This document shows positions 1 to 64,000 of a stretch of DNA of 64,000 nt, in pieces. The translations under genes were made by a program, and so were the position numbers. The DNA comes from Akkermansia muciniphila. Lineage in GTDB: Bacteria; Verrucomicrobiota; Verrucomicrobiia; Limisphaerales; UBA9464. The stretch is taken from positions 688-64,687 of the forward strand of contig CAMDJH010000002.1 in assembly GCA_945900455.1 (NCBI GenBank), in the 5' to 3' direction. Position 1 is the stretch's first letter. Each line of letters opens with the position of its first letter. Below the pieces are notes generated by a model. That model saw only the letters and a list, made by a program, of their open reading frames with translations. It was not told where the DNA came from and ran no database searches.

Positions 1-2
1 GG

Positions 3-305
3 ATGAGCGACGCAGGCAGGACGATACGACTGCGCTACCGCCCGGCAGGGACCCCGTTCCTGCCCCGAAAAGGAACACTCGAGCACTGGGTCGCGCATCG
101 GTATTGCTGTTACACCCGCGGCGTCGATGCGCGGCCGCGCCGGATCGAATTGGATCATCCGCCACTTCAGTTCCAGCCTACGGAGTGGTCGGCGAGGCCG
201 GGCAACCTTGGGGAATCGCTGGGCCTGAATCTGGCTCCGACCGCAGCCCTCTCGTACATGGTTTCGAACGTGCCCGTCCATGTTTGGAGTCCCGATCCTG
301 CGTAG
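3..305 (+). CDS. DUF2071-like protein, C-terminal part (5' end outside window)
   Basis: ORF is open at the window edge. The C-terminal pattern EHWVAHRYCCY...LDHPPLQF resembles the conserved end of DUF2071 proteins. Assignment is from memory only. Confidence 0.4.
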   Translation: MSDAGRTIRLRYRPAGTPFLPRKGTLEHWVAHRYCCYTRGVDARPRRIELDHPPLQFQPTEWSARPGNLGESLGLNLAPTAALSYMVSNVPVHVWSPDPA

Positions 306-480
306 AGCACGCCAGGACCGGGATCCGCGGTTCCAGTCCGTCGTGGAGTTGAACCGCAGAGGGACACGGATTCACGCAGATCGGGAATCACAGTTGGCCG
401 GTCCCTTTGCCTTCCGCCGACATTGATGTAAAATCCAGTTGCCACCGCCGAGCGCGTTTCCCACATTGTCGTCTCAGGGC

Positions 481-569
481 GGAGAGATGGCTGAGTGGTT
501 TAAGGCACACGCCTGGAAAGCGTGCGTGGCTAATCCCCACCGTGGGTTCGAATCCCTCTCTCTCCGCCA
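481..569 (+). tRNA. tRNA-Ser (anticodon GGA), CCA end encoded
   Basis: Acceptor stem GGAGAGA/TCTCTCC, anticodon stem CACGC/GCGTG with loop CTGGAAA, long variable arm, T-arm GGGTTCGAATCCC, discriminator G plus CCA. Aligns position by position with bacterial type-II Ser tRNAs. Confidence 0.92.
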
Positions 570-658
570 ATTCCCCTTTTCTGCGGTTTTCCAGCCAGTC
601 TTGATTCTTCCTGCGGCCTTCCTGCCCGCCTTGGATTGCGGCTTCCTCCTCGAAGTAG

Positions 659-1540
659 TTGTCATTACGCTACGGCCCCGTGACTCCTAGCGCCGAGTAT
701 CTGAGCCGATGTGCGAAATTGTTGAAGGCGGTCTCATCGCAAGAGACTTCGATCCAGCAGGCCGCCGACTGGTTCGCTCAAACGATTCTAGCCGGCCGAA
801 TGGTCCATTGCTTTGGATCCGGCCACAGCCGGATTCTCGTCGAGGAAATGTGGCCCCGCTACGGCTCCTTCCCGGGGTTCAATCCGATTGTTGAGCTCTC
901 CCTCAGTTTTCACAATCTCGTCGTCGGTGCGAACGGTCAGCGTCAGGCGATGTTCCTGGAAAATGTGACCGGATTGGCGGAGCGGATTCTCCGGAATTAC
1001 GACTTGTCGCCGCTCGATTCGGCGCTGGTGATTTCGTCCAGCGGATGCAATCGGGTGCCGATCGAAATGGCACAGGAATTTCAACGGCGGGGCGTGCGCG
1101 TGGTGGCAATTATTTCCCGCCTTCATTCACAGGCCAGCCGCAGCGCTCGCGAAGATGGCCGCAAGCTTCAGGATTTTGCCGACTTGGTCTTCGACACCGG
1201 TGCCCCGGTCGGCGATGCGATGGTGAGGATCCGGGGGCTCGACACTCCTGTCGCGCCCGGATCCACGGTCGGCGGGTGTCTTCTGGTGAATTGCATCAAG
1301 GCGGAAGTCGCGTTGCGTCTGACGGCGGCCGGCGCGCCACCTCGTGTGCTGACCGCGGCGGCTCTCGTCGGGACCGATCAGGCACGCGATCTGTTTGAGT
1401 CCGCCTACGATGAACATGCGCATCGATTGGCCAAGTTGTATGAACGCGTCGGGCCACCGATGTCCGCCGCCGGCACGCCGCTCGAGAAACCAGTGTCGGG
1501 TAGCAAGGCTCGCCGGCGAGCCGGCCTCGGTGCCCGCTGA
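659..1540 (+). CDS. SIS (sugar isomerase) domain protein, UPF0309-type
   Basis: 293-aa ORF with CFGSGHS and VISSSGCN phosphosugar-binding-fold motifs. TTG start in the track, so the true start is uncertain. Confidence 0.7.
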   Translation: MSLRYGPVTPSAEYLSRCAKLLKAVSSQETSIQQAADWFAQTILAGRMVHCFGSGHSRILVEEMWPRYGSFPGFNPIVELSLSFHNLVVGANGQRQAMFLENVTGLAERILRNYDLSPLDSALVISSSGCNRVPIEMAQEFQRRGVRVVAIISRLHSQASRSAREDGRKLQDFADLVFDTGAPVGDAMVRIRGLDTPVAPGSTVGGCLLVNCIKAEVALRLTAAGAPPRVLTAAALVGTDQARDLFESAYDEHAHRLAKLYERVGPPMSAAGTPLEKPVSGSKARRRAGLGAR

Positions 1541-1567
1541 TCTTCGGTTCCAATACCGCCAACTCGC

Positions 1568-2614
1568 ATGAAATCGTCCCCCTTACGCACTTCCGTCATT
1601 GGATCGTATCCGTTGCCCGGTTGGCTCGAGTTTTCCACTGCCCATCTCGAACAATTCGGTCCGGATGATCGAGCGGAGTTGCAGGACGACGCGGTGACGA
1701 CAGCGCTCCATGATCAACTGACGGCGGGTTTGGATGTGGTCACCGATGGCGAACAGACGCGGCTCGATTTCAATCTTTCTTTCTACGGCTACCTTCGCGG
1801 CATTGAGCTCGAAGCCTCGTCCCGCCGACGGTTTGGTCCGCCAGCGCATGATCAACGCGGAAAGCATCGGATCATCGACACATTGACCGCGCCCCATGGC
1901 CTCGGGGCGGTCGTCGAGTTTCAACGTTTGCAGCGCATCGCCGGCGGGGTGAACGCAACCCTGAAGGCTTCTGTGCCCGGGCCGTACACACTCAGCGGAC
2001 GGCTGCTGCCGAACGCTCAGTATCCGGATCGCTGGGCACTCACGGAAGCGTTGCTGCCTTGGGTGCGACAGGAACTGATCGATCTGGTGGCGTCTGGTTG
2101 CAGAGAAATCTCGATCGATGAACCCAGTATGAGCTGTTACGCGCACCGGGAAGATCCACGCCGGTTTGTGGACATTTTCAACCGAACGGTGGAACCCGTC
2201 GTGGGTCGGACGCGTGTCTGCACGCATTTATGCTTTGGCAATTACAAGGCCCGCGCGATTGGTCCGCGGCAGATTGCCCCGATGTTCCCTGCCTTCCTCG
2301 ATTTCCATTGCGACGAGATGCACGTGGAAATGGCCAGTCGTGAATTTGCCGAACTGGAGGTGATCGCCGCGATCACGAAACGGATGGATGCCGCCGTGGG
2401 AGTGATTGATGTCAAAAACTACCATATCGAAACCGTGGAGGACGTGGCACGACGGGTCCGTCACTGCCTGACGTTCGCCCCCCCGGATCGGCTGGTATTT
2501 GCACCCGATTGTGGATTGAGCCAGACGGCCCGGTGGGCGGCGCGGAAGAAGCTTCAAACCCTGGTGTCCGGTGTCCGGCTCGTCCGGCAGGAACTTGGAC
2601 TACCGAATGGTTGA
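1568..2614 (+). CDS. Cobalamin-independent methionine synthase (MetE C-terminal domain)-like protein
   Basis: N-terminus TSVIGSYPLPGWL, DVVTDGEQTR, IDEPS and the C-terminal PDCGL motif are typical of the Meth_synt_2 family. Starts 27 nt after the SIS gene. Confidence 0.72.
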   Translation: MKSSPLRTSVIGSYPLPGWLEFSTAHLEQFGPDDRAELQDDAVTTALHDQLTAGLDVVTDGEQTRLDFNLSFYGYLRGIELEASSRRRFGPPAHDQRGKHRIIDTLTAPHGLGAVVEFQRLQRIAGGVNATLKASVPGPYTLSGRLLPNAQYPDRWALTEALLPWVRQELIDLVASGCREISIDEPSMSCYAHREDPRRFVDIFNRTVEPVVGRTRVCTHLCFGNYKARAIGPRQIAPMFPAFLDFHCDEMHVEMASREFAELEVIAAITKRMDAAVGVIDVKNYHIETVEDVARRVRHCLTFAPPDRLVFAPDCGLSQTARWAARKKLQTLVSGVRLVRQELGLPNG

Positions 2615-2674
2615 CGATGGAATCGGCCACTCCGCCATGAACCACCCCCTGCCCATAAACTGGCTCCCAGGTTC

Positions 2675-3559
2675 ATGGTCCCAATTCATGTCCATTCGTC
2701 GGAAAACCTCCCATCCATGATTCAGCCTGCGCTTCACGGGGCCGCATTTCTCGCGGACGTGGCGACCGTCCTCGGATCCGGCTCCTCATTCCATCTCTGG
2801 TGGCTGGGTCAAAGCGGATTTCTGCTGCACTGGCAGGGACATTTCTGCCTTTTGGATCCGTATCTGTCCGACGCACTGACCGGAAAATATGCCAACACCG
2901 ATAAACCGCACATCCGGATGACCGATCGGGTGATCGCGCCGGAACATCTCGGATTCGTTGAGGTCATCAGCTCGAGCCACAATCATAGCGACCATTTGGA
3001 TTCGGCAACGTTGTTGCCAATTCTCGAAGCAAATCCTGCCGTCCAGGTTCTGGTGCCGGCGGCCAACCAGGATTTCGCGGCCCAGCGACTGGGCGTCCGA
3101 TCCGAACGACTCCGGTGCATTAATTCAGGCGAGGTGCTGAAGTTGGGGGTGTTCGAATTTCACGGAATCCCAGCAGCTCACGAGTCACTCGACGTTGATG
3201 ACACCGGACGTCACTGCTATCTCGGGTACGTCGTTCGCTTCGGTCGGTGGAGTCTGTATCATAGTGGAGACACAATCCTGTACTCCGGGATCGAAGATTG
3301 GTTGTCGCCGCATCAGGTCACAGTGGCATTGCTACCCATCAATGGGCGCCGGCCGGAGCGTCGGGTTGCGGGAAATCTAAGGGGGTGCGAAGCCGCACAG
3401 CTCGCCCGAGCCATTAAGGCGGGATGCGCCATCCCTTGTCATTACGAGATGTTTTCCTTCAATACGGAAACTCCGGAGGAATTTGTCGCGGAGTGCCATC
3501 GCCTCCACCAGCCCTACGCTGTACTCCGGGCGGGTGAACGCTGGTCCCCTCCCCTCTGA
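2675..3559 (+). CDS. MBL-fold metallo-hydrolase
   Basis: HxHxDH metal motif (SSSHNHSDHLD), later HSGDT and a conserved C-terminal His. UlaG/Lactamase_B_3-like layout. Confidence 0.7.
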   Translation: MVPIHVHSSENLPSMIQPALHGAAFLADVATVLGSGSSFHLWWLGQSGFLLHWQGHFCLLDPYLSDALTGKYANTDKPHIRMTDRVIAPEHLGFVEVISSSHNHSDHLDSATLLPILEANPAVQVLVPAANQDFAAQRLGVRSERLRCINSGEVLKLGVFEFHGIPAAHESLDVDDTGRHCYLGYVVRFGRWSLYHSGDTILYSGIEDWLSPHQVTVALLPINGRRPERRVAGNLRGCEAAQLARAIKAGCAIPCHYEMFSFNTETPEEFVAECHRLHQPYAVLRAGERWSPPL

Positions 3560-3573
3560 TCGGAGGCGCCGCG

Positions 3574-4920
3574 TCAACGTTTCACCGGCATGCCCGGGAA
3601 TCCGCCGCCCATCTTCCCAAACATTTTGGAGAATTTGCTCATCTTCCGCATCATTCCCTGCATCTCGTCGAAGCGGCGCATGAGATTACTGACCTCCGTG
3701 ACGGTGACACCGCTGCCGCGGGCGATTCGCTGCCGCCGCCTGGCATTCAAGACCTGGGGTTGGGCACGTTCCTGCTGGGTCATGGCGCAGAGGATCCCCT
3801 CCATTCGGCGAAACTCGTTTTCCCCCTTGGAAAGGTCCGCGCCCTTCAACATCTGATCCCCCCCGGGCAACATCCCCACCAAGTCCTCCAATGGCCCAAG
3901 TCGTTTCATCGCTCGAAGTTGATCGAGAAAATCCTGAAGATCGAACCGACCTTTGCGCATCTTTTCCTCGAGGCGCATTGCTTCGTCCATGTCCACCGCC
4001 GCCGCCGCCTTTTCGACGAGGGAGACGACATCGCCCATGCCCAGAATCCGCTGCGCCATTCGTTCGGGATGGAACGGTTCGAAGTCCTCGAGTTTTTCCC
4101 CGAGTCCCATGAACTTGATCGGCCGGCCAACCACGGTACGAAACGAGAGTGCGGCACCGCCGCGGGCATCGCCGTCCAGTTTGGTGAGAATGGCACCGGT
4201 GACACCGAGAGATCGGTCGAAATGGGTGGCGACATTGACGGCCTCCTGGCCGGTGGCGGCATCGAGCACGAGGAGGATTTCCTGTGGTTTAATGAGATCC
4301 CGCAAGTGAACCAATTCCTGCACCAGGGGTTCGTCAATTTGGAGCCGGCCGGCGGTGTCGAAGATCAGCGTGTTACGCTGGGTGGCGGCGGCCACTTCAA
4401 GCGCCGAGCGGGCGATTTTCAGCACATCGGTCTCGCCCTTCTCCACATGAACGGGAATTCCGAGCTTTGCCCCCAGCACCGCCAACTGATCCATTGCGGC
4501 CGGGCGATAGACGTCCGCCGCCACGAGCAGTGGGGTCCTTCCCTGCTTTAGAAGCCAGCGGGCCAGCTTACCCGAACTGGTGGTCTTGCCCGATCCATGC
4601 AGACCGCACATGAGGATGCACGCGGGATTATCGGTTAGCACAAGAGCCGCGTTTTCCGATCCGAGGAGCGTGACGAGTTCATCGTGGATGATCTTAATCA
4701 TCTGCTGCCCGGGCTGAATGCTTTGAATCACGGCCTCGCCAAGCGCCTTCTGCTTGACGTTTTCAATGAAGTCGCGGGCGACCTTGAAATGCACATCCGC
4801 TTCCAAGAGGGCGAGCCGAACTTCCCGCAGGGAGTCCGAAACGTTCGATTCCGAAATCTTACCTAAGCCGCGGAGATTCCGGAAAACGTTTTGCAACTTG
4901 CCGCTCAAGGACTCGAACAT
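3574..4920 (-). CDS. ffh: Signal recognition particle protein Ffh
   Basis: Canonical N-terminus MFESLSGKLQ, P-loop GLHGSGKTTSSGKLA, DTAGR, TKLDGDARGG and a Met-rich M domain. Start moved to the ATG at 4920, 20 codons inside the track ORF. Confidence 0.95.
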   Translation of the reverse strand: MFESLSGKLQNVFRNLRGLGKISESNVSDSLREVRLALLEADVHFKVARDFIENVKQKALGEAVIQSIQPGQQMIKIIHDELVTLLGSENAALVLTDNPACILMCGLHGSGKTTSSGKLARWLLKQGRTPLLVAADVYRPAAMDQLAVLGAKLGIPVHVEKGETDVLKIARSALEVAAATQRNTLIFDTAGRLQIDEPLVQELVHLRDLIKPQEILLVLDAATGQEAVNVATHFDRSLGVTGAILTKLDGDARGGAALSFRTVVGRPIKFMGLGEKLEDFEPFHPERMAQRILGMGDVVSLVEKAAAAVDMDEAMRLEEKMRKGRFDLQDFLDQLRAMKRLGPLEDLVGMLPGGDQMLKGADLSKGENEFRRMEGILCAMTQQERAQPQVLNARRRQRIARGSGVTVTEVSNLMRRFDEMQGMMRKMSKFSKMFGKMGGGFPGMPVKR

Positions 4921-5227
4921 GACCGTGACGCTACGGGCCCGCCAAGGCGCCGCAAAGAAAATCCTCAAGGGGTCGGTCAATAGTATTGTAGTATCGTCCG
5001 ATCGACGCCGTAGGGCGACCCATCGGTAATCTCACTCGAATTCCGGGTTCTCGCGTATCCCTTGGTTCATTGCTGTGCGGAGTGATATGCTGCGGTAATA
5101 GATATGTAACTATCTAATTAAAAGATTGTTACGTATGATAAATTGACACATGGAGGATGGTTCCCCTACCTTCCGCCCCCCGGTTGCAGGGACAACCGGC
5201 TCCCAACCACCAGGAATGGAGTTCCGT

Positions 5228-5437
5228 ATGTCCGAAGGATATTGTGTCAAATGCAAGGCAAAGAAGCCGATCGCCAATGCGATTGAAGAGACGATGAAGA
5301 ACGGACGGAAGGCCGTGAAGGGCAAGTGCCCAACGTGCGGCGTCGTCATGTTCAAGATCCTCGGAGGGAAGGCCGTGACCGTAATTTCTGCAACGGCTGG
5401 CACTAGCGACGCAGGTACCGCAATGCCGGGGGAGTGA
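5228..5437 (+). CDS. DUF5679-like small zinc-ribbon protein
   Basis: CVKCKAKK...MKNGRKAVKGKCPTCG...MFKILG is a CxxC...CxxC ribbon matching DUF5679. Start taken at ATG 5228, preceded by GGAATGGAG. Confidence 0.6.
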   Translation: MSEGYCVKCKAKKPIANAIEETMKNGRKAVKGKCPTCGVVMFKILGGKAVTVISATAGTSDAGTAMPGE

Positions 5438-5501
5438 CCGTCGGGAGTTTTTCGATACCGAGGCGGCTTGATTTACGACGGCTCAAGAGAATGATCGGCG
5501 G

Positions 5502-6533
5502 ATGACGCCCATGTCCCGTCGACGTTTTCTCCGGAACTCAACATTGAGTGCCGGCACAGTTGCTGCCACTTCTTCCTCCTTGGGCGCGGCCCAAGTTCTG
5601 CCTGCGCCGCAAGTCAACGCATTGGCACCGGTGTTTGTGTCCACCTGGCCATTCGGAAAACCGGCCAATGAAGCAGGTCTGGCGGTACTCACTGCGGGTG
5701 GTCTTCCCTTGGATGCCATCGAACGGGGAATTGGCGTGACCGAATCGGACCCGACCAACGGTTCTGTGGGTCTGGGCGGCATTCCGAATGCGGACGGTGT
5801 GGTCCAACTGGATGCCTGCATCATGAGCGGCCCGGGGCATCAAGCGGGAAGCGTGGCGGCGCTGGAGGGGTACGTCCATCCGATTGCCATTGCAAGGCGT
5901 GTGATGGAAACGACCGGGCACGTCATGTTGGTAGGCGATGGTGCCCGAAAATTTGCCCAGCAACATGGATTCGAGCGAGGACCGGCCGTTTCGGCGAAGC
6001 AAAAGGCGGCTTGGAAAAAATGGCGAACGGAGCAGCAACACAAGGCCCGCGGTGAAGGCAAGCCAAAGAACCACGATACGATTGCGATGATTTTGCTGGC
6101 GCCCGACGGAAATCTCTATGGCGGCTGCTCCACCAGCGGCTGGGGGTATAAGTTGGCCGGGCGCGTTGGCGATTCCCCAATTATTGGAAGTGGACTATAC
6201 GTCGACAACCAAGTCGGCGCCGCGGGTGCAACGGGGATCGGTGAAAACGTGATGCGCTATTGTGGATCTTTTCTTGTCGTGGAATTGATGCGGCAGGGGT
6301 TACATCCCCAGGAAGCATGCCTCGAGACCCTCCGTCGGATTGCGGCAATGGATCCAAAGGGGTTCGATCTCTCGATCAATTTCATTGCCCTTGATCGGCG
6401 GGGGCGGTTTGGAGCGGCCGGAACTGGGCAGGGTTTTGAATATTCGGTTACAACGCGCGAGTTCAGTCGGGTGCTCCAAAGTCCCGGGTTAACTTCAGCC
6501 GACATCGGGCCGGTGGGCGGGAATCGGAAATGA
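5502..6533 (+). CDS. Glycosylasparaginase / isoaspartyl peptidase family Ntn hydrolase, Tat-exported
   Basis: Twin-arginine signal SRRRFL. Autoprocessing and nucleophile region HDTIAMI, GRVGDSPIIGSGLYVDN and GATGIGE are typical of the asparaginase_2 family. Confidence 0.8.
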   Translation: MTPMSRRRFLRNSTLSAGTVAATSSSLGAAQVLPAPQVNALAPVFVSTWPFGKPANEAGLAVLTAGGLPLDAIERGIGVTESDPTNGSVGLGGIPNADGVVQLDACIMSGPGHQAGSVAALEGYVHPIAIARRVMETTGHVMLVGDGARKFAQQHGFERGPAVSAKQKAAWKKWRTEQQHKARGEGKPKNHDTIAMILLAPDGNLYGGCSTSGWGYKLAGRVGDSPIIGSGLYVDNQVGAAGATGIGENVMRYCGSFLVVELMRQGLHPQEACLETLRRIAAMDPKGFDLSINFIALDRRGRFGAAGTGQGFEYSVTTREFSRVLQSPGLTSADIGPVGGNRK

Positions 6534-6626
6534 GAAATACGGCGACGGAGTCGACGGGGCAACGCGCGAGTCTTTCCGGCCTTTTCATCGCAGGGCGTAT
6601 CGGCAGCGTGGGGTTAGTCTAGTCGC

Positions 6627-8117
6627 TTGAATTCCTCCCTTGTTCATACCGCGGCAATCCGGTTGCTGGCAGTGGGTTCATCACTCGCCACCAATTTGCT
6701 GGCGCTGAAGATGTGCGACCGGCATTTGGGAGTTGGCCGATGGGTGGTGATTGCGGGGGCGTTGCAAGTGCTCACCTTGCTGCCGCAATTGGACGGAGGA
6801 TTTCGGGTTGCGATCAACCGCGCGCTGCTGAGCACGGGGCTTGCGGCGGATCGGGCGCGTTATCTTCGATTTGGACAATCTTTCACCTGGTGGTTGGGAT
6901 TGGTTGGCATGCTTGGGGGCGGCGGGGTGTTGTTCCTGCTCGGGCTTCTTCCGAATGCCCGCGCTCTGGGAATATCCCTCCTGTTTTTTGCCGCGTTTGG
7001 TGTTAGCGGCGCGGTGAATCTCACGCTCAATTCTCAAGCGAATCTGCTGGTTGGGCTGGGGCAGCAATGGCGGCTATTCGTGGTGCAGGCACTCACAGCA
7101 TGGGTCAATTTTGCGGTTCTCGCTGTGACGCTTCGACGGGGCTGGAACGAATGGGCGTTTCCCGCCGCGTTTGCCGCCGGAGTGATCGTCATTGGCCCCT
7201 TGGTTCGATTCTGGCTTCGCCGACTTGCGCCGGAACTTCCCTTCGGCCCGGGGCGGAGAGACGCCGATTTCCGACGCACCTGGAACGAACTTCAGTCTCG
7301 CTCCCTGGCCGCCCTTCGGTTTCAGGTCTACACGGCGCTACTCTATAGCGTTGACCTAGTGATTGTCTCGCAATTCTGTCCACCCGATCGTGAGTCGGAT
7401 ATCTACGGGTACATCGTTCGGGCGTTTGTCATTGTGCGCGTCATCCTGCAGGCCGCCGACGAAGCCCTTTGGCCGAGGGTCGCCAGCGACCCGGCCGAGG
7501 GCAGAATTCTTTCCCTAGCGCTGGCCCGACTCAACTGCTGGCTGCACGGGGCGGCCATGGCAGGAATGGCGTTAAGCATCGGACCCTTCCTGGGTGCCTT
7601 TCTGCGGCCAGAGATGACCCCGGCGCCGATCCTTGCTGCGGTGCTTGCGGCGAGGGGACTGATCACGGGACTCGCGTCACAGCCCGCTTTTTATCTCTAT
7701 GGCGACGGACGATTCGGCACGCTGGCGCAAAGCATGGGCAGGGAACTATTCATTGCGGTTGTCCTCGGGATTCCGGCCGCCTTAATCTTCGGGCCGATGG
7801 GAGTGGCAACTGCGTTTCTCCTGGGCACCGTGGGAGGAACTGCCTGGCCTTTATTGCGAGATTATTCCGTCCAAATTTCGCGCCCCGTGGCGGGCTTAAT
7901 GATCGGATTTTGGATGCGCGCGGTTCCAGCGGGAATGCTGGCCGGGCTCGTTGCCTGGGCATTGCTGCCCTGGGCGGTCACACCGCTGCACCATGCCATT
8001 TGCGGCGCGCTGGCGGCGGCCGCGGGGCTGGGTTCGGGTATCGTGTTCGCTGTGACCCGCTCGAAGAAAAGTGGCGGACAACTCTTCGACTGGCGAAACC
8101 TAGTCAAGCGGCTGTAG
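6627..8117 (+). CDS. Polytopic membrane protein, MOP/Wzx-type flippase-like
   Basis: 496 aa with about 12-14 hydrophobic segments and a central cytoplasmic Arg-rich loop. General resemblance to polysaccharide flippases with no sharp motif. Confidence 0.45.
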   Translation: MNSSLVHTAAIRLLAVGSSLATNLLALKMCDRHLGVGRWVVIAGALQVLTLLPQLDGGFRVAINRALLSTGLAADRARYLRFGQSFTWWLGLVGMLGGGGVLFLLGLLPNARALGISLLFFAAFGVSGAVNLTLNSQANLLVGLGQQWRLFVVQALTAWVNFAVLAVTLRRGWNEWAFPAAFAAGVIVIGPLVRFWLRRLAPELPFGPGRRDADFRRTWNELQSRSLAALRFQVYTALLYSVDLVIVSQFCPPDRESDIYGYIVRAFVIVRVILQAADEALWPRVASDPAEGRILSLALARLNCWLHGAAMAGMALSIGPFLGAFLRPEMTPAPILAAVLAARGLITGLASQPAFYLYGDGRFGTLAQSMGRELFIAVVLGIPAALIFGPMGVATAFLLGTVGGTAWPLLRDYSVQISRPVAGLMIGFWMRAVPAGMLAGLVAWALLPWAVTPLHHAICGALAAAAGLGSGIVFAVTRSKKSGGQLFDWRNLVKRL

Positions 8118-8190
8118 TGAAAGATGCCGGTCGAGCCGGTTCGAAAACTGGAGCCCTTTAAATTTTCAAACAGGCGCTGAGGGGAACTCC

Positions 8191-9837
8191 TCAACAGCGT
8201 GAGAGACACGTTAGCAAGTACGGCAGCAATTGTTTTTTTCGCGAGACGATGCCGGCAAGTTCGTAGATCCCGGGCTCTTTCTCCGGATAATGAATTTGCG
8301 CGGTGAACGTCGGCTCACCGGCCACCAGCAACAAGGACGTTTGCTGACCCACGTCGGTAACCAAAAGCGCACTGAAAAAGTACCCATTGGCCGCGCGGTA
8401 ATGTCCCAATGCGGACCGGACCTCAGCGGCTCGTTTCCAGAACTGGTCGAATCCGAGTTCCTCGATCTGGGCGACGCTGAACCGGTTGGATCCCTCCACG
8501 TACTCCTTGCAATCCCCTGAAATTGCCTGCGCCGCCGGACGGGAGGTTAGAACGGATCCCGACGAGAACAACTTTTCCGTAAACTCGGTGGCATTCACCC
8601 CCGTCAGTTTTTCCAACCGAGAGAGAACCTCGACATCCCGCTGCGTTGTGGTCGGTGAGGTCAGATTCAACGTATCGGAGACAAGCCCCGCGAGCAGCAA
8701 TCCAGCCGTTGCCGTTGGCAATTCAATCGCACTCTGAAAGAAGCAATCCGCTACAATCGTGCTGGTGGAACCCACCGGTTCATTGCGGAAGAGGATCGGC
8801 TGTTGCGAACTGAACGTTCCGATCCGATGATGATCCAGGATCTCCAAGATCTCGACCTGATCCGCCCCGGGTACAGCCTGGGAGAATTCATTATGATCCA
8901 CGAGAATCAATCGCCGTTGCACTTTTTTCAAAAAATCGGATTTCGAAAGGATTCCAATCACCCGCCGGTCAGCGTCGAGCACCGGAAACGCTTGGAACTG
9001 CGATTCCGCGGCAAGCCGCTGAATGGTGCTCAAAATTTCGTCCTCTCCAAACGTCAGGTAGTCTTCGCGCAAGAGATGTTCCACCGCGATCGCAGACCGG
9101 GCTAGCATACAGGTGGTGGCCGAATCGTGGGGTGACAGCAAGAGCGACACCTCGTTCCGGCGGGCCAATTCACAAATATCCAGCGAGACCTCACGACCGC
9201 CGGTCACTACCAGAATTCGCACCCGACCTCCGATGGCTAGGCGCTGAATGTCATCGCGGTCACCGACCACCACCACGAGTTTTTCCGGCGAATAGGTGGC
9301 AAGGCGTTCCGCAAATGTGGCGGCCTTCATCGCCCCCACCATCAGGACGAGATCCTCCTCCCGATCGGCCTCAAACGCGCACAACATTTTGCCTTTGAGC
9401 GTGCGATTTAGGCTGCGAATGGAGGTCAGGATCCGACGGGAATCAAAAATGCGATTGAGGGATGGAAAGAAAAACTTGCTGGCCTTGAACACCGAAAGGA
9501 GGCCCTGGCATCGCCGGTCAGCGTCGAGCACGGGAAGCACCCGAATATTACGTTCATCCATCGTTGCTAGTGCCTCCACCACGCTGGTCCGCGGGGGCAC
9601 GGAAATGACGTTGGTCTGCATTACGTCCCGGACGCGCGGCGACACGTCCGCCACAAAACGCGGCGCCGGCACACCAAAAGTCCGCAGAATAAAATCAATC
9701 CGGTCGTTCGTTTCACCACAGCGCGCCGCCACCACATTCCGCATCCCGGTCCGCCGTTTGAACTCCGCATATCCGATGGCCGAGCAGATCGCATCTGCGT
9801 CCGGGTTTCGGTGTCCGATGACAAGCACCTCAGTCAT
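8191..9837 (-). CDS. CBS-domain-containing family II (DHH) inorganic pyrophosphatase
   Basis: DHH N-domain (VIGHRNPDADAICSA, DHN), inserted CBS pair plus DRTGG-like segment, and DHHA2 C-domain. Start moved to ATG 9837 (MTEVLVIGH). Confidence 0.85.
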   Translation of the reverse strand: MTEVLVIGHRNPDADAICSAIGYAEFKRRTGMRNVVAARCGETNDRIDFILRTFGVPAPRFVADVSPRVRDVMQTNVISVPPRTSVVEALATMDERNIRVLPVLDADRRCQGLLSVFKASKFFFPSLNRIFDSRRILTSIRSLNRTLKGKMLCAFEADREEDLVLMVGAMKAATFAERLATYSPEKLVVVVGDRDDIQRLAIGGRVRILVVTGGREVSLDICELARRNEVSLLLSPHDSATTCMLARSAIAVEHLLREDYLTFGEDEILSTIQRLAAESQFQAFPVLDADRRVIGILSKSDFLKKVQRRLILVDHNEFSQAVPGADQVEILEILDHHRIGTFSSQQPILFRNEPVGSTSTIVADCFFQSAIELPTATAGLLLAGLVSDTLNLTSPTTTQRDVEVLSRLEKLTGVNATEFTEKLFSSGSVLTSRPAAQAISGDCKEYVEGSNRFSVAQIEELGFDQFWKRAAEVRSALGHYRAANGYFFSALLVTDVGQQTSLLLVAGEPTFTAQIHYPEKEPGIYELAGIVSRKKQLLPYLLTCLSRC

Positions 9838-9911
9838 TGGCCCAATCTTGCCCACCCGGAGCGGAAGTCCAAGTTTCAATCTCGCCTCCCTGAATTCCGG
9901 CGGAACTTAAT

Positions 9912-10739
9912 TTGCCTTTGGACAACGCTGCTCCCCGGCCAGAGACTGGGGCCGTGACAACTCACGTCATCGCCGTCGCCAATCAAAAAGGCGGAGTCGG
10001 CAAGACCACGACCTCCGTCAACTTGGCCGCCTGCCTGGCTGCCCAGGGGAAATCCGTGTTACTGGTGGATTTGGATTCACAGGCCAATGCCACCAGCGGC
10101 CTGGGGCTTGATAAAACCGAGGGGGGCAGTGTCTATCGACCCCTACTCGGCGAAGGTACTGCGATCGAACGGATCAAACCCACCGCCTACGCCAATTTGT
10201 CCGTCTTACCCAGTGAAATGGACCTCTGTGGAGCCGAGATCGAGTTGGCACGAACCGACGACTACATCAATCGACTCAAGAAAGTGCTGACGCCCGTCCG
10301 TGATTCAGGACGTTTTGAAATCGTTCTGCTTGATTGCGCGCCATCGCTGGGAATCCTCACCTTGAATTCCTTTGCCGCAGCGGACCATCTGATCATCCCG
10401 CTTCAATGCGAATACTACGCCCTGGAGGGGATCGCCATGATCACCCGGATTCTCAACCAGGTCCGCCAGACAGGCATCAATCCCGCCCTGGATGTGCTCG
10501 GGGTGGTCATGACCATGTTTGACGGCCGAACCAAGCTTTCGCAAAGCGTCGTCGCGGAAGTGCGTCAGCACTTTGGCGATACCGTGTTTGAAACCGTAAT
10601 TCCTCGGACCACCCGCCTTGCGGAGGCGCCCAGCTTCGGGAAGCCAATCATTCACTATGATCCCTACAGCGCGGGATCGTCCGCGTACGAAGTCCTCGCG
10701 GGAGAAGTCGTCGCCCGTCTGCAAAAGAAATCTGCCTGA
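9912..10739 (+). CDS. parA: ParA/Soj family partition ATPase
   Basis: Deviant Walker A (ANQKGGVGKTTT), LLVDLDSQANAT, and Walker B (VLLDCAPSLG). Confidence 0.9.
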   Translation: MPLDNAAPRPETGAVTTHVIAVANQKGGVGKTTTSVNLAACLAAQGKSVLLVDLDSQANATSGLGLDKTEGGSVYRPLLGEGTAIERIKPTAYANLSVLPSEMDLCGAEIELARTDDYINRLKKVLTPVRDSGRFEIVLLDCAPSLGILTLNSFAAADHLIIPLQCEYYALEGIAMITRILNQVRQTGINPALDVLGVVMTMFDGRTKLSQSVVAEVRQHFGDTVFETVIPRTTRLAEAPSFGKPIIHYDPYSAGSSAYEVLAGEVVARLQKKSA

Positions 10740-10815
10740 TCCCCGCTCACCGCCACGAAGGTTCTCGGAATCTCATTTGAAACCCGCGAGCCGTTGGTGA
10801 ATTGTTCGGCCGGAT

Positions 10816-12096
10816 ATGAACAACGCACTCGCCTCCACGTTACTTCTTCTGACAATCGTCCACCTCGGTGGAGCGGATTGGCCCGAATATCGGGGCCCTT
10901 CCCACGATGGACGGTCACCGGAACGAATCGCCCGTTCCTGGCCCAGCACCGGACCCCGTCAACTCTGGAAGATTCCGAGCCCGGGTGGTTTCAGCTCGTT
11001 CGTGATCGCCGACGGGCGGTGCTTTACCCTGGTGCTTCGTGACATCGAAGGCGCCAGCCGAGAGATGCTCAGCGCACTGGATGCGGACACGGGAAGGGAG
11101 CTCTGGGCGGCGACCCTCGGCGTCGCAAAGTATGATGGCGGCGGGGATGCCGGTGCGGACGGAAACAAGGGAGGCGATGGCCCTCGGTCGACTCCCGCCG
11201 TCGACGATGGCCGCGTCTACACGCTTTCCAGTCGGCTCCTCCTGCAATGCTTCGATGCAAAATCGGGCCAGACACTCTGGACTCACGATCTCGTCAAGGA
11301 ACACGGGGCACCGAGCCTCCGATGGGGGAATGCTCAATCTCCCGTCCTCGACGGCGACCGACTTTTCGTCGCAGGCGGCGGTCCGGGCGAATCGATTCTC
11401 GCCTTCAACAAGCGTGACGGATCCATCGTTTGGAAAGGATTTGACGAAAAGATGACTCACGCTACGGCCGTACCCACGACGATCCTTGGACGCCGTCAGG
11501 TAGTCTTTTTCGTGCAATCAGGCCTGCTGTCTGTCGATCCTGAGACCGGGAAGGAATTGTGGCGCCACGCCCACCCGTATAAGACATCCACGGCGGCCTC
11601 ACCGGTGATTGATGGCGATATCGTCTATTGTTCGGCCGGCTACACCGTGGGGGGATCGGCGGCGCGCATCACGCGATCCGGGGAAATCTGGACGGCAACC
11701 CGGTTATATTTCAAGGAAGGCAACAAGCCGCTGGCAAACCACTGGAGCACTCCGGTGCTAAAGGACGGTCACCTGTACGGCATGTTCCAATTTAAGGAAT
11801 TCGGTAACGGTCCGATGAAATGCGTGGACATTCGCACCGGGGACGTAAAGTGGGAACAGCCTGGTTTCGGGCCCGGAAACGTAATCTTGGTTGCCGACCA
11901 GGTGTTGGCCCTGTCCGATGACGGCCAGTTGGTGCTGATCGAGCCCACTCCCACCGGGTACAAGGAGAACGCGCGGGCGGACGTGCTGGGCGGGAAATGT
12001 TGGACCACCCCGGCAGTGAGTGGCGGCCGCGTGTTCGCACGAAGCACAACGGAGGCGGTGTGCCTCGATGTCCGGCCCGTGCCGGCCAGCAAGTGA
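10816..12096 (+). CDS. PQQ-like beta-propeller repeat protein (BamB-like fold), secreted
   Basis: Signal peptide followed by ADWPEYRGPSHDG. Repeated W/G-containing blade motifs. Paralog of 48290-49585. Confidence 0.72.
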   Translation: MNNALASTLLLLTIVHLGGADWPEYRGPSHDGRSPERIARSWPSTGPRQLWKIPSPGGFSSFVIADGRCFTLVLRDIEGASREMLSALDADTGRELWAATLGVAKYDGGGDAGADGNKGGDGPRSTPAVDDGRVYTLSSRLLLQCFDAKSGQTLWTHDLVKEHGAPSLRWGNAQSPVLDGDRLFVAGGGPGESILAFNKRDGSIVWKGFDEKMTHATAVPTTILGRRQVVFFVQSGLLSVDPETGKELWRHAHPYKTSTAASPVIDGDIVYCSAGYTVGGSAARITRSGEIWTATRLYFKEGNKPLANHWSTPVLKDGHLYGMFQFKEFGNGPMKCVDIRTGDVKWEQPGFGPGNVILVADQVLALSDDGQLVLIEPTPTGYKENARADVLGGKCWTTPAVSGGRVFARSTTEAVCLDVRPVPASK

Positions 12097-12209
12097 AAAT
12101 TGCATGACGGGCGTAGCCGCCTCGGGCACTTATGCACCGGATCACGAATCCCTGGCTTAGGATGGTGAAAACCGGATTCACTCAATAGCCAAACCTATAA
12201 TTTTTTCCG

Positions 12210-12710
12210 ATGGGCGACCTGCCATTGATCGTCCGAGTGCCCATTTGGGTGGCAATCGCCCTGGGTCTGTGGGCGTGCCTTGCGCCGGGTAGGTTGGCGC
12301 GAACTCTGTGGCTAATCGGTGGTGCCGCCTACCTGATTCATGTAGCCGCGGTGTTTCACACTCTCCATCATTGGAGTCACTCCACGGCCCTCGCTCATAC
12401 GGCCGGAATGACCCGCGACGTTACCGGCTGGAGTGCCGCCTTTGGGCTCTATATCAACTACGCGTTTACCGCAGCGTGGATTGCGTATGCCATCGCGGGC
12501 TACCTTGGACCCTTGCCCCGGTGGATTCGCCGGATTTGGTGCGGATGGTTTCTTTTCATGGGGTTCAATGGCGGTATTATATTCGTGTTGAATCCCCTTC
12601 GTTGGCTCGGAATTGCACTGTTCACTTTGTTTGGACTGGCGGTAACCGTGCGCCACGTTCGCAAGTCAAAAACGTCGACCGGAGGCCCATCGACTCCCTC
12701 CAGTTCATGA
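12210..12710 (+). CDS. Hypothetical 4-5 TM membrane protein
   Basis: 166-aa ORF with clear hydrophobic helices. Its stop overlaps the next start (ATGA at 12707-12710). Confidence 0.45.
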   Translation: MGDLPLIVRVPIWVAIALGLWACLAPGRLARTLWLIGGAAYLIHVAAVFHTLHHWSHSTALAHTAGMTRDVTGWSAAFGLYINYAFTAAWIAYAIAGYLGPLPRWIRRIWCGWFLFMGFNGGIIFVLNPLRWLGIALFTLFGLAVTVRHVRKSKTSTGGPSTPSSS

Positions 12711-13426
12711 CAGGCACCTGGATTAATGTGGCCGGAATCATCGTGGGTGGGATCGCGGGCCTAACCATTGCTCGAAACCTCTCGACTGCCGCGCAGTTGC
12801 GCCTTCGGACAGTTCTGGCTGTCCTCGTCGTCTATATCGGGCTCAAGACGACTTGGGATGGCATCAATGGCTCCTTCGGGCACGTACTGAAGCAATTTGG
12901 AATTTCAATCCTTTCTATTTCCCTCGGCAGCTTTACAGGCCACCTGATTGGATTACAGCGAGGAGTCAATCGCCTGGGGAAACTCGCGGCAGCACGGTTT
13001 AAACCAACCGGGGATCCCACCGCACGCCCGGCGACGGACGGCTTTGTCACGGCCACGCTCGTGTATTGCGTTGGGCCAATGGCAGTTCTGGGATCCCTGG
13101 CAGATGGCCTGCGAGGCGACTGGAAAACCCTGGCGATTAAGGGGGTGCTCGACGGTCTAGGTACGCTTGGCTTTGTGGCGACGTTCGGCTGGCCCGTGAT
13201 GTTATCTGCGATACCGGTTCTTGCGTATCAGGGAACGATCACCCTTGCGGCCCGCGAACTTTCCCCCTGGTTGGAGGATCCGGCGTTGCTGGATGCTTTC
13301 AGTGCGACCGGCGGGCTCCTCCTGACCACGATTTCGCTCACCATTCTGGAATTGCGCAAAGTGCCTCTGGCGAACTATCTCCCGGCTCTGGTATATGCTC
13401 CGATGCTGACAGCGTGGTGGCGGTAA
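12707..13426 (+). CDS. DUF554 family membrane protein
   Basis: N-terminus MTGTWINVAGIIVGG and central TLVYCVGPMAVLGSLADGLRGDWKTLAIKGVLDG match the DUF554 signature. Start taken at ATG 12707 inside track ORF 12308-13426. Confidence 0.78.
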   Translation: MTGTWINVAGIIVGGIAGLTIARNLSTAAQLRLRTVLAVLVVYIGLKTTWDGINGSFGHVLKQFGISILSISLGSFTGHLIGLQRGVNRLGKLAAARFKPTGDPTARPATDGFVTATLVYCVGPMAVLGSLADGLRGDWKTLAIKGVLDGLGTLGFVATFGWPVMLSAIPVLAYQGTITLAARELSPWLEDPALLDAFSATGGLLLTTISLTILELRKVPLANYLPALVYAPMLTAWWR

Positions 13427-13588
13427 CGGCGGTCGCTGGCGAGCAAGTCGCCCACGGATCTGGCTCGCCGGCACCTCCCAACACGGTTACGCAGAGTTAT
13501 TTCTGCGGCAACAGTGAATGCCATGAGCATGGGCTCATTTGGGAAGATTGGCGCCTCGTGCAGTGGCAGCGAGAAAAAGCCGGCACAA

Positions 13589-15829
13589 TCAACCGCGTGC
13601 TGTATCCGCTGCGTAACCCGTGATCCTCGAATGCATCGCCCGGGCGAGGTCTCCGCGCGGCCCACCCGATTCGTTGATCAGTTTCTCGAATCCAACCTGG
13701 GTCGTCACCAACAGCTTCGCTCCCAATGGCGAAACCACCCGAACTGTGGCCATTCTCGGACGAGCCTCCAGCAGCCCCACTTCCCCAAAATATTCACCGG
13801 AATGCAATGTCGCCACCGGGCGGTCTTCGCCACCGGCATCGCGCTGCGTGACACGGACTTCCCCTTCGATCAGAATAAAGAACCGATCCGCCGGCTCGCC
13901 TTCACGAATCAGAACTTCGTCGGGGACCGCCTGAAGTTGATCGAAGTATGGCAGCGCTTGGGTGGCGTTGCCCGCGCGAAACTTGGGGAGTGCCGCCATC
14001 AACGCGTCGGCCACCAACCGCTTGTTCACCACCCGGACCAATTCGTCACTGACAAAATCGTTCGTGGCCAGCAATTCGAGAAAGGTTTCCCGACTCAAGA
14101 CCAGCACCTCGACGCCTCCCGGCCCACCGCGAACGGTCGCGTTTCGTTTCGCATTTTGAATCAAACCAATCTCGCCAAAATAGTGCTGAACGGTAAGTCG
14201 CGCGAGCACCTGCGAGTCCAGTTCACCGCCCGCCGCTCGCGAAACCCGCACTTCGCCCCGGACAATCACGTAAAATGCGTCGGCGATGTCTCCTTCGGCA
14301 ATAATCGTCTCATTCTCAGCAAATTCCCGCCGGACAGCTTGATCCAACAGACGACGCACATCGGGATGTTCGGCTCCCGAAAATTCGGCCAAAATCTGGT
14401 CTTCATTTCGCCATCCATCGGTTGGCTGGCGATCCGTATCGATCCGGTGTCCAAGCACTTTTAATCGGAACTGACTGTCAGGGCCCGGCAACGGCTTGAC
14501 TTTGATCTTCAAACGGTAATCCGGGGGACTCTTTTCCAGGCGGAGCTCGTGGAGCAGGGTCGCCACCAGGGTCATAGCCATGGTCTCCACCATGCCCATG
14601 GCAGCACAGGTCCGGTGGGCGATTCCGAACGGGTGAAACGCGTCATTTTTCCCGTGCTCATTTCGAGGTGGGAGACAGCGCGCGGGATCAAACGTGTCCG
14701 GGTTCTTGAACGGTGTTTCCGAGAAGGCCATGGGCACCTGCGACAGGACGACGAGATCTCCCCGCTGGATTTGCTTCCCTTCCACGACGAAATCGCGCTC
14801 GCACAGGAACGGCATGCCCTGCGAAACGGGGTGGTAGCGCAGATTCTCGAGATACGTCGCGCGCAGCAGCTTCATCTGGCGCAGGTCGGCCGCGTCGTGG
14901 ACTCCCTGGCCAAAATGCGCGTCAACTTCCGCCGTCAGTTCCTGGCGCAGCTCCGGCCGGGATAGAATTTCATACAATAAAAATCCAATGAGCCGGCTCA
15001 TATAACAGCAGCTGCCGGCAAAGCCATAGCTGGCATAGCTCACCGCCGCATCGTCGTTAAACGACTCTCCCAAATCATCCCGAACCGCAAAGATCGTGTC
15101 CAGGATCGTCGGCGGATCCCCGGACGGGATGCCCGTCTTCCGGCGCTCACGAACCAGCCCCCACATCAATTCGAGCAATCGCCGTCGCGAACCCTGATAC
15201 CAGGGCATTCGGTAGAACCAGAAGGGCCAGATCCTCCCTCCGATATTCATGTTCCAGTTCATGATTCGCAGGATATCATCGTAATTCTTGGCCAACGACC
15301 GACCGCAAACGATCTGCGAATACATCTCGAACCCCAACCGTTCCGCCAAGTCCATGACCTCGTGAGTCGATCCCTCCCGCCAATCGCGAACGTGCTGGCG
15401 AACGATCGCAATGAGCTGAGGCACATGGCCTGAAGCAACTTCCCGGGAATAGACGGTATGCAGGACCCGCCGCAGGCGCTGATGGGACTCTCCACTGAGA
15501 CCCAGGATTACGGGCGAATCCCCGAGCTGCTGTCCCACTTTCTCAAAGACTGCCTTCCGCGAGAGATAGACGTCGTCCTGATGTTCCTTCAGGAACTTTC
15601 GCGCGGGAAATCCGGAGATGACCGAGTATTTCAGCCATAACGCGCGCAAGCGAAACACGGGCCCTAATTCGTCATGAGAACGCCGCAGCAAGGTGGTCGT
15701 ATTCTCCAGAAACTGGAACGTGTTTCCGAAAAATGGACATCCCTTGGCCAAAGGGGGCAAGGGAGCCGATGGACGGTTCGATCCCTGTTCTTCCGGACGG
15801 TTTGGGGGGCTTTCGCTCATAGAAGTCAC
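13589..15829 (-). CDS. Cytochrome P450 fused to two C-terminal cyclic-nucleotide-binding domains
   Basis: ExxR (ENLR) and haem-thiolate loop FHPFGIAHRTCAAMG. Two CNB barrels with phosphate-binding cassettes FGEIGLIQNAKRNATV and FGEVGLLEARPRMATV. Single uninterrupted 746-codon ORF. Confidence 0.8.
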   Translation of the reverse strand: MTSMSESPPNRPEEQGSNRPSAPLPPLAKGCPFFGNTFQFLENTTTLLRRSHDELGPVFRLRALWLKYSVISGFPARKFLKEHQDDVYLSRKAVFEKVGQQLGDSPVILGLSGESHQRLRRVLHTVYSREVASGHVPQLIAIVRQHVRDWREGSTHEVMDLAERLGFEMYSQIVCGRSLAKNYDDILRIMNWNMNIGGRIWPFWFYRMPWYQGSRRRLLELMWGLVRERRKTGIPSGDPPTILDTIFAVRDDLGESFNDDAAVSYASYGFAGSCCYMSRLIGFLLYEILSRPELRQELTAEVDAHFGQGVHDAADLRQMKLLRATYLENLRYHPVSQGMPFLCERDFVVEGKQIQRGDLVVLSQVPMAFSETPFKNPDTFDPARCLPPRNEHGKNDAFHPFGIAHRTCAAMGMVETMAMTLVATLLHELRLEKSPPDYRLKIKVKPLPGPDSQFRLKVLGHRIDTDRQPTDGWRNEDQILAEFSGAEHPDVRRLLDQAVRREFAENETIIAEGDIADAFYVIVRGEVRVSRAAGGELDSQVLARLTVQHYFGEIGLIQNAKRNATVRGGPGGVEVLVLSRETFLELLATNDFVSDELVRVVNKRLVADALMAALPKFRAGNATQALPYFDQLQAVPDEVLIREGEPADRFFILIEGEVRVTQRDAGGEDRPVATLHSGEYFGEVGLLEARPRMATVRVVSPLGAKLLVTTQVGFEKLINESGGPRGDLARAMHSRITGYAADTARG

Positions 15830-15940
15830 TTTATTTCAATTCTTCAGTAGTGCCCCATGGCTCCCCCGGAGTGTCCATCCACCGAACCCGGGGGCAACGC
15901 CGTAAGCAATCGGTTTTTGTCTCTCCGGGATTCACTTCGT

Positions 15941-16681
15941 TCAAGGTGACGGCAGGTAGTACCAGTCCGTTTTTCCGTTTGCGCCTTTGGACATGATACT
16001 CCAACGGGTCATCGTAACATGCCCATCCGCCCAGGCATAATTTCCACCCGTGCCATGGCGGATATAGCGAAAGAGGGGATTGTTGGCACTGGGCGGATAC
16101 AAATACCCGTAGTTCCACCACTCCAATCCTTTGGTTGGATCCAGGCCATCGCCATTCATGCAGGTATCGGAGGGTCTGGTGATGATGGTCGATTTTACGT
16201 GATCGAACTGGGTGTAACCCAGATAGGCGTAGTTATGGCCATATCCGCCATAACCTTGATATCCAGGCACGCTTGCTGGGATGATATTTGTCCCCAACTT
16301 CGCCGACGGGCATGCCACGACTTTGCTGGTGGCGACCAAGTTTGTGAAGTTTGTGCTCGCTGTAGAAATGTAAGGCGAAATTTCGAGAAACCACCGACTG
16401 GGAGCGACCCATCCCGAGCCGGGCGGGGCTTCCGTTCCAGCGACCGGAAGGTAATCGGACTGGTCCCCGGCGTACAGCATGTAGCCCAAGGCGATCTGTT
16501 TCTCATTGCTGGTGCACTTGATCATGTTCGCCTTCATCTTCGCCCGGGAAAGCGCGGGTAACAGCATCCCAGCGAGGATCGCGATGATGGCAATCACCAC
16601 GAGGAGTTCTATCAGAGTAAACCCGAAGGCTTCTCGGTGCAGTTTTACGTCGGCGAACATTTTCATGCGGGTTTGTGCCAT
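15941..16681 (-). CDS. Prepilin-type N-terminal cleavage/methylation domain protein, H-X9-DG (DUF1559-like) family
   Basis: GFTLIELLVVIAIIAILAGMLLPAL pilin-like N-terminus and C-terminal HGTGGNYAWADGHV (H-X9-DG-like). Confidence 0.8.
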   Translation of the reverse strand: MAQTRMKMFADVKLHREAFGFTLIELLVVIAIIAILAGMLLPALSRAKMKANMIKCTSNEKQIALGYMLYAGDQSDYLPVAGTEAPPGSGWVAPSRWFLEISPYISTASTNFTNLVATSKVVACPSAKLGTNIIPASVPGYQGYGGYGHNYAYLGYTQFDHVKSTIITRPSDTCMNGDGLDPTKGLEWWNYGYLYPPSANNPLFRYIRHGTGGNYAWADGHVTMTRWSIMSKGANGKTDWYYLPSP

Positions 16682-16786
16682 GGCCTATCGCAATTCGCTT
16701 TCCGTATTCCTGTCAATTGATAAGAAACCGGCATGCTCTCTCAATTTCTATTCGGCATTTTCCCGACGGCTGGCTAAGTTGCGGGC

Positions 16787-19144
16787 GTGTTTCACCAATT
16801 TCTCCCTCCTGCCATCCGGCTTGCTGTTCCCGGAGTGCTGGTGATTCTTGCCGCGAGTCCTCTGGTGGGGCAATCCGTTGCTCGCCTCGACCCCCTCCTT
16901 CCCGGCTGGTTTCAGCGCGGCACGACCAATGAAATCGTGTTGCACGGCGAAAATCTGCGTGCGGTGCAATCGATTCGATTCAGCGGTGCTCCCGGCGTTA
17001 CGGCCAGCCTTGTTCCTGTCACGCCTCCGACCGTTCGATTAGAATCCTCCAACGGCGGGTTGACCGCGTCCGCGACCCCCGATGGAAAGGAAGTTCGGAT
17101 CCGGCTCCAGCTCGCGGCGGACGCCCCTTTGGGCTCCCGGGAATTGCGAACGGTCGGACCGAATGGATTCTCCAATCCTCTGACCATTCAACTGAGCGAC
17201 GTGCTGGAGTTGGTCGAACAACCTGGGACCACGGCCAAGAACACCGCGCCCGCCCTTCCCGTGCCCTGCGCGGTCAGCGGTGTCATTTCCCAAACGATCG
17301 AGGCCGACTGGTACCGCTTCGCCGGGTCGAAAGGGCAGCAAGTCCTCCTCGATGTGCAGGCGAACCGGTTCGGCTCGCGCCTGGATGCCACCCTGGTGGT
17401 CTATGACACGGCGGGCCGCGAACTTGGCCGTAGCGAGGATGCACACGGACTCGATCCGTTCTTGGAATTTGCTGTACCGTCCACCGGTGACTATTTCATC
17501 CGTCTCCAAGACGTCCGATTTCAAGGCAGCGGCCAGCATCGGTATCGAATGGTTCTCGGAGAACTTCCTTATCTCGAAGCGATCTTTCCATACGGCGGCC
17601 GGCGAGGAACGACCGTCTCACTCCAACTGGATGGCCGCCATCTCGATGGCGTGGACCGGATGCAGGTGTCCGTGGCCACCACCGCACCCTCCGGCACCCA
17701 GGACATCCGGTTACAAACGCGCCGCGGCTACTCCAACCCGCAACTCTTCGAAGCCGGCGATCTTCCAGAAATCGGCGAAATCGAGCCGAACAATCAGCCC
17801 GACTCGGCAAACCGGATCCAGATTCCGATCACGATCAATGCGCGAATTGGCGCCGACGCGGATACCGATCACTACCGCTTCACGTCGCCCTCGGATCAGC
17901 GCTGGATCTTGGAAGTTGGCGCCCGCCGTTTCGGTTCGCCGATGGACTCTCTCTTGGTGCTCATGGACCGTACCGGCAAGATTATTTCGCAGAACGACGA
18001 CGACGCCGGACCCGATGCCCGCATCGAGGCTGATTTAAAAAAGGATCAAGAATACGTCGTCGGAGTTCGCGATCTGACGGATCGCGGCGGGTCACGATTC
18101 GGCTACCGACTGACCATCAGGCCGTCTGTTGTGGAACCTGACTTTGGAGTTCGGATTTCCGATTCACGCTACCGATTGGCAGCGGGAGGGCACCTGGCGG
18201 TTCGGTGTGAACTCGACCGAAGGAATGGTTTTGCATCGGTCGTTCGGGTCGAAGCGGAGTCCTTGCCGACCGGTGTCACTTGCATACCCGCCATGTTTTC
18301 GCCGGAAAGCCCCGCGATGGCCTGGCTGATCCTGACCGCGGCGCCCAATGTTCCGCCGGGGCATCATGACCTGGCGGTTGTTGCCACCGGCGATCGGGAC
18401 GGGAAGCGACTTCGTCGAAGTCTGCAAGCTCAGTCGAATTTCCTCAGTATTATCCCTAAGCTACCCTTCGCGATGGACGCGCTGACGCCGATGGTCGAGC
18501 TCGACCAAAACGGGAGTGCCAGCCTTGACGTTCAGGTCACCCGATCGTCGGAGTTCTCCGGTGACGTCAAGGTCTTCGCCGAAGAACTGCCGGGCCTGAA
18601 TCTGCCTCCGATCACCATCCCCGCAGGACAATCTAGCGGCCGGTTCCAACTATCGGCAGGCAATAACAGTGAGGTATCCACACGGTGGCTCATGCTTTTC
18701 GCCATGGCACGGGTGGACGGACAAGATTTTACTGTTTATGCGCCGACCCCGGTGCCCGTGCGGACCAGGGCGATTCCTTTCTTTCTTGCCACGGCTCAGC
18801 CTCGTCTCTCCGTCACCGCTCTGCCCGTTGAACGGAAATCTCCGGCGGCCGCGGCGGAGTTGATCATTAAGATCGATCGCCGCGTCGGATTTACCAATGC
18901 GATCGAAACCTCGGTGGAAGGAATTCCCAACGGTGTGCAATTCAGCCTCGACCCCGTGGCAGCGAATTCCCGGGAAACTGTTCTGAAGCTGCTCGCGACG
19001 GAAAAGGCCCCCTCCGGGAAGGAGTTCGATTTGGTGATCACCGGGATGGCGATCCATCAGCAACGGCAATTTAAACTGAAATCCTCCGCGGTAAAACTCC
19101 TCATCGCGGCACCCGACGCGGAAACAGCTGCGGTCACAAAATGA
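16787..19144 (+). CDS. Secreted protein with repeated pre-peptidase C-terminal (PPC)-like domains
   Basis: Signal peptide present. Two units of the DWYRF/DHYRF ... G-S-x-L/MD-[AS]-x-L-V-[LV] ... D/E ... type are characteristic of PPC beta-sandwich domains. GTG start. Confidence 0.5.
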   Translation: MFHQFLPPAIRLAVPGVLVILAASPLVGQSVARLDPLLPGWFQRGTTNEIVLHGENLRAVQSIRFSGAPGVTASLVPVTPPTVRLESSNGGLTASATPDGKEVRIRLQLAADAPLGSRELRTVGPNGFSNPLTIQLSDVLELVEQPGTTAKNTAPALPVPCAVSGVISQTIEADWYRFAGSKGQQVLLDVQANRFGSRLDATLVVYDTAGRELGRSEDAHGLDPFLEFAVPSTGDYFIRLQDVRFQGSGQHRYRMVLGELPYLEAIFPYGGRRGTTVSLQLDGRHLDGVDRMQVSVATTAPSGTQDIRLQTRRGYSNPQLFEAGDLPEIGEIEPNNQPDSANRIQIPITINARIGADADTDHYRFTSPSDQRWILEVGARRFGSPMDSLLVLMDRTGKIISQNDDDAGPDARIEADLKKDQEYVVGVRDLTDRGGSRFGYRLTIRPSVVEPDFGVRISDSRYRLAAGGHLAVRCELDRRNGFASVVRVEAESLPTGVTCIPAMFSPESPAMAWLILTAAPNVPPGHHDLAVVATGDRDGKRLRRSLQAQSNFLSIIPKLPFAMDALTPMVELDQNGSASLDVQVTRSSEFSGDVKVFAEELPGLNLPPITIPAGQSSGRFQLSAGNNSEVSTRWLMLFAMARVDGQDFTVYAPTPVPVRTRAIPFFLATAQPRLSVTALPVERKSPAAAAELIIKIDRRVGFTNAIETSVEGIPNGVQFSLDPVAANSRETVLKLLATEKAPSGKEFDLVITGMAIHQQRQFKLKSSAVKLLIAAPDAETAAVTK

Positions 19145-20535
19145 GATCCTTCCCATCCCCCGCATTTCTTGATGTTCGGATACGAGCATCGGTGCTAGCC
19201 CTTGCCGCAAGTGTAGCGATCGAGTCGGCGGTGGCGGCTGACCCGGCCGTCTCGTGGTTTCGAGACGTCACCCCGCTCTTCAAGCGCTCGTGTAATGGTT
19301 GCCACAATCCGAACAAGCGGAAGGGTGAGGTCGACACCTCCACCTACGCCGGGTTTGTAAGGCCTGGAAAACAGGGTCCTAATTTCCTGGCGGGAGATCC
19401 GGCCAAATCACGTGTTCTCGAAGAAATAGCCGGCAAGGAACCCTCCATGCCGAAGGAGGGCGATCCTCTGACCGCGGCCGAAGTGAACCTCATCGAGCGC
19501 TGGATCCGCGAGGGTGCCAGGGACGATACCCCGGCGGATGCCTATTCCACCCGACTCAAGGAACCGCCCACGTATGGCGCCCCCCCGGTGATCACCAGCG
19601 TAGCGTTTTCACCCGATGGACGCTGGCTGGCAATTTCAGGCTATCACGAGGTGCTGCTGCACTCGACCACCGCGTTGCAACTCAAGACCCGGCTCGTGGG
19701 AGAATCACCGCGGATCGAATCGATGGCCTTTTCACCCGACAGCCATTGGCTAGCCGTCAGCGGTGGAGCGCCCGCTCGGTTTGGAGAATTGCAGATTTGG
19801 GACCCGGCCACCGGCGGACTCACCAACGGCTTTAAGATTGGCGGCGACTGCGTGTTCGGCGTCTCATGGTCCCCGGACTCTCAGCGATTGGCCTTCGGTG
19901 GCGCGGATAAATCGGCACGGGTCGTCGCCGCCATCGATGGAAAAGAGTTGATGAAATTCGACAACCATAGTGACTGGGTGTTTCGCACCGCATGGATGGA
20001 TGACGGGAAGCGAATGCTGAGCGGCAGCCGTGATCGAGCGATGAAATTGATCAATACAGCCAACGGCCAGTTCATCGACGATATCAACAAACTTCTCGAA
20101 CCCGTGGTTTCCATGGCCCGGCATCCCAAGGAGGAATGGGCAGCCTATGGAGGGGCCGAGGGGGGTGTTCGAGTCTACCGGATGAAGGAGAATCAGGAGC
20201 GGACTTCCGGGAACAATGACGTCAACCTTGTTCGCGAATTCGAACGGCAAACGGGCACGGCTCATTCCATCGCGTGGAGCCCCGATGGTTCTCTGCTCGC
20301 AGTGGGAAGCACCGGTGAGGTTCGCGTGTACCAATCCGCCGATGGGAAACGTTCCGCAACGTTGAAAGGTCATTCTGGCGCGATTTTTGCACTGGCGTTT
20401 TCATCCGACGGGAAACAGTTGGTGACCGGGGGGTTTGAGGGACTCGTCCGGGTCTTTGATCCCGCCACCGGCGTGCTCCAGGCCGTCTTTACGCCCGTAC
20501 CCGCCGGAGCCGCCAAGCAGGTCGCCGCCCAATAA
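19141..20535 (+). CDS. Planctomycete-type cytochrome c (PSCyt1) domain fused to WD40 beta-propeller
   Basis: N-terminal CNGCH haem-c motif in the FKRSCNGCHNP context. Multiple WD40-like repeats (AFSPDG..LA.GG). Start overlaps the upstream stop (ATGA). Confidence 0.75.
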   Translation: MRSFPSPAFLDVRIRASVLALAASVAIESAVAADPAVSWFRDVTPLFKRSCNGCHNPNKRKGEVDTSTYAGFVRPGKQGPNFLAGDPAKSRVLEEIAGKEPSMPKEGDPLTAAEVNLIERWIREGARDDTPADAYSTRLKEPPTYGAPPVITSVAFSPDGRWLAISGYHEVLLHSTTALQLKTRLVGESPRIESMAFSPDSHWLAVSGGAPARFGELQIWDPATGGLTNGFKIGGDCVFGVSWSPDSQRLAFGGADKSARVVAAIDGKELMKFDNHSDWVFRTAWMDDGKRMLSGSRDRAMKLINTANGQFIDDINKLLEPVVSMARHPKEEWAAYGGAEGGVRVYRMKENQERTSGNNDVNLVREFERQTGTAHSIAWSPDGSLLAVGSTGEVRVYQSADGKRSATLKGHSGAIFALAFSSDGKQLVTGGFEGLVRVFDPATGVLQAVFTPVPAGAAKQVAAQ

Positions 20536-20598
20536 ACCCGTGCCCGCCCCGACAATGAGCCATCACGCTCGCGATGGATCTATCGTTCTGATTTTTCA

Positions 20599-23538
20599 AT
20601 GAAGCCGACCCTTGCCCGATTTGCGTCCCTACCGAACTCCCGCATCGCTCGCTTTCTCGCCGGAGTGAGCCTTGCTTTCGCGGTGGGGACGTCGACCGCC
20701 GCACGAACTCCCTGGACCGAGTCCCGTGTCCTCGGCTCCCCGGAGCCTCCGGCCCCATACCGCACGAAACCCGCCTTTCCCAATCTACATTTCGAGAATC
20801 CAGTACATCTGGTTTCCGTTCCTGGCACCAGCCTTCTGTTCCTCGCCCAGCAGAATGGCCGGATCTACTCGTTTCCCGCCGACCGCAAAACCACGGTCAC
20901 AAATCTCGTCCTCAACCTTCGCGATCATCACCAACCGTTCGATGCAATCTACGGCATGACGTTTCATCCAAAGTTTCGTGAAAACGGATTTATCTACCTG
21001 GCCTATGTCGAACCCGGTGGCCGAGCCAATGGTTCCTATGTCTCCCGTTTCACAGTGACCTTGGAACCAACTCCTCGGATCGATCCCACGTCCGAACTGG
21101 TCATCCTTCAATGGCTTTCTGGCGGCCACAATGGCTGCGATCTTCAATTCGGTGCAGACGGCTACCTGTACATCTCAACCGGTGATGGCGCACCGCCGGA
21201 TCCGCCGGACACCCTGCGAACCGGACAGCGAGTGGACGATTTGCTCGCTTCCATTCTGCGAATCGACGTGGACCACGCCGCGGCCGGGCGCAACTACCGA
21301 ATCCCGTCGAGCAATCCGTTTGTCAAAACACCCGGTGCTCGCGGCGAAGTTTGGGCGTATGGTTTCCGTAATCCGTGGCGGATCAGTTTTGGACCGGACC
21401 ACGCGCTTTGGGTGGGGGACGTCGGCTGGGAGTTGTGGGAAATGCTGCACGTGGTCCGCAAGGGAGGGTACAACGCCGGCTGGAGTTACGTCGAAGGTCC
21501 CAATCCGGCGGTGCGATCGGATGTTCTGCCCGGTCCGACGCCCATTCACAAGGCTCTGATTGTCCATCCCCATAGCGAAGCATCGAGCATCACCGGTGGG
21601 TTGCATGTGCGGTCCCGAAGACTGCCCGCCCTGACAGGCCGTTATGTCTACGGCGATTGGGAAACCGGCAAATTCTGGGCCGTTCGGAACAAGCGCGACA
21701 CGGTCACGTCAATGATCGAACTCTGTGATACCACCCTGCGACCGATTGCGTTCGGTTACGATCCGAAAGGCGAGCTTCTGATCTTGGATTATTCGGGTGG
21801 TATTCACGAGTTCGTATTGAATGACAAGGCCCATGATCCCGCCCGCTTTCCGCGACGATTGAGCGCTACGGGAATCTTCGCCGACACGGCAACTCAACGG
21901 CCGACTGACGGCGTGGTGGAGTATCGCATCCAAGCGACGATGTGGTCCGATTATGCGACGGCACGGCGCTGGATCGCAGCTCCCGGGACCAACGTTCTGG
22001 TGCCCGGCGAGAAATGGGGTTATCCGGCGGACACCGTCCTAGCGAAGACGCTCGAGCTAGATCTGGAAGCTGGGAAGCCTGAGTCCCGACGCAAGATTGA
22101 AACCCAGCTGCTGCATTTCGACGGGCAAACCTGGCGCGCCTATTCCTACCGTTGGAATGACGCACAGACGGATGCCGAATTGGTGCCCGCGGGTGGGACG
22201 AATTCCGTGATCCGGGTCAAGGATGCCGCCTTTTCGGGTGGCATTCGCGAGCAGAACTGGCGCTTCGCCAGCGGGACGGAATGTCTCCGTTGCCACAACC
22301 CATGGCCCGGCAACACGCTGGGCATCACGCTCGATCAACTCAATACACGCCCGCTTCACGAAGGGGCGGCCACCGAGGCCGGCCGGTTCATGCAGCTAGG
22401 CATGCTCGCCCCGCCAACCAATGGACTGGCCCTGCCACGAATTGCGGATCCCTACGATAATGCGCTTCCCGCAACCCATCGCGCCCGGGCGTGGTTGCAT
22501 GTGAATTGCTCGGCCTGTCACCGATTCGGCGCGGGTGGATCCGTGGTGACCTTTCTTAATCAAGAGGTCGACGCGATGGGGACCCGGGCGATCGATCAAA
22601 AGCCGATCCGCGGCGAATTTGGACTGACGGCAGCGCGAGTGATCGCCCCGGGTGAACCCTCCCGATCGACTCTATACTATAGGATTAATACCGAGAGTTC
22701 CGGACACATGCCCCACATTGGAGCGCGATTGGTCGACGAGCGCGGCACCGCCGCAGTCCGCGACTGGATTCGATCGCTTCCCGAAATCGTCCCCACAAAT
22801 TCAACGCCTTTCGATCCGGACCTCGCGATTGCAAAGCGGCAAAGTGCGAGCATCGTTGCCGCCATTCGAAGGTTAGGAGGCGCAAGCGACGGCGCGGAGC
22901 GGACGAAGCTGGTCCAGCAACTGACATCAACTGCGAGTGGCGCGCTCGCGCTTCTGGAAATCCTGCCGACCTTGAGCACTCCGGACCTCATCGCGACCGC
23001 AGTCGCTTCGACGAATTCGTTCGCGCGTGATCTCTTTGAGCGATTCCTTCCGGCGGAGCAACGGCGGCATACCTTGGGGCCCCAATTCGATCGAAAAACC
23101 GTCCTTGCACTCACCGGCAATCCGGACCGCGGCCGGCGCCTCTTTTTTTCGGATGGGGGGCCGAATTGCAGCCGATGTCATGCGTTGGGCGGCCACGGAC
23201 GGGCCTATGGACCGAACTTGGCGGGCATTGCCAAAAAATACAAACCCGCTGAGCTCCTTGATCAATTGGTCAATCCGTCAAAAATCATCGCCCCGGAATT
23301 CACTCTACGGATGATCGAAACTCGGGACGGACTGGCCTATTCCGGTTTTACGATTCGGGAATCGGCCTCGCAGCTCGTATTGCGGACGGAGGATCTGAAA
23401 GAAATGGCCTTCACGAAGTCCGAGTTGGCGACCGCCGTGAAAGCGGCAACTTCAGCCATGCCGGAAGGGTTGATCGACATTTTTACCGCTCAGGAAGCGG
23501 CGGACCTGCTGTCGTACCTCCGTAATCAGCGACCTTGA
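20599..23538 (+). CDS. Glucose/sorbosone dehydrogenase-like beta-propeller fused to a domain with three CxxCH haem-c motifs
   Basis: SGDH motifs (GMTFHPKF, LLASILRIDVD, YGFRNPWR). CLRCH, CSACH and C-terminal CSRCH motifs. Confidence 0.72.
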   Translation: MKPTLARFASLPNSRIARFLAGVSLAFAVGTSTAARTPWTESRVLGSPEPPAPYRTKPAFPNLHFENPVHLVSVPGTSLLFLAQQNGRIYSFPADRKTTVTNLVLNLRDHHQPFDAIYGMTFHPKFRENGFIYLAYVEPGGRANGSYVSRFTVTLEPTPRIDPTSELVILQWLSGGHNGCDLQFGADGYLYISTGDGAPPDPPDTLRTGQRVDDLLASILRIDVDHAAAGRNYRIPSSNPFVKTPGARGEVWAYGFRNPWRISFGPDHALWVGDVGWELWEMLHVVRKGGYNAGWSYVEGPNPAVRSDVLPGPTPIHKALIVHPHSEASSITGGLHVRSRRLPALTGRYVYGDWETGKFWAVRNKRDTVTSMIELCDTTLRPIAFGYDPKGELLILDYSGGIHEFVLNDKAHDPARFPRRLSATGIFADTATQRPTDGVVEYRIQATMWSDYATARRWIAAPGTNVLVPGEKWGYPADTVLAKTLELDLEAGKPESRRKIETQLLHFDGQTWRAYSYRWNDAQTDAELVPAGGTNSVIRVKDAAFSGGIREQNWRFASGTECLRCHNPWPGNTLGITLDQLNTRPLHEGAATEAGRFMQLGMLAPPTNGLALPRIADPYDNALPATHRARAWLHVNCSACHRFGAGGSVVTFLNQEVDAMGTRAIDQKPIRGEFGLTAARVIAPGEPSRSTLYYRINTESSGHMPHIGARLVDERGTAAVRDWIRSLPEIVPTNSTPFDPDLAIAKRQSASIVAAIRRLGGASDGAERTKLVQQLTSTASGALALLEILPTLSTPDLIATAVASTNSFARDLFERFLPAEQRRHTLGPQFDRKTVLALTGNPDRGRRLFFSDGGPNCSRCHALGGHGRAYGPNLAGIAKKYKPAELLDQLVNPSKIIAPEFTLRMIETRDGLAYSGFTIRESASQLVLRTEDLKEMAFTKSELATAVKAATSAMPEGLIDIFTAQEAADLLSYLRNQRP

Positions 23539-23560
23539 AGATGCGAATTGGCGACCGGAC

Positions 23561-23693
23561 GAACCGCGGATTCACACGGATTGACGCGGATAAGACCCAA
23601 GCGGTTGCCTCTCGCCTTCGTGCCTTCGTGAGTGAGCTCGCGAACGTTGAAACCTTGTCTGAATCAGCGTCTATCTGCGTGCATCCGCGGTTC
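23561..23693. repeat. Imperfect inverted repeat (about 33-nt arms, about 66-nt spacer) between convergent genes
   Basis: Left arm is gaaccgcggattcacacggattgacgcggataag. The reverse complement of the right arm is gaaccgcggatgcacgcagatagacgctgattc. About 27 of 33 positions pair. Confidence 0.6.
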
Positions 23694-23727
23694 CAACTCC
23701 GGCTTCCCATGTGAAACACGCTCAACT

Positions 23728-25323
23728 TCAAATCCGGGGCCAGTGCACGACGGAATCTCGTTGTGCCCACGCTGGGTCGGTGTGGGGAAAATCCAGATTG
23801 TAGTGGAGTCCTCGACTTTCCGGCCGTTGCAAGGCACACGCGACGATCAGTTCAGCGACGGTCGCAATATTCCGGAGCTCCAGCAGGTCGCTGGTAACGA
23901 TAAAATCCCAGTAATACTCGCGGATTTCTCCCTGCAGATTGGCAAGCCGGTTTTCAGCGCGGCGCAGCCGCTTATTCGTCCGAACGATCCCCACGTAATC
24001 CCACATTAAACGCCGGATTTCATCCCAGTTATGAGAAACCACGACGAGTTCATCGGCGTTGTGAGCTTTGCCCGTCTGCCAAGGGGGCACCGAACCAAGG
24101 GGTCCCGGGATCGCCTGCGACAGCACTCGGCGGGCCGCCCGGTGTGCGCACACGAGCGCTTCAAGGAGTGAATTGCTCGCGAGACGGTTGGCTCCATGGA
24201 GGCCGGTACAGGCAACCTCGCCCACCGCAAACAATCCCGGCAGATCGGTCTCGCCGTCCAACGTCGTTACGACGCCCCCACATTGATAGTGTGCCGCCGG
24301 CACCACCGGAATCCATTCCTTGGTAATGTCTAATCCTAATCCCAGGCAACGGCGGTAGATTGTTGGAAAATGGTCGATAATGAACGGTGCTGGTTTATGG
24401 GTTATATCAAGATAAACACACGGCGCACCGGTCCGCTTCATCTCGGAATCGATCGCCCGGGCTACAATATCCCGCGGTGCCAGTTCCTCGCGATCGTCGT
24501 ACCGTGCCATGAACTTTTTCCCATCCGCTGCGCGGAGCAATCCGCCTTCGCCGCGGACGGCTTCTGTGATCAAGAATGACTTGGCCTTCGGATGGTGAAG
24601 ACACGTCGGGTGAAACTGAATGAACTCCATATTGGCGATGGTCGCCCCCGCACGGTACGCCATCGCCACACCATCGCCGGTCGCAATATCTGGATTGGTG
24701 GTATACAGGTAGACCTTGCCGCAACCGCCCGTGGCTAAAACCACCACGGGTGCCAGGAACAGATCAACGCGACCCGCCGGGGCATTCAACACGTACACGC
24801 CTGCCACGCGATTTGGCCCCGACAGGCCCGCCTTGGCGGTCGTCACCAAATCCACGGCCACATGATTCTCGAAAACAAAAATGTTGCGGTGCGTCGCGAC
24901 CGCCGTGAGCAATGCACGTTCGATCTCCGCTCCGGTTGCATCCTTCGCGTGCAAAATTCGCCGGCGAGAATGCCCTCCTTCCCGCGTCAGATCGAGCTGA
25001 CCATCCCGCTCGGTAAACTGGGTTCCCAGGTTAATCAGTTCGGCAATCCGTTCCGGTCCCTCCTGAATGATGGTTCGGACGGCAGCTTCCCGGCATAATC
25101 CAGCCCCGGCGATCAGGGTATCCCGGACATGCAATGCGAAGGAATCTTCCGAACTGGTCACCGATGCGATTCCACCCTGCGCCCAATTCGTGTTAGAGTC
25201 CGCCCGGTTTTTTTTTGTAACAATTGCGACTCGTCCTTTTTCGGCGACCCGGAGGGCGAACGTCAGCCCCGCGATTCCGCTGCCAAGAATGAGGAAATCG
25301 AAGGAATGCGTTTCGGAGATCAT
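23728..25323 (-). CDS. nadB: L-aspartate oxidase
   Basis: FAD fold [12 protein letters not shown]. The succinate dehydrogenase/fumarate reductase flavoprotein-like core includes HPT, RGEGG and the C-terminal RPESRG motif. Confidence 0.92.
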
Positions 25324-25439
25324 GGCTCGGTAGTCGGCAACGCAGAGGTGCCGACGGGGGCATGAGTGGGGGATGGCGCTGCGCTCCTAAAGAATTAAAA
25401 GATCACCCAACCAGACAGCCCGGGCCGCCTGCCCGAAGG

Positions 25440-25892
25440 TCAGACCCGTTTTGGCCTTAGAAGAATCACCTTCTTTTCGCTACCTTCGACTTCAACGCTG
25501 TGGGTCTCAATGTCGGGATCTTCCTTCAATGCCTGATGAACGATCCGCCGGTCGAAGGCATTCATGGGTTCAAGCTCGATAATATCGCCCCAACGTCGAA
25601 CCTTTTCGGCGGCGTCTTTCGCCCGCTTAATCAGTTGTTCCCGCGCCTGGGTCCGGTAACCGCCGACGTCGAGCATCACCTTGGGCGCCCGCTCGTCCCC
25701 TCGGAACAGCATCCGATTGAGGACGTACTGCAGGTCGCCCAGCGTCTGGCCCTGGCGGCCGATCAGGCGCCCCGGGTCATCGGTCTTGATGTCCAGCAAC
25801 AAGCCGTCGTCGTAGGTGTGCGATTCGACCGTGGCAGTAAATCCCAGAAGCGTTAGCAACTGTTCGAGGGTGGCTTTAGGTTCGAGCGACAT
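25440..25892 (-). CDS. jag: Jag-like KH + R3H RNA-binding protein
   Basis: KH motif LIGRQGQTLGDLQY and R3H region FDRRIVHQAL. Located directly downstream of yidC. Confidence 0.8.
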   Translation of the reverse strand: MSLEPKATLEQLLTLLGFTATVESHTYDDGLLLDIKTDDPGRLIGRQGQTLGDLQYVLNRMLFRGDERAPKVMLDVGGYRTQAREQLIKRAKDAAEKVRRWGDIIELEPMNAFDRRIVHQALKEDPDIETHSVEVEGSEKKVILLRPKRV

Positions 25893-25959
25893 GCGGATGA
25901 ATAAATAAAGGGTTTGTCTGATTTCCCGCCGGAGCGAGAACTGGAAAGAGCCGGCACGG

Positions 25960-27705
25960 TCACCGTCGCTTCACAGGGGCCGCTACCGTCACCGGTGTCG
26001 GTGTCGGTGCGCTTTTCGTCAATTTCGTCTGAAGGATCGTTAGCAGATTTTGCAGGGTCCAGTAAAGAGCCAAGCCACACGAGTAGTTGTAAATAACCAT
26101 CACAAACATCAGCGGCATGTACCGCATCATCTTCTGCTGCGCCGGATCCATCTGCGGCGACATCGGCGTCAGATGGGACTGCCACATGATTGTGATGATA
26201 TAAAACACCGGCATCAAATTGAACGGCAGGTGGAGGTACGGAATGACAAAGAGCGTGTCCGGCGACGACAGGTCGCACATCCAAAGAAAACTCGCTCCGC
26301 GCAGTTCGATGGCACTGCGTAGCATGGTAAACAGTCCGAAAAACACCGGAATCTGGATGAGCATCGGCAAGCAACCAACCGCGGGGTTGATTTTCTTTTC
26401 CCGCATGAACTCCATCATCTTTTGCTGCTGCTTCGTTGGATTGTCCTTGTACTTCTCCTTGAGCGCATTGAGTTGGGGTTGCATCTCGGCCATGCGTTTG
26501 GCGGATCGAGTGCTCATGGCCGTGAGTGGCCAGAACACGGCCTTGATCAGTGCCGTCAGCACGACGATGCACCAACCGTAGCCGAGGCCGAGATTATTGA
26601 GTCCGTTGAGACACAACAGGAGTAGCTTCGCAAAAAATGTCGCCCCAGGGAAAATACTGGCAAACCCCATCACTTCATCCAGTTTCGGCTCCAGGCGCTG
26701 TAACGTGAAATAGCGTTTGGGCCCCGCATAGACCTGGAATTTCCGCTCGACCCCCTGCCCGGGTGCCAGGTTGGTCGACGCAAAATGCATCAAGGTCCGC
26801 ACTCCCATCGGCAGACGAACCGCCTGCGGATCTTCCGCAATCTGCTCGGCCGGTGGCGGCGGCATGGAAATGTTATGGGCGGTTATATTGGTCGCCATCG
26901 AATCCGGCACGGTGACCATGGCGAAAAACTGATTGTGAATCGCCCCCCATACCACGCGACCATTGGCCTTGGCATCCATCTCCTGCAATGGCTTCGTCGG
27001 CACACATAAAAACCCGGGGACCGACACCCAACCGATGGTGTCCCGACTCTTATTTCCGTCGAACCACATCACACCCATCATGTCGGCGACATCGTGGGAA
27101 TTCATGGGCGTCGCCGTGCCGATCTCCCAGGATTGCACCGGAAGAGCAACCGCCTGGGTTGCGATATTTTGGATCCGAGCCGTGACGACAAATTGATGAT
27201 TCGATCCCAAGGTGAATTCCTTGACGATCCGCAATCCCGAGGTCGTGACCTTTTCAGCCCGAACGCCGGTCCCGGTCCGCGTCAAATCGTAGGCACCGTC
27301 CTCATCGAGTCCCTTGTCGAGCGCGAAGGCCGGGGCGAACCCACTTCGGTTGAGGGCGGCCAAATTGGTGGAGATAAATCGTTTATTTGGACCGCAAGGG
27401 ATTGCCTCTGGATATCCCTTGAGCGCGATTTCTTTCACGCCACCGCCGTGAGAAGTGACGGTAAAGATGTACTCGGGATTCTCGAGGATCATCCGCTGCT
27501 CGGAAGCCGCCGGTGGGACGCGCTGCGTTGACGAGGCGAGGGGGACGGCGGAGATTCCAGATTGAGCGTTCGCCAACGGAGTCGACAAAGGTCCATTGGA
27601 ACCCGCAGCCGCTCGCGATGCGGAATAGGAATGATTCATCCACCACATCCAGACCGCGAGGAGGACGAAGGAGACGCCAACAACAATTTTTCCCGTACGA
27701 TCCAT
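25960..27705 (-). CDS. yidC: Membrane protein insertase YidC
   Basis: N-terminal TM segment, large periplasmic domain, and conserved C-terminal 5-TM core (GWCIVVLTALIKAVFWPL, NPAVGCLPMLIQIPVFFGLF). Confidence 0.92.
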   Translation of the reverse strand: MDRTGKIVVGVSFVLLAVWMWWMNHSYSASRAAAGSNGPLSTPLANAQSGISAVPLASSTQRVPPAASEQRMILENPEYIFTVTSHGGGVKEIALKGYPEAIPCGPNKRFISTNLAALNRSGFAPAFALDKGLDEDGAYDLTRTGTGVRAEKVTTSGLRIVKEFTLGSNHQFVVTARIQNIATQAVALPVQSWEIGTATPMNSHDVADMMGVMWFDGNKSRDTIGWVSVPGFLCVPTKPLQEMDAKANGRVVWGAIHNQFFAMVTVPDSMATNITAHNISMPPPPAEQIAEDPQAVRLPMGVRTLMHFASTNLAPGQGVERKFQVYAGPKRYFTLQRLEPKLDEVMGFASIFPGATFFAKLLLLCLNGLNNLGLGYGWCIVVLTALIKAVFWPLTAMSTRSAKRMAEMQPQLNALKEKYKDNPTKQQQKMMEFMREKKINPAVGCLPMLIQIPVFFGLFTMLRSAIELRGASFLWMCDLSSPDTLFVIPYLHLPFNLMPVFYIITIMWQSHLTPMSPQMDPAQQKMMRYMPLMFVMVIYNYSCGLALYWTLQNLLTILQTKLTKSAPTPTPVTVAAPVKRR

Positions 27706-27744
27706 GAAAAGGCTAGGAGGTGCGGCCCGTGAGAGCCGGAGTTA

Positions 27745-28074
27745 TCAGAGGTGAACGCACTTCGATGGAGCTCGCTGCGTTGGGGGCGGCACTGGGTCCC
27801 ATCCGCCGGCATTCCAAGGATGGCAGCGGCAGAGTCGATGAACCGCAAGCACGGAACCCGTAATGGCTCCGTGGCGGGTTACCGCCTCCACCGCGTACGC
27901 AGAGCACGTTGGGCCGAAACGGCAGGCCGCCTGAGGTCCCAGGAGCACTTGTTTCCAGGGTGAAAGAAATCGACGATACACCCCCAAAAGGAGAAGCAAA
28001 CTCCCTTGCAACAGCGGCAGCGCGAATCTCAAACGACAGCGGCCTCCGGTCGCAATAGCTTTGCCCGCCGGCAC
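27745..28074 (-). CDS. yidD: Membrane protein insertion efficiency factor YidD
   Basis: YRRFLSP...[11 protein letters not shown]...HG...G..L...RL.RCHPW..GG.DPVP signature. The start is probably internal to the track ORF, which overlaps rnpA. Confidence 0.8.
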
Positions 28075-28496
28075 GCGGCAACAAAATCGAACTCCACCCC
28101 AGCCAGGCCGAGGCTTCCAATCGATTTCCGGGCGATGATCACGAGATCAGACCCCTGTTGCAAACGGGTCCGATGAATGCGGAATGCCTCACGCAAAAGG
28201 CGCCGGGCGCGATTTCGCACCACCGCCCCGCCAATTCTGCGGCTGGTGATGACACCCAGGCGAGTGCTGCGGCTCGGAATCCCAACAGCGTCGATTCCAT
28301 TGATTCCATCAACGCTTCCGATGACCGCCTCCACCAAGCCACACTGCCAGTTGAGAATAAGACAGCCCTGAGTGAGGCGCTTGCCCGTGTCCTTGAGTCG
28401 GGTAAAATCCCGTGATTCGCGGATGCGGACGCTTCGCGGAAACGTCTGAATGAGTGATGCGGGCACGGAGTGAGAGCCAAGCCCCGCGGCGATCAA
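28029..28496 (-). CDS. rnpA: Ribonuclease P protein component
   Basis: Basic RNR-type motif [25 protein letters not shown]. Position between rpmH and yidD. Start uncertain (TTG in track). Confidence 0.8.
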
Positions 28497-28630
28497 ACCG
28501 GCGTCAAACGACTCCGTCCCTGTCGGCGGCGGTTGGACAAAGTAGCGCGACCCCCTCGAGTCGCCATGCGCGCCCGGAAGCCGTGCTGACGCTGACGTCG
28601 AATTTTGGAGGGCTGGTATTGGCGTTTCAT
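28493..28630 (-). CDS. rpmH: 50S ribosomal protein L34
   Basis: Not in the ORF track because it has only 45 codons. My translation is [45 protein letters not shown], which is the L34 signature. ATG at 28630, TGA at 28493-28495. Confidence 0.9.
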
Positions 28631-28636
28631 AAATGA

Positions 28637-28669
28637 TAAAAATCTGGCTCCCCGTTCACGGGAAGCCAG
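28637..28669 (-). terminator. GC-rich hairpin plus U-tract (intrinsic-terminator-like) between the FabZ-like gene and rpmH
   Basis: Minus strand reads CTGGCTTCCCG-TGAA-CGGGGAGCCAG (10 bp, 1 mismatch, tetraloop) followed by ATTTTTATCATTT, which runs straight into the rpmH ATG. Confidence 0.5.
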
Positions 28670-28671
28670 GG

Positions 28672-28699
28672 ACTTTAACTATCGATCGAGTGCAGTCAA
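28672..28699 (-). promoter_or_regulatory. Candidate sigma70-type promoter for rpmH
   Basis: Minus strand has TTGACT, 16 nt, then TAAAGT. This places the predicted transcription start at about the base of the hairpin. Pattern match only. Confidence 0.3.
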
Positions 28700-28750
28700 G
28701 CCTGCCCGACTTCCAAAAATGCCTGGATGCCTGATTGGCTCGCTGAAACC

Positions 28751-29224
28751 TCACCGGGGCACCACCCCCGCCAGAGTAATCTCACCCTGTAGCACAACAC
28801 GGTCACCTACGGATGCGTCGACCCGCGCCTGCAACAATCCTCCCATCCGGGCAAGGACCGTAGCCCGCAGTGTGATACGTTCCCCCGGACGAGCCGTCCC
28901 CAAGATCTTGATCGCCCGTACCGCGGTAAGTTTGAGTCCGTCCAGGGGTTGCTGCCTTCGATCACACTGTGCAACCACCCCCGCTAACTGGGCGACCGCT
29001 TCAATGATCAAGACTCCGGGCATCATCGGTTCGCCGGGAAAATGGCCGCGAAGGAATACCTCGTCCCCGCGCACGGTATAAAGACCAACCCCGCGCACGC
29101 CAGGATCCACCTCGATCACACGATCCACGAAACGGAACTCGGGGCCGTGAGGCAGCTTCTCGAGGGCGGATTTGGCAGGATCAATGGAAATCATGACTGG
29201 AAATCGAATGGTGCGAGACCCCAC
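28751..29224 (-). CDS. FabZ/FabA-type 3-hydroxyacyl-ACP dehydratase (hotdog fold)
   Basis: LPHGPEFRFVDRV ... LRGHFPGEPMMPGVLIIEAVAQ with catalytic His and Glu in canonical context. Confidence 0.8.
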   Translation of the reverse strand: MGSRTIRFPVMISIDPAKSALEKLPHGPEFRFVDRVIEVDPGVRGVGLYTVRGDEVFLRGHFPGEPMMPGVLIIEAVAQLAGVVAQCDRRQQPLDGLKLTAVRAIKILGTARPGERITLRATVLARMGGLLQARVDASVGDRVVLQGEITLAGVVPR

Positions 29225-29259
29225 ACCGAATTGGCCTCCGTCCGTCTCGCCGGGAACGG

Positions 29260-29967
29260 CTATTTCGTTCCCGCTTTTTCATCGCCGTCGCGGGTTACCT
29301 TCCAACTGGGATCCAGTTCAGCGGTGAAAATCTCGGAAGCCAATTTGGGATTGCGAACGGCATTGCGAAAATCGTTTTTCAACCTCGAACCGTCCGCAAA
29401 TCGCAGTTCCGTGCTCAACAGGGAGTAGTCCGCTTTCGCCAGGCCGATTCCTAGTTCGGGCAGGAATTTCCGGGCCCCCCGGCTTTTGGGCCGAAGTCGG
29501 ATCAACCATCGGACTTCCGATTCCACAATGCCGAGGACTTCAAATCGTCGATAGAACTCGCGTGAATCGCGGGGGAAACCGGCGTCGAAAAGACCCCACG
29601 CGTCTCGCATCGGTCCGGGAGTTCCCTCGGTCAGTCGGTGCTTCTCCGCCCGCCGGAGCCTCGGCACGAGGACGGTCAGTTCCGGGCCCTGACGGAGGGC
29701 CAGAGTTTGCACCGGATTGCCGAGTTCCCAACGAAAGAAGTCGGGATATTGGAACCAAACCTTTCCGTCCGAGGTGAGCGGATGGGTCAGGGCCTTCAGG
29801 TCCCGCGTTTGGGTGAACTCGGCGTGCCAACTCGTGAGGTTGGACTGCGCCCCGAGCCACGCAGCGATCACGGAATTCGTATCCAGTCCCCGCGCCGATC
29901 CGAATCCGCAGTCGAGGATCGTCAAAATTACGAAGAGAGCGACCCGGCCTGGACTGAACCTCGACAC
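29260..29967 (-). CDS. LolA-like outer-membrane lipoprotein carrier family protein
   Basis: F-Q-T ... G-K-V-W-F ... P-x-x-F-R-W-E pattern of the LolA fold. Start taken at the GTG that overlaps the upstream TAG stop at 29967. Confidence 0.65.
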   Translation of the reverse strand: MSRFSPGRVALFVILTILDCGFGSARGLDTNSVIAAWLGAQSNLTSWHAEFTQTRDLKALTHPLTSDGKVWFQYPDFFRWELGNPVQTLALRQGPELTVLVPRLRRAEKHRLTEGTPGPMRDAWGLFDAGFPRDSREFYRRFEVLGIVESEVRWLIRLRPKSRGARKFLPELGIGLAKADYSLLSTELRFADGSRLKNDFRNAVRNPKLASEIFTAELDPSWKVTRDGDEKAGTK

Positions 29968-32900
29968 TACTTCGCCGCCGGTGTCCCGTTTATCCAGACT
30001 GGAACGAAATGAAACCATTGATCCGGATGCTGCCGAAGCAACGGCTCAAAGGCACGCACGATTCGAGCGGTGAATTCCGTCCGGCCGTCGCGACTCCCGA
30101 GTAAAGCCCGGTCGTACATCGCTGCAGGAAGGGCATGGACTTTGTAGGAGCTGCCTTCACGGAGAATGGCCACGGGTACGACCTGACATCCCGTGGCACG
30201 CGCGAGTTCGGCCGCGGCCGGCGAGGCTCTAAGAATCCGGCCAGCGAGTGAGACCTCCACCGCGTGCCGCGGGTCGGGGCGATCCAGCAGCAGCGCCACG
30301 AATCCTCCCGATTGGAGATGCTGAATTACTCCGACAAAAGCAAACGGGTCAGCCCCAACAATCAGCGTGTCGACTCCCGCCCGGGCCCGGGCCGCGGCCC
30401 GCTGCTCGGTAAACCTCGCGCCGCCCGGTTCCGGTGCAGAAAGCACCAATAATCTACGCCCGCTCGCGGCGACAAAGGGAGCGCCAAACTCCCAGTTGCC
30501 AAGATGCAGCGTCACCAGCAGCACTCCCTGGCCGGATTGAACTCCAGCGTGGAAGTGTTCCCAACCCGATCCCGCAGTCACCAGTATGTCCTGCCGGCAG
30601 CCAGCCTCGTACCGCCAAAGATCCACCAATTTGATGCAGAATTGCCTTAGATTTCGACGGGCAGCGCGGCGTGCGGCTCCGGGATCGTCGCCGACCCAGG
30701 GCAGCAAGTTTGCTTCCACGATCCTCAGTCGCTGTGAGGCGAACGTTCCGTATAGCCAACCCGCGCCACACGCAAGGGTCGTCGCGAGGCCCCGCGGCAG
30801 TGTGTGAACCACCCAGAGTCCAAGGTTCCAGAAATAGGATTGGTAGAGCTTGGAAGGCCCTTCAATCTTCGAATCCGGAAAGCACCGGTCCCACCAGCGC
30901 CACCACGACGGTAGGAGCCCCAAGGCCACGACGACGACGCTGGCCGTGCCGGCGGAACATACCGCACCCAGGCTCGCCAATCCGGAGTTACCCGACCACG
31001 CCAACGAGCCGAAACCTACCATGGTGGTCAGGGCGCACAACACGAGCGCCCGCGCTGTGGAACGCCACAAACACCGCCCGTCACCCCCGTGCCGTCGTAA
31101 CGTGAGTTGCACATGGATCGAATAATCAACGCCGCATCCCAGTAGTAGGGGCCAGGCCACGAGGTTTATCAAATTCCACTGCGCCCCGAGCAAGACCATT
31201 CCCACCTGCAGGAGGATCAGTGCCAACCCGAGAGCCGCCGCTCCAAGAATAACTTCACGCCACCGCCCAAAGGCAAAACGAAGGCAACCGAAGCACGCCA
31301 CGATCAAAAAGGTGGTGAGCCCCACAACCCGCCCTCGGCTGTGCTGCAGCAATTCATCGCCCAACAGTGACCAACCGGTCAGTCCCGCACCGCGGGCGTG
31401 CAGTTCAGCGACAAGGTCTCCGGATCGAAAGCGCGAACCTGGCTCAACAAACCCCAACGCCAACCAGTTGGTTCCCGTGCGGGCCGCGAATTGACTCGTC
31501 AACCAACGCACAAATGGGTTGTCGGGCCACACTGGATCCGGGATCCCCTCTGACCCCCATTTCGTCCATGCCCCAAGGATGCCGTCCGTGAGTGCGAGAG
31601 AATTCGACGTGAATCCAGCCGCCACGCCTGCCCTCAGCACTTCATCCCGCCTTCGGCCCAACAATTCAAGCGCACTGCGATTTTGACCCTGGTGCCTCGG
31701 GTTCGGCCATACCCCTCCCGGCAGCCGATACTGTACCAATTCACCCCGCCCCTTTCGCGCCTCGAGCAATGGCCCCAGTTCCAACATCGTTTCCGCCACA
31801 GTCTGCGCATTCGTCCCGTTGATCAGGAGCATCAAGGGTTCGTTGGTGAGACCCAACGCCGGACGCAATGCGTCCATCGCGTTGTAAGCCGGACTGTTCC
31901 GTGGCCGGAGTGGCTCCGACGATGCCGTCAGAACTGGCCAACCTCTCCAGACCAATGTTCCGCACGAAAACACGACGAGAAAAACCGTCGCCGCCAGCAT
32001 CCAACGATCTGCGCCGTCCTCCCGGGAACGGGTGACGCCCCCGCCCGACGTCGGGTCCGCAGCGACCCGCCGCCTCGAATCCCCATCCGCAATAGCCACG
32101 CCCGTGGCTCGAGCTCTCGGAAGGAACACGAAGAGCATGACAATGGCCCCGAGCACGACGCCGATGGCCGTAAGGACCCCCAACTGGGACAGCCCGGGCA
32201 ACCCGGCTCCGGTTAATGTCAAAAACGCCAGTGCGGTTGTCGCAGCCGACCACCCTATCCCAGATCGGAGTTCCCGGCGCAGATCCAGGATTGGCATCGA
32301 GCGATGTTCCAATGATTCCTGGTAGGCCACCAATCCGTAGTCCACGCAAAGCCCGAGGAGAATCGCCGCGAAACCGATGCTGACCACATTGAGTGTGCCA
32401 AGGATAAGCCCACCGATTGCCAGGGTACCTGCCAGAACAAGGAGAAGTGCCGCGGCGAGCCATAGCATCGGTCGCCATGCCCGGTGCGCGAGCCAGAAGA
32501 GACTCGCTATCAAGAGCAGAGTGCTCACCGTGCTGCCTGCAAGATCCCGCTCCATTCCGGACGCGATCTCCGCCAAAAACGCCGGCCCGCCTGTGTAGGC
32601 AACCGTCACAATCTCCGTCCCGCGGGTCCCGTCGGGGACAACCCGACTGACGACGTCCGTCACCTCGCGCCGAATTGCGCCCAACCAGCGCGCCACAGAC
32701 CGGTAGCCGCCGGTGGCCTCGACCGGCATCACACGAATAATTCGGAATCGCTCGTCGTCGGAGGCAAAGAGTCGGTTCGCGTCCCCGGAGAACCCAGCAT
32801 CCCCGCCCAGCGACGGCAAGCGGGTCATTCCAAGCGGGTCATAACTGAAGCGTCCGAGATCCTCGGGCGAAAGCCCGGTGGCCAGTTGCTCACGGGCGAG

Positions 32901-33302
32901 GGCAAATGCCGCCTCCAGATTTCCAGACTGCAATCGGGAACCAAGATCGGCCACCGCACCTGGCGGTTGATTGCGCCAAGCCCAGGCCAGGAATTCCGCC
33001 AGATCCCCCGGGCGCTCGTAGGCGGGCGACTGCCACCATGCCGAACTCACCAGGTTCGATCGCCCGCGCAGCGCCTGAGTAATCTCTCGGGCGAGCGTCG
33101 CCAACCGCTCGGGATCCTCTCCCTGCAAGGTCACCAGGAGTTCTCGAGTACCGCTGAAATATTTCTGTTGCCATTGAAGAGCGGAAACGGACGGCAACTG
33201 CGGCGGGAGTAGCCCAAGAATTTCCGCGTCAAAGCGGAGACGTCCGAGTCCCACAATCGCGACAAATGCGAGAAGCAATCCCCATGCCCAGGCACGTTTC
33301 AT
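29967..33302 (-). CDS. MMPL/RND-type exporter fused to LpxL/HtrB-type lysophospholipid (lipid A) acyltransferase
   Basis: 1111 aa. Two blocks of about 6 TM helices with large loops (MMPL architecture) occupy residues 1 to about 790. The C-terminal 300 aa carry the acyltransferase motif HLGNWE (codon about 933) and the LLDRPD region. Confidence 0.72.
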   Translation of the reverse strand: MKRAWAWGLLLAFVAIVGLGRLRFDAEILGLLPPQLPSVSALQWQQKYFSGTRELLVTLQGEDPERLATLAREITQALRGRSNLVSSAWWQSPAYERPGDLAEFLAWAWRNQPPGAVADLGSRLQSGNLEAAFALAREQLATGLSPEDLGRFSYDPLGMTRLPSLGGDAGFSGDANRLFASDDERFRIIRVMPVEATGGYRSVARWLGAIRREVTDVVSRVVPDGTRGTEIVTVAYTGGPAFLAEIASGMERDLAGSTVSTLLLIASLFWLAHRAWRPMLWLAAALLLVLAGTLAIGGLILGTLNVVSIGFAAILLGLCVDYGLVAYQESLEHRSMPILDLRRELRSGIGWSAATTALAFLTLTGAGLPGLSQLGVLTAIGVVLGAIVMLFVFLPRARATGVAIADGDSRRRVAADPTSGGGVTRSREDGADRWMLAATVFLVVFSCGTLVWRGWPVLTASSEPLRPRNSPAYNAMDALRPALGLTNEPLMLLINGTNAQTVAETMLELGPLLEARKGRGELVQYRLPGGVWPNPRHQGQNRSALELLGRRRDEVLRAGVAAGFTSNSLALTDGILGAWTKWGSEGIPDPVWPDNPFVRWLTSQFAARTGTNWLALGFVEPGSRFRSGDLVAELHARGAGLTGWSLLGDELLQHSRGRVVGLTTFLIVACFGCLRFAFGRWREVILGAAALGLALILLQVGMVLLGAQWNLINLVAWPLLLGCGVDYSIHVQLTLRRHGGDGRCLWRSTARALVLCALTTMVGFGSLAWSGNSGLASLGAVCSAGTASVVVVALGLLPSWWRWWDRCFPDSKIEGPSKLYQSYFWNLGLWVVHTLPRGLATTLACGAGWLYGTFASQRLRIVEANLLPWVGDDPGAARRAARRNLRQFCIKLVDLWRYEAGCRQDILVTAGSGWEHFHAGVQSGQGVLLVTLHLGNWEFGAPFVAASGRRLLVLSAPEPGGARFTEQRAAARARAGVDTLIVGADPFAFVGVIQHLQSGGFVALLLDRPDPRHAVEVSLAGRILRASPAAAELARATGCQVVPVAILREGSSYKVHALPAAMYDRALLGSRDGRTEFTARIVRAFEPLLRQHPDQWFHFVPVWINGTPAAK

Positions 33303-33826
33303 GGGGCCGCGACCTCCAGCGATTCGCCCGTCCGTCTATCGTTGAGATGCCAACGGCCATTCGCGTCAAATACAACTTCCCAACGTGATTTTGCGGATAC
33401 TTTCGGCGGAAGGCCGTCGATCTGAAACCAAAGCACATGTTCCGGTACCGGAAGGCGGCCTGTAAATCCCCTGCCCTTCATCGGCGATGAAATCCGCCAG
33501 AGCGACCCCTCTGTCCGAGCGATCACCAGTGGGAGCGATTGTTTGCTAAATTGCACAAAACGCCGGCCGTCCAGATGGGTGGCGATTAGAAGTTCTCCCA
33601 CAAGCTCGGGCGCAGTACGGGAGGGCCGCCACACCGCAGGCCGCTCCGTCACCTGCCAACCCGGTTGCAGCAGGTCCACGGGTTCGACCAGCGACACGGA
33701 CCGGCAGCCACAGACCCACAGGCACACGATGAACCCGAACACGGCACCCCGCCCCGCCCCACGTCTCGAGTCCCCAACACCCGCGTCCTGGAACTGCGGG
33801 CGCCACGAATGAAGCTCCGTCCTCAC
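33299..33826 (-). CDS. Small putative lipoprotein, in the position equivalent to DUF3261 of aryl-polyene clusters
   Basis: Hydrophobic stretch plus Cys (FGFIVCLWVCGC). GTG start overlaps the upstream TGA (GTGA at 33823-33826) and the stop overlaps the next ATG (ATGA). An alternative GTG start lies at 33742. Confidence 0.42.
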   Translation of the reverse strand: MRTELHSWRPQFQDAGVGDSRRGAGRGAVFGFIVCLWVCGCRSVSLVEPVDLLQPGWQVTERPAVWRPSRTAPELVGELLIATHLDGRRFVQFSKQSLPLVIARTEGSLWRISSPMKGRGFTGRLPVPEHVLWFQIDGLPPKVSAKSRWEVVFDANGRWHLNDRRTGESLEVAAP

Positions 33827-35169
33827 ACGGAATCGACTCGGCGGGGTTCCATCGCTGCCAACGGCCGCACCGTGCCCCCCGTGAACGGGGAAAAATTCAC
33901 CCGTGGCACCAGAGGAAATCGCTGCTGCACTTTCACCAGCAGAAAAAACAGGCGCATCCGCCACTTCATCCGCCATCCGCCTTCCAACTCCCCCGCGAGA
34001 ATGGCATTGATCGCCGCCGACAGCTCCCACTTGTTCCGGGGCTCCAGAAACAGTTCCATGAACGGCGTCGTATAGAAGCCATCGACCATCTCTGAATATA
34101 TGTTCATCGCCGCATTGACCCGTTTCTCATATTTGGCAAACCGGGCAGAACCATCATCGCCCGACTGCAGAGACGCATGGACTGCATTCGCCGCCAGTTT
34201 TCCCGAAAACATTGCCAGATAGACCCCGCTCGAAAAAATCGGGTCGATGAATCCCGCTGCGTCCCCGACCCGCACGAGCCGGGGTCCATAGAAGCTCCGA
34301 TTCCGATACGAAAAATCACTGGTCGCCTGAATCGATTCCGCAGTCGTCACCCGCCTCATTCGATCGATCATCGGAGGACTGTCCTTAACCCATTTCCAGA
34401 AAACTTTCTCGGGCGAGCACTTCTCCAAGGCAAACTCGTCGCGATCCATCACGAGACCGACGCTCACTTTGTTGGAGCTGCCCGCTGTGTCCCCGCCGGC
34501 CCGAGCCAGGGGAATGATCCAAAACCACTTGTTCTCCAATCGGACAATGACGGTGTCCCCGCCGCGTTCGTCGGCATCCAGTTGCACACCTTTGAAGTGG
34601 CCGAATACCGCCAGCTTCTTCAACCGCGGGTTCGGCACCCGAATCCCTTCTTGATTTCCGGTCACATTGCCACGGCCACTGGCATCAATGACAAACGGTG
34701 CCATAAACGTCTGGGAACCCCCGACCCTGTCCGTCCCGCTCACCGTCATCCCCTCCCCGATCCGTTCGTAACGGGTGACTGAAAATTCTTCCCTCACATC
34801 GACGCCACACGATTCAGCGTGTCGCAACAGCAGATCATCGAATCGGGATCTCTCGACCTGAATCGCCTCGTGAAACCGGGTAAATTTGCCCTGCCTAAAA
34901 GCAAATCCAGTCATTTTGGCACCCGTCCCCAGCCAGAATTGCGCTCCGTGTTTGGCTGGGAACCCGGCGGCGTTCAATTTCTCGGCGACACCCAGTTCCT
35001 CAAAAATCTCAGAGCAATACGGCAGCAGAGATTCGCCGATATGAAACCGGGGGAATCGCTCCTTCTCGAGGACCAAAACCCGGCGCCCCCCTCGGGCAAG
35101 GCGAGTCGCCGCGCTGCTTCCTCCCGGGCCACCGCCGATGACAATCGCGTCGTAATTCATATCGGACAC
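33823..35169 (-). CDS. Flavin-dependent halogenase-like FAD monooxygenase
   Basis: GxGxxG (IGGGPGG), Lys in PAKHGAQFWLG, WxWxIP (WFWIIP) and GDAAGFIDPIFSSG. Confidence 0.72.
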   Translation of the reverse strand: MSDMNYDAIVIGGGPGGSSAATRLARGGRRVLVLEKERFPRFHIGESLLPYCSEIFEELGVAEKLNAAGFPAKHGAQFWLGTGAKMTGFAFRQGKFTRFHEAIQVERSRFDDLLLRHAESCGVDVREEFSVTRYERIGEGMTVSGTDRVGGSQTFMAPFVIDASGRGNVTGNQEGIRVPNPRLKKLAVFGHFKGVQLDADERGGDTVIVRLENKWFWIIPLARAGGDTAGSSNKVSVGLVMDRDEFALEKCSPEKVFWKWVKDSPPMIDRMRRVTTAESIQATSDFSYRNRSFYGPRLVRVGDAAGFIDPIFSSGVYLAMFSGKLAANAVHASLQSGDDGSARFAKYEKRVNAAMNIYSEMVDGFYTTPFMELFLEPRNKWELSAAINAILAGELEGGWRMKWRMRLFFLLVKVQQRFPLVPRVNFSPFTGGTVRPLAAMEPRRVDSV

Positions 35170-35250
35170 CGCATTCAGCCACCCAGGACGTGGAGAAACA
35201 AGCTTCCGGACACTGAACCTCCATGAAGGGGGGCATCCTGAAGTTGTTGG

Positions 35251-35388
35251 TAGAGGTTGTCGCGCTGCGACAACCCCGCCCGCGTTCAGCGGGCGGACAG
35301 GGCCGCTGCGCTGGTTCGTGCCGCGCCTGAACGGCGCGGGGACGCCGCAGCGCGGCGTCCGCTACCGTCTCCAACAAGTTCGGAATGC
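35251..35388 (+). repeat. Multi-hairpin GC-rich intergenic repeat, copy 1 (copy 2 at 46628-46762)
   Basis: About 90 percent identical to 46628-46762. Contains four consecutive stem-loops: ttgtcgc/gcgacaa, cgcccgc/gcgggcg, ccgcgcc/ggcgcgg and ggacgcc/ggcgtcc. Confidence 0.75.
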
Positions 35389-35412
35389 GCCCTCCATGAA
35401 GGACGCTCCGGC

Positions 35413-37791
35413 TCATCGCCTCAACGCCGGTGCTTTCCCAGTTCTGAATTCATCCGGCTGCACGCCAATCTGCTCGACGGGAATCCGTTGAAAGCCGATC
35501 CGATCCGCCGCGGATCGGTTGAGCACCCGGAAACCGTTGCTTCCCACTCCATGAACCGCCCCCCTCACCCTGCCGTCCTCCCCCGCTGCAAGGCGGGGGA
35601 GAGGGGGGCTGTAGGCCGGGTGAGAGGGGTGAGCCTTTTCATGGTCCCAATGCCTGTCCGACTCTCGCAGATCGTCCCGCTCAAAAAACCCCGGATCGCC
35701 CTCGTGCCAATTGGCGTGAATTTCAATCCACCCCGGCTCCACCTCTGCGGAGATATCGAGCCATTTCTTCCCGCCGAAGAAAATGTTCCGCGTGATCTTG
35801 CTGCCGCGCGGGATCGGGCCTTCGGTTGGGGTCAGCTCCAGCAACTCGGGATAATGGCGGCTCCACGGAGGCTGCCGGTAGTTCAAGGCCTCCAGTTTCG
35901 TCAGCATGTAGTCGCGGAAAAACGACGGCTCCCAGTTGCGCGACGCCCACGTGAGGCCACGCGCGTCGAGTTGAATGGCCGGCTCGCAATTTACGAAGAC
36001 ATTGTTCGCAACGACGTTGTCGCGCCCGCCACCGAGTTTCACCCCGAACGTGTTCTCAAAATAATTGCCATACACCAAGGTGCCAGCCCGGAAATCATCC
36101 AGATAAACTGCCCGAGCCGGGGCCTTGAGCTGGATGCCAAGAATGTCGTGAAAATAATTGAATCGAATAAGGTGACCCCGTGCCGTCATGTCGTAGCCCG
36201 CGTAGAGCGCCCCCACGTCGTCCGTCTCTTGGGCGACGTGATGGACGTCGTTGAACTCGATCACGTGGTCGTTGCCGCCGAGAAGAATTGCCGTGTGCGG
36301 CGCGGTATGGATGTCGCAATGCGCAACCCGGTGGCCGATTCCAGCCAGATCGACCGCGGGGCGATACGTGCGGTTAATTCGACTGAAGTCCGTGATGACG
36401 CAGTTGTCGACGGAATGCCCGCCCGGGGTGAGTGAAGCCAGATCGCCGCCGCGCAACACGATGCCGCCATCCCCCAGGTGATAAAGATCACAACTCCGGA
36501 TGGCGTGATCATGGCCGCCGTCGATGACAACCCCCTTGCCTCCCAGATTTCCGATCCGACATCCTTCGATCCGCACACCGCGGCCCCCGCTAATCTCTAT
36601 CGCGTTGCTCCGACCGTGCTCGAAGGTAATCCCCTGAAACGTGATGTGCGAGGCCTCACGCAGCGTGATCAGGGGTGCTTCGAGCATGGAAACAAACGCG
36701 CGAGGGTCCTCGTGCGACGAGAGTGCGAACGGAGTCGCTGGCTCGGCAGCGCTCGATCGATGGGATCTGTTGTCTGCCGGTTCCCGTCCCAACTCCGAAC
36801 CCGTCCCTGACGTCCTCGCGAACAGCGCAGCCGCATCGTTCGGCGGCCAGAAGTAGAGCACGCCCGACTTGCGATCCAGATACCACTCTCCCGCCTCGTC
36901 GAGCTCTTCGAGGATATTCAACGCGTAGAAACGCCGCCCCACCGATGAATGCTCCCGATTGATCCGTTTGCCGGTTGTAATATCCGGCGGTTTGAGGCGC
37001 ACGAGATCGGGCTGCGCCGTGATGAGGATCGCCTGCTCGGCGTCAATGGATTTAACCTTCGCATAGCGATCCCACCATTCGTGCAACCAGTAGCCGTGGA
37101 GCCAAACATCCTCGCTTTGCGCCCAACGACTGGGACGTCCACCCGTGTAGATGAACCGGTCGCCGCTGCCTTCCTCCGGCACCCACCCGACCCGATACCA
37201 ACCCTGGTTCGGTGAACTCGGGTTTGGCCACCGCGCGATCTGCATCGGCTGACCGTTGAAGAACAGCTCCAGCAGCGCACCGCTCCGCTCGAATAACTGG
37301 CCGAAATTCGTGATCCCCTGCGCATGCAGATCCGATTGCACTATATGCGGCCGAACGGCGTCGTTGAGACGGTTCATCGCCCCCGGGTCTTGGATGGGTT
37401 TCCATCCAGCGATGGGAATCCCACCCGTGAAGCGAACGCGTTCGTTCCGGTAGGCACGGTAAACGATCGGCGCCGCCCGAGATCCACCGTCCTCCGCTGT
37501 GAACTCGACGGTCTTTGTGAGTGGATAATCGCCACCGCGAAAGCAAACCGCGAATTTCAATTCCCCCGACCTCGGGACGGATTTGAGTTCACGGATCGCA
37601 TCGCGCGCCCGTTCGATCGATTTAAACGGCCCGTTGACTCCCCGGCTCTGGCGGGTCGCGTGCATCCCTCCCCATGTGTCGTTGCCGAGAGGTGAGACGT
37701 AAAAGGTAGCCCCGGGGGTTGCGGCGCAACCGATCGTCGAGAACCCAACAAGGCATGCGATCCAACTCAGCGAAAAAAGCCTTCGATGCAT
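35413..37791 (-). CDS. Right-handed parallel beta-helix repeat protein, secreted
   Basis: Signal peptide and FYVSPLGNDTWGG start typical of pectate-lyase-fold proteins. Repeated G-x-x-[IV]-x-N / H-D-N-x-[IV] coils. Confidence 0.68.
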   Translation of the reverse strand: MHRRLFSLSWIACLVGFSTIGCAATPGATFYVSPLGNDTWGGMHATRQSRGVNGPFKSIERARDAIRELKSVPRSGELKFAVCFRGGDYPLTKTVEFTAEDGGSRAAPIVYRAYRNERVRFTGGIPIAGWKPIQDPGAMNRLNDAVRPHIVQSDLHAQGITNFGQLFERSGALLELFFNGQPMQIARWPNPSSPNQGWYRVGWVPEEGSGDRFIYTGGRPSRWAQSEDVWLHGYWLHEWWDRYAKVKSIDAEQAILITAQPDLVRLKPPDITTGKRINREHSSVGRRFYALNILEELDEAGEWYLDRKSGVLYFWPPNDAAALFARTSGTGSELGREPADNRSHRSSAAEPATPFALSSHEDPRAFVSMLEAPLITLREASHITFQGITFEHGRSNAIEISGGRGVRIEGCRIGNLGGKGVVIDGGHDHAIRSCDLYHLGDGGIVLRGGDLASLTPGGHSVDNCVITDFSRINRTYRPAVDLAGIGHRVAHCDIHTAPHTAILLGGNDHVIEFNDVHHVAQETDDVGALYAGYDMTARGHLIRFNYFHDILGIQLKAPARAVYLDDFRAGTLVYGNYFENTFGVKLGGGRDNVVANNVFVNCEPAIQLDARGLTWASRNWEPSFFRDYMLTKLEALNYRQPPWSRHYPELLELTPTEGPIPRGSKITRNIFFGGKKWLDISAEVEPGWIEIHANWHEGDPGFFERDDLRESDRHWDHEKAHPSHPAYSPPLPRLAAGEDGRVRGAVHGVGSNGFRVLNRSAADRIGFQRIPVEQIGVQPDEFRTGKAPALRR

Positions 37792-37808
37792 ACTTTAGAT
37801 TGGCGCGA

Positions 37809-38285
37809 TCACCATCGGTGCCGGTAGTGCGGCCCATAATAATACGGAGGCGGCCCATAGTAATAGGGGTACGGGGTGCCGTAGATCGGCGGTCCGTAGG
37901 GTGGGCTGACCGGAGCCGGACGGTTCATGTCGAAGGAGATCTGTTTCGGGATCTGGTCTTCCGGGCCGAATCCGCGACCCGTACCAAAAAAACGAACCTG
38001 CTCGAACTGGTTGGCGGCGATAGGGACGGCTTTGATCACGTACCAGGGGGCACCGAAGTCATGAAACGTGCCGTCCGGATCGCCAAAGATTTTCAAGCGC
38101 ACCGGCGTGTTGCCCAGATCCGCGCCATTGGCCTGAATGCGCGCGCCCGGTGGCGACGCGTCAATCAGAACCTCGTATGCCATTGTGCCGTGAGCTCCGC
38201 GCTCGGCACCCGGAGGAATGGTCTCACAACCGGTTAACCCAATCACAGCGGCTAGAATCGGCAGGTAAAGAAATGCGCACTTCAT
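37809..38285 (-). CDS. PEGA-domain lipoprotein with Tyr/Pro/Gly-rich C-terminal tail
   Basis: Lipobox LTGC. PEGA motif SPPGARIQANGADLGNTP. The tail is PPYGPPIYGTPYPYYYGPPPYYYGPHYRHRW. Confidence 0.68.
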   Translation of the reverse strand: MKCAFLYLPILAAVIGLTGCETIPPGAERGAHGTMAYEVLIDASPPGARIQANGADLGNTPVRLKIFGDPDGTFHDFGAPWYVIKAVPIAANQFEQVRFFGTGRGFGPEDQIPKQISFDMNRPAPVSPPYGPPIYGTPYPYYYGPPPYYYGPHYRHRW

Positions 38286-38554
38286 ACGCCTCTACGGATA
38301 CGCTTCCGGCAAAAATGTACAACCCGGACTTTGCTCCGCTGTAGAGAAAATGAGCGGGAGTGCAAACTTCGACTCGATCTCCCCGGCTCCGAAGGAGCCC
38401 TGGAGTTTGGCCATTTACCAGCGGTACTCGTCATGAAGGGTCGATCGAAATCCCAGCGGCATCAAGTGGATAAGCCCGATATTCTTGGAGAAGCCGAGTT
38501 ATATGTCCATCTCTCTGATCGTTGTCTCCGCTAAGCCGCGGAGCGGCGCCAGAC

Positions 38555-38723
38555 CTTAGCCCATGGCGTGAGCCGTGGGACTGTGTTCGCACAAGGCGTA
38601 AGCCCCGTCAGGGGCGACACAGCCGGAGGACAAATCCGCCATAATGTGGCGATATCCACTGTCGCCCTTCCAGGGCTCGCGCACCGCGCACCCAATATCC
38701 CATGGCTCACGCCATGGGCTAAG
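38555..38723. repeat. 169-bp imperfect palindromic element with 26-nt terminal inverted repeats
   Basis: cttagcccatggcgtgagccgtggga at 38555-38580 pairs with tcccatggctcacgccatgggctaag at 38698-38723 (25 of 26). Further internal complementarity (ggggcgacac / gtcgccc). Confidence 0.65.
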
Positions 38724-38830
38724 TTCTTACGGCACTCCGCGCCTTGCCCCGGGTGCAGGTCGATCCTGCGACTTTATCTGGCGACGCCCTGATCCACAGA
38801 ATATAGTTCAACCATGTTGGCCACTCAAAA

Positions 38831-39589
38831 ATGAACACTTTCTCGATGGTTGAGCACGCGGCACTGGTTACGGGATCGTCCCAAGGGATCGGCTTTGCCC
38901 TCGCGTCTGGGCTGCGGGAGGCCGGGGCCAAGCTCGTCTTCCATGGACTGCCCGAGCGACCGGATACCATCCCGCGGGATTCAGATTACATTGTGGCGGA
39001 CCTGATGTTACCCGAGTCCCCGTCGCGGATGATGGCGGAAGCATTTCGCTTGCAGCCGGGTCTCGACACGCTGGTTTGCAATGCGGGCAGTTTTTTCGAC
39101 ATCCCGTTCCTGGAAATGACGCGCGCGCTTTGGGAGAAAACCGTCCAACTCAACGTGACCGCGATTTATTTCACCGTACAGGAATTCGCGAAGCGGCTCA
39201 TGACAGCCGGACGCGGCGGCTCGATCGTCATCACCACCTCGACCAACGGCTTTCAGGCCGAAACGGATTCGACGGCGTACGACACGTCGAAGGGTGCGCT
39301 GGTCATGCTCATCCGTTCACTGGCCATCTCGCTGGCGGATCACGGCATCCGGGTGAATGGTATCGCGCCAGGCTTGATCCGCACGCCGCTGAATGCGAAG
39401 TGGCTGGAGTCACGCTCAACGAATCTCGTCGAGCATTACAACAAAAAGATCCTGCTCCGCCGCATCGGGACGCCCGCCGACTGCACGGGTGCCGTGGTGT
39501 TCCTCTGCTCGTCCGCGGCGAGCTACATCACGGGCGAGATTATCGTGATCGATGGTGGGCTCACGGTGGGACAGATTGGCGCGATGTGA
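38831..39589 (+). CDS. SDR family oxidoreductase
   Basis: TGSSQGIG cofactor motif, NAG, catalytic S...YxxxK (YDTSKGAL), and PG..RT. Confidence 0.85.
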   Translation: MNTFSMVEHAALVTGSSQGIGFALASGLREAGAKLVFHGLPERPDTIPRDSDYIVADLMLPESPSRMMAEAFRLQPGLDTLVCNAGSFFDIPFLEMTRALWEKTVQLNVTAIYFTVQEFAKRLMTAGRGGSIVITTSTNGFQAETDSTAYDTSKGALVMLIRSLAISLADHGIRVNGIAPGLIRTPLNAKWLESRSTNLVEHYNKKILLRRIGTPADCTGAVVFLCSSAASYITGEIIVIDGGLTVGQIGAM

Positions 39590-39622
39590 CCGCGTGCATC
39601 GAAATTCTATTCCCGTTCACTC

Positions 39623-41002
39623 TTATCGGGGCACGAACGGCCAGCGGCGCGCTGCTTTTGCCATCAAGAGAAACGCCACCACGCCGAGCACGAGCACGCA
39701 CGCACCGTACGCGAGTTGCTTCTGGTCGGTCGTCACCAACAGAAACATCCAGCCGCCGAATGCAACGAATGCGGGCACGGGGTAGAGCCACATTTTGAAG
39801 GGTCTCGCGAGATCGGGCCGCGTCTTGCGCAGCAGCATCAGCGCGGCGATTTGTCCGCAGAATTGCACCACGATCCGTGTCGTGAAGAGCGCGTCGATGA
39901 CCGTCATGAGCGGCAGAAACGTGAAAACCACGGCGAGCAATCCGACCACGAGGAGCGCCACATGGGGAAACGCGCCGGTGGGATGGAGTCGCGCAAATAC
40001 TTTAATGAAATTGCCGTCGCGCGCCGCTGCAAACGGGATGCGCGAATAGCCAAGCAGCAGCGCCACACAGCACGCGAAGGCGGTCCAGAGCACGAACACA
40101 GTGAAGACTTTCGCCACGTCCGCGCCCCACACTTTTTCCATCATCATCGAGACGACGGGGGCCGGCGGATCACTCGCGGGAACGAAGGATCGCCACGGCA
40201 CCACGCCGATGATTGAGAAGTTGATGCCGACATACAGCACAGCGACGGCGGCCAAGCTGATGAGCATGGAGCGCGGGATGACGCGGCCCGGATCGCGCAC
40301 TTCATCACCGAGGTGGCAGACGTTGTAGTAACCGAGGTAGTCGTACATTCCGATCCGCGAGGCCATTCCCAATCCCAGCCAGAACGCCGGGCCGATCTTC
40401 CAGGCACCTTCCGGGAAATCGAATGCCAGCGTTGCGTCGAAATGGGTCGCTCCCGTAAAGAGCACCGCGGCGACCGTCACCAGAGTGCCGATCCACAGCC
40501 CAACCATGATGCGGGCGATATTGCCGATAGGACGGTAGAGCAATACGATGCAGGCCAAGCCAGAGCCCGCTCCTGCGAGCAGCACGCCGCGGTCCGTCGC
40601 GCCGGGCCAGAGGTATTTCAAATACTGCGCGAAACCAATAAATCCGGAAGCGATTTCCAGCGGCCCGGAAAGCAGAAATTGCCAGATGAAAAGAAAAGAT
40701 ATCAGCCGTCCCCAGCGTTCACGTCCGAATCCATCCCGCAAAAACTGGTAGCTGCCGCCCGACCTCGGCATGGCGGCACCGAGTTCGCTCCACACGAGTC
40801 CATCCGCCAGCGCGACGACGAGCGCAACGCCCCAACCCAGCATCGCCTGCGGCCCGCCGAGCGCGGTCATCAGGATCGGGATCGTGATGAATGGCCCGAT
40901 ACCCACCATATTCGACATGTTCAGCGCGGTCGCTTGAACAATGCCAATGCCCCGCTGAAGGCGGGGCTCGGCGACGGGCGGGGCGGCGGCGGGGAGGTTC
41001 AT
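39623..41002 (-). CDS. APC superfamily amino acid/polyamine permease
   Basis: 12-TM profile with N-terminal ATALNMSNMVGIGPFITIP motif. Start moved to ATG 41002, because the longer track ORF runs into the upstream gene. Confidence 0.82.
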   Translation of the reverse strand: MNLPAAAPPVAEPRLQRGIGIVQATALNMSNMVGIGPFITIPILMTALGGPQAMLGWGVALVVALADGLVWSELGAAMPRSGGSYQFLRDGFGRERWGRLISFLFIWQFLLSGPLEIASGFIGFAQYLKYLWPGATDRGVLLAGAGSGLACIVLLYRPIGNIARIMVGLWIGTLVTVAAVLFTGATHFDATLAFDFPEGAWKIGPAFWLGLGMASRIGMYDYLGYYNVCHLGDEVRDPGRVIPRSMLISLAAVAVLYVGINFSIIGVVPWRSFVPASDPPAPVVSMMMEKVWGADVAKVFTVFVLWTAFACCVALLLGYSRIPFAAARDGNFIKVFARLHPTGAFPHVALLVVGLLAVVFTFLPLMTVIDALFTTRIVVQFCGQIAALMLLRKTRPDLARPFKMWLYPVPAFVAFGGWMFLLVTTDQKQLAYGACVLVLGVVAFLLMAKAARRWPFVPR

Positions 41003-41016
41003 CGCGAACTCCGGAC

Positions 41017-42396
41017 TCAGGCCACCGCCGGCGGGGCAAATCCTTTCCTGTAATTGCGGGACAGGATTTCCTGGTTCGCCTTTTCGTGGTTGCTGAAGCG
41101 GAAGTTCGCGGCATCCCAGCGGAGTTCCTCGCCCGGAAAACGGGTCGCCTTGACCGCCAACAACGCCGGTTCCGTGATGCGCCAACCAATGTCGAACGGC
41201 GTCCAAAGAGGCTTTTTGTCGCCGAGACAGTTGTCCGCCCAATCCTTCCAATGGTTGCGCGGTGCCACTTTTGGTTGGGGTTCATCTTCCATTTCCTTGC
41301 CTTTGCGGAACACCGTGATCGCGCCATCGGCCTGGAGCAGCAGCGTGCCTTCCTCGCACACGACCATCGTATGATTGGCCCCCACCTTCACAGGTGGCAG
41401 TCCCAGCGCGGCAAAGGACGGCAATAAGGCGTCGTCGTTGTAGTGCACGATGAACTTATCGCGGGCAAACTTCCCGCCGCCCGGATAGGTAATGGTGCTC
41501 TGGTTATGCGCCGCATGTCCGGTGTTCGATGGCCTTGGCGAGTGGGTGAGAACCGCTTCCGGCGAGGGCAGGTCGTAGGCGAAGTAGAGCAGATCCAGCA
41601 AGTGGCACCCCCAATCGGCCAACTGGCCGCCGCCCGTCTCCCAGAAAGTCCGCCAACGTCGCGGTGCCAGGTCTGCGCTATAAGGAATCTCCGATTCGAG
41701 CGGCCCGCGCCATAAGTCCCAATTCAAATATTCCGGCACAGACTGCGCCGCCGGGTAGGCGCTCCAGGCATCGGCGAAGTAGTGGCCGCGCGATATGCCG
41801 CCCGTCCAGACATAGGCCTCGATTGGTCGGCCCAGTTGGTTGCTACGCAGCATCTCGACCGACACCATCCGCCCCCGGTTGCACGCCCGCTGATTACCCA
41901 TCTGAGTCACCAAGCCGGGACGCGCCCTCAGTCCGTCACGGATCATCCGGAGTTCGGAAAGTTGGTGCACGAGCGGCTTCTGGCCATAGATGTGTTTGTT
42001 ATGCTTCAACGCCGTCAGGATCGCCGGGGCGTGGTGGAAGTCCGGTATGTCCACAATCACGGCGTCGAAATCGCCGGCCCGGTTGGCAAAGGCTTCCCGA
42101 TAATCGCTGCAGGTCCAGGCGTTGGGATGGTCCTTTTTGATCTGGTCAATCTCCCGGCGGTCCACATCGCAGAAGCCGGCCCATTCTACCATGGGATGAC
42201 CTTTTAATCCGCTGCGCTGGAGGCTGCCAATGCCGCCCACGCCGATCTGGAAGATGCGCAGCTTGCTGTTCTTGTTGACCTGCGCGCGCGCAGACAGTGG
42301 GAGGGATGCAAGACCGGCGGAAACGATCGCGCCGGTTCGAAGAAAACTCCGCCGAGTGATCGGCGAAAATGAAGGAACGGGTTGTTTTGTGTTCAT
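41017..42396 (-). CDS. Gfo/Idh/MocA family oxidoreductase with Tat signal
   Basis: TRRSFL twin-arginine signal. Rossmann segment RIFQIGVGGIGS, DAVIVDIPDFHHA and the typical C-terminal alpha/beta domain. Confidence 0.82.
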   Translation of the reverse strand: MNTKQPVPSFSPITRRSFLRTGAIVSAGLASLPLSARAQVNKNSKLRIFQIGVGGIGSLQRSGLKGHPMVEWAGFCDVDRREIDQIKKDHPNAWTCSDYREAFANRAGDFDAVIVDIPDFHHAPAILTALKHNKHIYGQKPLVHQLSELRMIRDGLRARPGLVTQMGNQRACNRGRMVSVEMLRSNQLGRPIEAYVWTGGISRGHYFADAWSAYPAAQSVPEYLNWDLWRGPLESEIPYSADLAPRRWRTFWETGGGQLADWGCHLLDLLYFAYDLPSPEAVLTHSPRPSNTGHAAHNQSTITYPGGGKFARDKFIVHYNDDALLPSFAALGLPPVKVGANHTMVVCEEGTLLLQADGAITVFRKGKEMEDEPQPKVAPRNHWKDWADNCLGDKKPLWTPFDIGWRITEPALLAVKATRFPGEELRWDAANFRFSNHEKANQEILSRNYRKGFAPPAVA

Positions 42397-42431
42397 AATG
42401 GCTCGCCGCAATCATGCATCGATGTCCGGAC

Positions 42432-42476
42432 GGTTCAAGCAACCGATGAGTTTTCGTCCGATCGGTTGCTTGAACC
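42432..42476 (-). promoter_or_regulatory. Perfect 16-bp stem / 13-nt loop hairpin between cistrons
   Basis: ggttcaagcaaccgat (42432-42447) pairs with atcggttgcttgaacc (42461-42476). No U-tract on either strand. Confidence 0.6.
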
Positions 42477-42572
42477 TATCCGTGACAATCTTCTTGAATC
42501 CGACCCCCAATATCTACGCCCGGCAGTCCATCGGAAGATGCTGAAAACAAACCCTGGCTCGGCCAAATTCCC

Positions 42573-43835
42573 TTAACCGCCGAACCGGGATCCCCGCGGT
42601 GCCCGATACCGAATGTTGAGCTCCGGCGTCTCGATCCGTCGGTGACCTTCGACTTTCGAGTCGAGGCAACGATCCAGCATTGCGCTGGTGATCTGTGTCC
42701 GTTCGACCGGATAAGGCGCGCGTCCAGTGAGGATCATTTCCTCGATCTGCGCCACCAAGCAGGCGGAATACGTGACATTAGGGGTCGGTGGTAGGAAAAA
42801 TTGTGTCGAGACGACCGCCCCGTTGGCGAGTTGAGCGGCGAAACAGAAATCGCCCAGCGCCCCGTTCAGCATGAGTAACGTGGTGCGCAGGCCGTCATTT
42901 CGTTCGATCCGGTAGGCAGAAGGATTTTTGACAAGCTTCGGAAGTTGGCCGTTGTTGGCGAGATCTTGCGGGCGCGAATCGAGATCGGAATCCCCTTGGA
43001 GTGAGTCCGAACGGGAAAGGGCCGCCTCCAGGAGGCGTTTGGACCAACCCCCGTTCTCACCCGCTCGCCAAACGGCGTCACCCTCGATGAGTTGCACGGA
43101 CTTGATGCCGGTTTCACCGCCCCGCCGCCGCTCAACCATGCACTGCATCGCCTCCAGCGCGTGGAAATCCATCGGGTCGGAACCGCCGACTCCCACCATC
43201 AGCGCCTCTTTTAACTTTGCGCCGTAAGGAATTTCTACGGGCGGCAAGCGCCACGTGACCGGCAACGACGATCCCGCGAGGAACGGAAACTTGAGCCGCT
43301 TCGAATCGGCCACCATTTTCCGCGCCTTTTCCCCGCTGTAGGACAAATGCTTGTCGTTGAATACCGGCACGGAGCGCCCGTCCTGTTCAAACACGCTCAC
43401 GCATTCTTCGAAGAACTCGTAACGCGGATACAGGATCTGTCCCTTGTGATTGTGCGGATAGTTGCCGTGTTCACCGATAATCACCACGGCATCGACCGCC
43501 AGCGTGTTGCCCCCACAACGCAAAGCCTCAGCGATGGTGGGATATACGGTGAATCCGTGTTCCGCGGCGCGCTGGCGGCTAAGGTCACCGTCGGGCCTTT
43601 GATCCACATAAAGCGAAACAACCTGGAGCGGTGGTTGATGCCATCGACCGTGCCGCGGGTACCCAACCAGGAACCGATCACCCATGTGCTGCGCGTGGGA
43701 CTGATAGGTCCAGACGGTGGTAACGATGGCGACTCGCCGGGGAGGACTCGCCGCCCGCGCCATGACGGGGAGGACGGTTTCGGCCAACGTTGCGGTTCCG
43801 AGAGCGCCGAGGAAAGCACGTCGCGTAATCATCAA
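42573..43835 (-). CDS. Tat-signal protein of unknown function (paralog B)
   Basis: MMITRRAFLGALG twin-arginine signal. Shares long blocks with the upstream gene (VVSLYV.Q...DLSR.RA..H, IYPTIAEAL, GEHG.YP.N.KGQ.LYPRYE.F, PVFNDKHLS, AGSSLPVTWR). Confidence 0.6.
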   Translation of the reverse strand: MMITRRAFLGALGTATLAETVLPVMARAASPPRRVAIVTTVWTYQSHAQHMGDRFLVGYPRHGRWHQPPLQVVSLYVDQRPDGDLSRQRAAEHGFTVYPTIAEALRCGGNTLAVDAVVIIGEHGNYPHNHKGQILYPRYEFFEECVSVFEQDGRSVPVFNDKHLSYSGEKARKMVADSKRLKFPFLAGSSLPVTWRLPPVEIPYGAKLKEALMVGVGGSDPMDFHALEAMQCMVERRRGGETGIKSVQLIEGDAVWRAGENGGWSKRLLEAALSRSDSLQGDSDLDSRPQDLANNGQLPKLVKNPSAYRIERNDGLRTTLLMLNGALGDFCFAAQLANGAVVSTQFFLPPTPNVTYSACLVAQIEEMILTGRAPYPVERTQITSAMLDRCLDSKVEGHRRIETPELNIRYRAPRGSRFGG

Positions 43836-45106
43836 GTCCTCCAGAATGTCGATTGCCGAGTGGGTTGGTAGCGAATCGCCAGGTGGGGCGTTTCGAGTCG
43901 GCGTTGGTTTTGAAACAGCGACTCGATTCCCGCCGCCGTCATTCCGGTCGTCAGCAGCGTTCGTTCGATCGGGTAGGGCGATTTCCCGGTGAGAAAGAGG
44001 GACTCGATGTGGTGAACCTGCGGGCTGAAGAAATTCCGCATCGTGTAGTACGGCAGATAAAATAGGACGGAAAAGATGTCGCCGCCCTTGATCCGCGCGG
44101 CGACGTTGCAGTCCCCCACAACATTGCCTTTGAACTGCACGATCGACGCCTTCAATCCATCGGCATACTCGAATCGATAGGCGTAGGAATCGGGAGCCAG
44201 GCGACGCAAATCCTCCGTTCTCGGGAAGACGTTGCTGTAGGTAGCCCGCGGCGAGTTGAGTTGATTGCTCCGCGAAAGCGCGGCTTCCAGCAACCGGGGA
44301 TCCCAGCCGCCTGCCTTCCAGGAACCCGCCTCCATCGCTTTCCAGAACCGCTCGCCGCGAAACGCCTCAACCGCGCGCACGCCCGTCTCACCACCCCGCC
44401 GGCGCTCGACGATCGACTGCATCGCTTCGATCACATGTATGTCTCCTCCGTCAATCCCACCGCCCCAAACGCCCAGGACCTCGTCAACGGACGCGCCGAA
44501 GGGTAAATCAACGGAGGGTTGCCGCCAGGTGACCGGCAGGGACGAGCCTGCCATAAACCCGAAGCGAAGTTCCCTGGCAGTCTCCACCATCCGCTTCGCA
44601 TAATCCCAGTTCCACGAAAGGTGCTTGTCATTGAACACTGGTGCCGTTCGGCCAGTTCGACGATATACCTCCATGATTTGCTGGAAATACTCGTAGCGTG
44701 GATACAGCGTCTGGCCTTTCTCATTGACGGGGTATTTGCCGTGCTCACCGATGAGCAGGACACCATCGACTGCCAAATCGCTCCCACCTTGGGTGAGCGC
44801 TTCGGCAATCGTCGGGTATATCTTTAATTGTGGATGCCGCTGCGCTCGTTCCCGGCTCAAATCATTGTCTCCGACTTGTTCCACGTAGAGCGAAACAACG
44901 TCCATCGCCGGCCGGTGATGTCGTCCTTCCCATCCGTAGCCATCCAGGAATCGATCCACGATGTGTTGGGAATGCGAATACTTGTGATAAATCGTCGTCA
45001 ATGCGGCGATCCGGGGACGACGCCGCTCCGCGGCCCACGCGCTCGGGCCGAGCGCGAGCGTCGCGGTCGTGCCCGCAAGAAAAGACCGGCGGCTGCAATA
45101 CATCAT
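43832..45106 (-). CDS. Tat-signal protein of unknown function (paralog A)
   Basis: Start taken at MMYCSRRSFLAG (ATG 45106). Same conserved blocks as 42573-43835. The stop overlaps the paralog B start. Confidence 0.6.
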   Translation of the reverse strand: MMYCSRRSFLAGTTATLALGPSAWAAERRRPRIAALTTIYHKYSHSQHIVDRFLDGYGWEGRHHRPAMDVVSLYVEQVGDNDLSRERAQRHPQLKIYPTIAEALTQGGSDLAVDGVLLIGEHGKYPVNEKGQTLYPRYEYFQQIMEVYRRTGRTAPVFNDKHLSWNWDYAKRMVETARELRFGFMAGSSLPVTWRQPSVDLPFGASVDEVLGVWGGGIDGGDIHVIEAMQSIVERRRGGETGVRAVEAFRGERFWKAMEAGSWKAGGWDPRLLEAALSRSNQLNSPRATYSNVFPRTEDLRRLAPDSYAYRFEYADGLKASIVQFKGNVVGDCNVAARIKGGDIFSVLFYLPYYTMRNFFSPQVHHIESLFLTGKSPYPIERTLLTTGMTAAGIESLFQNQRRLETPHLAIRYQPTRQSTFWRT

Positions 45107-45190
45107 GCGGTTCCTTTGATCTGTGACGACTCCAACTCTCAACTGAAGACGCCGGGAACTCAAGCGCGGATACCGTCCGTGCGGGTCCAA

Positions 45191-45997
45191 TTACCCATTC
45201 AACTCACACGCCACGCCGCGAACATCCATTTCGAACTCGATCTCCAACACCGGAGGACGGGAAATGTGCCAGCAAAGTCCGTGGCGCGCCGCAGGTCCGA
45301 TCGTGTCGAGCAGCTGTCGGCGCAAGGACTCTTCCAGAGAGTGCACCGTGTAGAGGTCGACTGCAGTCGCTCGATCCCAACTCACCCCAAGGCCGTTCAA
45401 ACGATCCGTCATCACCCCGAGAACGTAGGCCGACTTTTCCAACATGGCGCCCGGCGACACATCGCCGCGTCGAACCACCCCCTGCGACTCCAGGATTCCT
45501 TCCCGCAATTCTCCTGCGCCCGCCACGATGAATGTCGGGCGCTTCCGATCGGCATTCGGGCGGACGAATGAAAACGCATGCAGCGAAACCGAGGTGGGCG
45601 GGTTCGTCAGGGGTGCGACATTGGTGCGTGCGATTGGATTCACCCCATTCACGAGCAGTTTCCATTGCTGCAACACGTCCCGATATCCGCGATTAAACTC
45701 AATGAACCCATCCATGTCGAACGGTTGAGGCGAACGCAGTTCCATCGCGCAGAGAGCCCCGCGCCCCAAGACCGCGCGACGCAGCGTGTCGTCAACGTAC
45801 GCGAAACCTTCTCGCCACGGTATCAGGGCAGGAAGCGTCACGCGCACGATTTCCCATCCCGGATCGGCCACCACGCCACACGAGTAGGGTTCGATACCCG
45901 CAAGGAATCGGTAATGACCGGAGAGATTGTTTGCCAGCATGTGGAAAAATTCAGTTCGGGTGGATATTTCGCCAAAAATCGACCGACGAAAAGCCAC
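45191..45997 (-). CDS. Hypothetical protein, possibly a two-domain YjgF/RidA-like fold
   Basis: 268-aa ORF and first gene of the minus-strand cluster. It abuts the next ORF. The fold suggestion is weak. Confidence 0.4.
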   Translation of the reverse strand: MAFRRSIFGEISTRTEFFHMLANNLSGHYRFLAGIEPYSCGVVADPGWEIVRVTLPALIPWREGFAYVDDTLRRAVLGRGALCAMELRSPQPFDMDGFIEFNRGYRDVLQQWKLLVNGVNPIARTNVAPLTNPPTSVSLHAFSFVRPNADRKRPTFIVAGAGELREGILESQGVVRRGDVSPGAMLEKSAYVLGVMTDRLNGLGVSWDRATAVDLYTVHSLEESLRRQLLDTIGPAARHGLCWHISRPPVLEIEFEMDVRGVACELNG

Positions 45998-46614
45998 AAA
46001 ATCCAGAAATCCATAAAGACTCCTGCGACTTGACCCCGTTGCCTCGACAACGCTTCGAGAGCTGTTGTCACGGACTCGTTTTCGCCTGGGGTGGCCAGGC
46101 GCTTTCCGCCACTGTGCTCAACACCGGCAGCGGTGGGGCCGTCCGGATGATTGCGCCCGTCATCACGGGCACTGGGTCGATTGATGTGCGCGGCAATGGA
46201 GGCAGTAACAACAACGGTGACGGACGGACGCGCATCGATGCGATCGATCGCATCGGCATTGGATTTAGCTTTTTCCCCAACACCACCGCCTCGGTGGGGG
46301 GCTTGATGGCGGTATTCCCGGATCCATTGCCACGCCTGGACATCGTCGAAGCCGGCGGCAAAGTGATCCCGGTCGACTCGGGGCCGGCTCAAGTCCTTTT
46401 ACCGTCGGGAAGTTCGCCCAACCAAACGGTCAAAGTGCGTGCCAAAGATTTCGGCCAGCGGGTGCCCATCCGCCTCGTGCTCACGCCGGACAGCGGCCCA
46501 GCCCAGAACTACGACGTGCAGATCGACAACTCGGTCACCAATCCAGCCGAAACGGCGATCAACGTGACTTTCCCCGTAAACGTGTTGACCCACGTGCGGG
46601 TCTGGACACGGTAA
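45931..46614 (+). pseudogene. Probable 5'-truncated remnant of a secreted repeat protein
   Basis: The ORF has no signal peptide or plausible N-terminus, and its 5' part overlaps the divergent gene. The first in-frame ATG is at 46147. The Gly/Asn-rich beta-strand-like sequence looks like a C-terminal domain. The last 103 nt are duplicated at 51231-51333. Confidence 0.35.
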
Positions 46615-46624
46615 CCGGTTGATT
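46512..46624 (+). repeat. Direct repeat, copy A (103-bp core 46522-46624)
   Basis: 100 of 103 identical to 51231-51333. An 8-nt match, cgacgtgc, lies just upstream and is separated from the core by a 2-nt versus 4-nt indel. Confidence 0.85.
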
Positions 46625-46627
46625 TGA

Positions 46628-46762
46628 TAGAGCTTGTCGCGCTGCGACAACCCCGCCCGCGTTCAGCGGCGGGACAGGGCCGCAGCGCGCTTCGTGCCGC
46701 GCCTGAACGGCGCGGGGACCGCAGCGCGGCGTCCGCTGCCTTCTCCAACAACTTCGGGATGC
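46628..46762 (+). repeat. Multi-hairpin GC-rich intergenic repeat, copy 2
   Basis: See 35251-35388. Same orientation, and it again ends about 10-25 nt from the stop codon of a minus-strand gene. Confidence 0.75.
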
Positions 46763-46772
46763 ACGCGTTGGC

Positions 46773-48110
46773 TCAGGCCTCCGCTGTTTTCTCGAGCGGT
46801 GTCACGGGATCGATGAAGAGCCAGAAGATGGCGCCGAGGAAATAAATGACTGACGAGATGGCGAAGGCGAGCTGCCAGTCCTTGTTGGTCCACGACAAGA
46901 CGAGGCCCACGACGAGCGGACCCGCCATGCCGCCGAAGTTGCCCATCATGTTCATCGAGCCCGAGACGGTGCCCGCGTATTTGCCTCCGACATCCATACA
47001 CGTGCTCCAACTGCCGGGCATCGTCAGGTCATTGCAGAAGCTCGCCATCCCCATCGCCAGCATCGCCAGCAGCGGATCGGCAATATAAAACGAAAGCATC
47101 AACAATCCGGCCGCACCGGTGAAACCGAGGCAACCGAAGAGACGGCGGACCTTCACCACCTTGGCGCCCCTGGCCAGGAAGTGCGTTGACATTATTCCGG
47201 CCGTCAACGAGCCAAACCCTCCGAACAGGAGTGGGATGCCCGCCAGCGCTGCCGAAAGCACCTTAAGGGTCATCTCCGGACTCAGCATGCCTTCGAGCAC
47301 ATCCGCCAGCCATTTCATCACGACGTTGGATTTGAATTCCAAGCCCCGCACATCCTTGAGGTAAGTGGGCAGCCAGGTGATGTAGAAATACCAGCCGTAG
47401 CTGAGGCAGAAGTATTGGGCCCACAGCATCCACATGGTGGGACTCGTAACCAGCTTGCGCCAGGGCACGTTGCCGTGGCCCTCAACGTTGCTTTCATTTT
47501 CTTTGAGCAGCTCCAGCTCCGCGGCGTTGACGCCTTTGTGGTCGCGCGGGTTGTCACGGAACCACCAGAGAAAGACGACGGTCCAGAGGACACCCAGCAG
47601 CGCGAACACGTGGAAGGCCCAGCGCCAGCTCATGAAGGCCATCACCGCCACAACCAGCAACGGGGTGAATGCGCCGCCCCAGCGCGCGCCCATCCACATG
47701 ATGGCTTGCGCGCGGGTGCGTTCGTTCTTGGGCAGCCACGTACTCAGGGCCTTGGTCAGGTTGGGAAAACAGCCGGCTTCACCCGCGCCAAACAGGAACC
47801 GGGTGATTAGGAGTGAAACGTAGCTGCCCACCCAGCCGGTGGCCGCCGTGAAAAACGACCACCACAACACCACGCGAGCGAGCACCTTGCGCGCACCGAT
47901 CTTGTCGCCGAGCCATCCGGTCGGAATCTCGAAAAGTGCGTAGGCCAGACCAAAGGCGGAAAAGACGGCCCCCTTCTGCGCGTCGGACAGCTTCAGCTCG
48001 CCCGCGATCTCGGGCATCGCCTGTGAGATGGCGACGCGGTCGATGTATTGGATCACGGCCAGGATAATGGCGAACGCAAGGACCCAATACCGAGTGCGGC
48101 TGGGTTTCAT
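46773..48110 (-). CDS. MFS transporter, anion:cation symporter (ACS) type
   Basis: 12 TM helices. N-terminal YIDRVAISQAMP...LSDAQKGAVFSAFGLAYALFEIPTGWLGDKIGARK is typical of hexuronate/galactonate-type MFS transporters. Start at ATG 48110, with an alternative at 48155. Confidence 0.8.
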   Translation of the reverse strand: MKPSRTRYWVLAFAIILAVIQYIDRVAISQAMPEIAGELKLSDAQKGAVFSAFGLAYALFEIPTGWLGDKIGARKVLARVVLWWSFFTAATGWVGSYVSLLITRFLFGAGEAGCFPNLTKALSTWLPKNERTRAQAIMWMGARWGGAFTPLLVVAVMAFMSWRWAFHVFALLGVLWTVVFLWWFRDNPRDHKGVNAAELELLKENESNVEGHGNVPWRKLVTSPTMWMLWAQYFCLSYGWYFYITWLPTYLKDVRGLEFKSNVVMKWLADVLEGMLSPEMTLKVLSAALAGIPLLFGGFGSLTAGIMSTHFLARGAKVVKVRRLFGCLGFTGAAGLLMLSFYIADPLLAMLAMGMASFCNDLTMPGSWSTCMDVGGKYAGTVSGSMNMMGNFGGMAGPLVVGLVLSWTNKDWQLAFAISSVIYFLGAIFWLFIDPVTPLEKTAEA

Positions 48111-48289
48111 TTGGGCAGCGGACGCGGGATCGCCGGAGCGGGTGACGGGTGTCATGGGAGCGCAAACACTACCTGATCAGACCAGCTGCCGGCAAGGAGC
48201 ACGATTTGGATTACTCGCGACTATAAATTGCTTGAACCGCGAAACGCAGATCAAACACATTGCCGGTAGTTCAACACCGTTTCACCAAC

Positions 48290-49585
48290 ATGAGAATCCA
48301 TCATGGCGTTGCCACTTTGGTCGCAACCTCGCTCGCGGCATTGTCCGTCCAGGCCGACTGGCCCCAATTTCGCGGGCCGACACAAGACGGTCATGCGATC
48401 GGCCCCAGCGGCGGCCAGTCGGTTGGATTGCCGTTGAAATGGAGCGAGACGGAGAATGTGAAATGGAAAACGGCGCTCGATCCCCTCGGTTGGTCTTCGC
48501 CAGTCGTGATGCTTGGCCGCATCTGGCTGACCCGCGCCACACCGGATGGCAAAGACTTCTTCGTCATCTGCGTGGACGACGCCACCGGCAAGATCTTGCT
48601 GAATGAGAAACTGTTCCATTCGGATTCACCCGAGCCGCTCGGAAACAACGTCAATTGTTACGCGTCGCCATCGCCGGCGCTGGAAAAGGGCCGCGCGTAT
48701 GTTCATTTCGGCAGTTATGGAACCGCCTGCCTCGACAGTCAGACATTCAAAATCATCTGGAAACGGGAAGATCTGCCGTGCCGTCATTTCCGCGGGCCAG
48801 CTTCCTCGGTCGTGTTGCACCAGAATCTTTTGATCCTGACCATGGACGGGGTCGATCAGCAATATCTGACCGCCCTGAACAAGACCGACGGCAGGACGGT
48901 CTGGCGCACGGACCGGACGACGGATTGGGGGGATATCGGCGCGAATGGAAAGCCGGCGGGCGACGGGGATGCTCGCAAGGGATTTACGACGCCGCTCATC
49001 GTGGAACTGGCGGGCAAAACTCAGATGATCAGCGCGGGCTCGAAGGCCGCCTACAGCTATGATCCAAGGACGGGCAAAGAACTGTGGAAGATTCGTTATC
49101 CCGGACACACACCGTCAATGACATCGGTGGCCGGCCAGGGTTTGGTTTTCATTGCCACGGGCAATGGTCCCTCCGAACTCCTGGCAGTCCGACCGGATGG
49201 TTCCGGGGATGTGACCGACAGTCATGTGGTATGGAAAGCCAGTCGCGGTGTGCCCCGGATGCCCTCGCCAATTCTGACAAACAACCGGTTGTACCTCCCG
49301 GGTGACAATGGTGTTGTGGCCTGCCTTGAGGCCAGCACCGGGAAGGAGTTGTGGCAGGAGCGCATCGGGGGCACGCTCTACGCTTCGCCGGTGTTGGCGG
49401 ACGGTCGGATTTTCTGCTTTAACAGCACGGGCGAGACAACCGTGCTGAAGGAAGGTGACACTTTTGAGCTTCTGGCTCGCAACCAACTCGATGCCGGATT
49501 CATGGCATCGCCTGCGGTCTCCGGAAAAGCCTTCATTCTCCGTACGAAAACGCATCTCTACCGGATCGAGGATGGCGGGAAATAG
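48290..49585 (+). CDS. PQQ-like beta-propeller repeat protein, secreted (paralog of 10816-12096)
   Basis: Signal peptide followed by ADWPQFRGPTQDG. Same blade pattern as 10816-12096. Confidence 0.72.
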   Translation: MRIHHGVATLVATSLAALSVQADWPQFRGPTQDGHAIGPSGGQSVGLPLKWSETENVKWKTALDPLGWSSPVVMLGRIWLTRATPDGKDFFVICVDDATGKILLNEKLFHSDSPEPLGNNVNCYASPSPALEKGRAYVHFGSYGTACLDSQTFKIIWKREDLPCRHFRGPASSVVLHQNLLILTMDGVDQQYLTALNKTDGRTVWRTDRTTDWGDIGANGKPAGDGDARKGFTTPLIVELAGKTQMISAGSKAAYSYDPRTGKELWKIRYPGHTPSMTSVAGQGLVFIATGNGPSELLAVRPDGSGDVTDSHVVWKASRGVPRMPSPILTNNRLYLPGDNGVVACLEASTGKELWQERIGGTLYASPVLADGRIFCFNSTGETTVLKEGDTFELLARNQLDAGFMASPAVSGKAFILRTKTHLYRIEDGGK

Positions 49586-49692
49586 GGGTATTGACGTTCG
49601 CGTCGCCCCTTGGCAAGCCCGCTGCCATGGCCTATTCGAGCTGCCAATCGCTGCTTGAATGCTAATTCGCCACCCACACCGGAGGTTCCCGT

Positions 49693-51009
49693 ATGAAAGA
49701 TGAATTTTTTGAGAACCCCGATGCCGGGAAGAAGCAGCCAACCAAACCAATCAACCCGATGGCCAAGGCGGCGGAGCGATGCCGCCAACTCCTCACCGAG
49801 ACGCAGGTCTCCGCCGGCGGCCTGGGCTCGATCCTCAGCGACCTGCAAACGCTGATCGAGTTTATCGGAACCCGCGCCATCACTACCGGAAGCAACCGCG
49901 GAAACCTGCCGACCGCCGTGCTGCCCGAGCTGAACGCGCTGCTCAGTCAGCCGATACAATTGGAGCTCAAGCGTCCGCTCTTGAAGGACTATCCGAACAT
50001 CGCCGGCCTTTATGTGTTGCTGCGAGTGATGGACCTCGTGCGAGCGAATGAGAAACGAGTTTGGATAAACGACGAGGCCCTGGCTCGGTGGGTCAGGCTG
50101 CATCCGATCGAGCAGTATTTCACCCTGCTCGAAGCGTGGTTGGTCGACGCCGACGAGGAAGTGTTGGGAGGAGAGAGACGGCGGGGATTCGAACAGTTCT
50201 CGAGCAATCTTAGGTTCCTCGCGGACACGTTGTCCACCCGATGGAAGACCTTCAATGATGGCATCCACACGTGTGGATTTCTCGGTGGCGTCACGGCGTT
50301 GAACGCGCAGCTGCAGATCAGGTTTGGACTGATCGAAGTACAGCCGCTGGCCCTCGCCCAGCGGCGCTCCAGCACGCGGGGTTGGATCATGGGAAAGGCC
50401 CGGCGCACGCCCTGGGGCGAGGCGGTGGCTTGGGCGATCTTGGAGCTGCTTTGTTTGGACGAAGACTTCTGTTCTTATTATTATCAGTTGCCGGAAGACG
50501 CAGACTTTGGAGTTTTGCAACCCGCCTTTCAGCCGTATTTTCCCGAGTGGCAAAAAGTGTGGGCTGAGCCCGAGGTCGCAGCCCGTCCGGGTGTCTATGT
50601 TTTTAATGCCAGCCTGGATCCGCGCCGGCGCCGCGGCGAGGCATGGCACCGGCTGGCCGTGCCGCATGACGCCTCGCTGGACGAGTTGGCGATGGCGATT
50701 CTGGCAGCCTTCAAGTTCACGGACACCGACCATCTCTACGAATTTCGTTACCGGGACCAGCTCGGCAAGAGCCGGACCTACAACCATCCGTATTGCGATG
50801 ATGGACCTTACGGGCACGAGATCGGGGTCGGGGAAACCGCTTTGCCGGAGAAGGGGACCATGAAGTTTCTTTTTGATTTTGGCGACCGTTGGGATTTCAT
50901 TCTTCGGCTCGATCGGATCGATCCACCTATCAGGAGAATGAATCGTATCCAGTTGATCGACTCCGGCGGCCAGTCACCGGAGCAGTATCCAGAATCGAAC
51001 GAGCCGTAA
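49693..51009 (+). CDS. pRiA4b ORF-3-like (MM3350/PRiA4_ORF3) domain protein
   Basis: The C-terminal 150 aa carry the family pattern: L.VP.D.SL.EL...I..AF.F...HLYEF ... FLFDFGDRWDF.L.L..I. Confidence 0.65.
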   Translation: MKDEFFENPDAGKKQPTKPINPMAKAAERCRQLLTETQVSAGGLGSILSDLQTLIEFIGTRAITTGSNRGNLPTAVLPELNALLSQPIQLELKRPLLKDYPNIAGLYVLLRVMDLVRANEKRVWINDEALARWVRLHPIEQYFTLLEAWLVDADEEVLGGERRRGFEQFSSNLRFLADTLSTRWKTFNDGIHTCGFLGGVTALNAQLQIRFGLIEVQPLALAQRRSSTRGWIMGKARRTPWGEAVAWAILELLCLDEDFCSYYYQLPEDADFGVLQPAFQPYFPEWQKVWAEPEVAARPGVYVFNASLDPRRRRGEAWHRLAVPHDASLDELAMAILAAFKFTDTDHLYEFRYRDQLGKSRTYNHPYCDDGPYGHEIGVGETALPEKGTMKFLFDFGDRWDFILRLDRIDPPIRRMNRIQLIDSGGQSPEQYPESNEP

Positions 51010-51102
51010 CGGGAAGGCTTGAGACGGGGTTGTTTAGATTCCACTACATATCAGGAATTCCATTTATTGACGCTCCGCGATTTTCGTGAACGGAGTTTCC
51101 AC

Positions 51103-51276
51103 ATGGCATCCACGCGCTTCTATTCGGATCTGCCCACCCATACTGTTTCGATCGGTCAATTGATGGGTGACGAGACCCGTTTCGCCGCCATGCCGGCGGA
51201 CTGGCGGGTTATCCTCACCGACGTGCGCAAATCGACAACTCGGTCACCAATCCAGCCGAAACGGCGGTCAACGTGA
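51103..51276 (+). pseudogene. DUF3095-like gene, N-terminal fragment fused out of frame to direct-repeat copy B
   Basis: MASTRFYSDLP......MPADWRVILTDVRKST resembles the DUF3095 N-terminus (FY.DLP ... P.DW.v.vTDv.gST). Similarity stops where the duplicated 103 bp begins, and a stop follows 13 codons later. Confidence 0.42.
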
Positions 51277-51333
51277 CTTTCCCCGTCAACGTGTTGACCC
51301 ACGTTCGGGTCTGGACACGGTAACCGGTTGATT
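51219..51333 (+). repeat. Direct repeat, copy B (103-bp core 51231-51333)
   Basis: See 46512-46624. Confidence 0.85.
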
Positions 51334-51400
51334 AATTCCACCTCGAGTTCACGGACGGAACGCCAACCGATCAATCGAACTCCGAATCCAATTCTTTGTA

Positions 51401-51757
51401 CTATGGAGGCCACTGCCGAAACACAACACAAACACCTGTCTTATCCAACAGGGAGAATTCAAGAGCACCCCAGGGCCGCTTGGTGACACGAGGAAGATTC
51501 GGGTGTAATATGGCCGGCCGCCTGGTGGATATATCTTTGTATATTTCATCGATGTTGTCCGTCTCGATAGCGATCTCAGGTCGGTCCTTCGCCGCGTACT
51601 CCGGACTTTCGACCACGTATGCCTTTGCTCCGTCCCTGCCAACGACGGCCAACAACTCGTCTTGATAGAGAACCGTGAATCGGAGACAACCCACGAAGAG
51701 ATCGAGCCCTTCATCCATGCGATTAAAGAATATCTTTGGAACAAGTCGGATCATCAT
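51401..51757 (-). CDS. VOC (glyoxalase/bleomycin-resistance) family protein
   Basis: 118 aa. The C-terminal KRPWGALEFSLLDKTGVCVVF matches the PWG.REF...DP.GN motif region of bleomycin-resistance-like VOC proteins. Confidence 0.6.
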   Translation of the reverse strand: MMIRLVPKIFFNRMDEGLDLFVGCLRFTVLYQDELLAVVGRDGAKAYVVESPEYAAKDRPEIAIETDNIDEIYKDISTRRPAILHPNLPRVTKRPWGALEFSLLDKTGVCVVFRQWPP

Positions 51758-51979
51758 ATGTTTCCTGCGCTAAATGCCTATTCGCTGCAGCGCGGTAGCC
51801 GTCGCTGTCGAAAGGTGATTTGACGCCACCCGGCTGCCGCAACACGGTCGCAACGCAATGGAAGCCATCGCCATTCTCATTCTTGTGCGGATATGTGTGC
51901 ATCCGGTTGCCATTGCGTCCCTCTGCCTTCCGAGTTCGGCACCTTCGCTGGACCCTCCATAGGCGGCGGCGCGGGTACA

Positions 51980-52390
51980 TTACTCGTCATGAGGGATGCC
52001 CGGTCGGCGTTGCGCAATATGCCAAAGCACCCCAGATGGGTCGGTGACGTAGGCGATGCGTAAACCCCAAGGCTGTATCGCTGGTGGTTTTGGAGCGCGC
52101 ACCCCGAATTGTTCGGGCAGATTCAGTGAGGAAATATGCCCCCACCATACATCGAGATCATCGACCATCATCTGCATCATGCAGTTCTCTGCCCATTCTT
52201 TCTGGAAATGCTTTTGGAGAATCAGGCTGCTTGCTCCAAGTCGGAAGATCGCCACATCACCATCCAGGACTTTTGTGAAGCCGAGCGCCTCATAGAAGCG
52301 CTTGGACAATTCGAAGTCCTTTGTAGGAAGGAATGGCCGGGCAATCTCGGTGCCGTTTTGAACTTTCGTGTTCATAGATAACTTTCCCAC
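51980..52390 (-). CDS. VOC (glyoxalase) family protein
   Basis: PFLPTKDFELSKRFYEALGF ... QPWGLRIAYVTDPSGVLWHI is the classic VOC pattern. Confidence 0.65.
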   Translation of the reverse strand: MGKLSMNTKVQNGTEIARPFLPTKDFELSKRFYEALGFTKVLDGDVAIFRLGASSLILQKHFQKEWAENCMMQMMVDDLDVWWGHISSLNLPEQFGVRAPKPPAIQPWGLRIAYVTDPSGVLWHIAQRRPGIPHDE

Positions 52391-52517
52391 GCAGCCGCCT
52401 AGCGCTCCGGATCACCGATCCCGCTCCAATGGATCCAGACTTGAAAACGAGACGCGAATTCGGAGTTCGATGCATCCGGTTTGTTGAACGAAGCCGCTGC
52501 GTGGGAAGCTTCGCCGT

Positions 52518-52547
52518 AGAGAATAAAGGGACAGAGAATAAAGGGAC
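52518..52547. repeat. Exact 15-bp tandem duplication (2 copies)
   Basis: agagaataaagggac occurs twice, immediately 3' of the truncated OMP ORF. Confidence 0.8.
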
Positions 52548-52550
52548 AGG

Positions 52551-52913
52551 TCAATAGAGTTTTAAATTCGCCAGATCCATCTCCCATTGAAAGTGGCCCG
52601 CATCCACCGTGTAAGGGCTCTCTGTCTTGTCCGGGCGATCCGTGGACATCTCACGCATCCGCCCCACCGGAGTTGGGTTAAAAAGGTGGTAGCGGCTCTT
52701 GTCCTGCAGGGCGCTGACGCTCTCGTCGACCGCATCGGCCTCCGCCAACAGATTGGACGTCGTTACGGCAAGCAGGACAATGACCGCGGTCAAGCGGAGC
52801 ATCCAACTCATCGCAATGCGCACCGACTCCGCGGCCGACCGAGGAGCTTTTCGTCGGGGGTGCGCCCGGCGCTGGCGGGGCGCGGAATGATCACGCATCG
52901 GCTCTACTATCAC
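52551..52913 (-). pseudogene. MetA-pathway/phenol-degradation-type outer-membrane transporter, N-terminal fragment
   Basis: A signal peptide is followed by STDRPDKTESPYTVDAGHFQWE, the family N-terminal motif. The ORF stops after about 85 mature-side residues, whereas full-length proteins have about 300. Confidence 0.45.
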
Positions 52914-52925
52914 GTCTTATATTAA

Positions 52926-52942
52926 TATTGTAGCCTACAATA
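52926..52942. promoter_or_regulatory. Palindrome TATTGTAG-C-CTACAATA, candidate MntR/DtxR-type operator
   Basis: 8+8 inverted repeat in the 80-bp divergent region upstream of the MntR-like gene. Its half-site resembles the enterobacterial MntR box (ACATAGC). Confidence 0.38.
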
Positions 52943-52951
52943 CATTCTGAG

Positions 52952-52963
52952 TGACAATTGTCA
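52952..52963. promoter_or_regulatory. Perfect 12-bp palindrome TGACAATTGTCA
   Basis: Overlaps the GTG start region of the MntR-like ORF. It contains TTGACA on the minus strand, which is a possible -35 for the divergent gene. Confidence 0.3.
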
Positions 52964-52993
52964 ACCGGTTCCTTTTCCACTTAACTCCTTCTC

Positions 52994-53587
52994 GTGAAAG
53001 GCCAGCCCATCAACTCCTCCGAAGTTCGCTCAGCGAGCCCCTCGCCCGCTGCCGCGCGACGCCGCACCCGCGAGGAGCACTCCCAGGAGACGGCGCAAGA
53101 CTACGTGGAACTGATCGCGGCACTCATCGCGGAGACCGGCGAAGCTCGGGCGATCGACCTTGCTCGCCGCTTCGGCGTCACACACGTCACCGCGAGCCGC
53201 ACCGTCCAGCGCCTGCAGCGCGTCGGCTACGTCACCGCTCAACCGTACCGATCCATCTTCCTCACCGACGCCGGGCGCAAGCTCGCAATAGAATCCCGCC
53301 GCCGCCATGAGGTCGTCTTCGAATTTCTCAAATCACTCGGCATCCCTGAAACGGTGGCTCAATCCGACGCGGAAGGCATCGAGCACCACGTCAGCCCAGA
53401 GACCCTTGCCGCATTCCGGCAACACCTTGGTGGAGAGTTGGCAGGCAAGTCCGGCACGCTGACCTCGCGGGCTCTTCGGGGGCGTAGAGTAGGCGGAGCC
53501 GGCGGAAGAGTGGCATCAAGAGCCAATGACCGCCTAGGAACCGATTGGGCAAGTCCGATCAAGGCATCGACCCGTTTGCAGCAGTAA
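52994..53587 (+). CDS. mntR: DtxR/MntR family metal-dependent transcriptional regulator
   Basis: Winged-helix region EDYVELIAALIAETGEARAIDLARRFGVTHVTASRTVQRLQRVGYV, then the metal-site/dimerisation region RRRHEVVFEFL..LGI....A..DAEGIEHHVS. Confidence 0.75.
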   Translation: MKGQPINSSEVRSASPSPAAARRRTREEHSQETAQDYVELIAALIAETGEARAIDLARRFGVTHVTASRTVQRLQRVGYVTAQPYRSIFLTDAGRKLAIESRRRHEVVFEFLKSLGIPETVAQSDAEGIEHHVSPETLAAFRQHLGGELAGKSGTLTSRALRGRRVGGAGGRVASRANDRLGTDWASPIKASTRLQQ

Positions 53588-53772
53588 CGTGGGTGATTCT
53601 GGAACTCGTGAAGATTTTTGTCTTACGCCCCTCGCCGCCTCGTCACGCCACGAGTGATTGCGCTTCCGGCCGGGAAAGCGGATCATGGCGTCACGCCGTC
53701 ACGAGCGGCCACTCTTGCCAGCGCTTTCAGTCACCGTTAAGACATGATCGTCATCCTCGGGCTTTTGGGTCC

Positions 53773-55701
53773 ATGCCCATGAAATCTCTGTCGCCCCTGT
53801 TTCGCGTTGCCGCGTCGGCAGCATGCTGTGCCGTGTTCGGCGCCAGCGCTGCCGCGCCGGTCACCCCGTCCGCCAAAGTCGAGCCGTCGGCCGCCACAAC
53901 AACACCCGGTGTTGGCGAGTGGTCGCATGCGTATGTGTCCTACGGGCAGCCGCCCAAATACCCGCGGGGCTTCAAGTCCTTTGACTGGGTTAATCCGGAT
54001 GCACCCAAGGGAGGTACGGCTTTCCTCGGGAACCCCGACCGGCGCACCAGCTTCGACAAGTTCAACCCCTTCACGCTGAAGGGCAGCCCGCCCACCGGTG
54101 TGTCGATCCTGATGTTCGAGGCGCTGGCCGAGCGCTCCGGCGACGAGCCGGGCACGCTCTACGGTCTGATCGCGGAGGAAATGCGGGTCCCGTCGGACAA
54201 GTCGTCGATCACGTTCCGCATCCACCCCAAGGCGCGATTCTACAACGGCGATCCGGTCACTGCGGCCGACGTCAAGCACTCGTACGACCTGCTGACGAGC
54301 AAAGGCGCGGCACCGTCCATACGCGTCGCACTGGAAGGTGTTGCGGGTGGCACGGTGCTCGACGAGCGTACGATCCGCTTTGATTTGAAGGACCCGATCG
54401 ACGACACGATTTTCAACATTGCCACGTTGCCGGTTTTTTCGCGCAAGTGGGGCGTGGGTCCGGATGGCAAGCCGAAGCCCCTGGACCAGATCATCAGCGA
54501 GTATCCGATCACCACCGGGCCGTACACGATCGTGTCCACCGATTCGGGCCGGGGTATCGAATTCGCCCGCAACAAGGACTACTGGGCCAAGGATCTCCCC
54601 ATGCGCCGCGGCCAGTACAACTTCGATCGTATCGTCTACCGGCTCTACGCCGACCGTGCGATCAGCATGGAAGCCTTCAAGGCCGGCGAGTTCGACATCA
54701 TTCAGGAGTTCGTGCCGCAGCAGTGGGTACGGCAGCACGACGGCACGAAGTGGCGCGACGGCCGCATCAAAAAGAAGACATTCACCTATGGAATGGGCAA
54801 GGGAATGCAGGCGTACCTGCTCAACCTGCGCCGGCCAATCTTCCAGGACGTGCGCGTTCGCCAGTCGCTGGATTTAAGCTACGACTTCGAGAAGATCAAC
54901 CTGTACAATGAGCGGGTGCGCTCCTACAGCCTCTTCTCGAACTCGGACTTCGCGGCCGCGGGATTGCCGGGCCCGGGCGAGCTGAAACTTCTTGAGCCCT
55001 TCCGCGGTAAGGTGTCGGATGACGTCTTCGGCATGCCCTACACCCCCCCACGCACCGATACGAGTCCGAACGCGTTGCGCGACAACCTGAAGAAGGCACG
55101 CGCACTGCTCGAGGAGGCCGGTTGGAAGGTCGACAAAGAGGGCGTGTTGCGCAACTCCAAGGGCGAGCCCTTCATCTTCGAGTATCTCGAAACGCAGGGC
55201 GGCTCCCAGTTCCGTACCGTCACGTGGCAGCGCAATCTCAGGAAACTGGGCATCGAGATGAAGGCGCGAACGGTCGATTTCGCGCTGTATCGCAAACGCC
55301 TCGAAGCCTTCGACTTCGATACGATCACGATCCGCACGCCCGATTTCGCGCTCCCTTCGTCGATCGATTACATCGAATCGCTGGGCTCGAAATCGGCCGA
55401 CGTTGTGGGGTCGGGCAATTTCCGCGGCCTCAAGAATCCGGCGGTCGATGCCGTCCTGACCGCGATGGCTGACGCCAAGACCTACGACGACCTGCGCAAC
55501 GCCAGCCGTGCGCTGGACCGCCTGATCACTCACGGGCACTACCAGGTGCCGCAGCTCTATGCGCCGGGCTACTCGGTATCCTACTGGAACAAGTTCGGCA
55601 TCCCCGCCAAGCAGCCCAAGTACTACACGATCGATGAGAATGGGGACTGGCCGGTGTGGGCCGTCGGCAGTTGGTGGAGCAAGAGTGCGGAAGCCAATTG
55701 A
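53773..55701 (+). CDS. yejA: ABC transporter substrate-binding protein, family 5, YejA-like
   Basis: Signal peptide and about 640 aa SBP_bac_5 layout. It is the first gene of a yejABEF-type four-gene set. Start at ATG 53773. Confidence 0.65.
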   Translation: MPMKSLSPLFRVAASAACCAVFGASAAAPVTPSAKVEPSAATTTPGVGEWSHAYVSYGQPPKYPRGFKSFDWVNPDAPKGGTAFLGNPDRRTSFDKFNPFTLKGSPPTGVSILMFEALAERSGDEPGTLYGLIAEEMRVPSDKSSITFRIHPKARFYNGDPVTAADVKHSYDLLTSKGAAPSIRVALEGVAGGTVLDERTIRFDLKDPIDDTIFNIATLPVFSRKWGVGPDGKPKPLDQIISEYPITTGPYTIVSTDSGRGIEFARNKDYWAKDLPMRRGQYNFDRIVYRLYADRAISMEAFKAGEFDIIQEFVPQQWVRQHDGTKWRDGRIKKKTFTYGMGKGMQAYLLNLRRPIFQDVRVRQSLDLSYDFEKINLYNERVRSYSLFSNSDFAAAGLPGPGELKLLEPFRGKVSDDVFGMPYTPPRTDTSPNALRDNLKKARALLEEAGWKVDKEGVLRNSKGEPFIFEYLETQGGSQFRTVTWQRNLRKLGIEMKARTVDFALYRKRLEAFDFDTITIRTPDFALPSSIDYIESLGSKSADVVGSGNFRGLKNPAVDAVLTAMADAKTYDDLRNASRALDRLITHGHYQVPQLYAPGYSVSYWNKFGIPAKQPKYYTIDENGDWPVWAVGSWWSKSAEAN

Positions 55702-55744
55702 ACAGGATCCCCCCGATGAATGCGCGCGAGCGGAAGGCCGGACC

Positions 55745-56785
55745 ATGTTGAGCTACATTGGCAAGCGCCTGCTGCTGATGATCCCGACCCTCCTCGGCGT
55801 GCTCACGGTGGTGTTCGTGATCATCCAATTCGTGCCCGGTGGTCCCGTCGACCAACTGGTGGCCGAGATGCGTGCGGGTTCGCAGGGGGAAGGCGCGCGT
55901 TCCGGGTCGGCGGGACGGCGCGACCTCGATGCCAAGCAGATCGAGGAAATCAAGAAGCTCTACGGTTTCGACAAGCCGCCGCTGACCCGCTATTTGGAAA
56001 TGCTGGCCAATTTTGCGCGCTTCGACCTCGGCAAGAGCTTCATGCACAACAAGGATGTTTGGCAGCTGATCAAGGAAAAGCTGCCGGTGTCGATCAGCCT
56101 CGGATTGTGGACGTTCCTGCTCGCCTACATGGTCTCCATTCCGCTCGGCATCTCCAAGGCGGTGCGCGAAGGTTCGCGCTTCGACACGGTCACCACCGTG
56201 GTCGCGTTGCTAGGCTTCGCGTTGCCGGGCTTCGCGCTGGGCGTGCTGCTGATCGTTCTCTTCGCAGGGGGCACCTTCCTCGACTGGTTTCCGCTGCGCG
56301 GGCTCACCTCCGAGAACTGGGCCAGCTTGAGCTGGCCGGCACGCATCGTTGACTATTTCTGGCACCTCACGTTGCCGCTGCTCTGCTATGCAATCGGCAG
56401 CTTTGCGGTCGTCACCTTCCTCACCAAGAACACCTTCATTGAGGAAATTCGCAAGCAGTACGTGCTGGTGGCGCGTGCCAAGGGTCTCTCGGAACGTAGC
56501 GTGCTGTACAAGCACGTGTTCCGCAATGCGCTGATTCCGTTGGTGACCGGGTTGCCGGCGGCGTTCGTCGCCGCATTCTTTGCCGGATCGCTGCTGATCG
56601 AGACGTTGTTCTCGCTTGATGGGCTGGGCCTCTTAAGCTACGAATCGATTGTTCGCCGCGATTACCCCGTGGTGCTTGGGACGCTCTACCTTTTCACGTT
56701 GATCGGGCTGGTCGTCAAGCTGATCGCAGACCTGCTCTATGTCGTGGTCGACCCGCGGGTCCAGTTCGGCGCCGCAGGAAAATGA
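55745..56785 (+). CDS. yejB: ABC transporter permease, YejB-like
   Basis: N-terminus MLSYIGKRLLLMIPTLLGVLTVVFVIIQFVPGGP and an EAA-loop region (ARAKGLSERSVLYKHVFRNA). Confidence 0.7.
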   Translation: MLSYIGKRLLLMIPTLLGVLTVVFVIIQFVPGGPVDQLVAEMRAGSQGEGARSGSAGRRDLDAKQIEEIKKLYGFDKPPLTRYLEMLANFARFDLGKSFMHNKDVWQLIKEKLPVSISLGLWTFLLAYMVSIPLGISKAVREGSRFDTVTTVVALLGFALPGFALGVLLIVLFAGGTFLDWFPLRGLTSENWASLSWPARIVDYFWHLTLPLLCYAIGSFAVVTFLTKNTFIEEIRKQYVLVARAKGLSERSVLYKHVFRNALIPLVTGLPAAFVAAFFAGSLLIETLFSLDGLGLLSYESIVRRDYPVVLGTLYLFTLIGLVVKLIADLLYVVVDPRVQFGAAGK

Positions 56786-57870
56786 GCACGACTGCTGCAG
56801 ACATGCCGGCCGGTGGCGGCGCGCCAGCGGTGCGGAGTACCGTACGCAGCGGTCCGTCGCGCTCGCCGAACTGGCGTGCGTGGGCGCGTTTCAAGCGCAA
56901 TCGCCTGGGCTATGTGTCGTTGTGGGTCTTTGCCATTCTTCTGGCGATTACCACCTTTGCGGAAGTGGTCAGCAATGACCGCCCGCTGGTCGCGCGCTAC
57001 CAGGGTGAGTGGATGTTCCCCATTCTAAACAATCCACCGGAAACGAAATTGGGCGGCGATTTCCTGACGCCCGCTGACTGGCACGACCCTTTCATCCGGC
57101 AGACGTTCGAGAAGCCCGGCAACTGGGCGCTGTTCACGCTCAATCCGTACGCGGCCAACAGCGTCAATTACTTCAATCCGATTCCGGCGCCCGCACCCCC
57201 CAGCCGCGAGAACCTGCTTGGCACGGATGACAGCGGCCGCGACATGGTGGCGCGCCTAATTTACGGCTTCCGTGTCAGCGTCTGGTTCGGCTTTGCGCTT
57301 ACCGCGGCCGGCATGCTGCTCGGCATTCTGATCGGCGCCCTGCAAGGCTATTTCGGCGGCCGCGTCGACCTGACCGGACAGCGGATTATCGAAATCTGGA
57401 ATGCGATTCCCGAGCTCTATCTGTTCATCATCATCGCGTCGATTTTCTCGCCATCGTTGCTGCTGCTGCTCGTCGTCTTCGCGTTGTTCGGCTGGGTCGG
57501 CCTTTCCGACTATGTGCGCGCTGAGTTCCTGCGCAATCGCAGCCTCGAATACGTGAAGGCGGCGCGCGCGATGGGCCTGTCCAACGCGCAGATCATGTGG
57601 CGGCACCTGCTGCCCAACTCGATGACGCCGGTCATCACGTTCATGCCATTCCGGATGAGCGGCGCGATCCTGTTCCTGGCGGCAATCGAGTTCCTTGGCC
57701 TCGGGCCGCCCAACATCCCCTCACTCGGCGATCTGCTGCGTCAGGGCAAGGACAATCTCGATGCGTGGTGGATCGCCGTGCCGACGTTCCTGGTGCTGGT
57801 GTCGACGCTACTGCTCCTCACGTTCATCGGCGACGCGCTGCGCGACGCCTTCGATACGCGCAAATCATGA
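56782..57870 (+). CDS. yejE: ABC transporter permease, YejE-like
   Basis: LGTDDSGRDMVARLIYG and AARAMGLSNAQIMWRHLLPN motifs. ATGA overlap with the upstream gene. Confidence 0.7.
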   Translation: MSTTAADMPAGGGAPAVRSTVRSGPSRSPNWRAWARFKRNRLGYVSLWVFAILLAITTFAEVVSNDRPLVARYQGEWMFPILNNPPETKLGGDFLTPADWHDPFIRQTFEKPGNWALFTLNPYAANSVNYFNPIPAPAPPSRENLLGTDDSGRDMVARLIYGFRVSVWFGFALTAAGMLLGILIGALQGYFGGRVDLTGQRIIEIWNAIPELYLFIIIASIFSPSLLLLLVVFALFGWVGLSDYVRAEFLRNRSLEYVKAARAMGLSNAQIMWRHLLPNSMTPVITFMPFRMSGAILFLAAIEFLGLGPPNIPSLGDLLRQGKDNLDAWWIAVPTFLVLVSTLLLLTFIGDALRDAFDTRKS

Positions 57871-59474
57871 TCGCCAAGATGCAGGACAACGCGGCACTGC
57901 TGTCGGTGCACGATCTGTGCGTCAACTTCGGGACCTCGCGCGTGGTCGACCGCGTGTCGTTCACCGTTGACGCGGGCGAGAAGTTCGCGCTGGTCGGCGA
58001 ATCGGGGTCCGGCAAGTCCGTGACGGCGCTGTCGATCCTGAAACTGGTGGAGACGGCGACGTATGAAGGCGCGATCCGCTTCCAGGGCGAAAATGTGCTG
58101 GCCAAGACCGAACGTCAGATGCAGGCCGTGCGCGGCCGCGACATCGCGATGATCTTTCAGGAACCAATGACGGCGCTGAACCCGCTGTATCGGGTGGGCA
58201 ACCAGATTGCCGAAGTGCTGGAATTGCACGAGGGTTTGAACGCGAAGGATGCAAAGGCCCGCGCGGTGGACCTGCTGGCGCGCACCGGCATCCCGGACCC
58301 CGCCAAGCGAGTCGATTCTTTCCCGCACCAGTTGTCCGGCGGGCAACGGCAGCGCGCGATGATTGCCATGGCGCTGGCATGTCGGCCCAAGTTGCTGATC
58401 GCCGACGAGCCCACCACCGCGCTGGATGTCACCATCCAGGCGCAGATCCTCACGCTGCTGGACGATCTGCAGCGTGAGTTCGGGATGGCCATCCTATTCA
58501 TCACGCACGATCTGAACCTGGTGCGCCGCTTCTGCCATCGCGTGGGCGTGATGGAGCGTGGCAAGCTGGTGGAGCAGGGCGAGACCGCGCAGGTGTTCGA
58601 GCATCCCAGGCACCCTTACACGATCAAGCTCATCAACAGCCGGCCCGTGCGCGCCGTGCTGCCGTTGGCGCCCGATGCGCCGGTGCTGGCGGCCGCGAAG
58701 GACGTCAGCGTCGATTTCGTCTCGTCCAAAGGCTGGTTCGGCAAGGACGTGTTTCGCGCCGTGCGCGACGCCACGCTGGAATTGAAGCGCGGTGAAACGC
58801 TGGGCATCGTCGGCGAATCCGGATCGGGCAAGACCACGCTGGGCATGGCGCTGTTGGCGCTGCAGCCGCTGGCGTCGGGCGAGATCTCCTTGGACGGCCA
58901 GCGCGTGGACAACGCCAACCGCGCCACGTTGCGTGCGATGCGCCGCCGGATGCAGGTGGTGTTCCAGGACCCGTTCGCGTCGCTGTCGCCGCGGATGACG
59001 GTGGAACAGATCGTCGGCGAAGGCGTGGCGCTGCACATGCCCGAGCTGTCGAAGGGCGAGCGCCGGGCTAAGATCCTGGCAATGCTGGCGGAAGTGGGCA
59101 TGTCCGAGGCCTCGGGTATAGCGGACGTGATGACACGCTATCCGCACGAATTTTCAGGTGGCCAGCGGCAGCGCATCGCCATCGCCCGCGCGGTGATCCT
59201 GAAGCCGGAACTGCTGGTGCTGGATGAGCCAACGTCCGCGCTGGACGTGTCGGTACAGCAGCAGGTCTTGAATCTGCTGGGCGAGCTGCAGGTCAAGTAC
59301 GGTATGAGCTATGTATTTATCAGCCACGACCTGGCCGTGATGCGCGCGATGGCCCATCGGGTGCTGGTGATGAAGGACGGCGTCATCGTGGAACAGGGCG
59401 AAGCATTGGCACTGTTTGCCGCGCCGCAGCAGCCGTACACGCAGACTCTGCTCGCCGCCGCGCATTTGGCGTAG
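57867..59474 (+). CDS. yejF: ABC transporter ATP-binding protein with two fused ATPase domains, YejF-like
   Basis: Two Walker A (GESGSGKS, GESGSGKT), two LSGGQRQR signatures and two Walker B motifs. ATGA overlap with the upstream gene. Confidence 0.8.
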   Translation: MIAKMQDNAALLSVHDLCVNFGTSRVVDRVSFTVDAGEKFALVGESGSGKSVTALSILKLVETATYEGAIRFQGENVLAKTERQMQAVRGRDIAMIFQEPMTALNPLYRVGNQIAEVLELHEGLNAKDAKARAVDLLARTGIPDPAKRVDSFPHQLSGGQRQRAMIAMALACRPKLLIADEPTTALDVTIQAQILTLLDDLQREFGMAILFITHDLNLVRRFCHRVGVMERGKLVEQGETAQVFEHPRHPYTIKLINSRPVRAVLPLAPDAPVLAAAKDVSVDFVSSKGWFGKDVFRAVRDATLELKRGETLGIVGESGSGKTTLGMALLALQPLASGEISLDGQRVDNANRATLRAMRRRMQVVFQDPFASLSPRMTVEQIVGEGVALHMPELSKGERRAKILAMLAEVGMSEASGIADVMTRYPHEFSGGQRQRIAIARAVILKPELLVLDEPTSALDVSVQQQVLNLLGELQVKYGMSYVFISHDLAVMRAMAHRVLVMKDGVIVEQGEALALFAAPQQPYTQTLLAAAHLA

Positions 59475-59707
59475 GATTTGCCACAGATTTTTGGCCAAGG
59501 GCTTTTCCATCCCGGATCCTCACAGTCCCGAATAGTCGCTCGACCAAGGAATGCGATACTGGCGCAGAAACAGAACTTGCTGTTGCAAGCGAACTTGGCC
59601 GGCGGATTTTACGCGCCGGCTGACGGACGATCGACGACTGCAGACGTCGTCCTTCGGCAATAATCAAGGAGTGGCGTCGGTTCCTCATTCCAGTACTATC
59701 GGGCCCG

Positions 59708-60478
59708 ATGTACGAAAAACTTTTTGACCTGACCGGGCGCGTGGCGCTGGTCACAGGCGGCAGCCGAGGGCTGGGAAAATCGATGGCGCGGGCGTATGCG
59801 GAACATGGCGCATCGATCATGGTCTGCAGCCGCAATGCGAGCCAGCTGGAGGCCGCGGCGAAATCCATTGGCGAGGGCCTGCCGGTGCGCGTCGAGTGGA
59901 TGACGGCGGACTTGGGCAAAAGCGGCGAGGCACAGCGGGTGGCGGACGAGACGCTCGCGCGGCTGGGGCGAGTGGACGTGCTGGTGAACAATGCCGGCAG
60001 CAACAGTCCGCAGCGGGCCGATCAGATCACCGACGAGGTGTGGGAGCGGATCTTTGAGCTGAACCTGTCCGGCATTATGCGGCTGACACGCGCCGTGCTG
60101 CCCCAAATGATGGAGCGGAAGTGGGGGCGCGTGATTCATATTTCATCGGTGCTGGGGCTCGGGGGGAAAGCGGGACGGAGCGTGTATAGCGCGACGAAGG
60201 CGGCTCTGATCGGGATGGCGCGGTCGAGCGCGTTGGATCTGGGACCCTATGGGGTGACGGTGAACTGCATTTCCCCAGGGCCGTTTTTGACGGAACTGCC
60301 GCTCGGAATGCTGAGTGACGACGAGAAGCAAGCGTTCACGAACCGGACGGCCTTGAAGCGCTGGGGGCGACCGGAGGAGATCGCCGGTATGGCACTCTTG
60401 TTGGGGACCGACGCCGGGAGCTATATCACGGGTGCCACACTGTTGATCGATGGCGGTGTCCTGGCAAATACCTTATGA
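59708..60478 (+). CDS. SDR family oxidoreductase (gluconate 5-dehydrogenase-like)
   Basis: TGGSRGLG, NNAG, S...YSATKAA and PG.F.T motifs. Confidence 0.85.
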   Translation: MYEKLFDLTGRVALVTGGSRGLGKSMARAYAEHGASIMVCSRNASQLEAAAKSIGEGLPVRVEWMTADLGKSGEAQRVADETLARLGRVDVLVNNAGSNSPQRADQITDEVWERIFELNLSGIMRLTRAVLPQMMERKWGRVIHISSVLGLGGKAGRSVYSATKAALIGMARSSALDLGPYGVTVNCISPGPFLTELPLGMLSDDEKQAFTNRTALKRWGRPEEIAGMALLLGTDAGSYITGATLLIDGGVLANTL

Positions 60479-60488
60479 CGCTTTGGAG

Positions 60489-62894
60489 ATGAACACACGC
60501 GGCATTCTATGCTTCGGGTTCATTCTGCAATTCGCTCCTTACGTCCAGGCGGCGGTGGACTTTGGGAAAGAGGTGCGGCCGATCTTGGAACGTAGTTGTT
60601 TTGGCTGTCACGGACCGGAGATGCAGAAGAGCGGGTATCGCCTGGATGTCCGGGAACTCGCGCTGCGGGGTGGTGACAGTGGGGCTGCGGCCATCGTGCC
60701 CCACGATGCGAAGAAAAGTCCGCTCATCCGTTATGTAAACGGCGACGAAGAGAAAATGTTGCTGCCGCCGCGGAAGAGCGACAAGCGACGGCTCACGAAG
60801 GAGGAAATCGAGACGCTGCGTACCTGGATTGATGCAGGGCCCGCCTGGCCGGAGGAGTTCTCAGGCACACAATCCAAGGCGAGACCGCATTGGTCGCTCA
60901 CGCCGCTCGTCAAGCCCGCGAGGCCGGGTGCGGAGGCGCATCCAATCGATTCCTTCATCCGCGCAAAGCTCGCGGCAGCGAATCTTGCTCCATCGCCCGA
61001 GGCGGACCGGCGGACGCTTATCCGGCGTTTGAGCTACGACCTGACTGGATTGCCACCAACGCCGGAGGATGTCGCGGCATTCGTTTCGGACCCAGGCGCT
61101 CAGGCGTACGAGAACCTCGTCGCACGCCTGCTCGCATCTCCGCGCTACGGCGAACACTGGGCTCGGCATTGGCTGGACGTGGCACACTATGCGGACACGC
61201 ATGGGAACGACCACGACCATGCACGGCCCAACGCCTGGCCGTATCGGGACTACGTCATCCGCGCGCTCAATGACGACAAACCTTACCCGCGTTTCGTGCA
61301 GGAACAGGTGGCGGGCGATGCGTTGTTTCCCGAGGATCCTCAAGCGACTGTCGCCCTCGGCTTTCTCGCCGCTGGGCCGTGGGATGAAACACTCATGGTC
61401 GGCGTGCGCGAGGACACATTCGACCACCGCTTCGCGCAGGTGCTCGACCGTGACGACATGGTGACAACGGTGATGAGCACGTTCCAGGCTTCGACGGTTC
61501 ACTGCGCGCGTTGCCACGACCATAAGTTTGATCCGATAACGCAGCGGGAATATTACGCTCTGCAGGCGGTCTTCGCAGGCGTCGACCGCGCGGACCGATC
61601 GTTCGATGCGGACGCCACGACGCACGCGCGGCGCAGTAAATTACTGGCGCGAAAATCGGCCATCGCGCGGCGCGCGGTGGCCGTGGTGTCGACCCTCGAT
61701 TCGCCCGAGACGCTGGCCGATTTGCTACGGAAGCCAGAATCCCAGCAAACTCCTGCAGAGCGACGCGAACGTGCACTACAAGTGCTCGCGGCCGAAGTCG
61801 AGCATGAGTTGTCGGAGCTACCGGCACCGCGAATGGTCTTCGCGGTGACCCGTGATTTTCCGACCAACGGCAGTTTCAATCCCGCGCCTTTGCCGCGTCC
61901 AATCCACATTCTCACGCGCGGGGACCTCAATAAGCCCGCCGAACGCGTTGGCCCGGGAACGCTCGGGTGCGTTCCGGGCCTTGCCGCGACGTTGTCCATT
62001 GCCGACGCCACCGACGAATCGGCCCGCCGGGCCGCACTCGCCCGCTGGCTCACCGATGATCGCAACGTTCTCGCCTGGCGAACCATCGTGAATCGCGTCT
62101 GGCACTATCACTTCGGGCGCGGCCTCAGCGACACACCGAACGATTTTGGCAAAATGGGTGGCGCTCCGTCGCATCTGGAACTCCTCGACTGGCTGGCCGT
62201 GTGGTTCCGCGACGAGGCGAAAGGATCACTCAAGGCCCTCCACCGGCTCATCGTCACGAGTGGCACTTATCGGCAGGCAGTCATCCATCGCTCGGACGCC
62301 ACGGCGCTCGACCCCGATAATCGACTGCTGTGGCGTATGAATCGGACGCGCCTAACGGCTGAACAGGTGCGCGACAGCCTGCTTCAAATGAGTGCTCAGA
62401 TCGATTTCGCGATGGGCGGGCCTTCCGCAGCGCAGTTCGTCCACCGGGGCAAGGCTACTTTTATGCCGGATAGCGGCGCACCCGCATTCCTCGATTACGA
62501 GAACTTTTCGCCCGACAAACCGGAGAATCGTCGCCGCGCTGTCTATCGATTCCTGTTTCGCACCGTGCCCGATCCGCTCATGGACGCGCTCGACGCACCG
62601 GACGGTGGCGTGCTCACGCCCGTCCGTGGCCAATCCACCACGGCCGTGCAGGCGTTCGCGCTGCTGAACAATCCGTTCGTTGTCCGGCAGTGCGAACACA
62701 TCGCGTCGCGGGTGGAAAGGAACGCCGGCGACGCAATGGAGGACGGGGGCATCGTGCGGACGTTTCGTCTCCTGTTGCAACGCCCACCGCGCGCCGATGA
62801 ACTCGCGCACTTCACCGCTTACACTCAGCGCCACGGCCTCGCGAACGCGGTTCACGTCATCATCAACAGCAATGAATTTCTCCACCTGGACTGA
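60489..62894 (+). CDS. PSCyt1 cytochrome-c domain + DUF1549 + DUF1553 protein
   Basis: CFGCHGPEMQKSGYRLD haem motif, DSFIRAKL...L.PSPEADRRTLIRRLSYDLTGLPPT (DUF1549) and ARCHDHKFDPI..REYY (DUF1553). Start at ATG 60489. Confidence 0.82.
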   Translation: MNTRGILCFGFILQFAPYVQAAVDFGKEVRPILERSCFGCHGPEMQKSGYRLDVRELALRGGDSGAAAIVPHDAKKSPLIRYVNGDEEKMLLPPRKSDKRRLTKEEIETLRTWIDAGPAWPEEFSGTQSKARPHWSLTPLVKPARPGAEAHPIDSFIRAKLAAANLAPSPEADRRTLIRRLSYDLTGLPPTPEDVAAFVSDPGAQAYENLVARLLASPRYGEHWARHWLDVAHYADTHGNDHDHARPNAWPYRDYVIRALNDDKPYPRFVQEQVAGDALFPEDPQATVALGFLAAGPWDETLMVGVREDTFDHRFAQVLDRDDMVTTVMSTFQASTVHCARCHDHKFDPITQREYYALQAVFAGVDRADRSFDADATTHARRSKLLARKSAIARRAVAVVSTLDSPETLADLLRKPESQQTPAERRERALQVLAAEVEHELSELPAPRMVFAVTRDFPTNGSFNPAPLPRPIHILTRGDLNKPAERVGPGTLGCVPGLAATLSIADATDESARRAALARWLTDDRNVLAWRTIVNRVWHYHFGRGLSDTPNDFGKMGGAPSHLELLDWLAVWFRDEAKGSLKALHRLIVTSGTYRQAVIHRSDATALDPDNRLLWRMNRTRLTAEQVRDSLLQMSAQIDFAMGGPSAAQFVHRGKATFMPDSGAPAFLDYENFSPDKPENRRRAVYRFLFRTVPDPLMDALDAPDGGVLTPVRGQSTTAVQAFALLNNPFVVRQCEHIASRVERNAGDAMEDGGIVRTFRLLLQRPPRADELAHFTAYTQRHGLANAVHVIINSNEFLHLD

Positions 62895-62897
62895 GCG

Positions 62898-64000
62898 ATG
62901 AACCGCCTATTCACCCGCCGCGATTTCCTCGGGACACTCAGCACCGGGCTGGGCGGCATCGCGCTGGGGTCGCTCCTGCAAGACGAGGCAAGTGCCGCGA
63001 CGGCGCCGCATCACCGGCCGAAGGCCAAACGGGTCATCCAATTATTCATGAATGGGGGGGCGAGTCAGTGCGACCTGTTCGACTACAAACCGCAGCTCAT
63101 CGCGCGGCACGGGCAAGTGTTCGACCCGGGCACGGGCGAGCGTGTCGAGGCGAGCATCAGCACGCCCGGCGCGGTGATGAAGAGCCCGTTCACCTGGGCT
63201 CAGCACGGGGAGTGCGGACGATGGGTGAGCAGCGCGCTACCCCATCTGGCCAGGCATGTGGACACGATGGCATTCCTCATGGCGATGCAGTCGAAGTCGA
63301 ACGTCCACGGCCCGGCGTCCTATTTGCAAACAAGCGGGTTTTTGTTGCCGGGCTTTCCTTGCGCGGGCGCGTGGATTTCCTATGCGCTGGGCAGTCTCGC
63401 CAGCAACGTGCCGGCCTTCGTGGTTCTGCCGGATACGCGCGGACTGCCCTATAACGGGCGCAGCGCGTTCACGTCTGGCTTTCTGCCCGCAAATCATCAG
63501 GGCACCGTGATCAATGCTGCCGCACCGCAACCGGTCACGCACCTGCAACCGCCCGCCGGCGCGCAACACATCACATCAGCAAGCCGCGCCGACGGTCTCG
63601 ATCTGCTCCGTGAAATGAACACCGCCCACGCGGCGGAACGTCCCGGCGATTCACGACTGACCGCACGCATCGAGAGCTATGAGCTCGCTGCACGCCTCCA
63701 ACTTGCCGCGCCCGAGTTGCTCGACGTCACCGGCGAGAGTGCCACCACAAGAACTCTCTACGGCCTGGACCAAGCCGAGACATCGGACTTTGGCAAACGC
63801 TGCCTGCTCGCGCGCCGCATGGTCGAGCGTGGCGTGCGTTTCGTGCAGGTGTGGAGCGGACACGGGGGTCCGTCGGGCAATTGGGACAATCATGGCGACA
63901 TCGGCAAGGAACTCAGTTTCGCTGCCCGCAGCATGGACCAACCCGCCGCCGCGCTTCTAATCGATCTAAAAGCCCGTGGGCTGCTCGATGACACCCTACT
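62898..64000 (+). CDS. DUF1501 (sulfatase-fold) protein with Tat signal, 3' end outside window
   Basis: Not in the track because no stop falls within the window. My translation is MNRLFTRRDFLGTLS...VIQLFMNGGASQCDLFDYKP...VWSGHGGPSGNWDNHGD. Starts 4 nt after the DUF1553 gene. Confidence 0.82.
   Translation, partial: MNRLFTRRDFLGTLSTGLGGIALGSLLQDEASAATAPHHRPKAKRVIQLFMNGGASQCDLFDYKPQLIARHGQVFDPGTGERVEASISTPGAVMKSPFTWAQHGECGRWVSSALPHLARHVDTMAFLMAMQSKSNVHGPASYLQTSGFLLPGFPCAGAWISYALGSLASNVPAFVVLPDTRGLPYNGRSAFTSGFLPANHQGTVINAAAPQPVTHLQPPAGAQHITSASRADGLDLLREMNTAHAAERPGDSRLTARIESYELAARLQLAAPELLDVTGESATTRTLYGLDQAETSDFGKRCLLARRMVERGVRFVQVWSGHGGPSGNWDNHGDIGKELSFAARSMDQPAAALLIDLKARGLLDDTL

Follow-up and report, generated by a model that had tools for sequence, protein, structure and literature searches.

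A cytochrome P450 fused to two cyclic-nucleotide-binding domains, and the large uncharacterised family to which it belongs

The locus and its domains

On the minus strand of the window (the whole stretch of 64,000 nucleotides that was analysed), a single frame at 13589..15829 encodes a cytochrome P450 followed by two cyclic-nucleotide-binding (CNB) domains, and the one uninterrupted 746-codon ORF that the original prediction described is borne out. Because an in-frame TGA lies at 15836-15838, the start is limited to GTG 15829 or to the alternative ATG 15820, and the latter yields the 743-aa product found in public gene calls. An assembly or frameshift artefact that fused two separate genes is effectively refuted, with no point found in its favour, since the same 743-aa protein (100% identical) is called on three contigs from three assemblies, collinearity through the P450-CNB junction extends to over 120 homologous clusters drawn from numerous samples and phyla, and the sole P450-only homologue examined (P0074) adjoins an IS1595 transposase and gene fragments and looks like a truncation rather than an ancestral split. 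The features are:

13589..15829, minus strand: whole ORF, P450-CNB-CNB fusion, 746 aa from GTG 15829
14447..15757, minus strand: cytochrome P450 domain, residues ~25-461, Pfam PF00067, E-class fold
15557..15559, minus strand: Arg91, start of the B' helix, 76% in the CNB-fused clade and 0% in canonical relatives
14993..15025, minus strand: I-helix segment GFAGSCCYMSR, residues 269-279, in the hhalign register
14837..14848, minus strand: K-helix ExxR, ENLR at 328-331, with E328 and R331 in 46/46 sequences
14594..14638, minus strand: haem-thiolate loop FHPFGIAHRTCAAMG, residues 398-412, containing Cys408
14375..14446, minus strand: interdomain linker, residues 462-485, lower AF2 confidence
14012..14374, minus strand: cNMP-binding domain A, residues ~486-606, whose long B/C helix runs into domain B
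14132..14179, minus strand: phosphate-binding cassette A, FGEIGLIQNAKRNATV, residues 551-566
13664..13972, minus strand: cNMP-binding domain B, residues ~620-722, then C-terminal helices to residue 745
13742..13789, minus strand: phosphate-binding cassette B, FGEVGLLEARPRMATV, residues 681-696
13583..13600, minus strand: weak terminator-like hairpin overlapping the stop codon, a consensus match only

As judged from its sequence, the gene product is a soluble P450-fold haem-thiolate enzyme. Pfam finds PF00067 once (residues 25-437, 119.6 bits against a cut-off of 22.8, E 1.9e-34, covering profile positions 1-440 of 462, which places it in the superfamily) and PF00027, the cNMP_binding family, twice (123.6 bits against 27.5, E 3.2e-36), so both kinds of domain that had been proposed stand above their cut-offs. 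The nearest solved structure is a bacterial CYP51 haem domain: the top phmmer match in the PDB is the CYP51 entry 6mi0 (E 2.9e-21), and Foldseek with the AF2 model returns 6mcw (CYP51) at TM 0.85 on the target and 21% identity, with BM3 and CYP120 at TM ~0.8. The hallmarks named in the original prediction, ENLR, FDPARC and the Cys408 loop, are all in place. FDPARC occupies 380-385, with R384 kept in 46/46 sequences, and PFGIAHRTCAA within the loop fits FxxGxRxCxG with Cys408, Gly402 and Pro400 invariant and Arg406 in 45/46, the sole departure noted being the clade-specific change of the Gly two residues past the Cys to Ala410. With His116/Arg120 present in the region matching the C-helix, the alignments show the P450 domain retaining each of the residue classes on which haem holding depends (Cys408, ExxR, Arg384 and His116/Arg120).

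The two CNB domains were proposed to be of CAP/PKA type with intact cassettes that retain Glu and Arg, and Pfam together with an alignment of 53 non-redundant members upholds this. In the PKA/CAP cassette the Glu contacts the ribose 2'-OH and the Arg contacts the phosphate; here cassette A has Gly552 in 53/53 members, Glu553 in 51/53 and Arg562 in 52/53, cassette B has Glu683 and Arg692 each in 52/52 of the sequences with a residue there, and the cassette Gly, Glu, Arg and Ala are kept at 94-100% in both domains. The criterion for a canonical cassette is taken from PMC2246266, in which the Arg co-evolved with a Gly of the beta2-beta3 loop as an allosteric relay, and the Gly (Gly525/Gly656, placed in that loop from the alignment) is present in all 53 members. 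By this comparison both cassettes are shown to be canonical and under strong purifying selection. Most often the cassette Arg is followed by Thr, Asn or Ser, and the cassette sequence does not tell cAMP from cGMP or pyrimidine cNMPs. For the whole chain, the AF2 scores (pLDDT 87.2, pTM 0.86) point to a defined interdomain arrangement in the model, with 10-residue blocks over the linker at a mean pLDDT of 79 and 68.

An altered I-helix in the CNB-fused clade

The segment GFAGSCCYMS stands at 269-278 as originally quoted, where the acid-alcohol pair (D/E-T) was said to be replaced by Cys-Cys. The absence of the pair holds up; the register has to be revised. In an hhalign comparison of the fused clade with canonical standalone relatives (E 3e-120, no gap through the helix), G272-S273-C274-C275-Y276 falls over A-G-L-D-T of the canonical AGxDT, placing Asp on Cys275, Thr on Tyr276 and Asn on Arg279, three residues past Tyr276, and the better register is Cys275-Tyr276 rather than Cys274-Cys275, which follows the phmmer alignment to CYP51 and requires a one-residue gap. 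This assignment is based on hhalign and on residue counting in the phmmer alignment, the PDB profile search having shown CNB alignments only. Cys-Cys is indeed present here, but it is confined to the nearest subclade (P0001-P0007) rather than family-wide, and residue 275 varies among S, A, C and I and is never D or E. What is conserved in the aligned I-helices is Tyr276 with Arg279.

Only four P450 residues are clade-specific, namely Tyr276 (100%), Arg279 (91%), Ala410 (91%) and Arg91. In the clade the Asp-Thr proton-relay pair has given way to an invariant Tyr276 in place of Thr and a small variable residue in place of Asp (Cys275 here), and two arginines have been gained, Arg91 where the B' helix begins and Arg279 within the I-helix. 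Since no more than these four positions distinguish the clade, no change can be detected in the redox-partner face, and a ferredoxin/reductase supplied in trans may serve. Tyr at the I-helix Thr position is not known from any characterised P450, and a full-text literature search found no paper on it.

The acid-alcohol pair is typical of O2-activating monooxygenase P450s, though not universal. It is absent from 123/125 CNB-bearing proteins and kept in 36/44 proteins without a CNB domain, an association that represents one or two evolutionary events rather than independent replicates, and shared ancestry inflates its Fisher p-value. The loss of AGxDT goes with the CNB-fused clade; two CNB-fused members (P0081 and P0108) retain the motif, and therefore CNB fusion does not demand an altered pocket. 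The Tyr clade forms a split in the neighbour-joining tree (bootstrap 174/200) and appears monophyletic, with support that drops to 116/200 (58%) once the I-helix columns are removed. Two members of this clade give hints as to substrate, one by its START lipid-binding domain and the other by a hydrophobic N-terminal extension that is apparently multi-pass.

A widespread family, its neighbours and its known relatives

More than 120 protein clusters at 26-64% identity share the layout: 82 of them, at 31-64% identity, every one have PF00067 and PF00027, and an exhaustive search gives single-stretch full-length matches down to ~26%. The members are spread over Verrucomicrobiota, Acidobacteriota, Gemmatimonadota, Ectothiorhodospiraceae and Phycisphaerae, soil and freshwater bacteria represented throughout by metagenome-assembled genomes, and a pipeline label, 'cytochrome P450/CRP-like cAMP-binding protein', is already attached to the family. 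One relative (P0115) has an extra, Cys-less degenerate P450 domain beside a Tyr-type domain that keeps its Cys loop. The P450-CNB-CNB architecture is rare in the literature and not rare in nature, a large uncharacterised family. The full-text search found no paper on a P450/cNMP-domain fusion, in agreement with the earlier statement that no characterised P450 gated by a fused cNMP sensor was known. Nor does P450 figure in a census of CNB architectures published in 2007 (PMC2246266).

The window context is one of housekeeping genes (ffh, parA, yidC and a nadB-like gene). A scan for a ferredoxin, reductase or nucleotide cyclase, covering 40 of the 48 ORFs selected with a length of 120 aa or more, which include every large ORF of the window, found none and confirms the claim that no ferredoxin or reductase gene is adjacent; the contigs of P0081 and P0082 likewise gave no ferredoxin, reductase or cyclase. 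Many bacterial P450 genes lie without adjacent redox-partner genes, and because unlinked partners are so common, a missing adjacent reductase is weak evidence. Across 30 genome loci spread over five phyla or classes, together with the window, ORF calling, all-against-all BLASTP and clustering revealed no conserved neighbour, the only clusters in more than 5 loci being the gene itself and antisense shadow ORFs within it. Limisphaerales-type loci share a cytidylate kinase and a putative aminotransferase, Chthoniobacterales loci an FMN-dependent alpha-hydroxy-acid dehydrogenase-like protein, an acyltransferase_3-like membrane protein and an aminotransferase, and Acidobacteria loci a convergent ABC1/UbiB-like kinase (all of them named by eye and not by HMM), and these subclade-limited neighbours are best explained as synteny among close relatives. 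With no conserved cyclase, partner or pathway neighbour, no particular pathway is backed.

Among known systems, PKG, Epac and mycobacterial Pat (Rv0998/MSMEG_5458) likewise join canonical CNB domains covalently to a catalytic domain, and allosteric control by a cNMP is presumed. The NCBIfam Pat model matches the CNB region at E 2.4e-19 and 69 bits, against an equivalog cut-off of 460. The output differs, being a P450 haem-thiolate domain here and a kinase, GEF or acetyltransferase there, and so does the order, since in PKG, Epac and Pat the CNB domains precede the catalytic domain whereas the tandem here is C-terminal to the enzyme. The PKA regulatory subunit also has two consecutive CNB domains linked by a long B/C helix, and phmmer aligns residues 494-716 contiguously with RI-alpha (E ~3e-17; 29% pairwise identity to an approximate RI-alpha sequence), while profile matches of the tandem to PKG and PKA-R run from E 2e-61 to 1e-37. 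The N-terminal region of PKA-R holds a docking/dimerisation domain and an inhibitor segment; here residues 1-461 are P450, which leaves no separate N-terminal region, and the partner is fused in cis rather than being a separate catalytic subunit. A CRP/FNR transcription factor was rejected, no HTH family being found by Pfam, and NCBIfam CRP-type matches cover the CNB part only and fall far under their cut-offs.

On the P450 side, the closest solved folds and sequences are CYP51 (the Methylococcus capsulatus CYP51-ferredoxin fusion), CYP120A1 and the P450 BM3 haem domain (phmmer E about 1e-21 to 1e-18), at only ~19-21% identity against the roughly 40% of the CYP family convention. The 21% identity to CYP51, together with an AGHHT I-helix segment of the Methylococcus enzyme that has no counterpart here in the phmmer alignment, rules out membership and leaves a relative. 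The CYP51-ferredoxin fusion has a redox domain and none is fused here; nor is this a self-sufficient P450 of the CYP102, CYP116B or CYP51-ferredoxin kind, as Pfam returned PF00067 and PF00027 only, with no FMN/FAD, flavodoxin or Fe-S domain. The GPP34-P450 fusions of sponge symbionts (PMC11706023) belong to a sister branch with a canonical I-helix (P0196, P0211, P0232) and likewise join a P450, N-terminal, to a ligand-binding domain without a redox role, GPP34 being a PI4P-binding domain in eukaryotes (PMC11706023); they too are uncharacterised and they have no CNB domains. P0211 and P0232 keep AGxDT and P0196 has AGAHT.

Several P450s lack the acid-alcohol pair, namely the CYP152 peroxygenases (with an I-helix Arg-Pro), the CYP74 allene oxide synthases, CYP8A1/CYP5A1 and EryF, and none of these is known to be regulated by fused sensor domains. 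The fusion protein has no specific sequence kinship to any of them. It resembles CYP152 in an arginine on the I-helix near the missing pair, and membership was rejected on identity and motifs, the sole match (E 0.0016) lying over the generic C-terminal core.

A second-messenger-regulated haem-thiolate enzyme?

P450s are controlled mainly through transcription, substrate binding and redox-partner supply, and no P450 is known, or came up in the literature search, that a second messenger controls directly by way of a fused sensor. The best reading of the present protein, tentative and with a little less than even confidence, is a haem-thiolate enzyme that is gated by a cNMP and whose oxygen chemistry is altered, and both the second-messenger and the non-standard-chemistry readings offered in the original prediction are strengthened because the cassettes are near-invariant and the loss of AGxDT tracks the CNB-fused clade. 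In such an enzyme cAMP, cGMP or a related cNMP would bind both CNB domains and would rearrange the B/C helices and the linker, and an autoinhibition of the P450 would thereby be lifted or imposed, on the pattern of PKG, Epac and Pat. Given the remodelled distal pocket, catalysis would depart from the standard O2 proton-relay route, the likeliest alternatives being chemistry driven by peroxide, the rearrangement of a substrate that is oxygenated beforehand, or O2 activation assisted by the substrate or by Tyr. The substrate itself is probably an anionic amphipathic molecule that Arg91 and Arg279 keep in place. A bolder version, unlikely and still worth stating, makes the protein the founding member of a class of P450s switched directly by a second messenger, in which the cNMP would shift the I-helix or the linker so that Tyr276 leaves the haem or alters its hydrogen bonds, setting off partner-independent chemistry such as that of a peroxygenase, isomerase or dehydratase on an anionic lipid-like substrate clamped by the same two arginines. 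On this version a distal pocket with Thr changed to Tyr would join the repertoire of P450 mechanisms.

The rival that survives best, possible though on balance improbable, is a conventional redox-partner-dependent monooxygenase, also cNMP-regulated, that draws on an unlinked ferredoxin/reductase and in which the Tyr276 hydroxyl or a substrate group replaces the Thr alcohol, much as a substrate hydroxyl takes over the role of the Thr in proton delivery in EryF. Its P450 domain is, after all, hard to tell from its AGxDT relatives but for the four clade-specific positions and keeps the C-helix His/Arg, ExxR and the Cys loop, unlinked partner genes are nothing unusual, and P0081 and P0108 combine the CNB fusion with a canonical I-helix. 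However, the acid at 275 has gone as well as the alcohol, the Gly-to-Ala change beside the thiolate and the two gained arginines exceed a like-for-like swap, and the residue at the Thr position lies over the haem distal face in P450 structures, where Tyr takes up far more room than Thr.

It is less probable again, and frankly doubtful, that the CNB domains bind a small molecule other than a cNMP, or serve as a structural, dimerisation or substrate-handling module. Haem, chlorophenolic compounds and nucleosides are among the known ligands of CNB folds (PMC2246266; PMC10959531), nucleosides being bound by trypanosome PKA, and no cyclase gene is linked to the fusion; but the known non-cNMP binders have non-canonical cassettes (PMC2246266), whereas here the cassette Arg, Glu and Gly-rich turn persist in both domains down to ~26% identity. 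A slighter chance still attaches to the haem-thiolate domain being a sensor or a pseudo-enzyme that responds to gas or redox state by a Cys/Tyr ligand switch, the protein then working in signalling or cNMP buffering rather than in catalysis. On geometric grounds the distal site could be filled or ligated by the bulky Tyr that stands in for Thr, pathway genes are not linked, and P0115 suggests that P450 domains of this group can lose catalysis; yet the Cys-less domain of P0115 is separate and additional to a Tyr-type domain with its Cys loop, Pfam finds no output domain (HTH, kinase, cyclase or phosphodiesterase), and conservation of Arg91 and Arg279 on the substrate side fits substrate binding. 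A Pycsar-like anti-phage effector, with CNB domains fused to a toxic effector, is very improbable and was rejected, since the weak PADLOC matches that favour it (PycTIR 47 bits, PycC 39 bits) span the generic CNB fold only, no cyclase is adjacent here or in the 30 genome loci and no neighbour is conserved, the surrounding genes are housekeeping ones, and known Pycsar effectors are reportedly TM or TIR proteins.

If the cNMP-gated enzyme proves to be the right reading, haem-thiolate oxidative chemistry would join the outputs of bacterial cAMP/cGMP signalling. The family would then offer a natural template for ligand-switchable P450 biocatalysts as well as a natural experiment on oxygen activation, in which an invariant Tyr stands for the catalytic Thr alongside two gained arginines. 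Furthermore, members of the family abound in soil and freshwater phyla that are hard to culture (Verrucomicrobiota, Acidobacteriota and Gemmatimonadota), so its function may bear on how these bacteria respond to environmental signals.

An uninterrupted P450 and cNMP-binding fusion

The gene discussed here is a single unbroken ORF of 746 codons, as had been predicted from the sequence, with residues numbered from GTG 15829:

13589..15829 (-): cytochrome P450 followed by two C-terminal cNMP-binding (CNB) domains

An in-frame TGA at 15836-15838 limits the ORF upstream, so its start can only be this GTG or ATG 15820, the latter being used in public gene calls to give a 743-aa protein. Both domain types are supported by Pfam, with PF00067 (p450) at residues 25-437 (119.6 bits, E 1.9e-34) and two copies of PF00027 (cNMP_binding; 123.6 bits, E 3.2e-36), all motifs quoted in the original prediction are found where it placed them, and its observation of a P450-CNB-CNB fusion is confirmed. 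The N-terminal 24 residues are Pro-rich and polar without a hydrophobic segment and, residue 14 excepted, residues 1-18 have pLDDT <50 in the AF2 model; the protein therefore looks soluble and cytosolic. Antisense ORFs also lie within the gene, for example 13514-14464 (+) of 316 aa, and recur across loci; I rejected reading them as overlapping genes: in high-GC DNA, their 'conservation' just mirrors that of the sense gene.

Among solved structures the P450 domain is nearest to bacterial CYP51, followed closely by CYP120 and the BM3 haem domain, and the Methylococcus CYP51 (6mi0/6mcw) is matched at phmmer E 2.9e-21 and at a Foldseek TM of 0.85 on target; with 21% identity to this nearest structure, membership of a named family was rejected and the domain is a relative only. 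Cys408, Glu328, Arg331, Arg384 and Arg120 are invariant in a 46-sequence alignment, in which His116 is kept by at least 90% and Arg406 by 45/46, and the domain is firmly predicted to be haem-competent. Residues 494-716 form one contiguous alignment with PKA RI-alpha that spans its two CNB domains (E about 3e-17), and a profile of the family finds PKG and PKA-R with E-values from 2e-61 to 1e-37. Among 53 members, non-redundant below 60% identity, phosphate-binding cassette A (residues 551-566) retains Gly552 in 53/53, Glu553 in 51/53 and Arg562 in 52/53, and cassette B (681-696) has Glu683 and Arg692 each in 52/52; Gly525 and Gly656 are both present in 53/53. According to the CNB census (PMC2246266), CNB domains with other ligands have non-canonical cassettes, and the Arg of the cassette has co-evolved with a Gly of the beta2-beta3 loop, which I equate with Gly525 and Gly656; with canonical cassettes and a conserved beta2-beta3 Gly, both features that this census ties to a genuine cNMP sensor are present. 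The picture is one of two canonical, strongly conserved predicted cNMP sites in a PKA-R-like arrangement, and the residue that follows the cassette Arg, in most cases Thr, Asn or Ser, gives no discrimination between nucleotides. AF2 with the family alignment models the full chain at pLDDT 87.2 and pTM 0.86, which suggests that the arrangement of P450 and CNB tandem is fixed.

The I-helix register and a clade-specific pocket

The original prediction had the acid-alcohol pair of the I-helix replaced by Cys-Cys; the loss of the pair stands, and the replacement falls, being read in the wrong register and limited to the seven closest homologous clusters (P0001-P0007), outside which position 274 is C/A/V/L/S/I and position 275 S/A/C/I. 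That register is the one given by the phmmer alignment to CYP51, which sets FAG over FAG and requires a one-residue gap after the Thr. A profile-profile alignment of the fused clade (122 sequences) with its nearest standalone relatives (36 sequences of about 450 aa, 28% identity) reaches E 3e-120 with no gap anywhere in the I-helix, and equates canonical A-G-L-D-T with G272-S273-C274-C275-Y276 and the canonical Asn three residues past the Thr with Arg279; closing the gap in the phmmer alignment gives the same register. Since the profile register is ungapped, the closed-gap alignment agrees with it and DSSP finds an unbroken helix (259-290) in the AF2 model, the better-supported register is one in which Tyr276 would replace the catalytic Thr and Cys275 the acid.

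This change tracks the fusion. Across 169 P450 domains, with CNB presence counted by HMM (125 with, 44 without), the acid-alcohol pair is missing from 123/125 CNB-bearing proteins, 117 of which have Tyr276 and Arg279, and AG-x-D/E-T/S is found in 36/44 proteins without CNB domains; the Fisher p of 1e-26 for this association goes back to one or two events in evolution and does not stand for independent replication. At least one of the eight CNB-less exceptions, P0116 (labelled 'partial', in a cluster that includes a 713-aa member), is a fragmentary fused protein, and P0103 (429 aa) may be another. When non-redundant sets of 54 fused and 33 canonical (AGxDT) sequences are compared, there are just four positions at which the fused clade conserves a residue that the canonical clade lacks, all in regions generally assigned in P450s to the haem surroundings or a substrate-recognition site:

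Positions that distinguish the fused clade
Arg91: 76% of fused clade; start of B' helix
Tyr276: 100% of fused clade; I-helix, canonical Thr position
Arg279: 91% of fused clade; I-helix
Ala410: 91% of fused clade; canonical Gly two residues past the haem Cys

The comparison shows what is predicted to be a remodelled distal pocket specific to the clade, in which Tyr and two Arg are joined by an Ala next to the thiolate. An NJ tree sets a clade of P450s with Tyr276 (the Tyr clade) apart from the canonical clade with a bootstrap of 174/200, or 116/200 when the I-helix columns are removed. P0081 and P0108, which are CNB-fused and keep AGxDT, group with the Tyr clade in the unrooted NJ tree, weakly (82/200), and this placement fits a history in which fusion would have come first and the pocket been remodelled later.

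Family spread, variant architectures and gene surroundings

A word-indexed search recovered 82 homologous clusters at 31-64% identity, 81/82 with both Pfam domains, the full-length members running to about 700-790 aa; when 1.84 billion representatives were searched exhaustively, single-stretch, full-length matches reached down to about 26% identity. Scanning one genome per species gave 30 loci, in metagenome-assembled genomes throughout:

Hosts in the genome scan
Verrucomicrobiota: Limisphaerales and Verrucomicrobiales at 62-64% identity; Chthoniobacterales at about 50%
Acidobacteriota: Terracidiphilus, Luteitalea
Others: Gemmatimonadaceae, Ectothiorhodospiraceae, Phycisphaerae

One P450-only homologue with a Tyr-type I-helix (P0074, 526 aa, 50% identity; 6001-7581 of locus L031) has an IS1595 transposase and a PemK toxin gene next to it, along with a PSD1 fragment and a split SSF transporter, and appears to be a copy cut short by rearrangement. 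Within the Tyr clade, P0177 (667 aa) carries a C-terminal START lipid-binding domain instead of the CNB domains, and P0090 (981 aa) has a hydrophobic, apparently multi-pass N-terminal extension of roughly 256 aa before P450-CNB-CNB; both are weak hints that the substrate may be hydrophobic or lipid-like. P0115 (1239 aa) is three-part, with an extra N-terminal P450-like domain, a Tyr-type P450 and two CNB domains; the extra domain has Gly at the haem Cys position (PFGVGPQSGFGAG) and therefore looks like a degenerate pseudo-P450. The sister canonical clade includes fusions with a GPP34 (GOLPH3-like) domain N-terminal to the P450 (P0196, P0211, P0232, P0083), an architecture reported as sponge-symbiont-specific (PMC11706023).

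The original prediction saw no ferredoxin or reductase gene adjacent to the fusion, and indeed no ferredoxin, P450-type reductase or nucleotide cyclase occurs among 40/48 selected ORFs of at least 120 aa, every large window ORF included. An N_methyl prepilin-type protein gene lies 111 nt upstream on the same strand, a convergent DUF554 membrane protein occupies the other flank, and the wider surroundings are housekeeping, with ffh, parA, yidC and a nadB-like gene among them. No neighbour recurs beyond subclade synteny across 31 loci, and the contigs of two distant members likewise hold no partner genes; the fusion gene thus seems to stand alone and offers no pathway clue. The window also has genes of PSCyt1/PSCyt2/PSD1, N_methyl prepilin-type and GSDH-cytochrome c kinds, which, taken with the closest homologues, indicate a Verrucomicrobiota chromosome, and further stretches can be listed in their own right:

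8191-9879 (-): 562-aa CBS-DRTGG-DHH-DHHA2 protein, a domain set typical of CBS-regulated family II inorganic pyrophosphatases; another enzyme with an inserted nucleotide-sensing module, unrelated to the P450 fusion
16787-23538 (+) and 60450-62894 (+): PVC-type secreted or haem proteins (PPC-domain, 785 aa; WD40 propeller with CNGCH, a CxxCH-type motif, in its N-terminal part; GSDH + cytochrome c fusion, 979 aa; PSCyt1-PSCyt2-PSD1, 814 aa), in support of a genome of Verrucomicrobiota/Planctomycetota type
29260-35169 (-): one-strand run of a LolA-like protein, a 1111-aa MMPL + lipid-A-acyltransferase fusion, a 243-aa ORF without Pfam match and a Trp-halogenase/FAD_binding_3-like protein, resembling aryl-polyene or flexirubin-type lipid biosynthesis/export clusters
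42573-45997 (-): three successive ORFs (420, 452, 268 aa), none of which matches Pfam at E <= 1e-4

A predicted nucleotide-switched P450

Nucleotide binding at the CNB tandem would switch the P450 allosterically, on the model of PKG, Epac and the mycobacterial acetyltransferase Pat. Loss of the proton relay would lead to non-standard oxygen chemistry, and the two gained arginines (Arg91, Arg279) would hold the substrate by an anionic group; this combined reading is put forward tentatively, at a little under an even chance. It retains the core idea of the original prediction, a cNMP-regulated, non-standard P450, and drops the unconserved Cys-Cys detail. A conventional partner-dependent monooxygenase, cNMP-regulated all the same, is unlikely but a serious contender. 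A non-cNMP ligand or a structural role for the tandem is quite improbable, as other ligands go with non-canonical cassettes in the census (PMC2246266) and those here are canonical, and a haem domain serving as sensor or pseudo-enzyme is more doubtful still. A defence effector is very improbable, the PADLOC matches being confined to the CNB fold, and an assembly or frameshift artefact is scarcely conceivable given the identical protein called on three contigs (the two shown being from different ENA samples) and many collinear full-length homologues.

The architecture is already visible in databases, where the pipeline label reads 'cytochrome P450/CRP-like cAMP-binding protein', and P450 goes unmentioned in the 2007 CNB census (PMC2246266). 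The full texts searched, which include few subscription journals, yielded no study of P450/cNMP-domain fusions, nor any account of a P450 bearing Tyr in place of the Thr; the original prediction likewise knew of no characterised cNMP-gated P450. CNB-gated enzymes, P450 fusions and P450s without the acid-alcohol pair are each known separately, and all three are combined here, in a P450-CNB-CNB family that is large and ancient and whose members are predicted to be switched by cyclic nucleotides.
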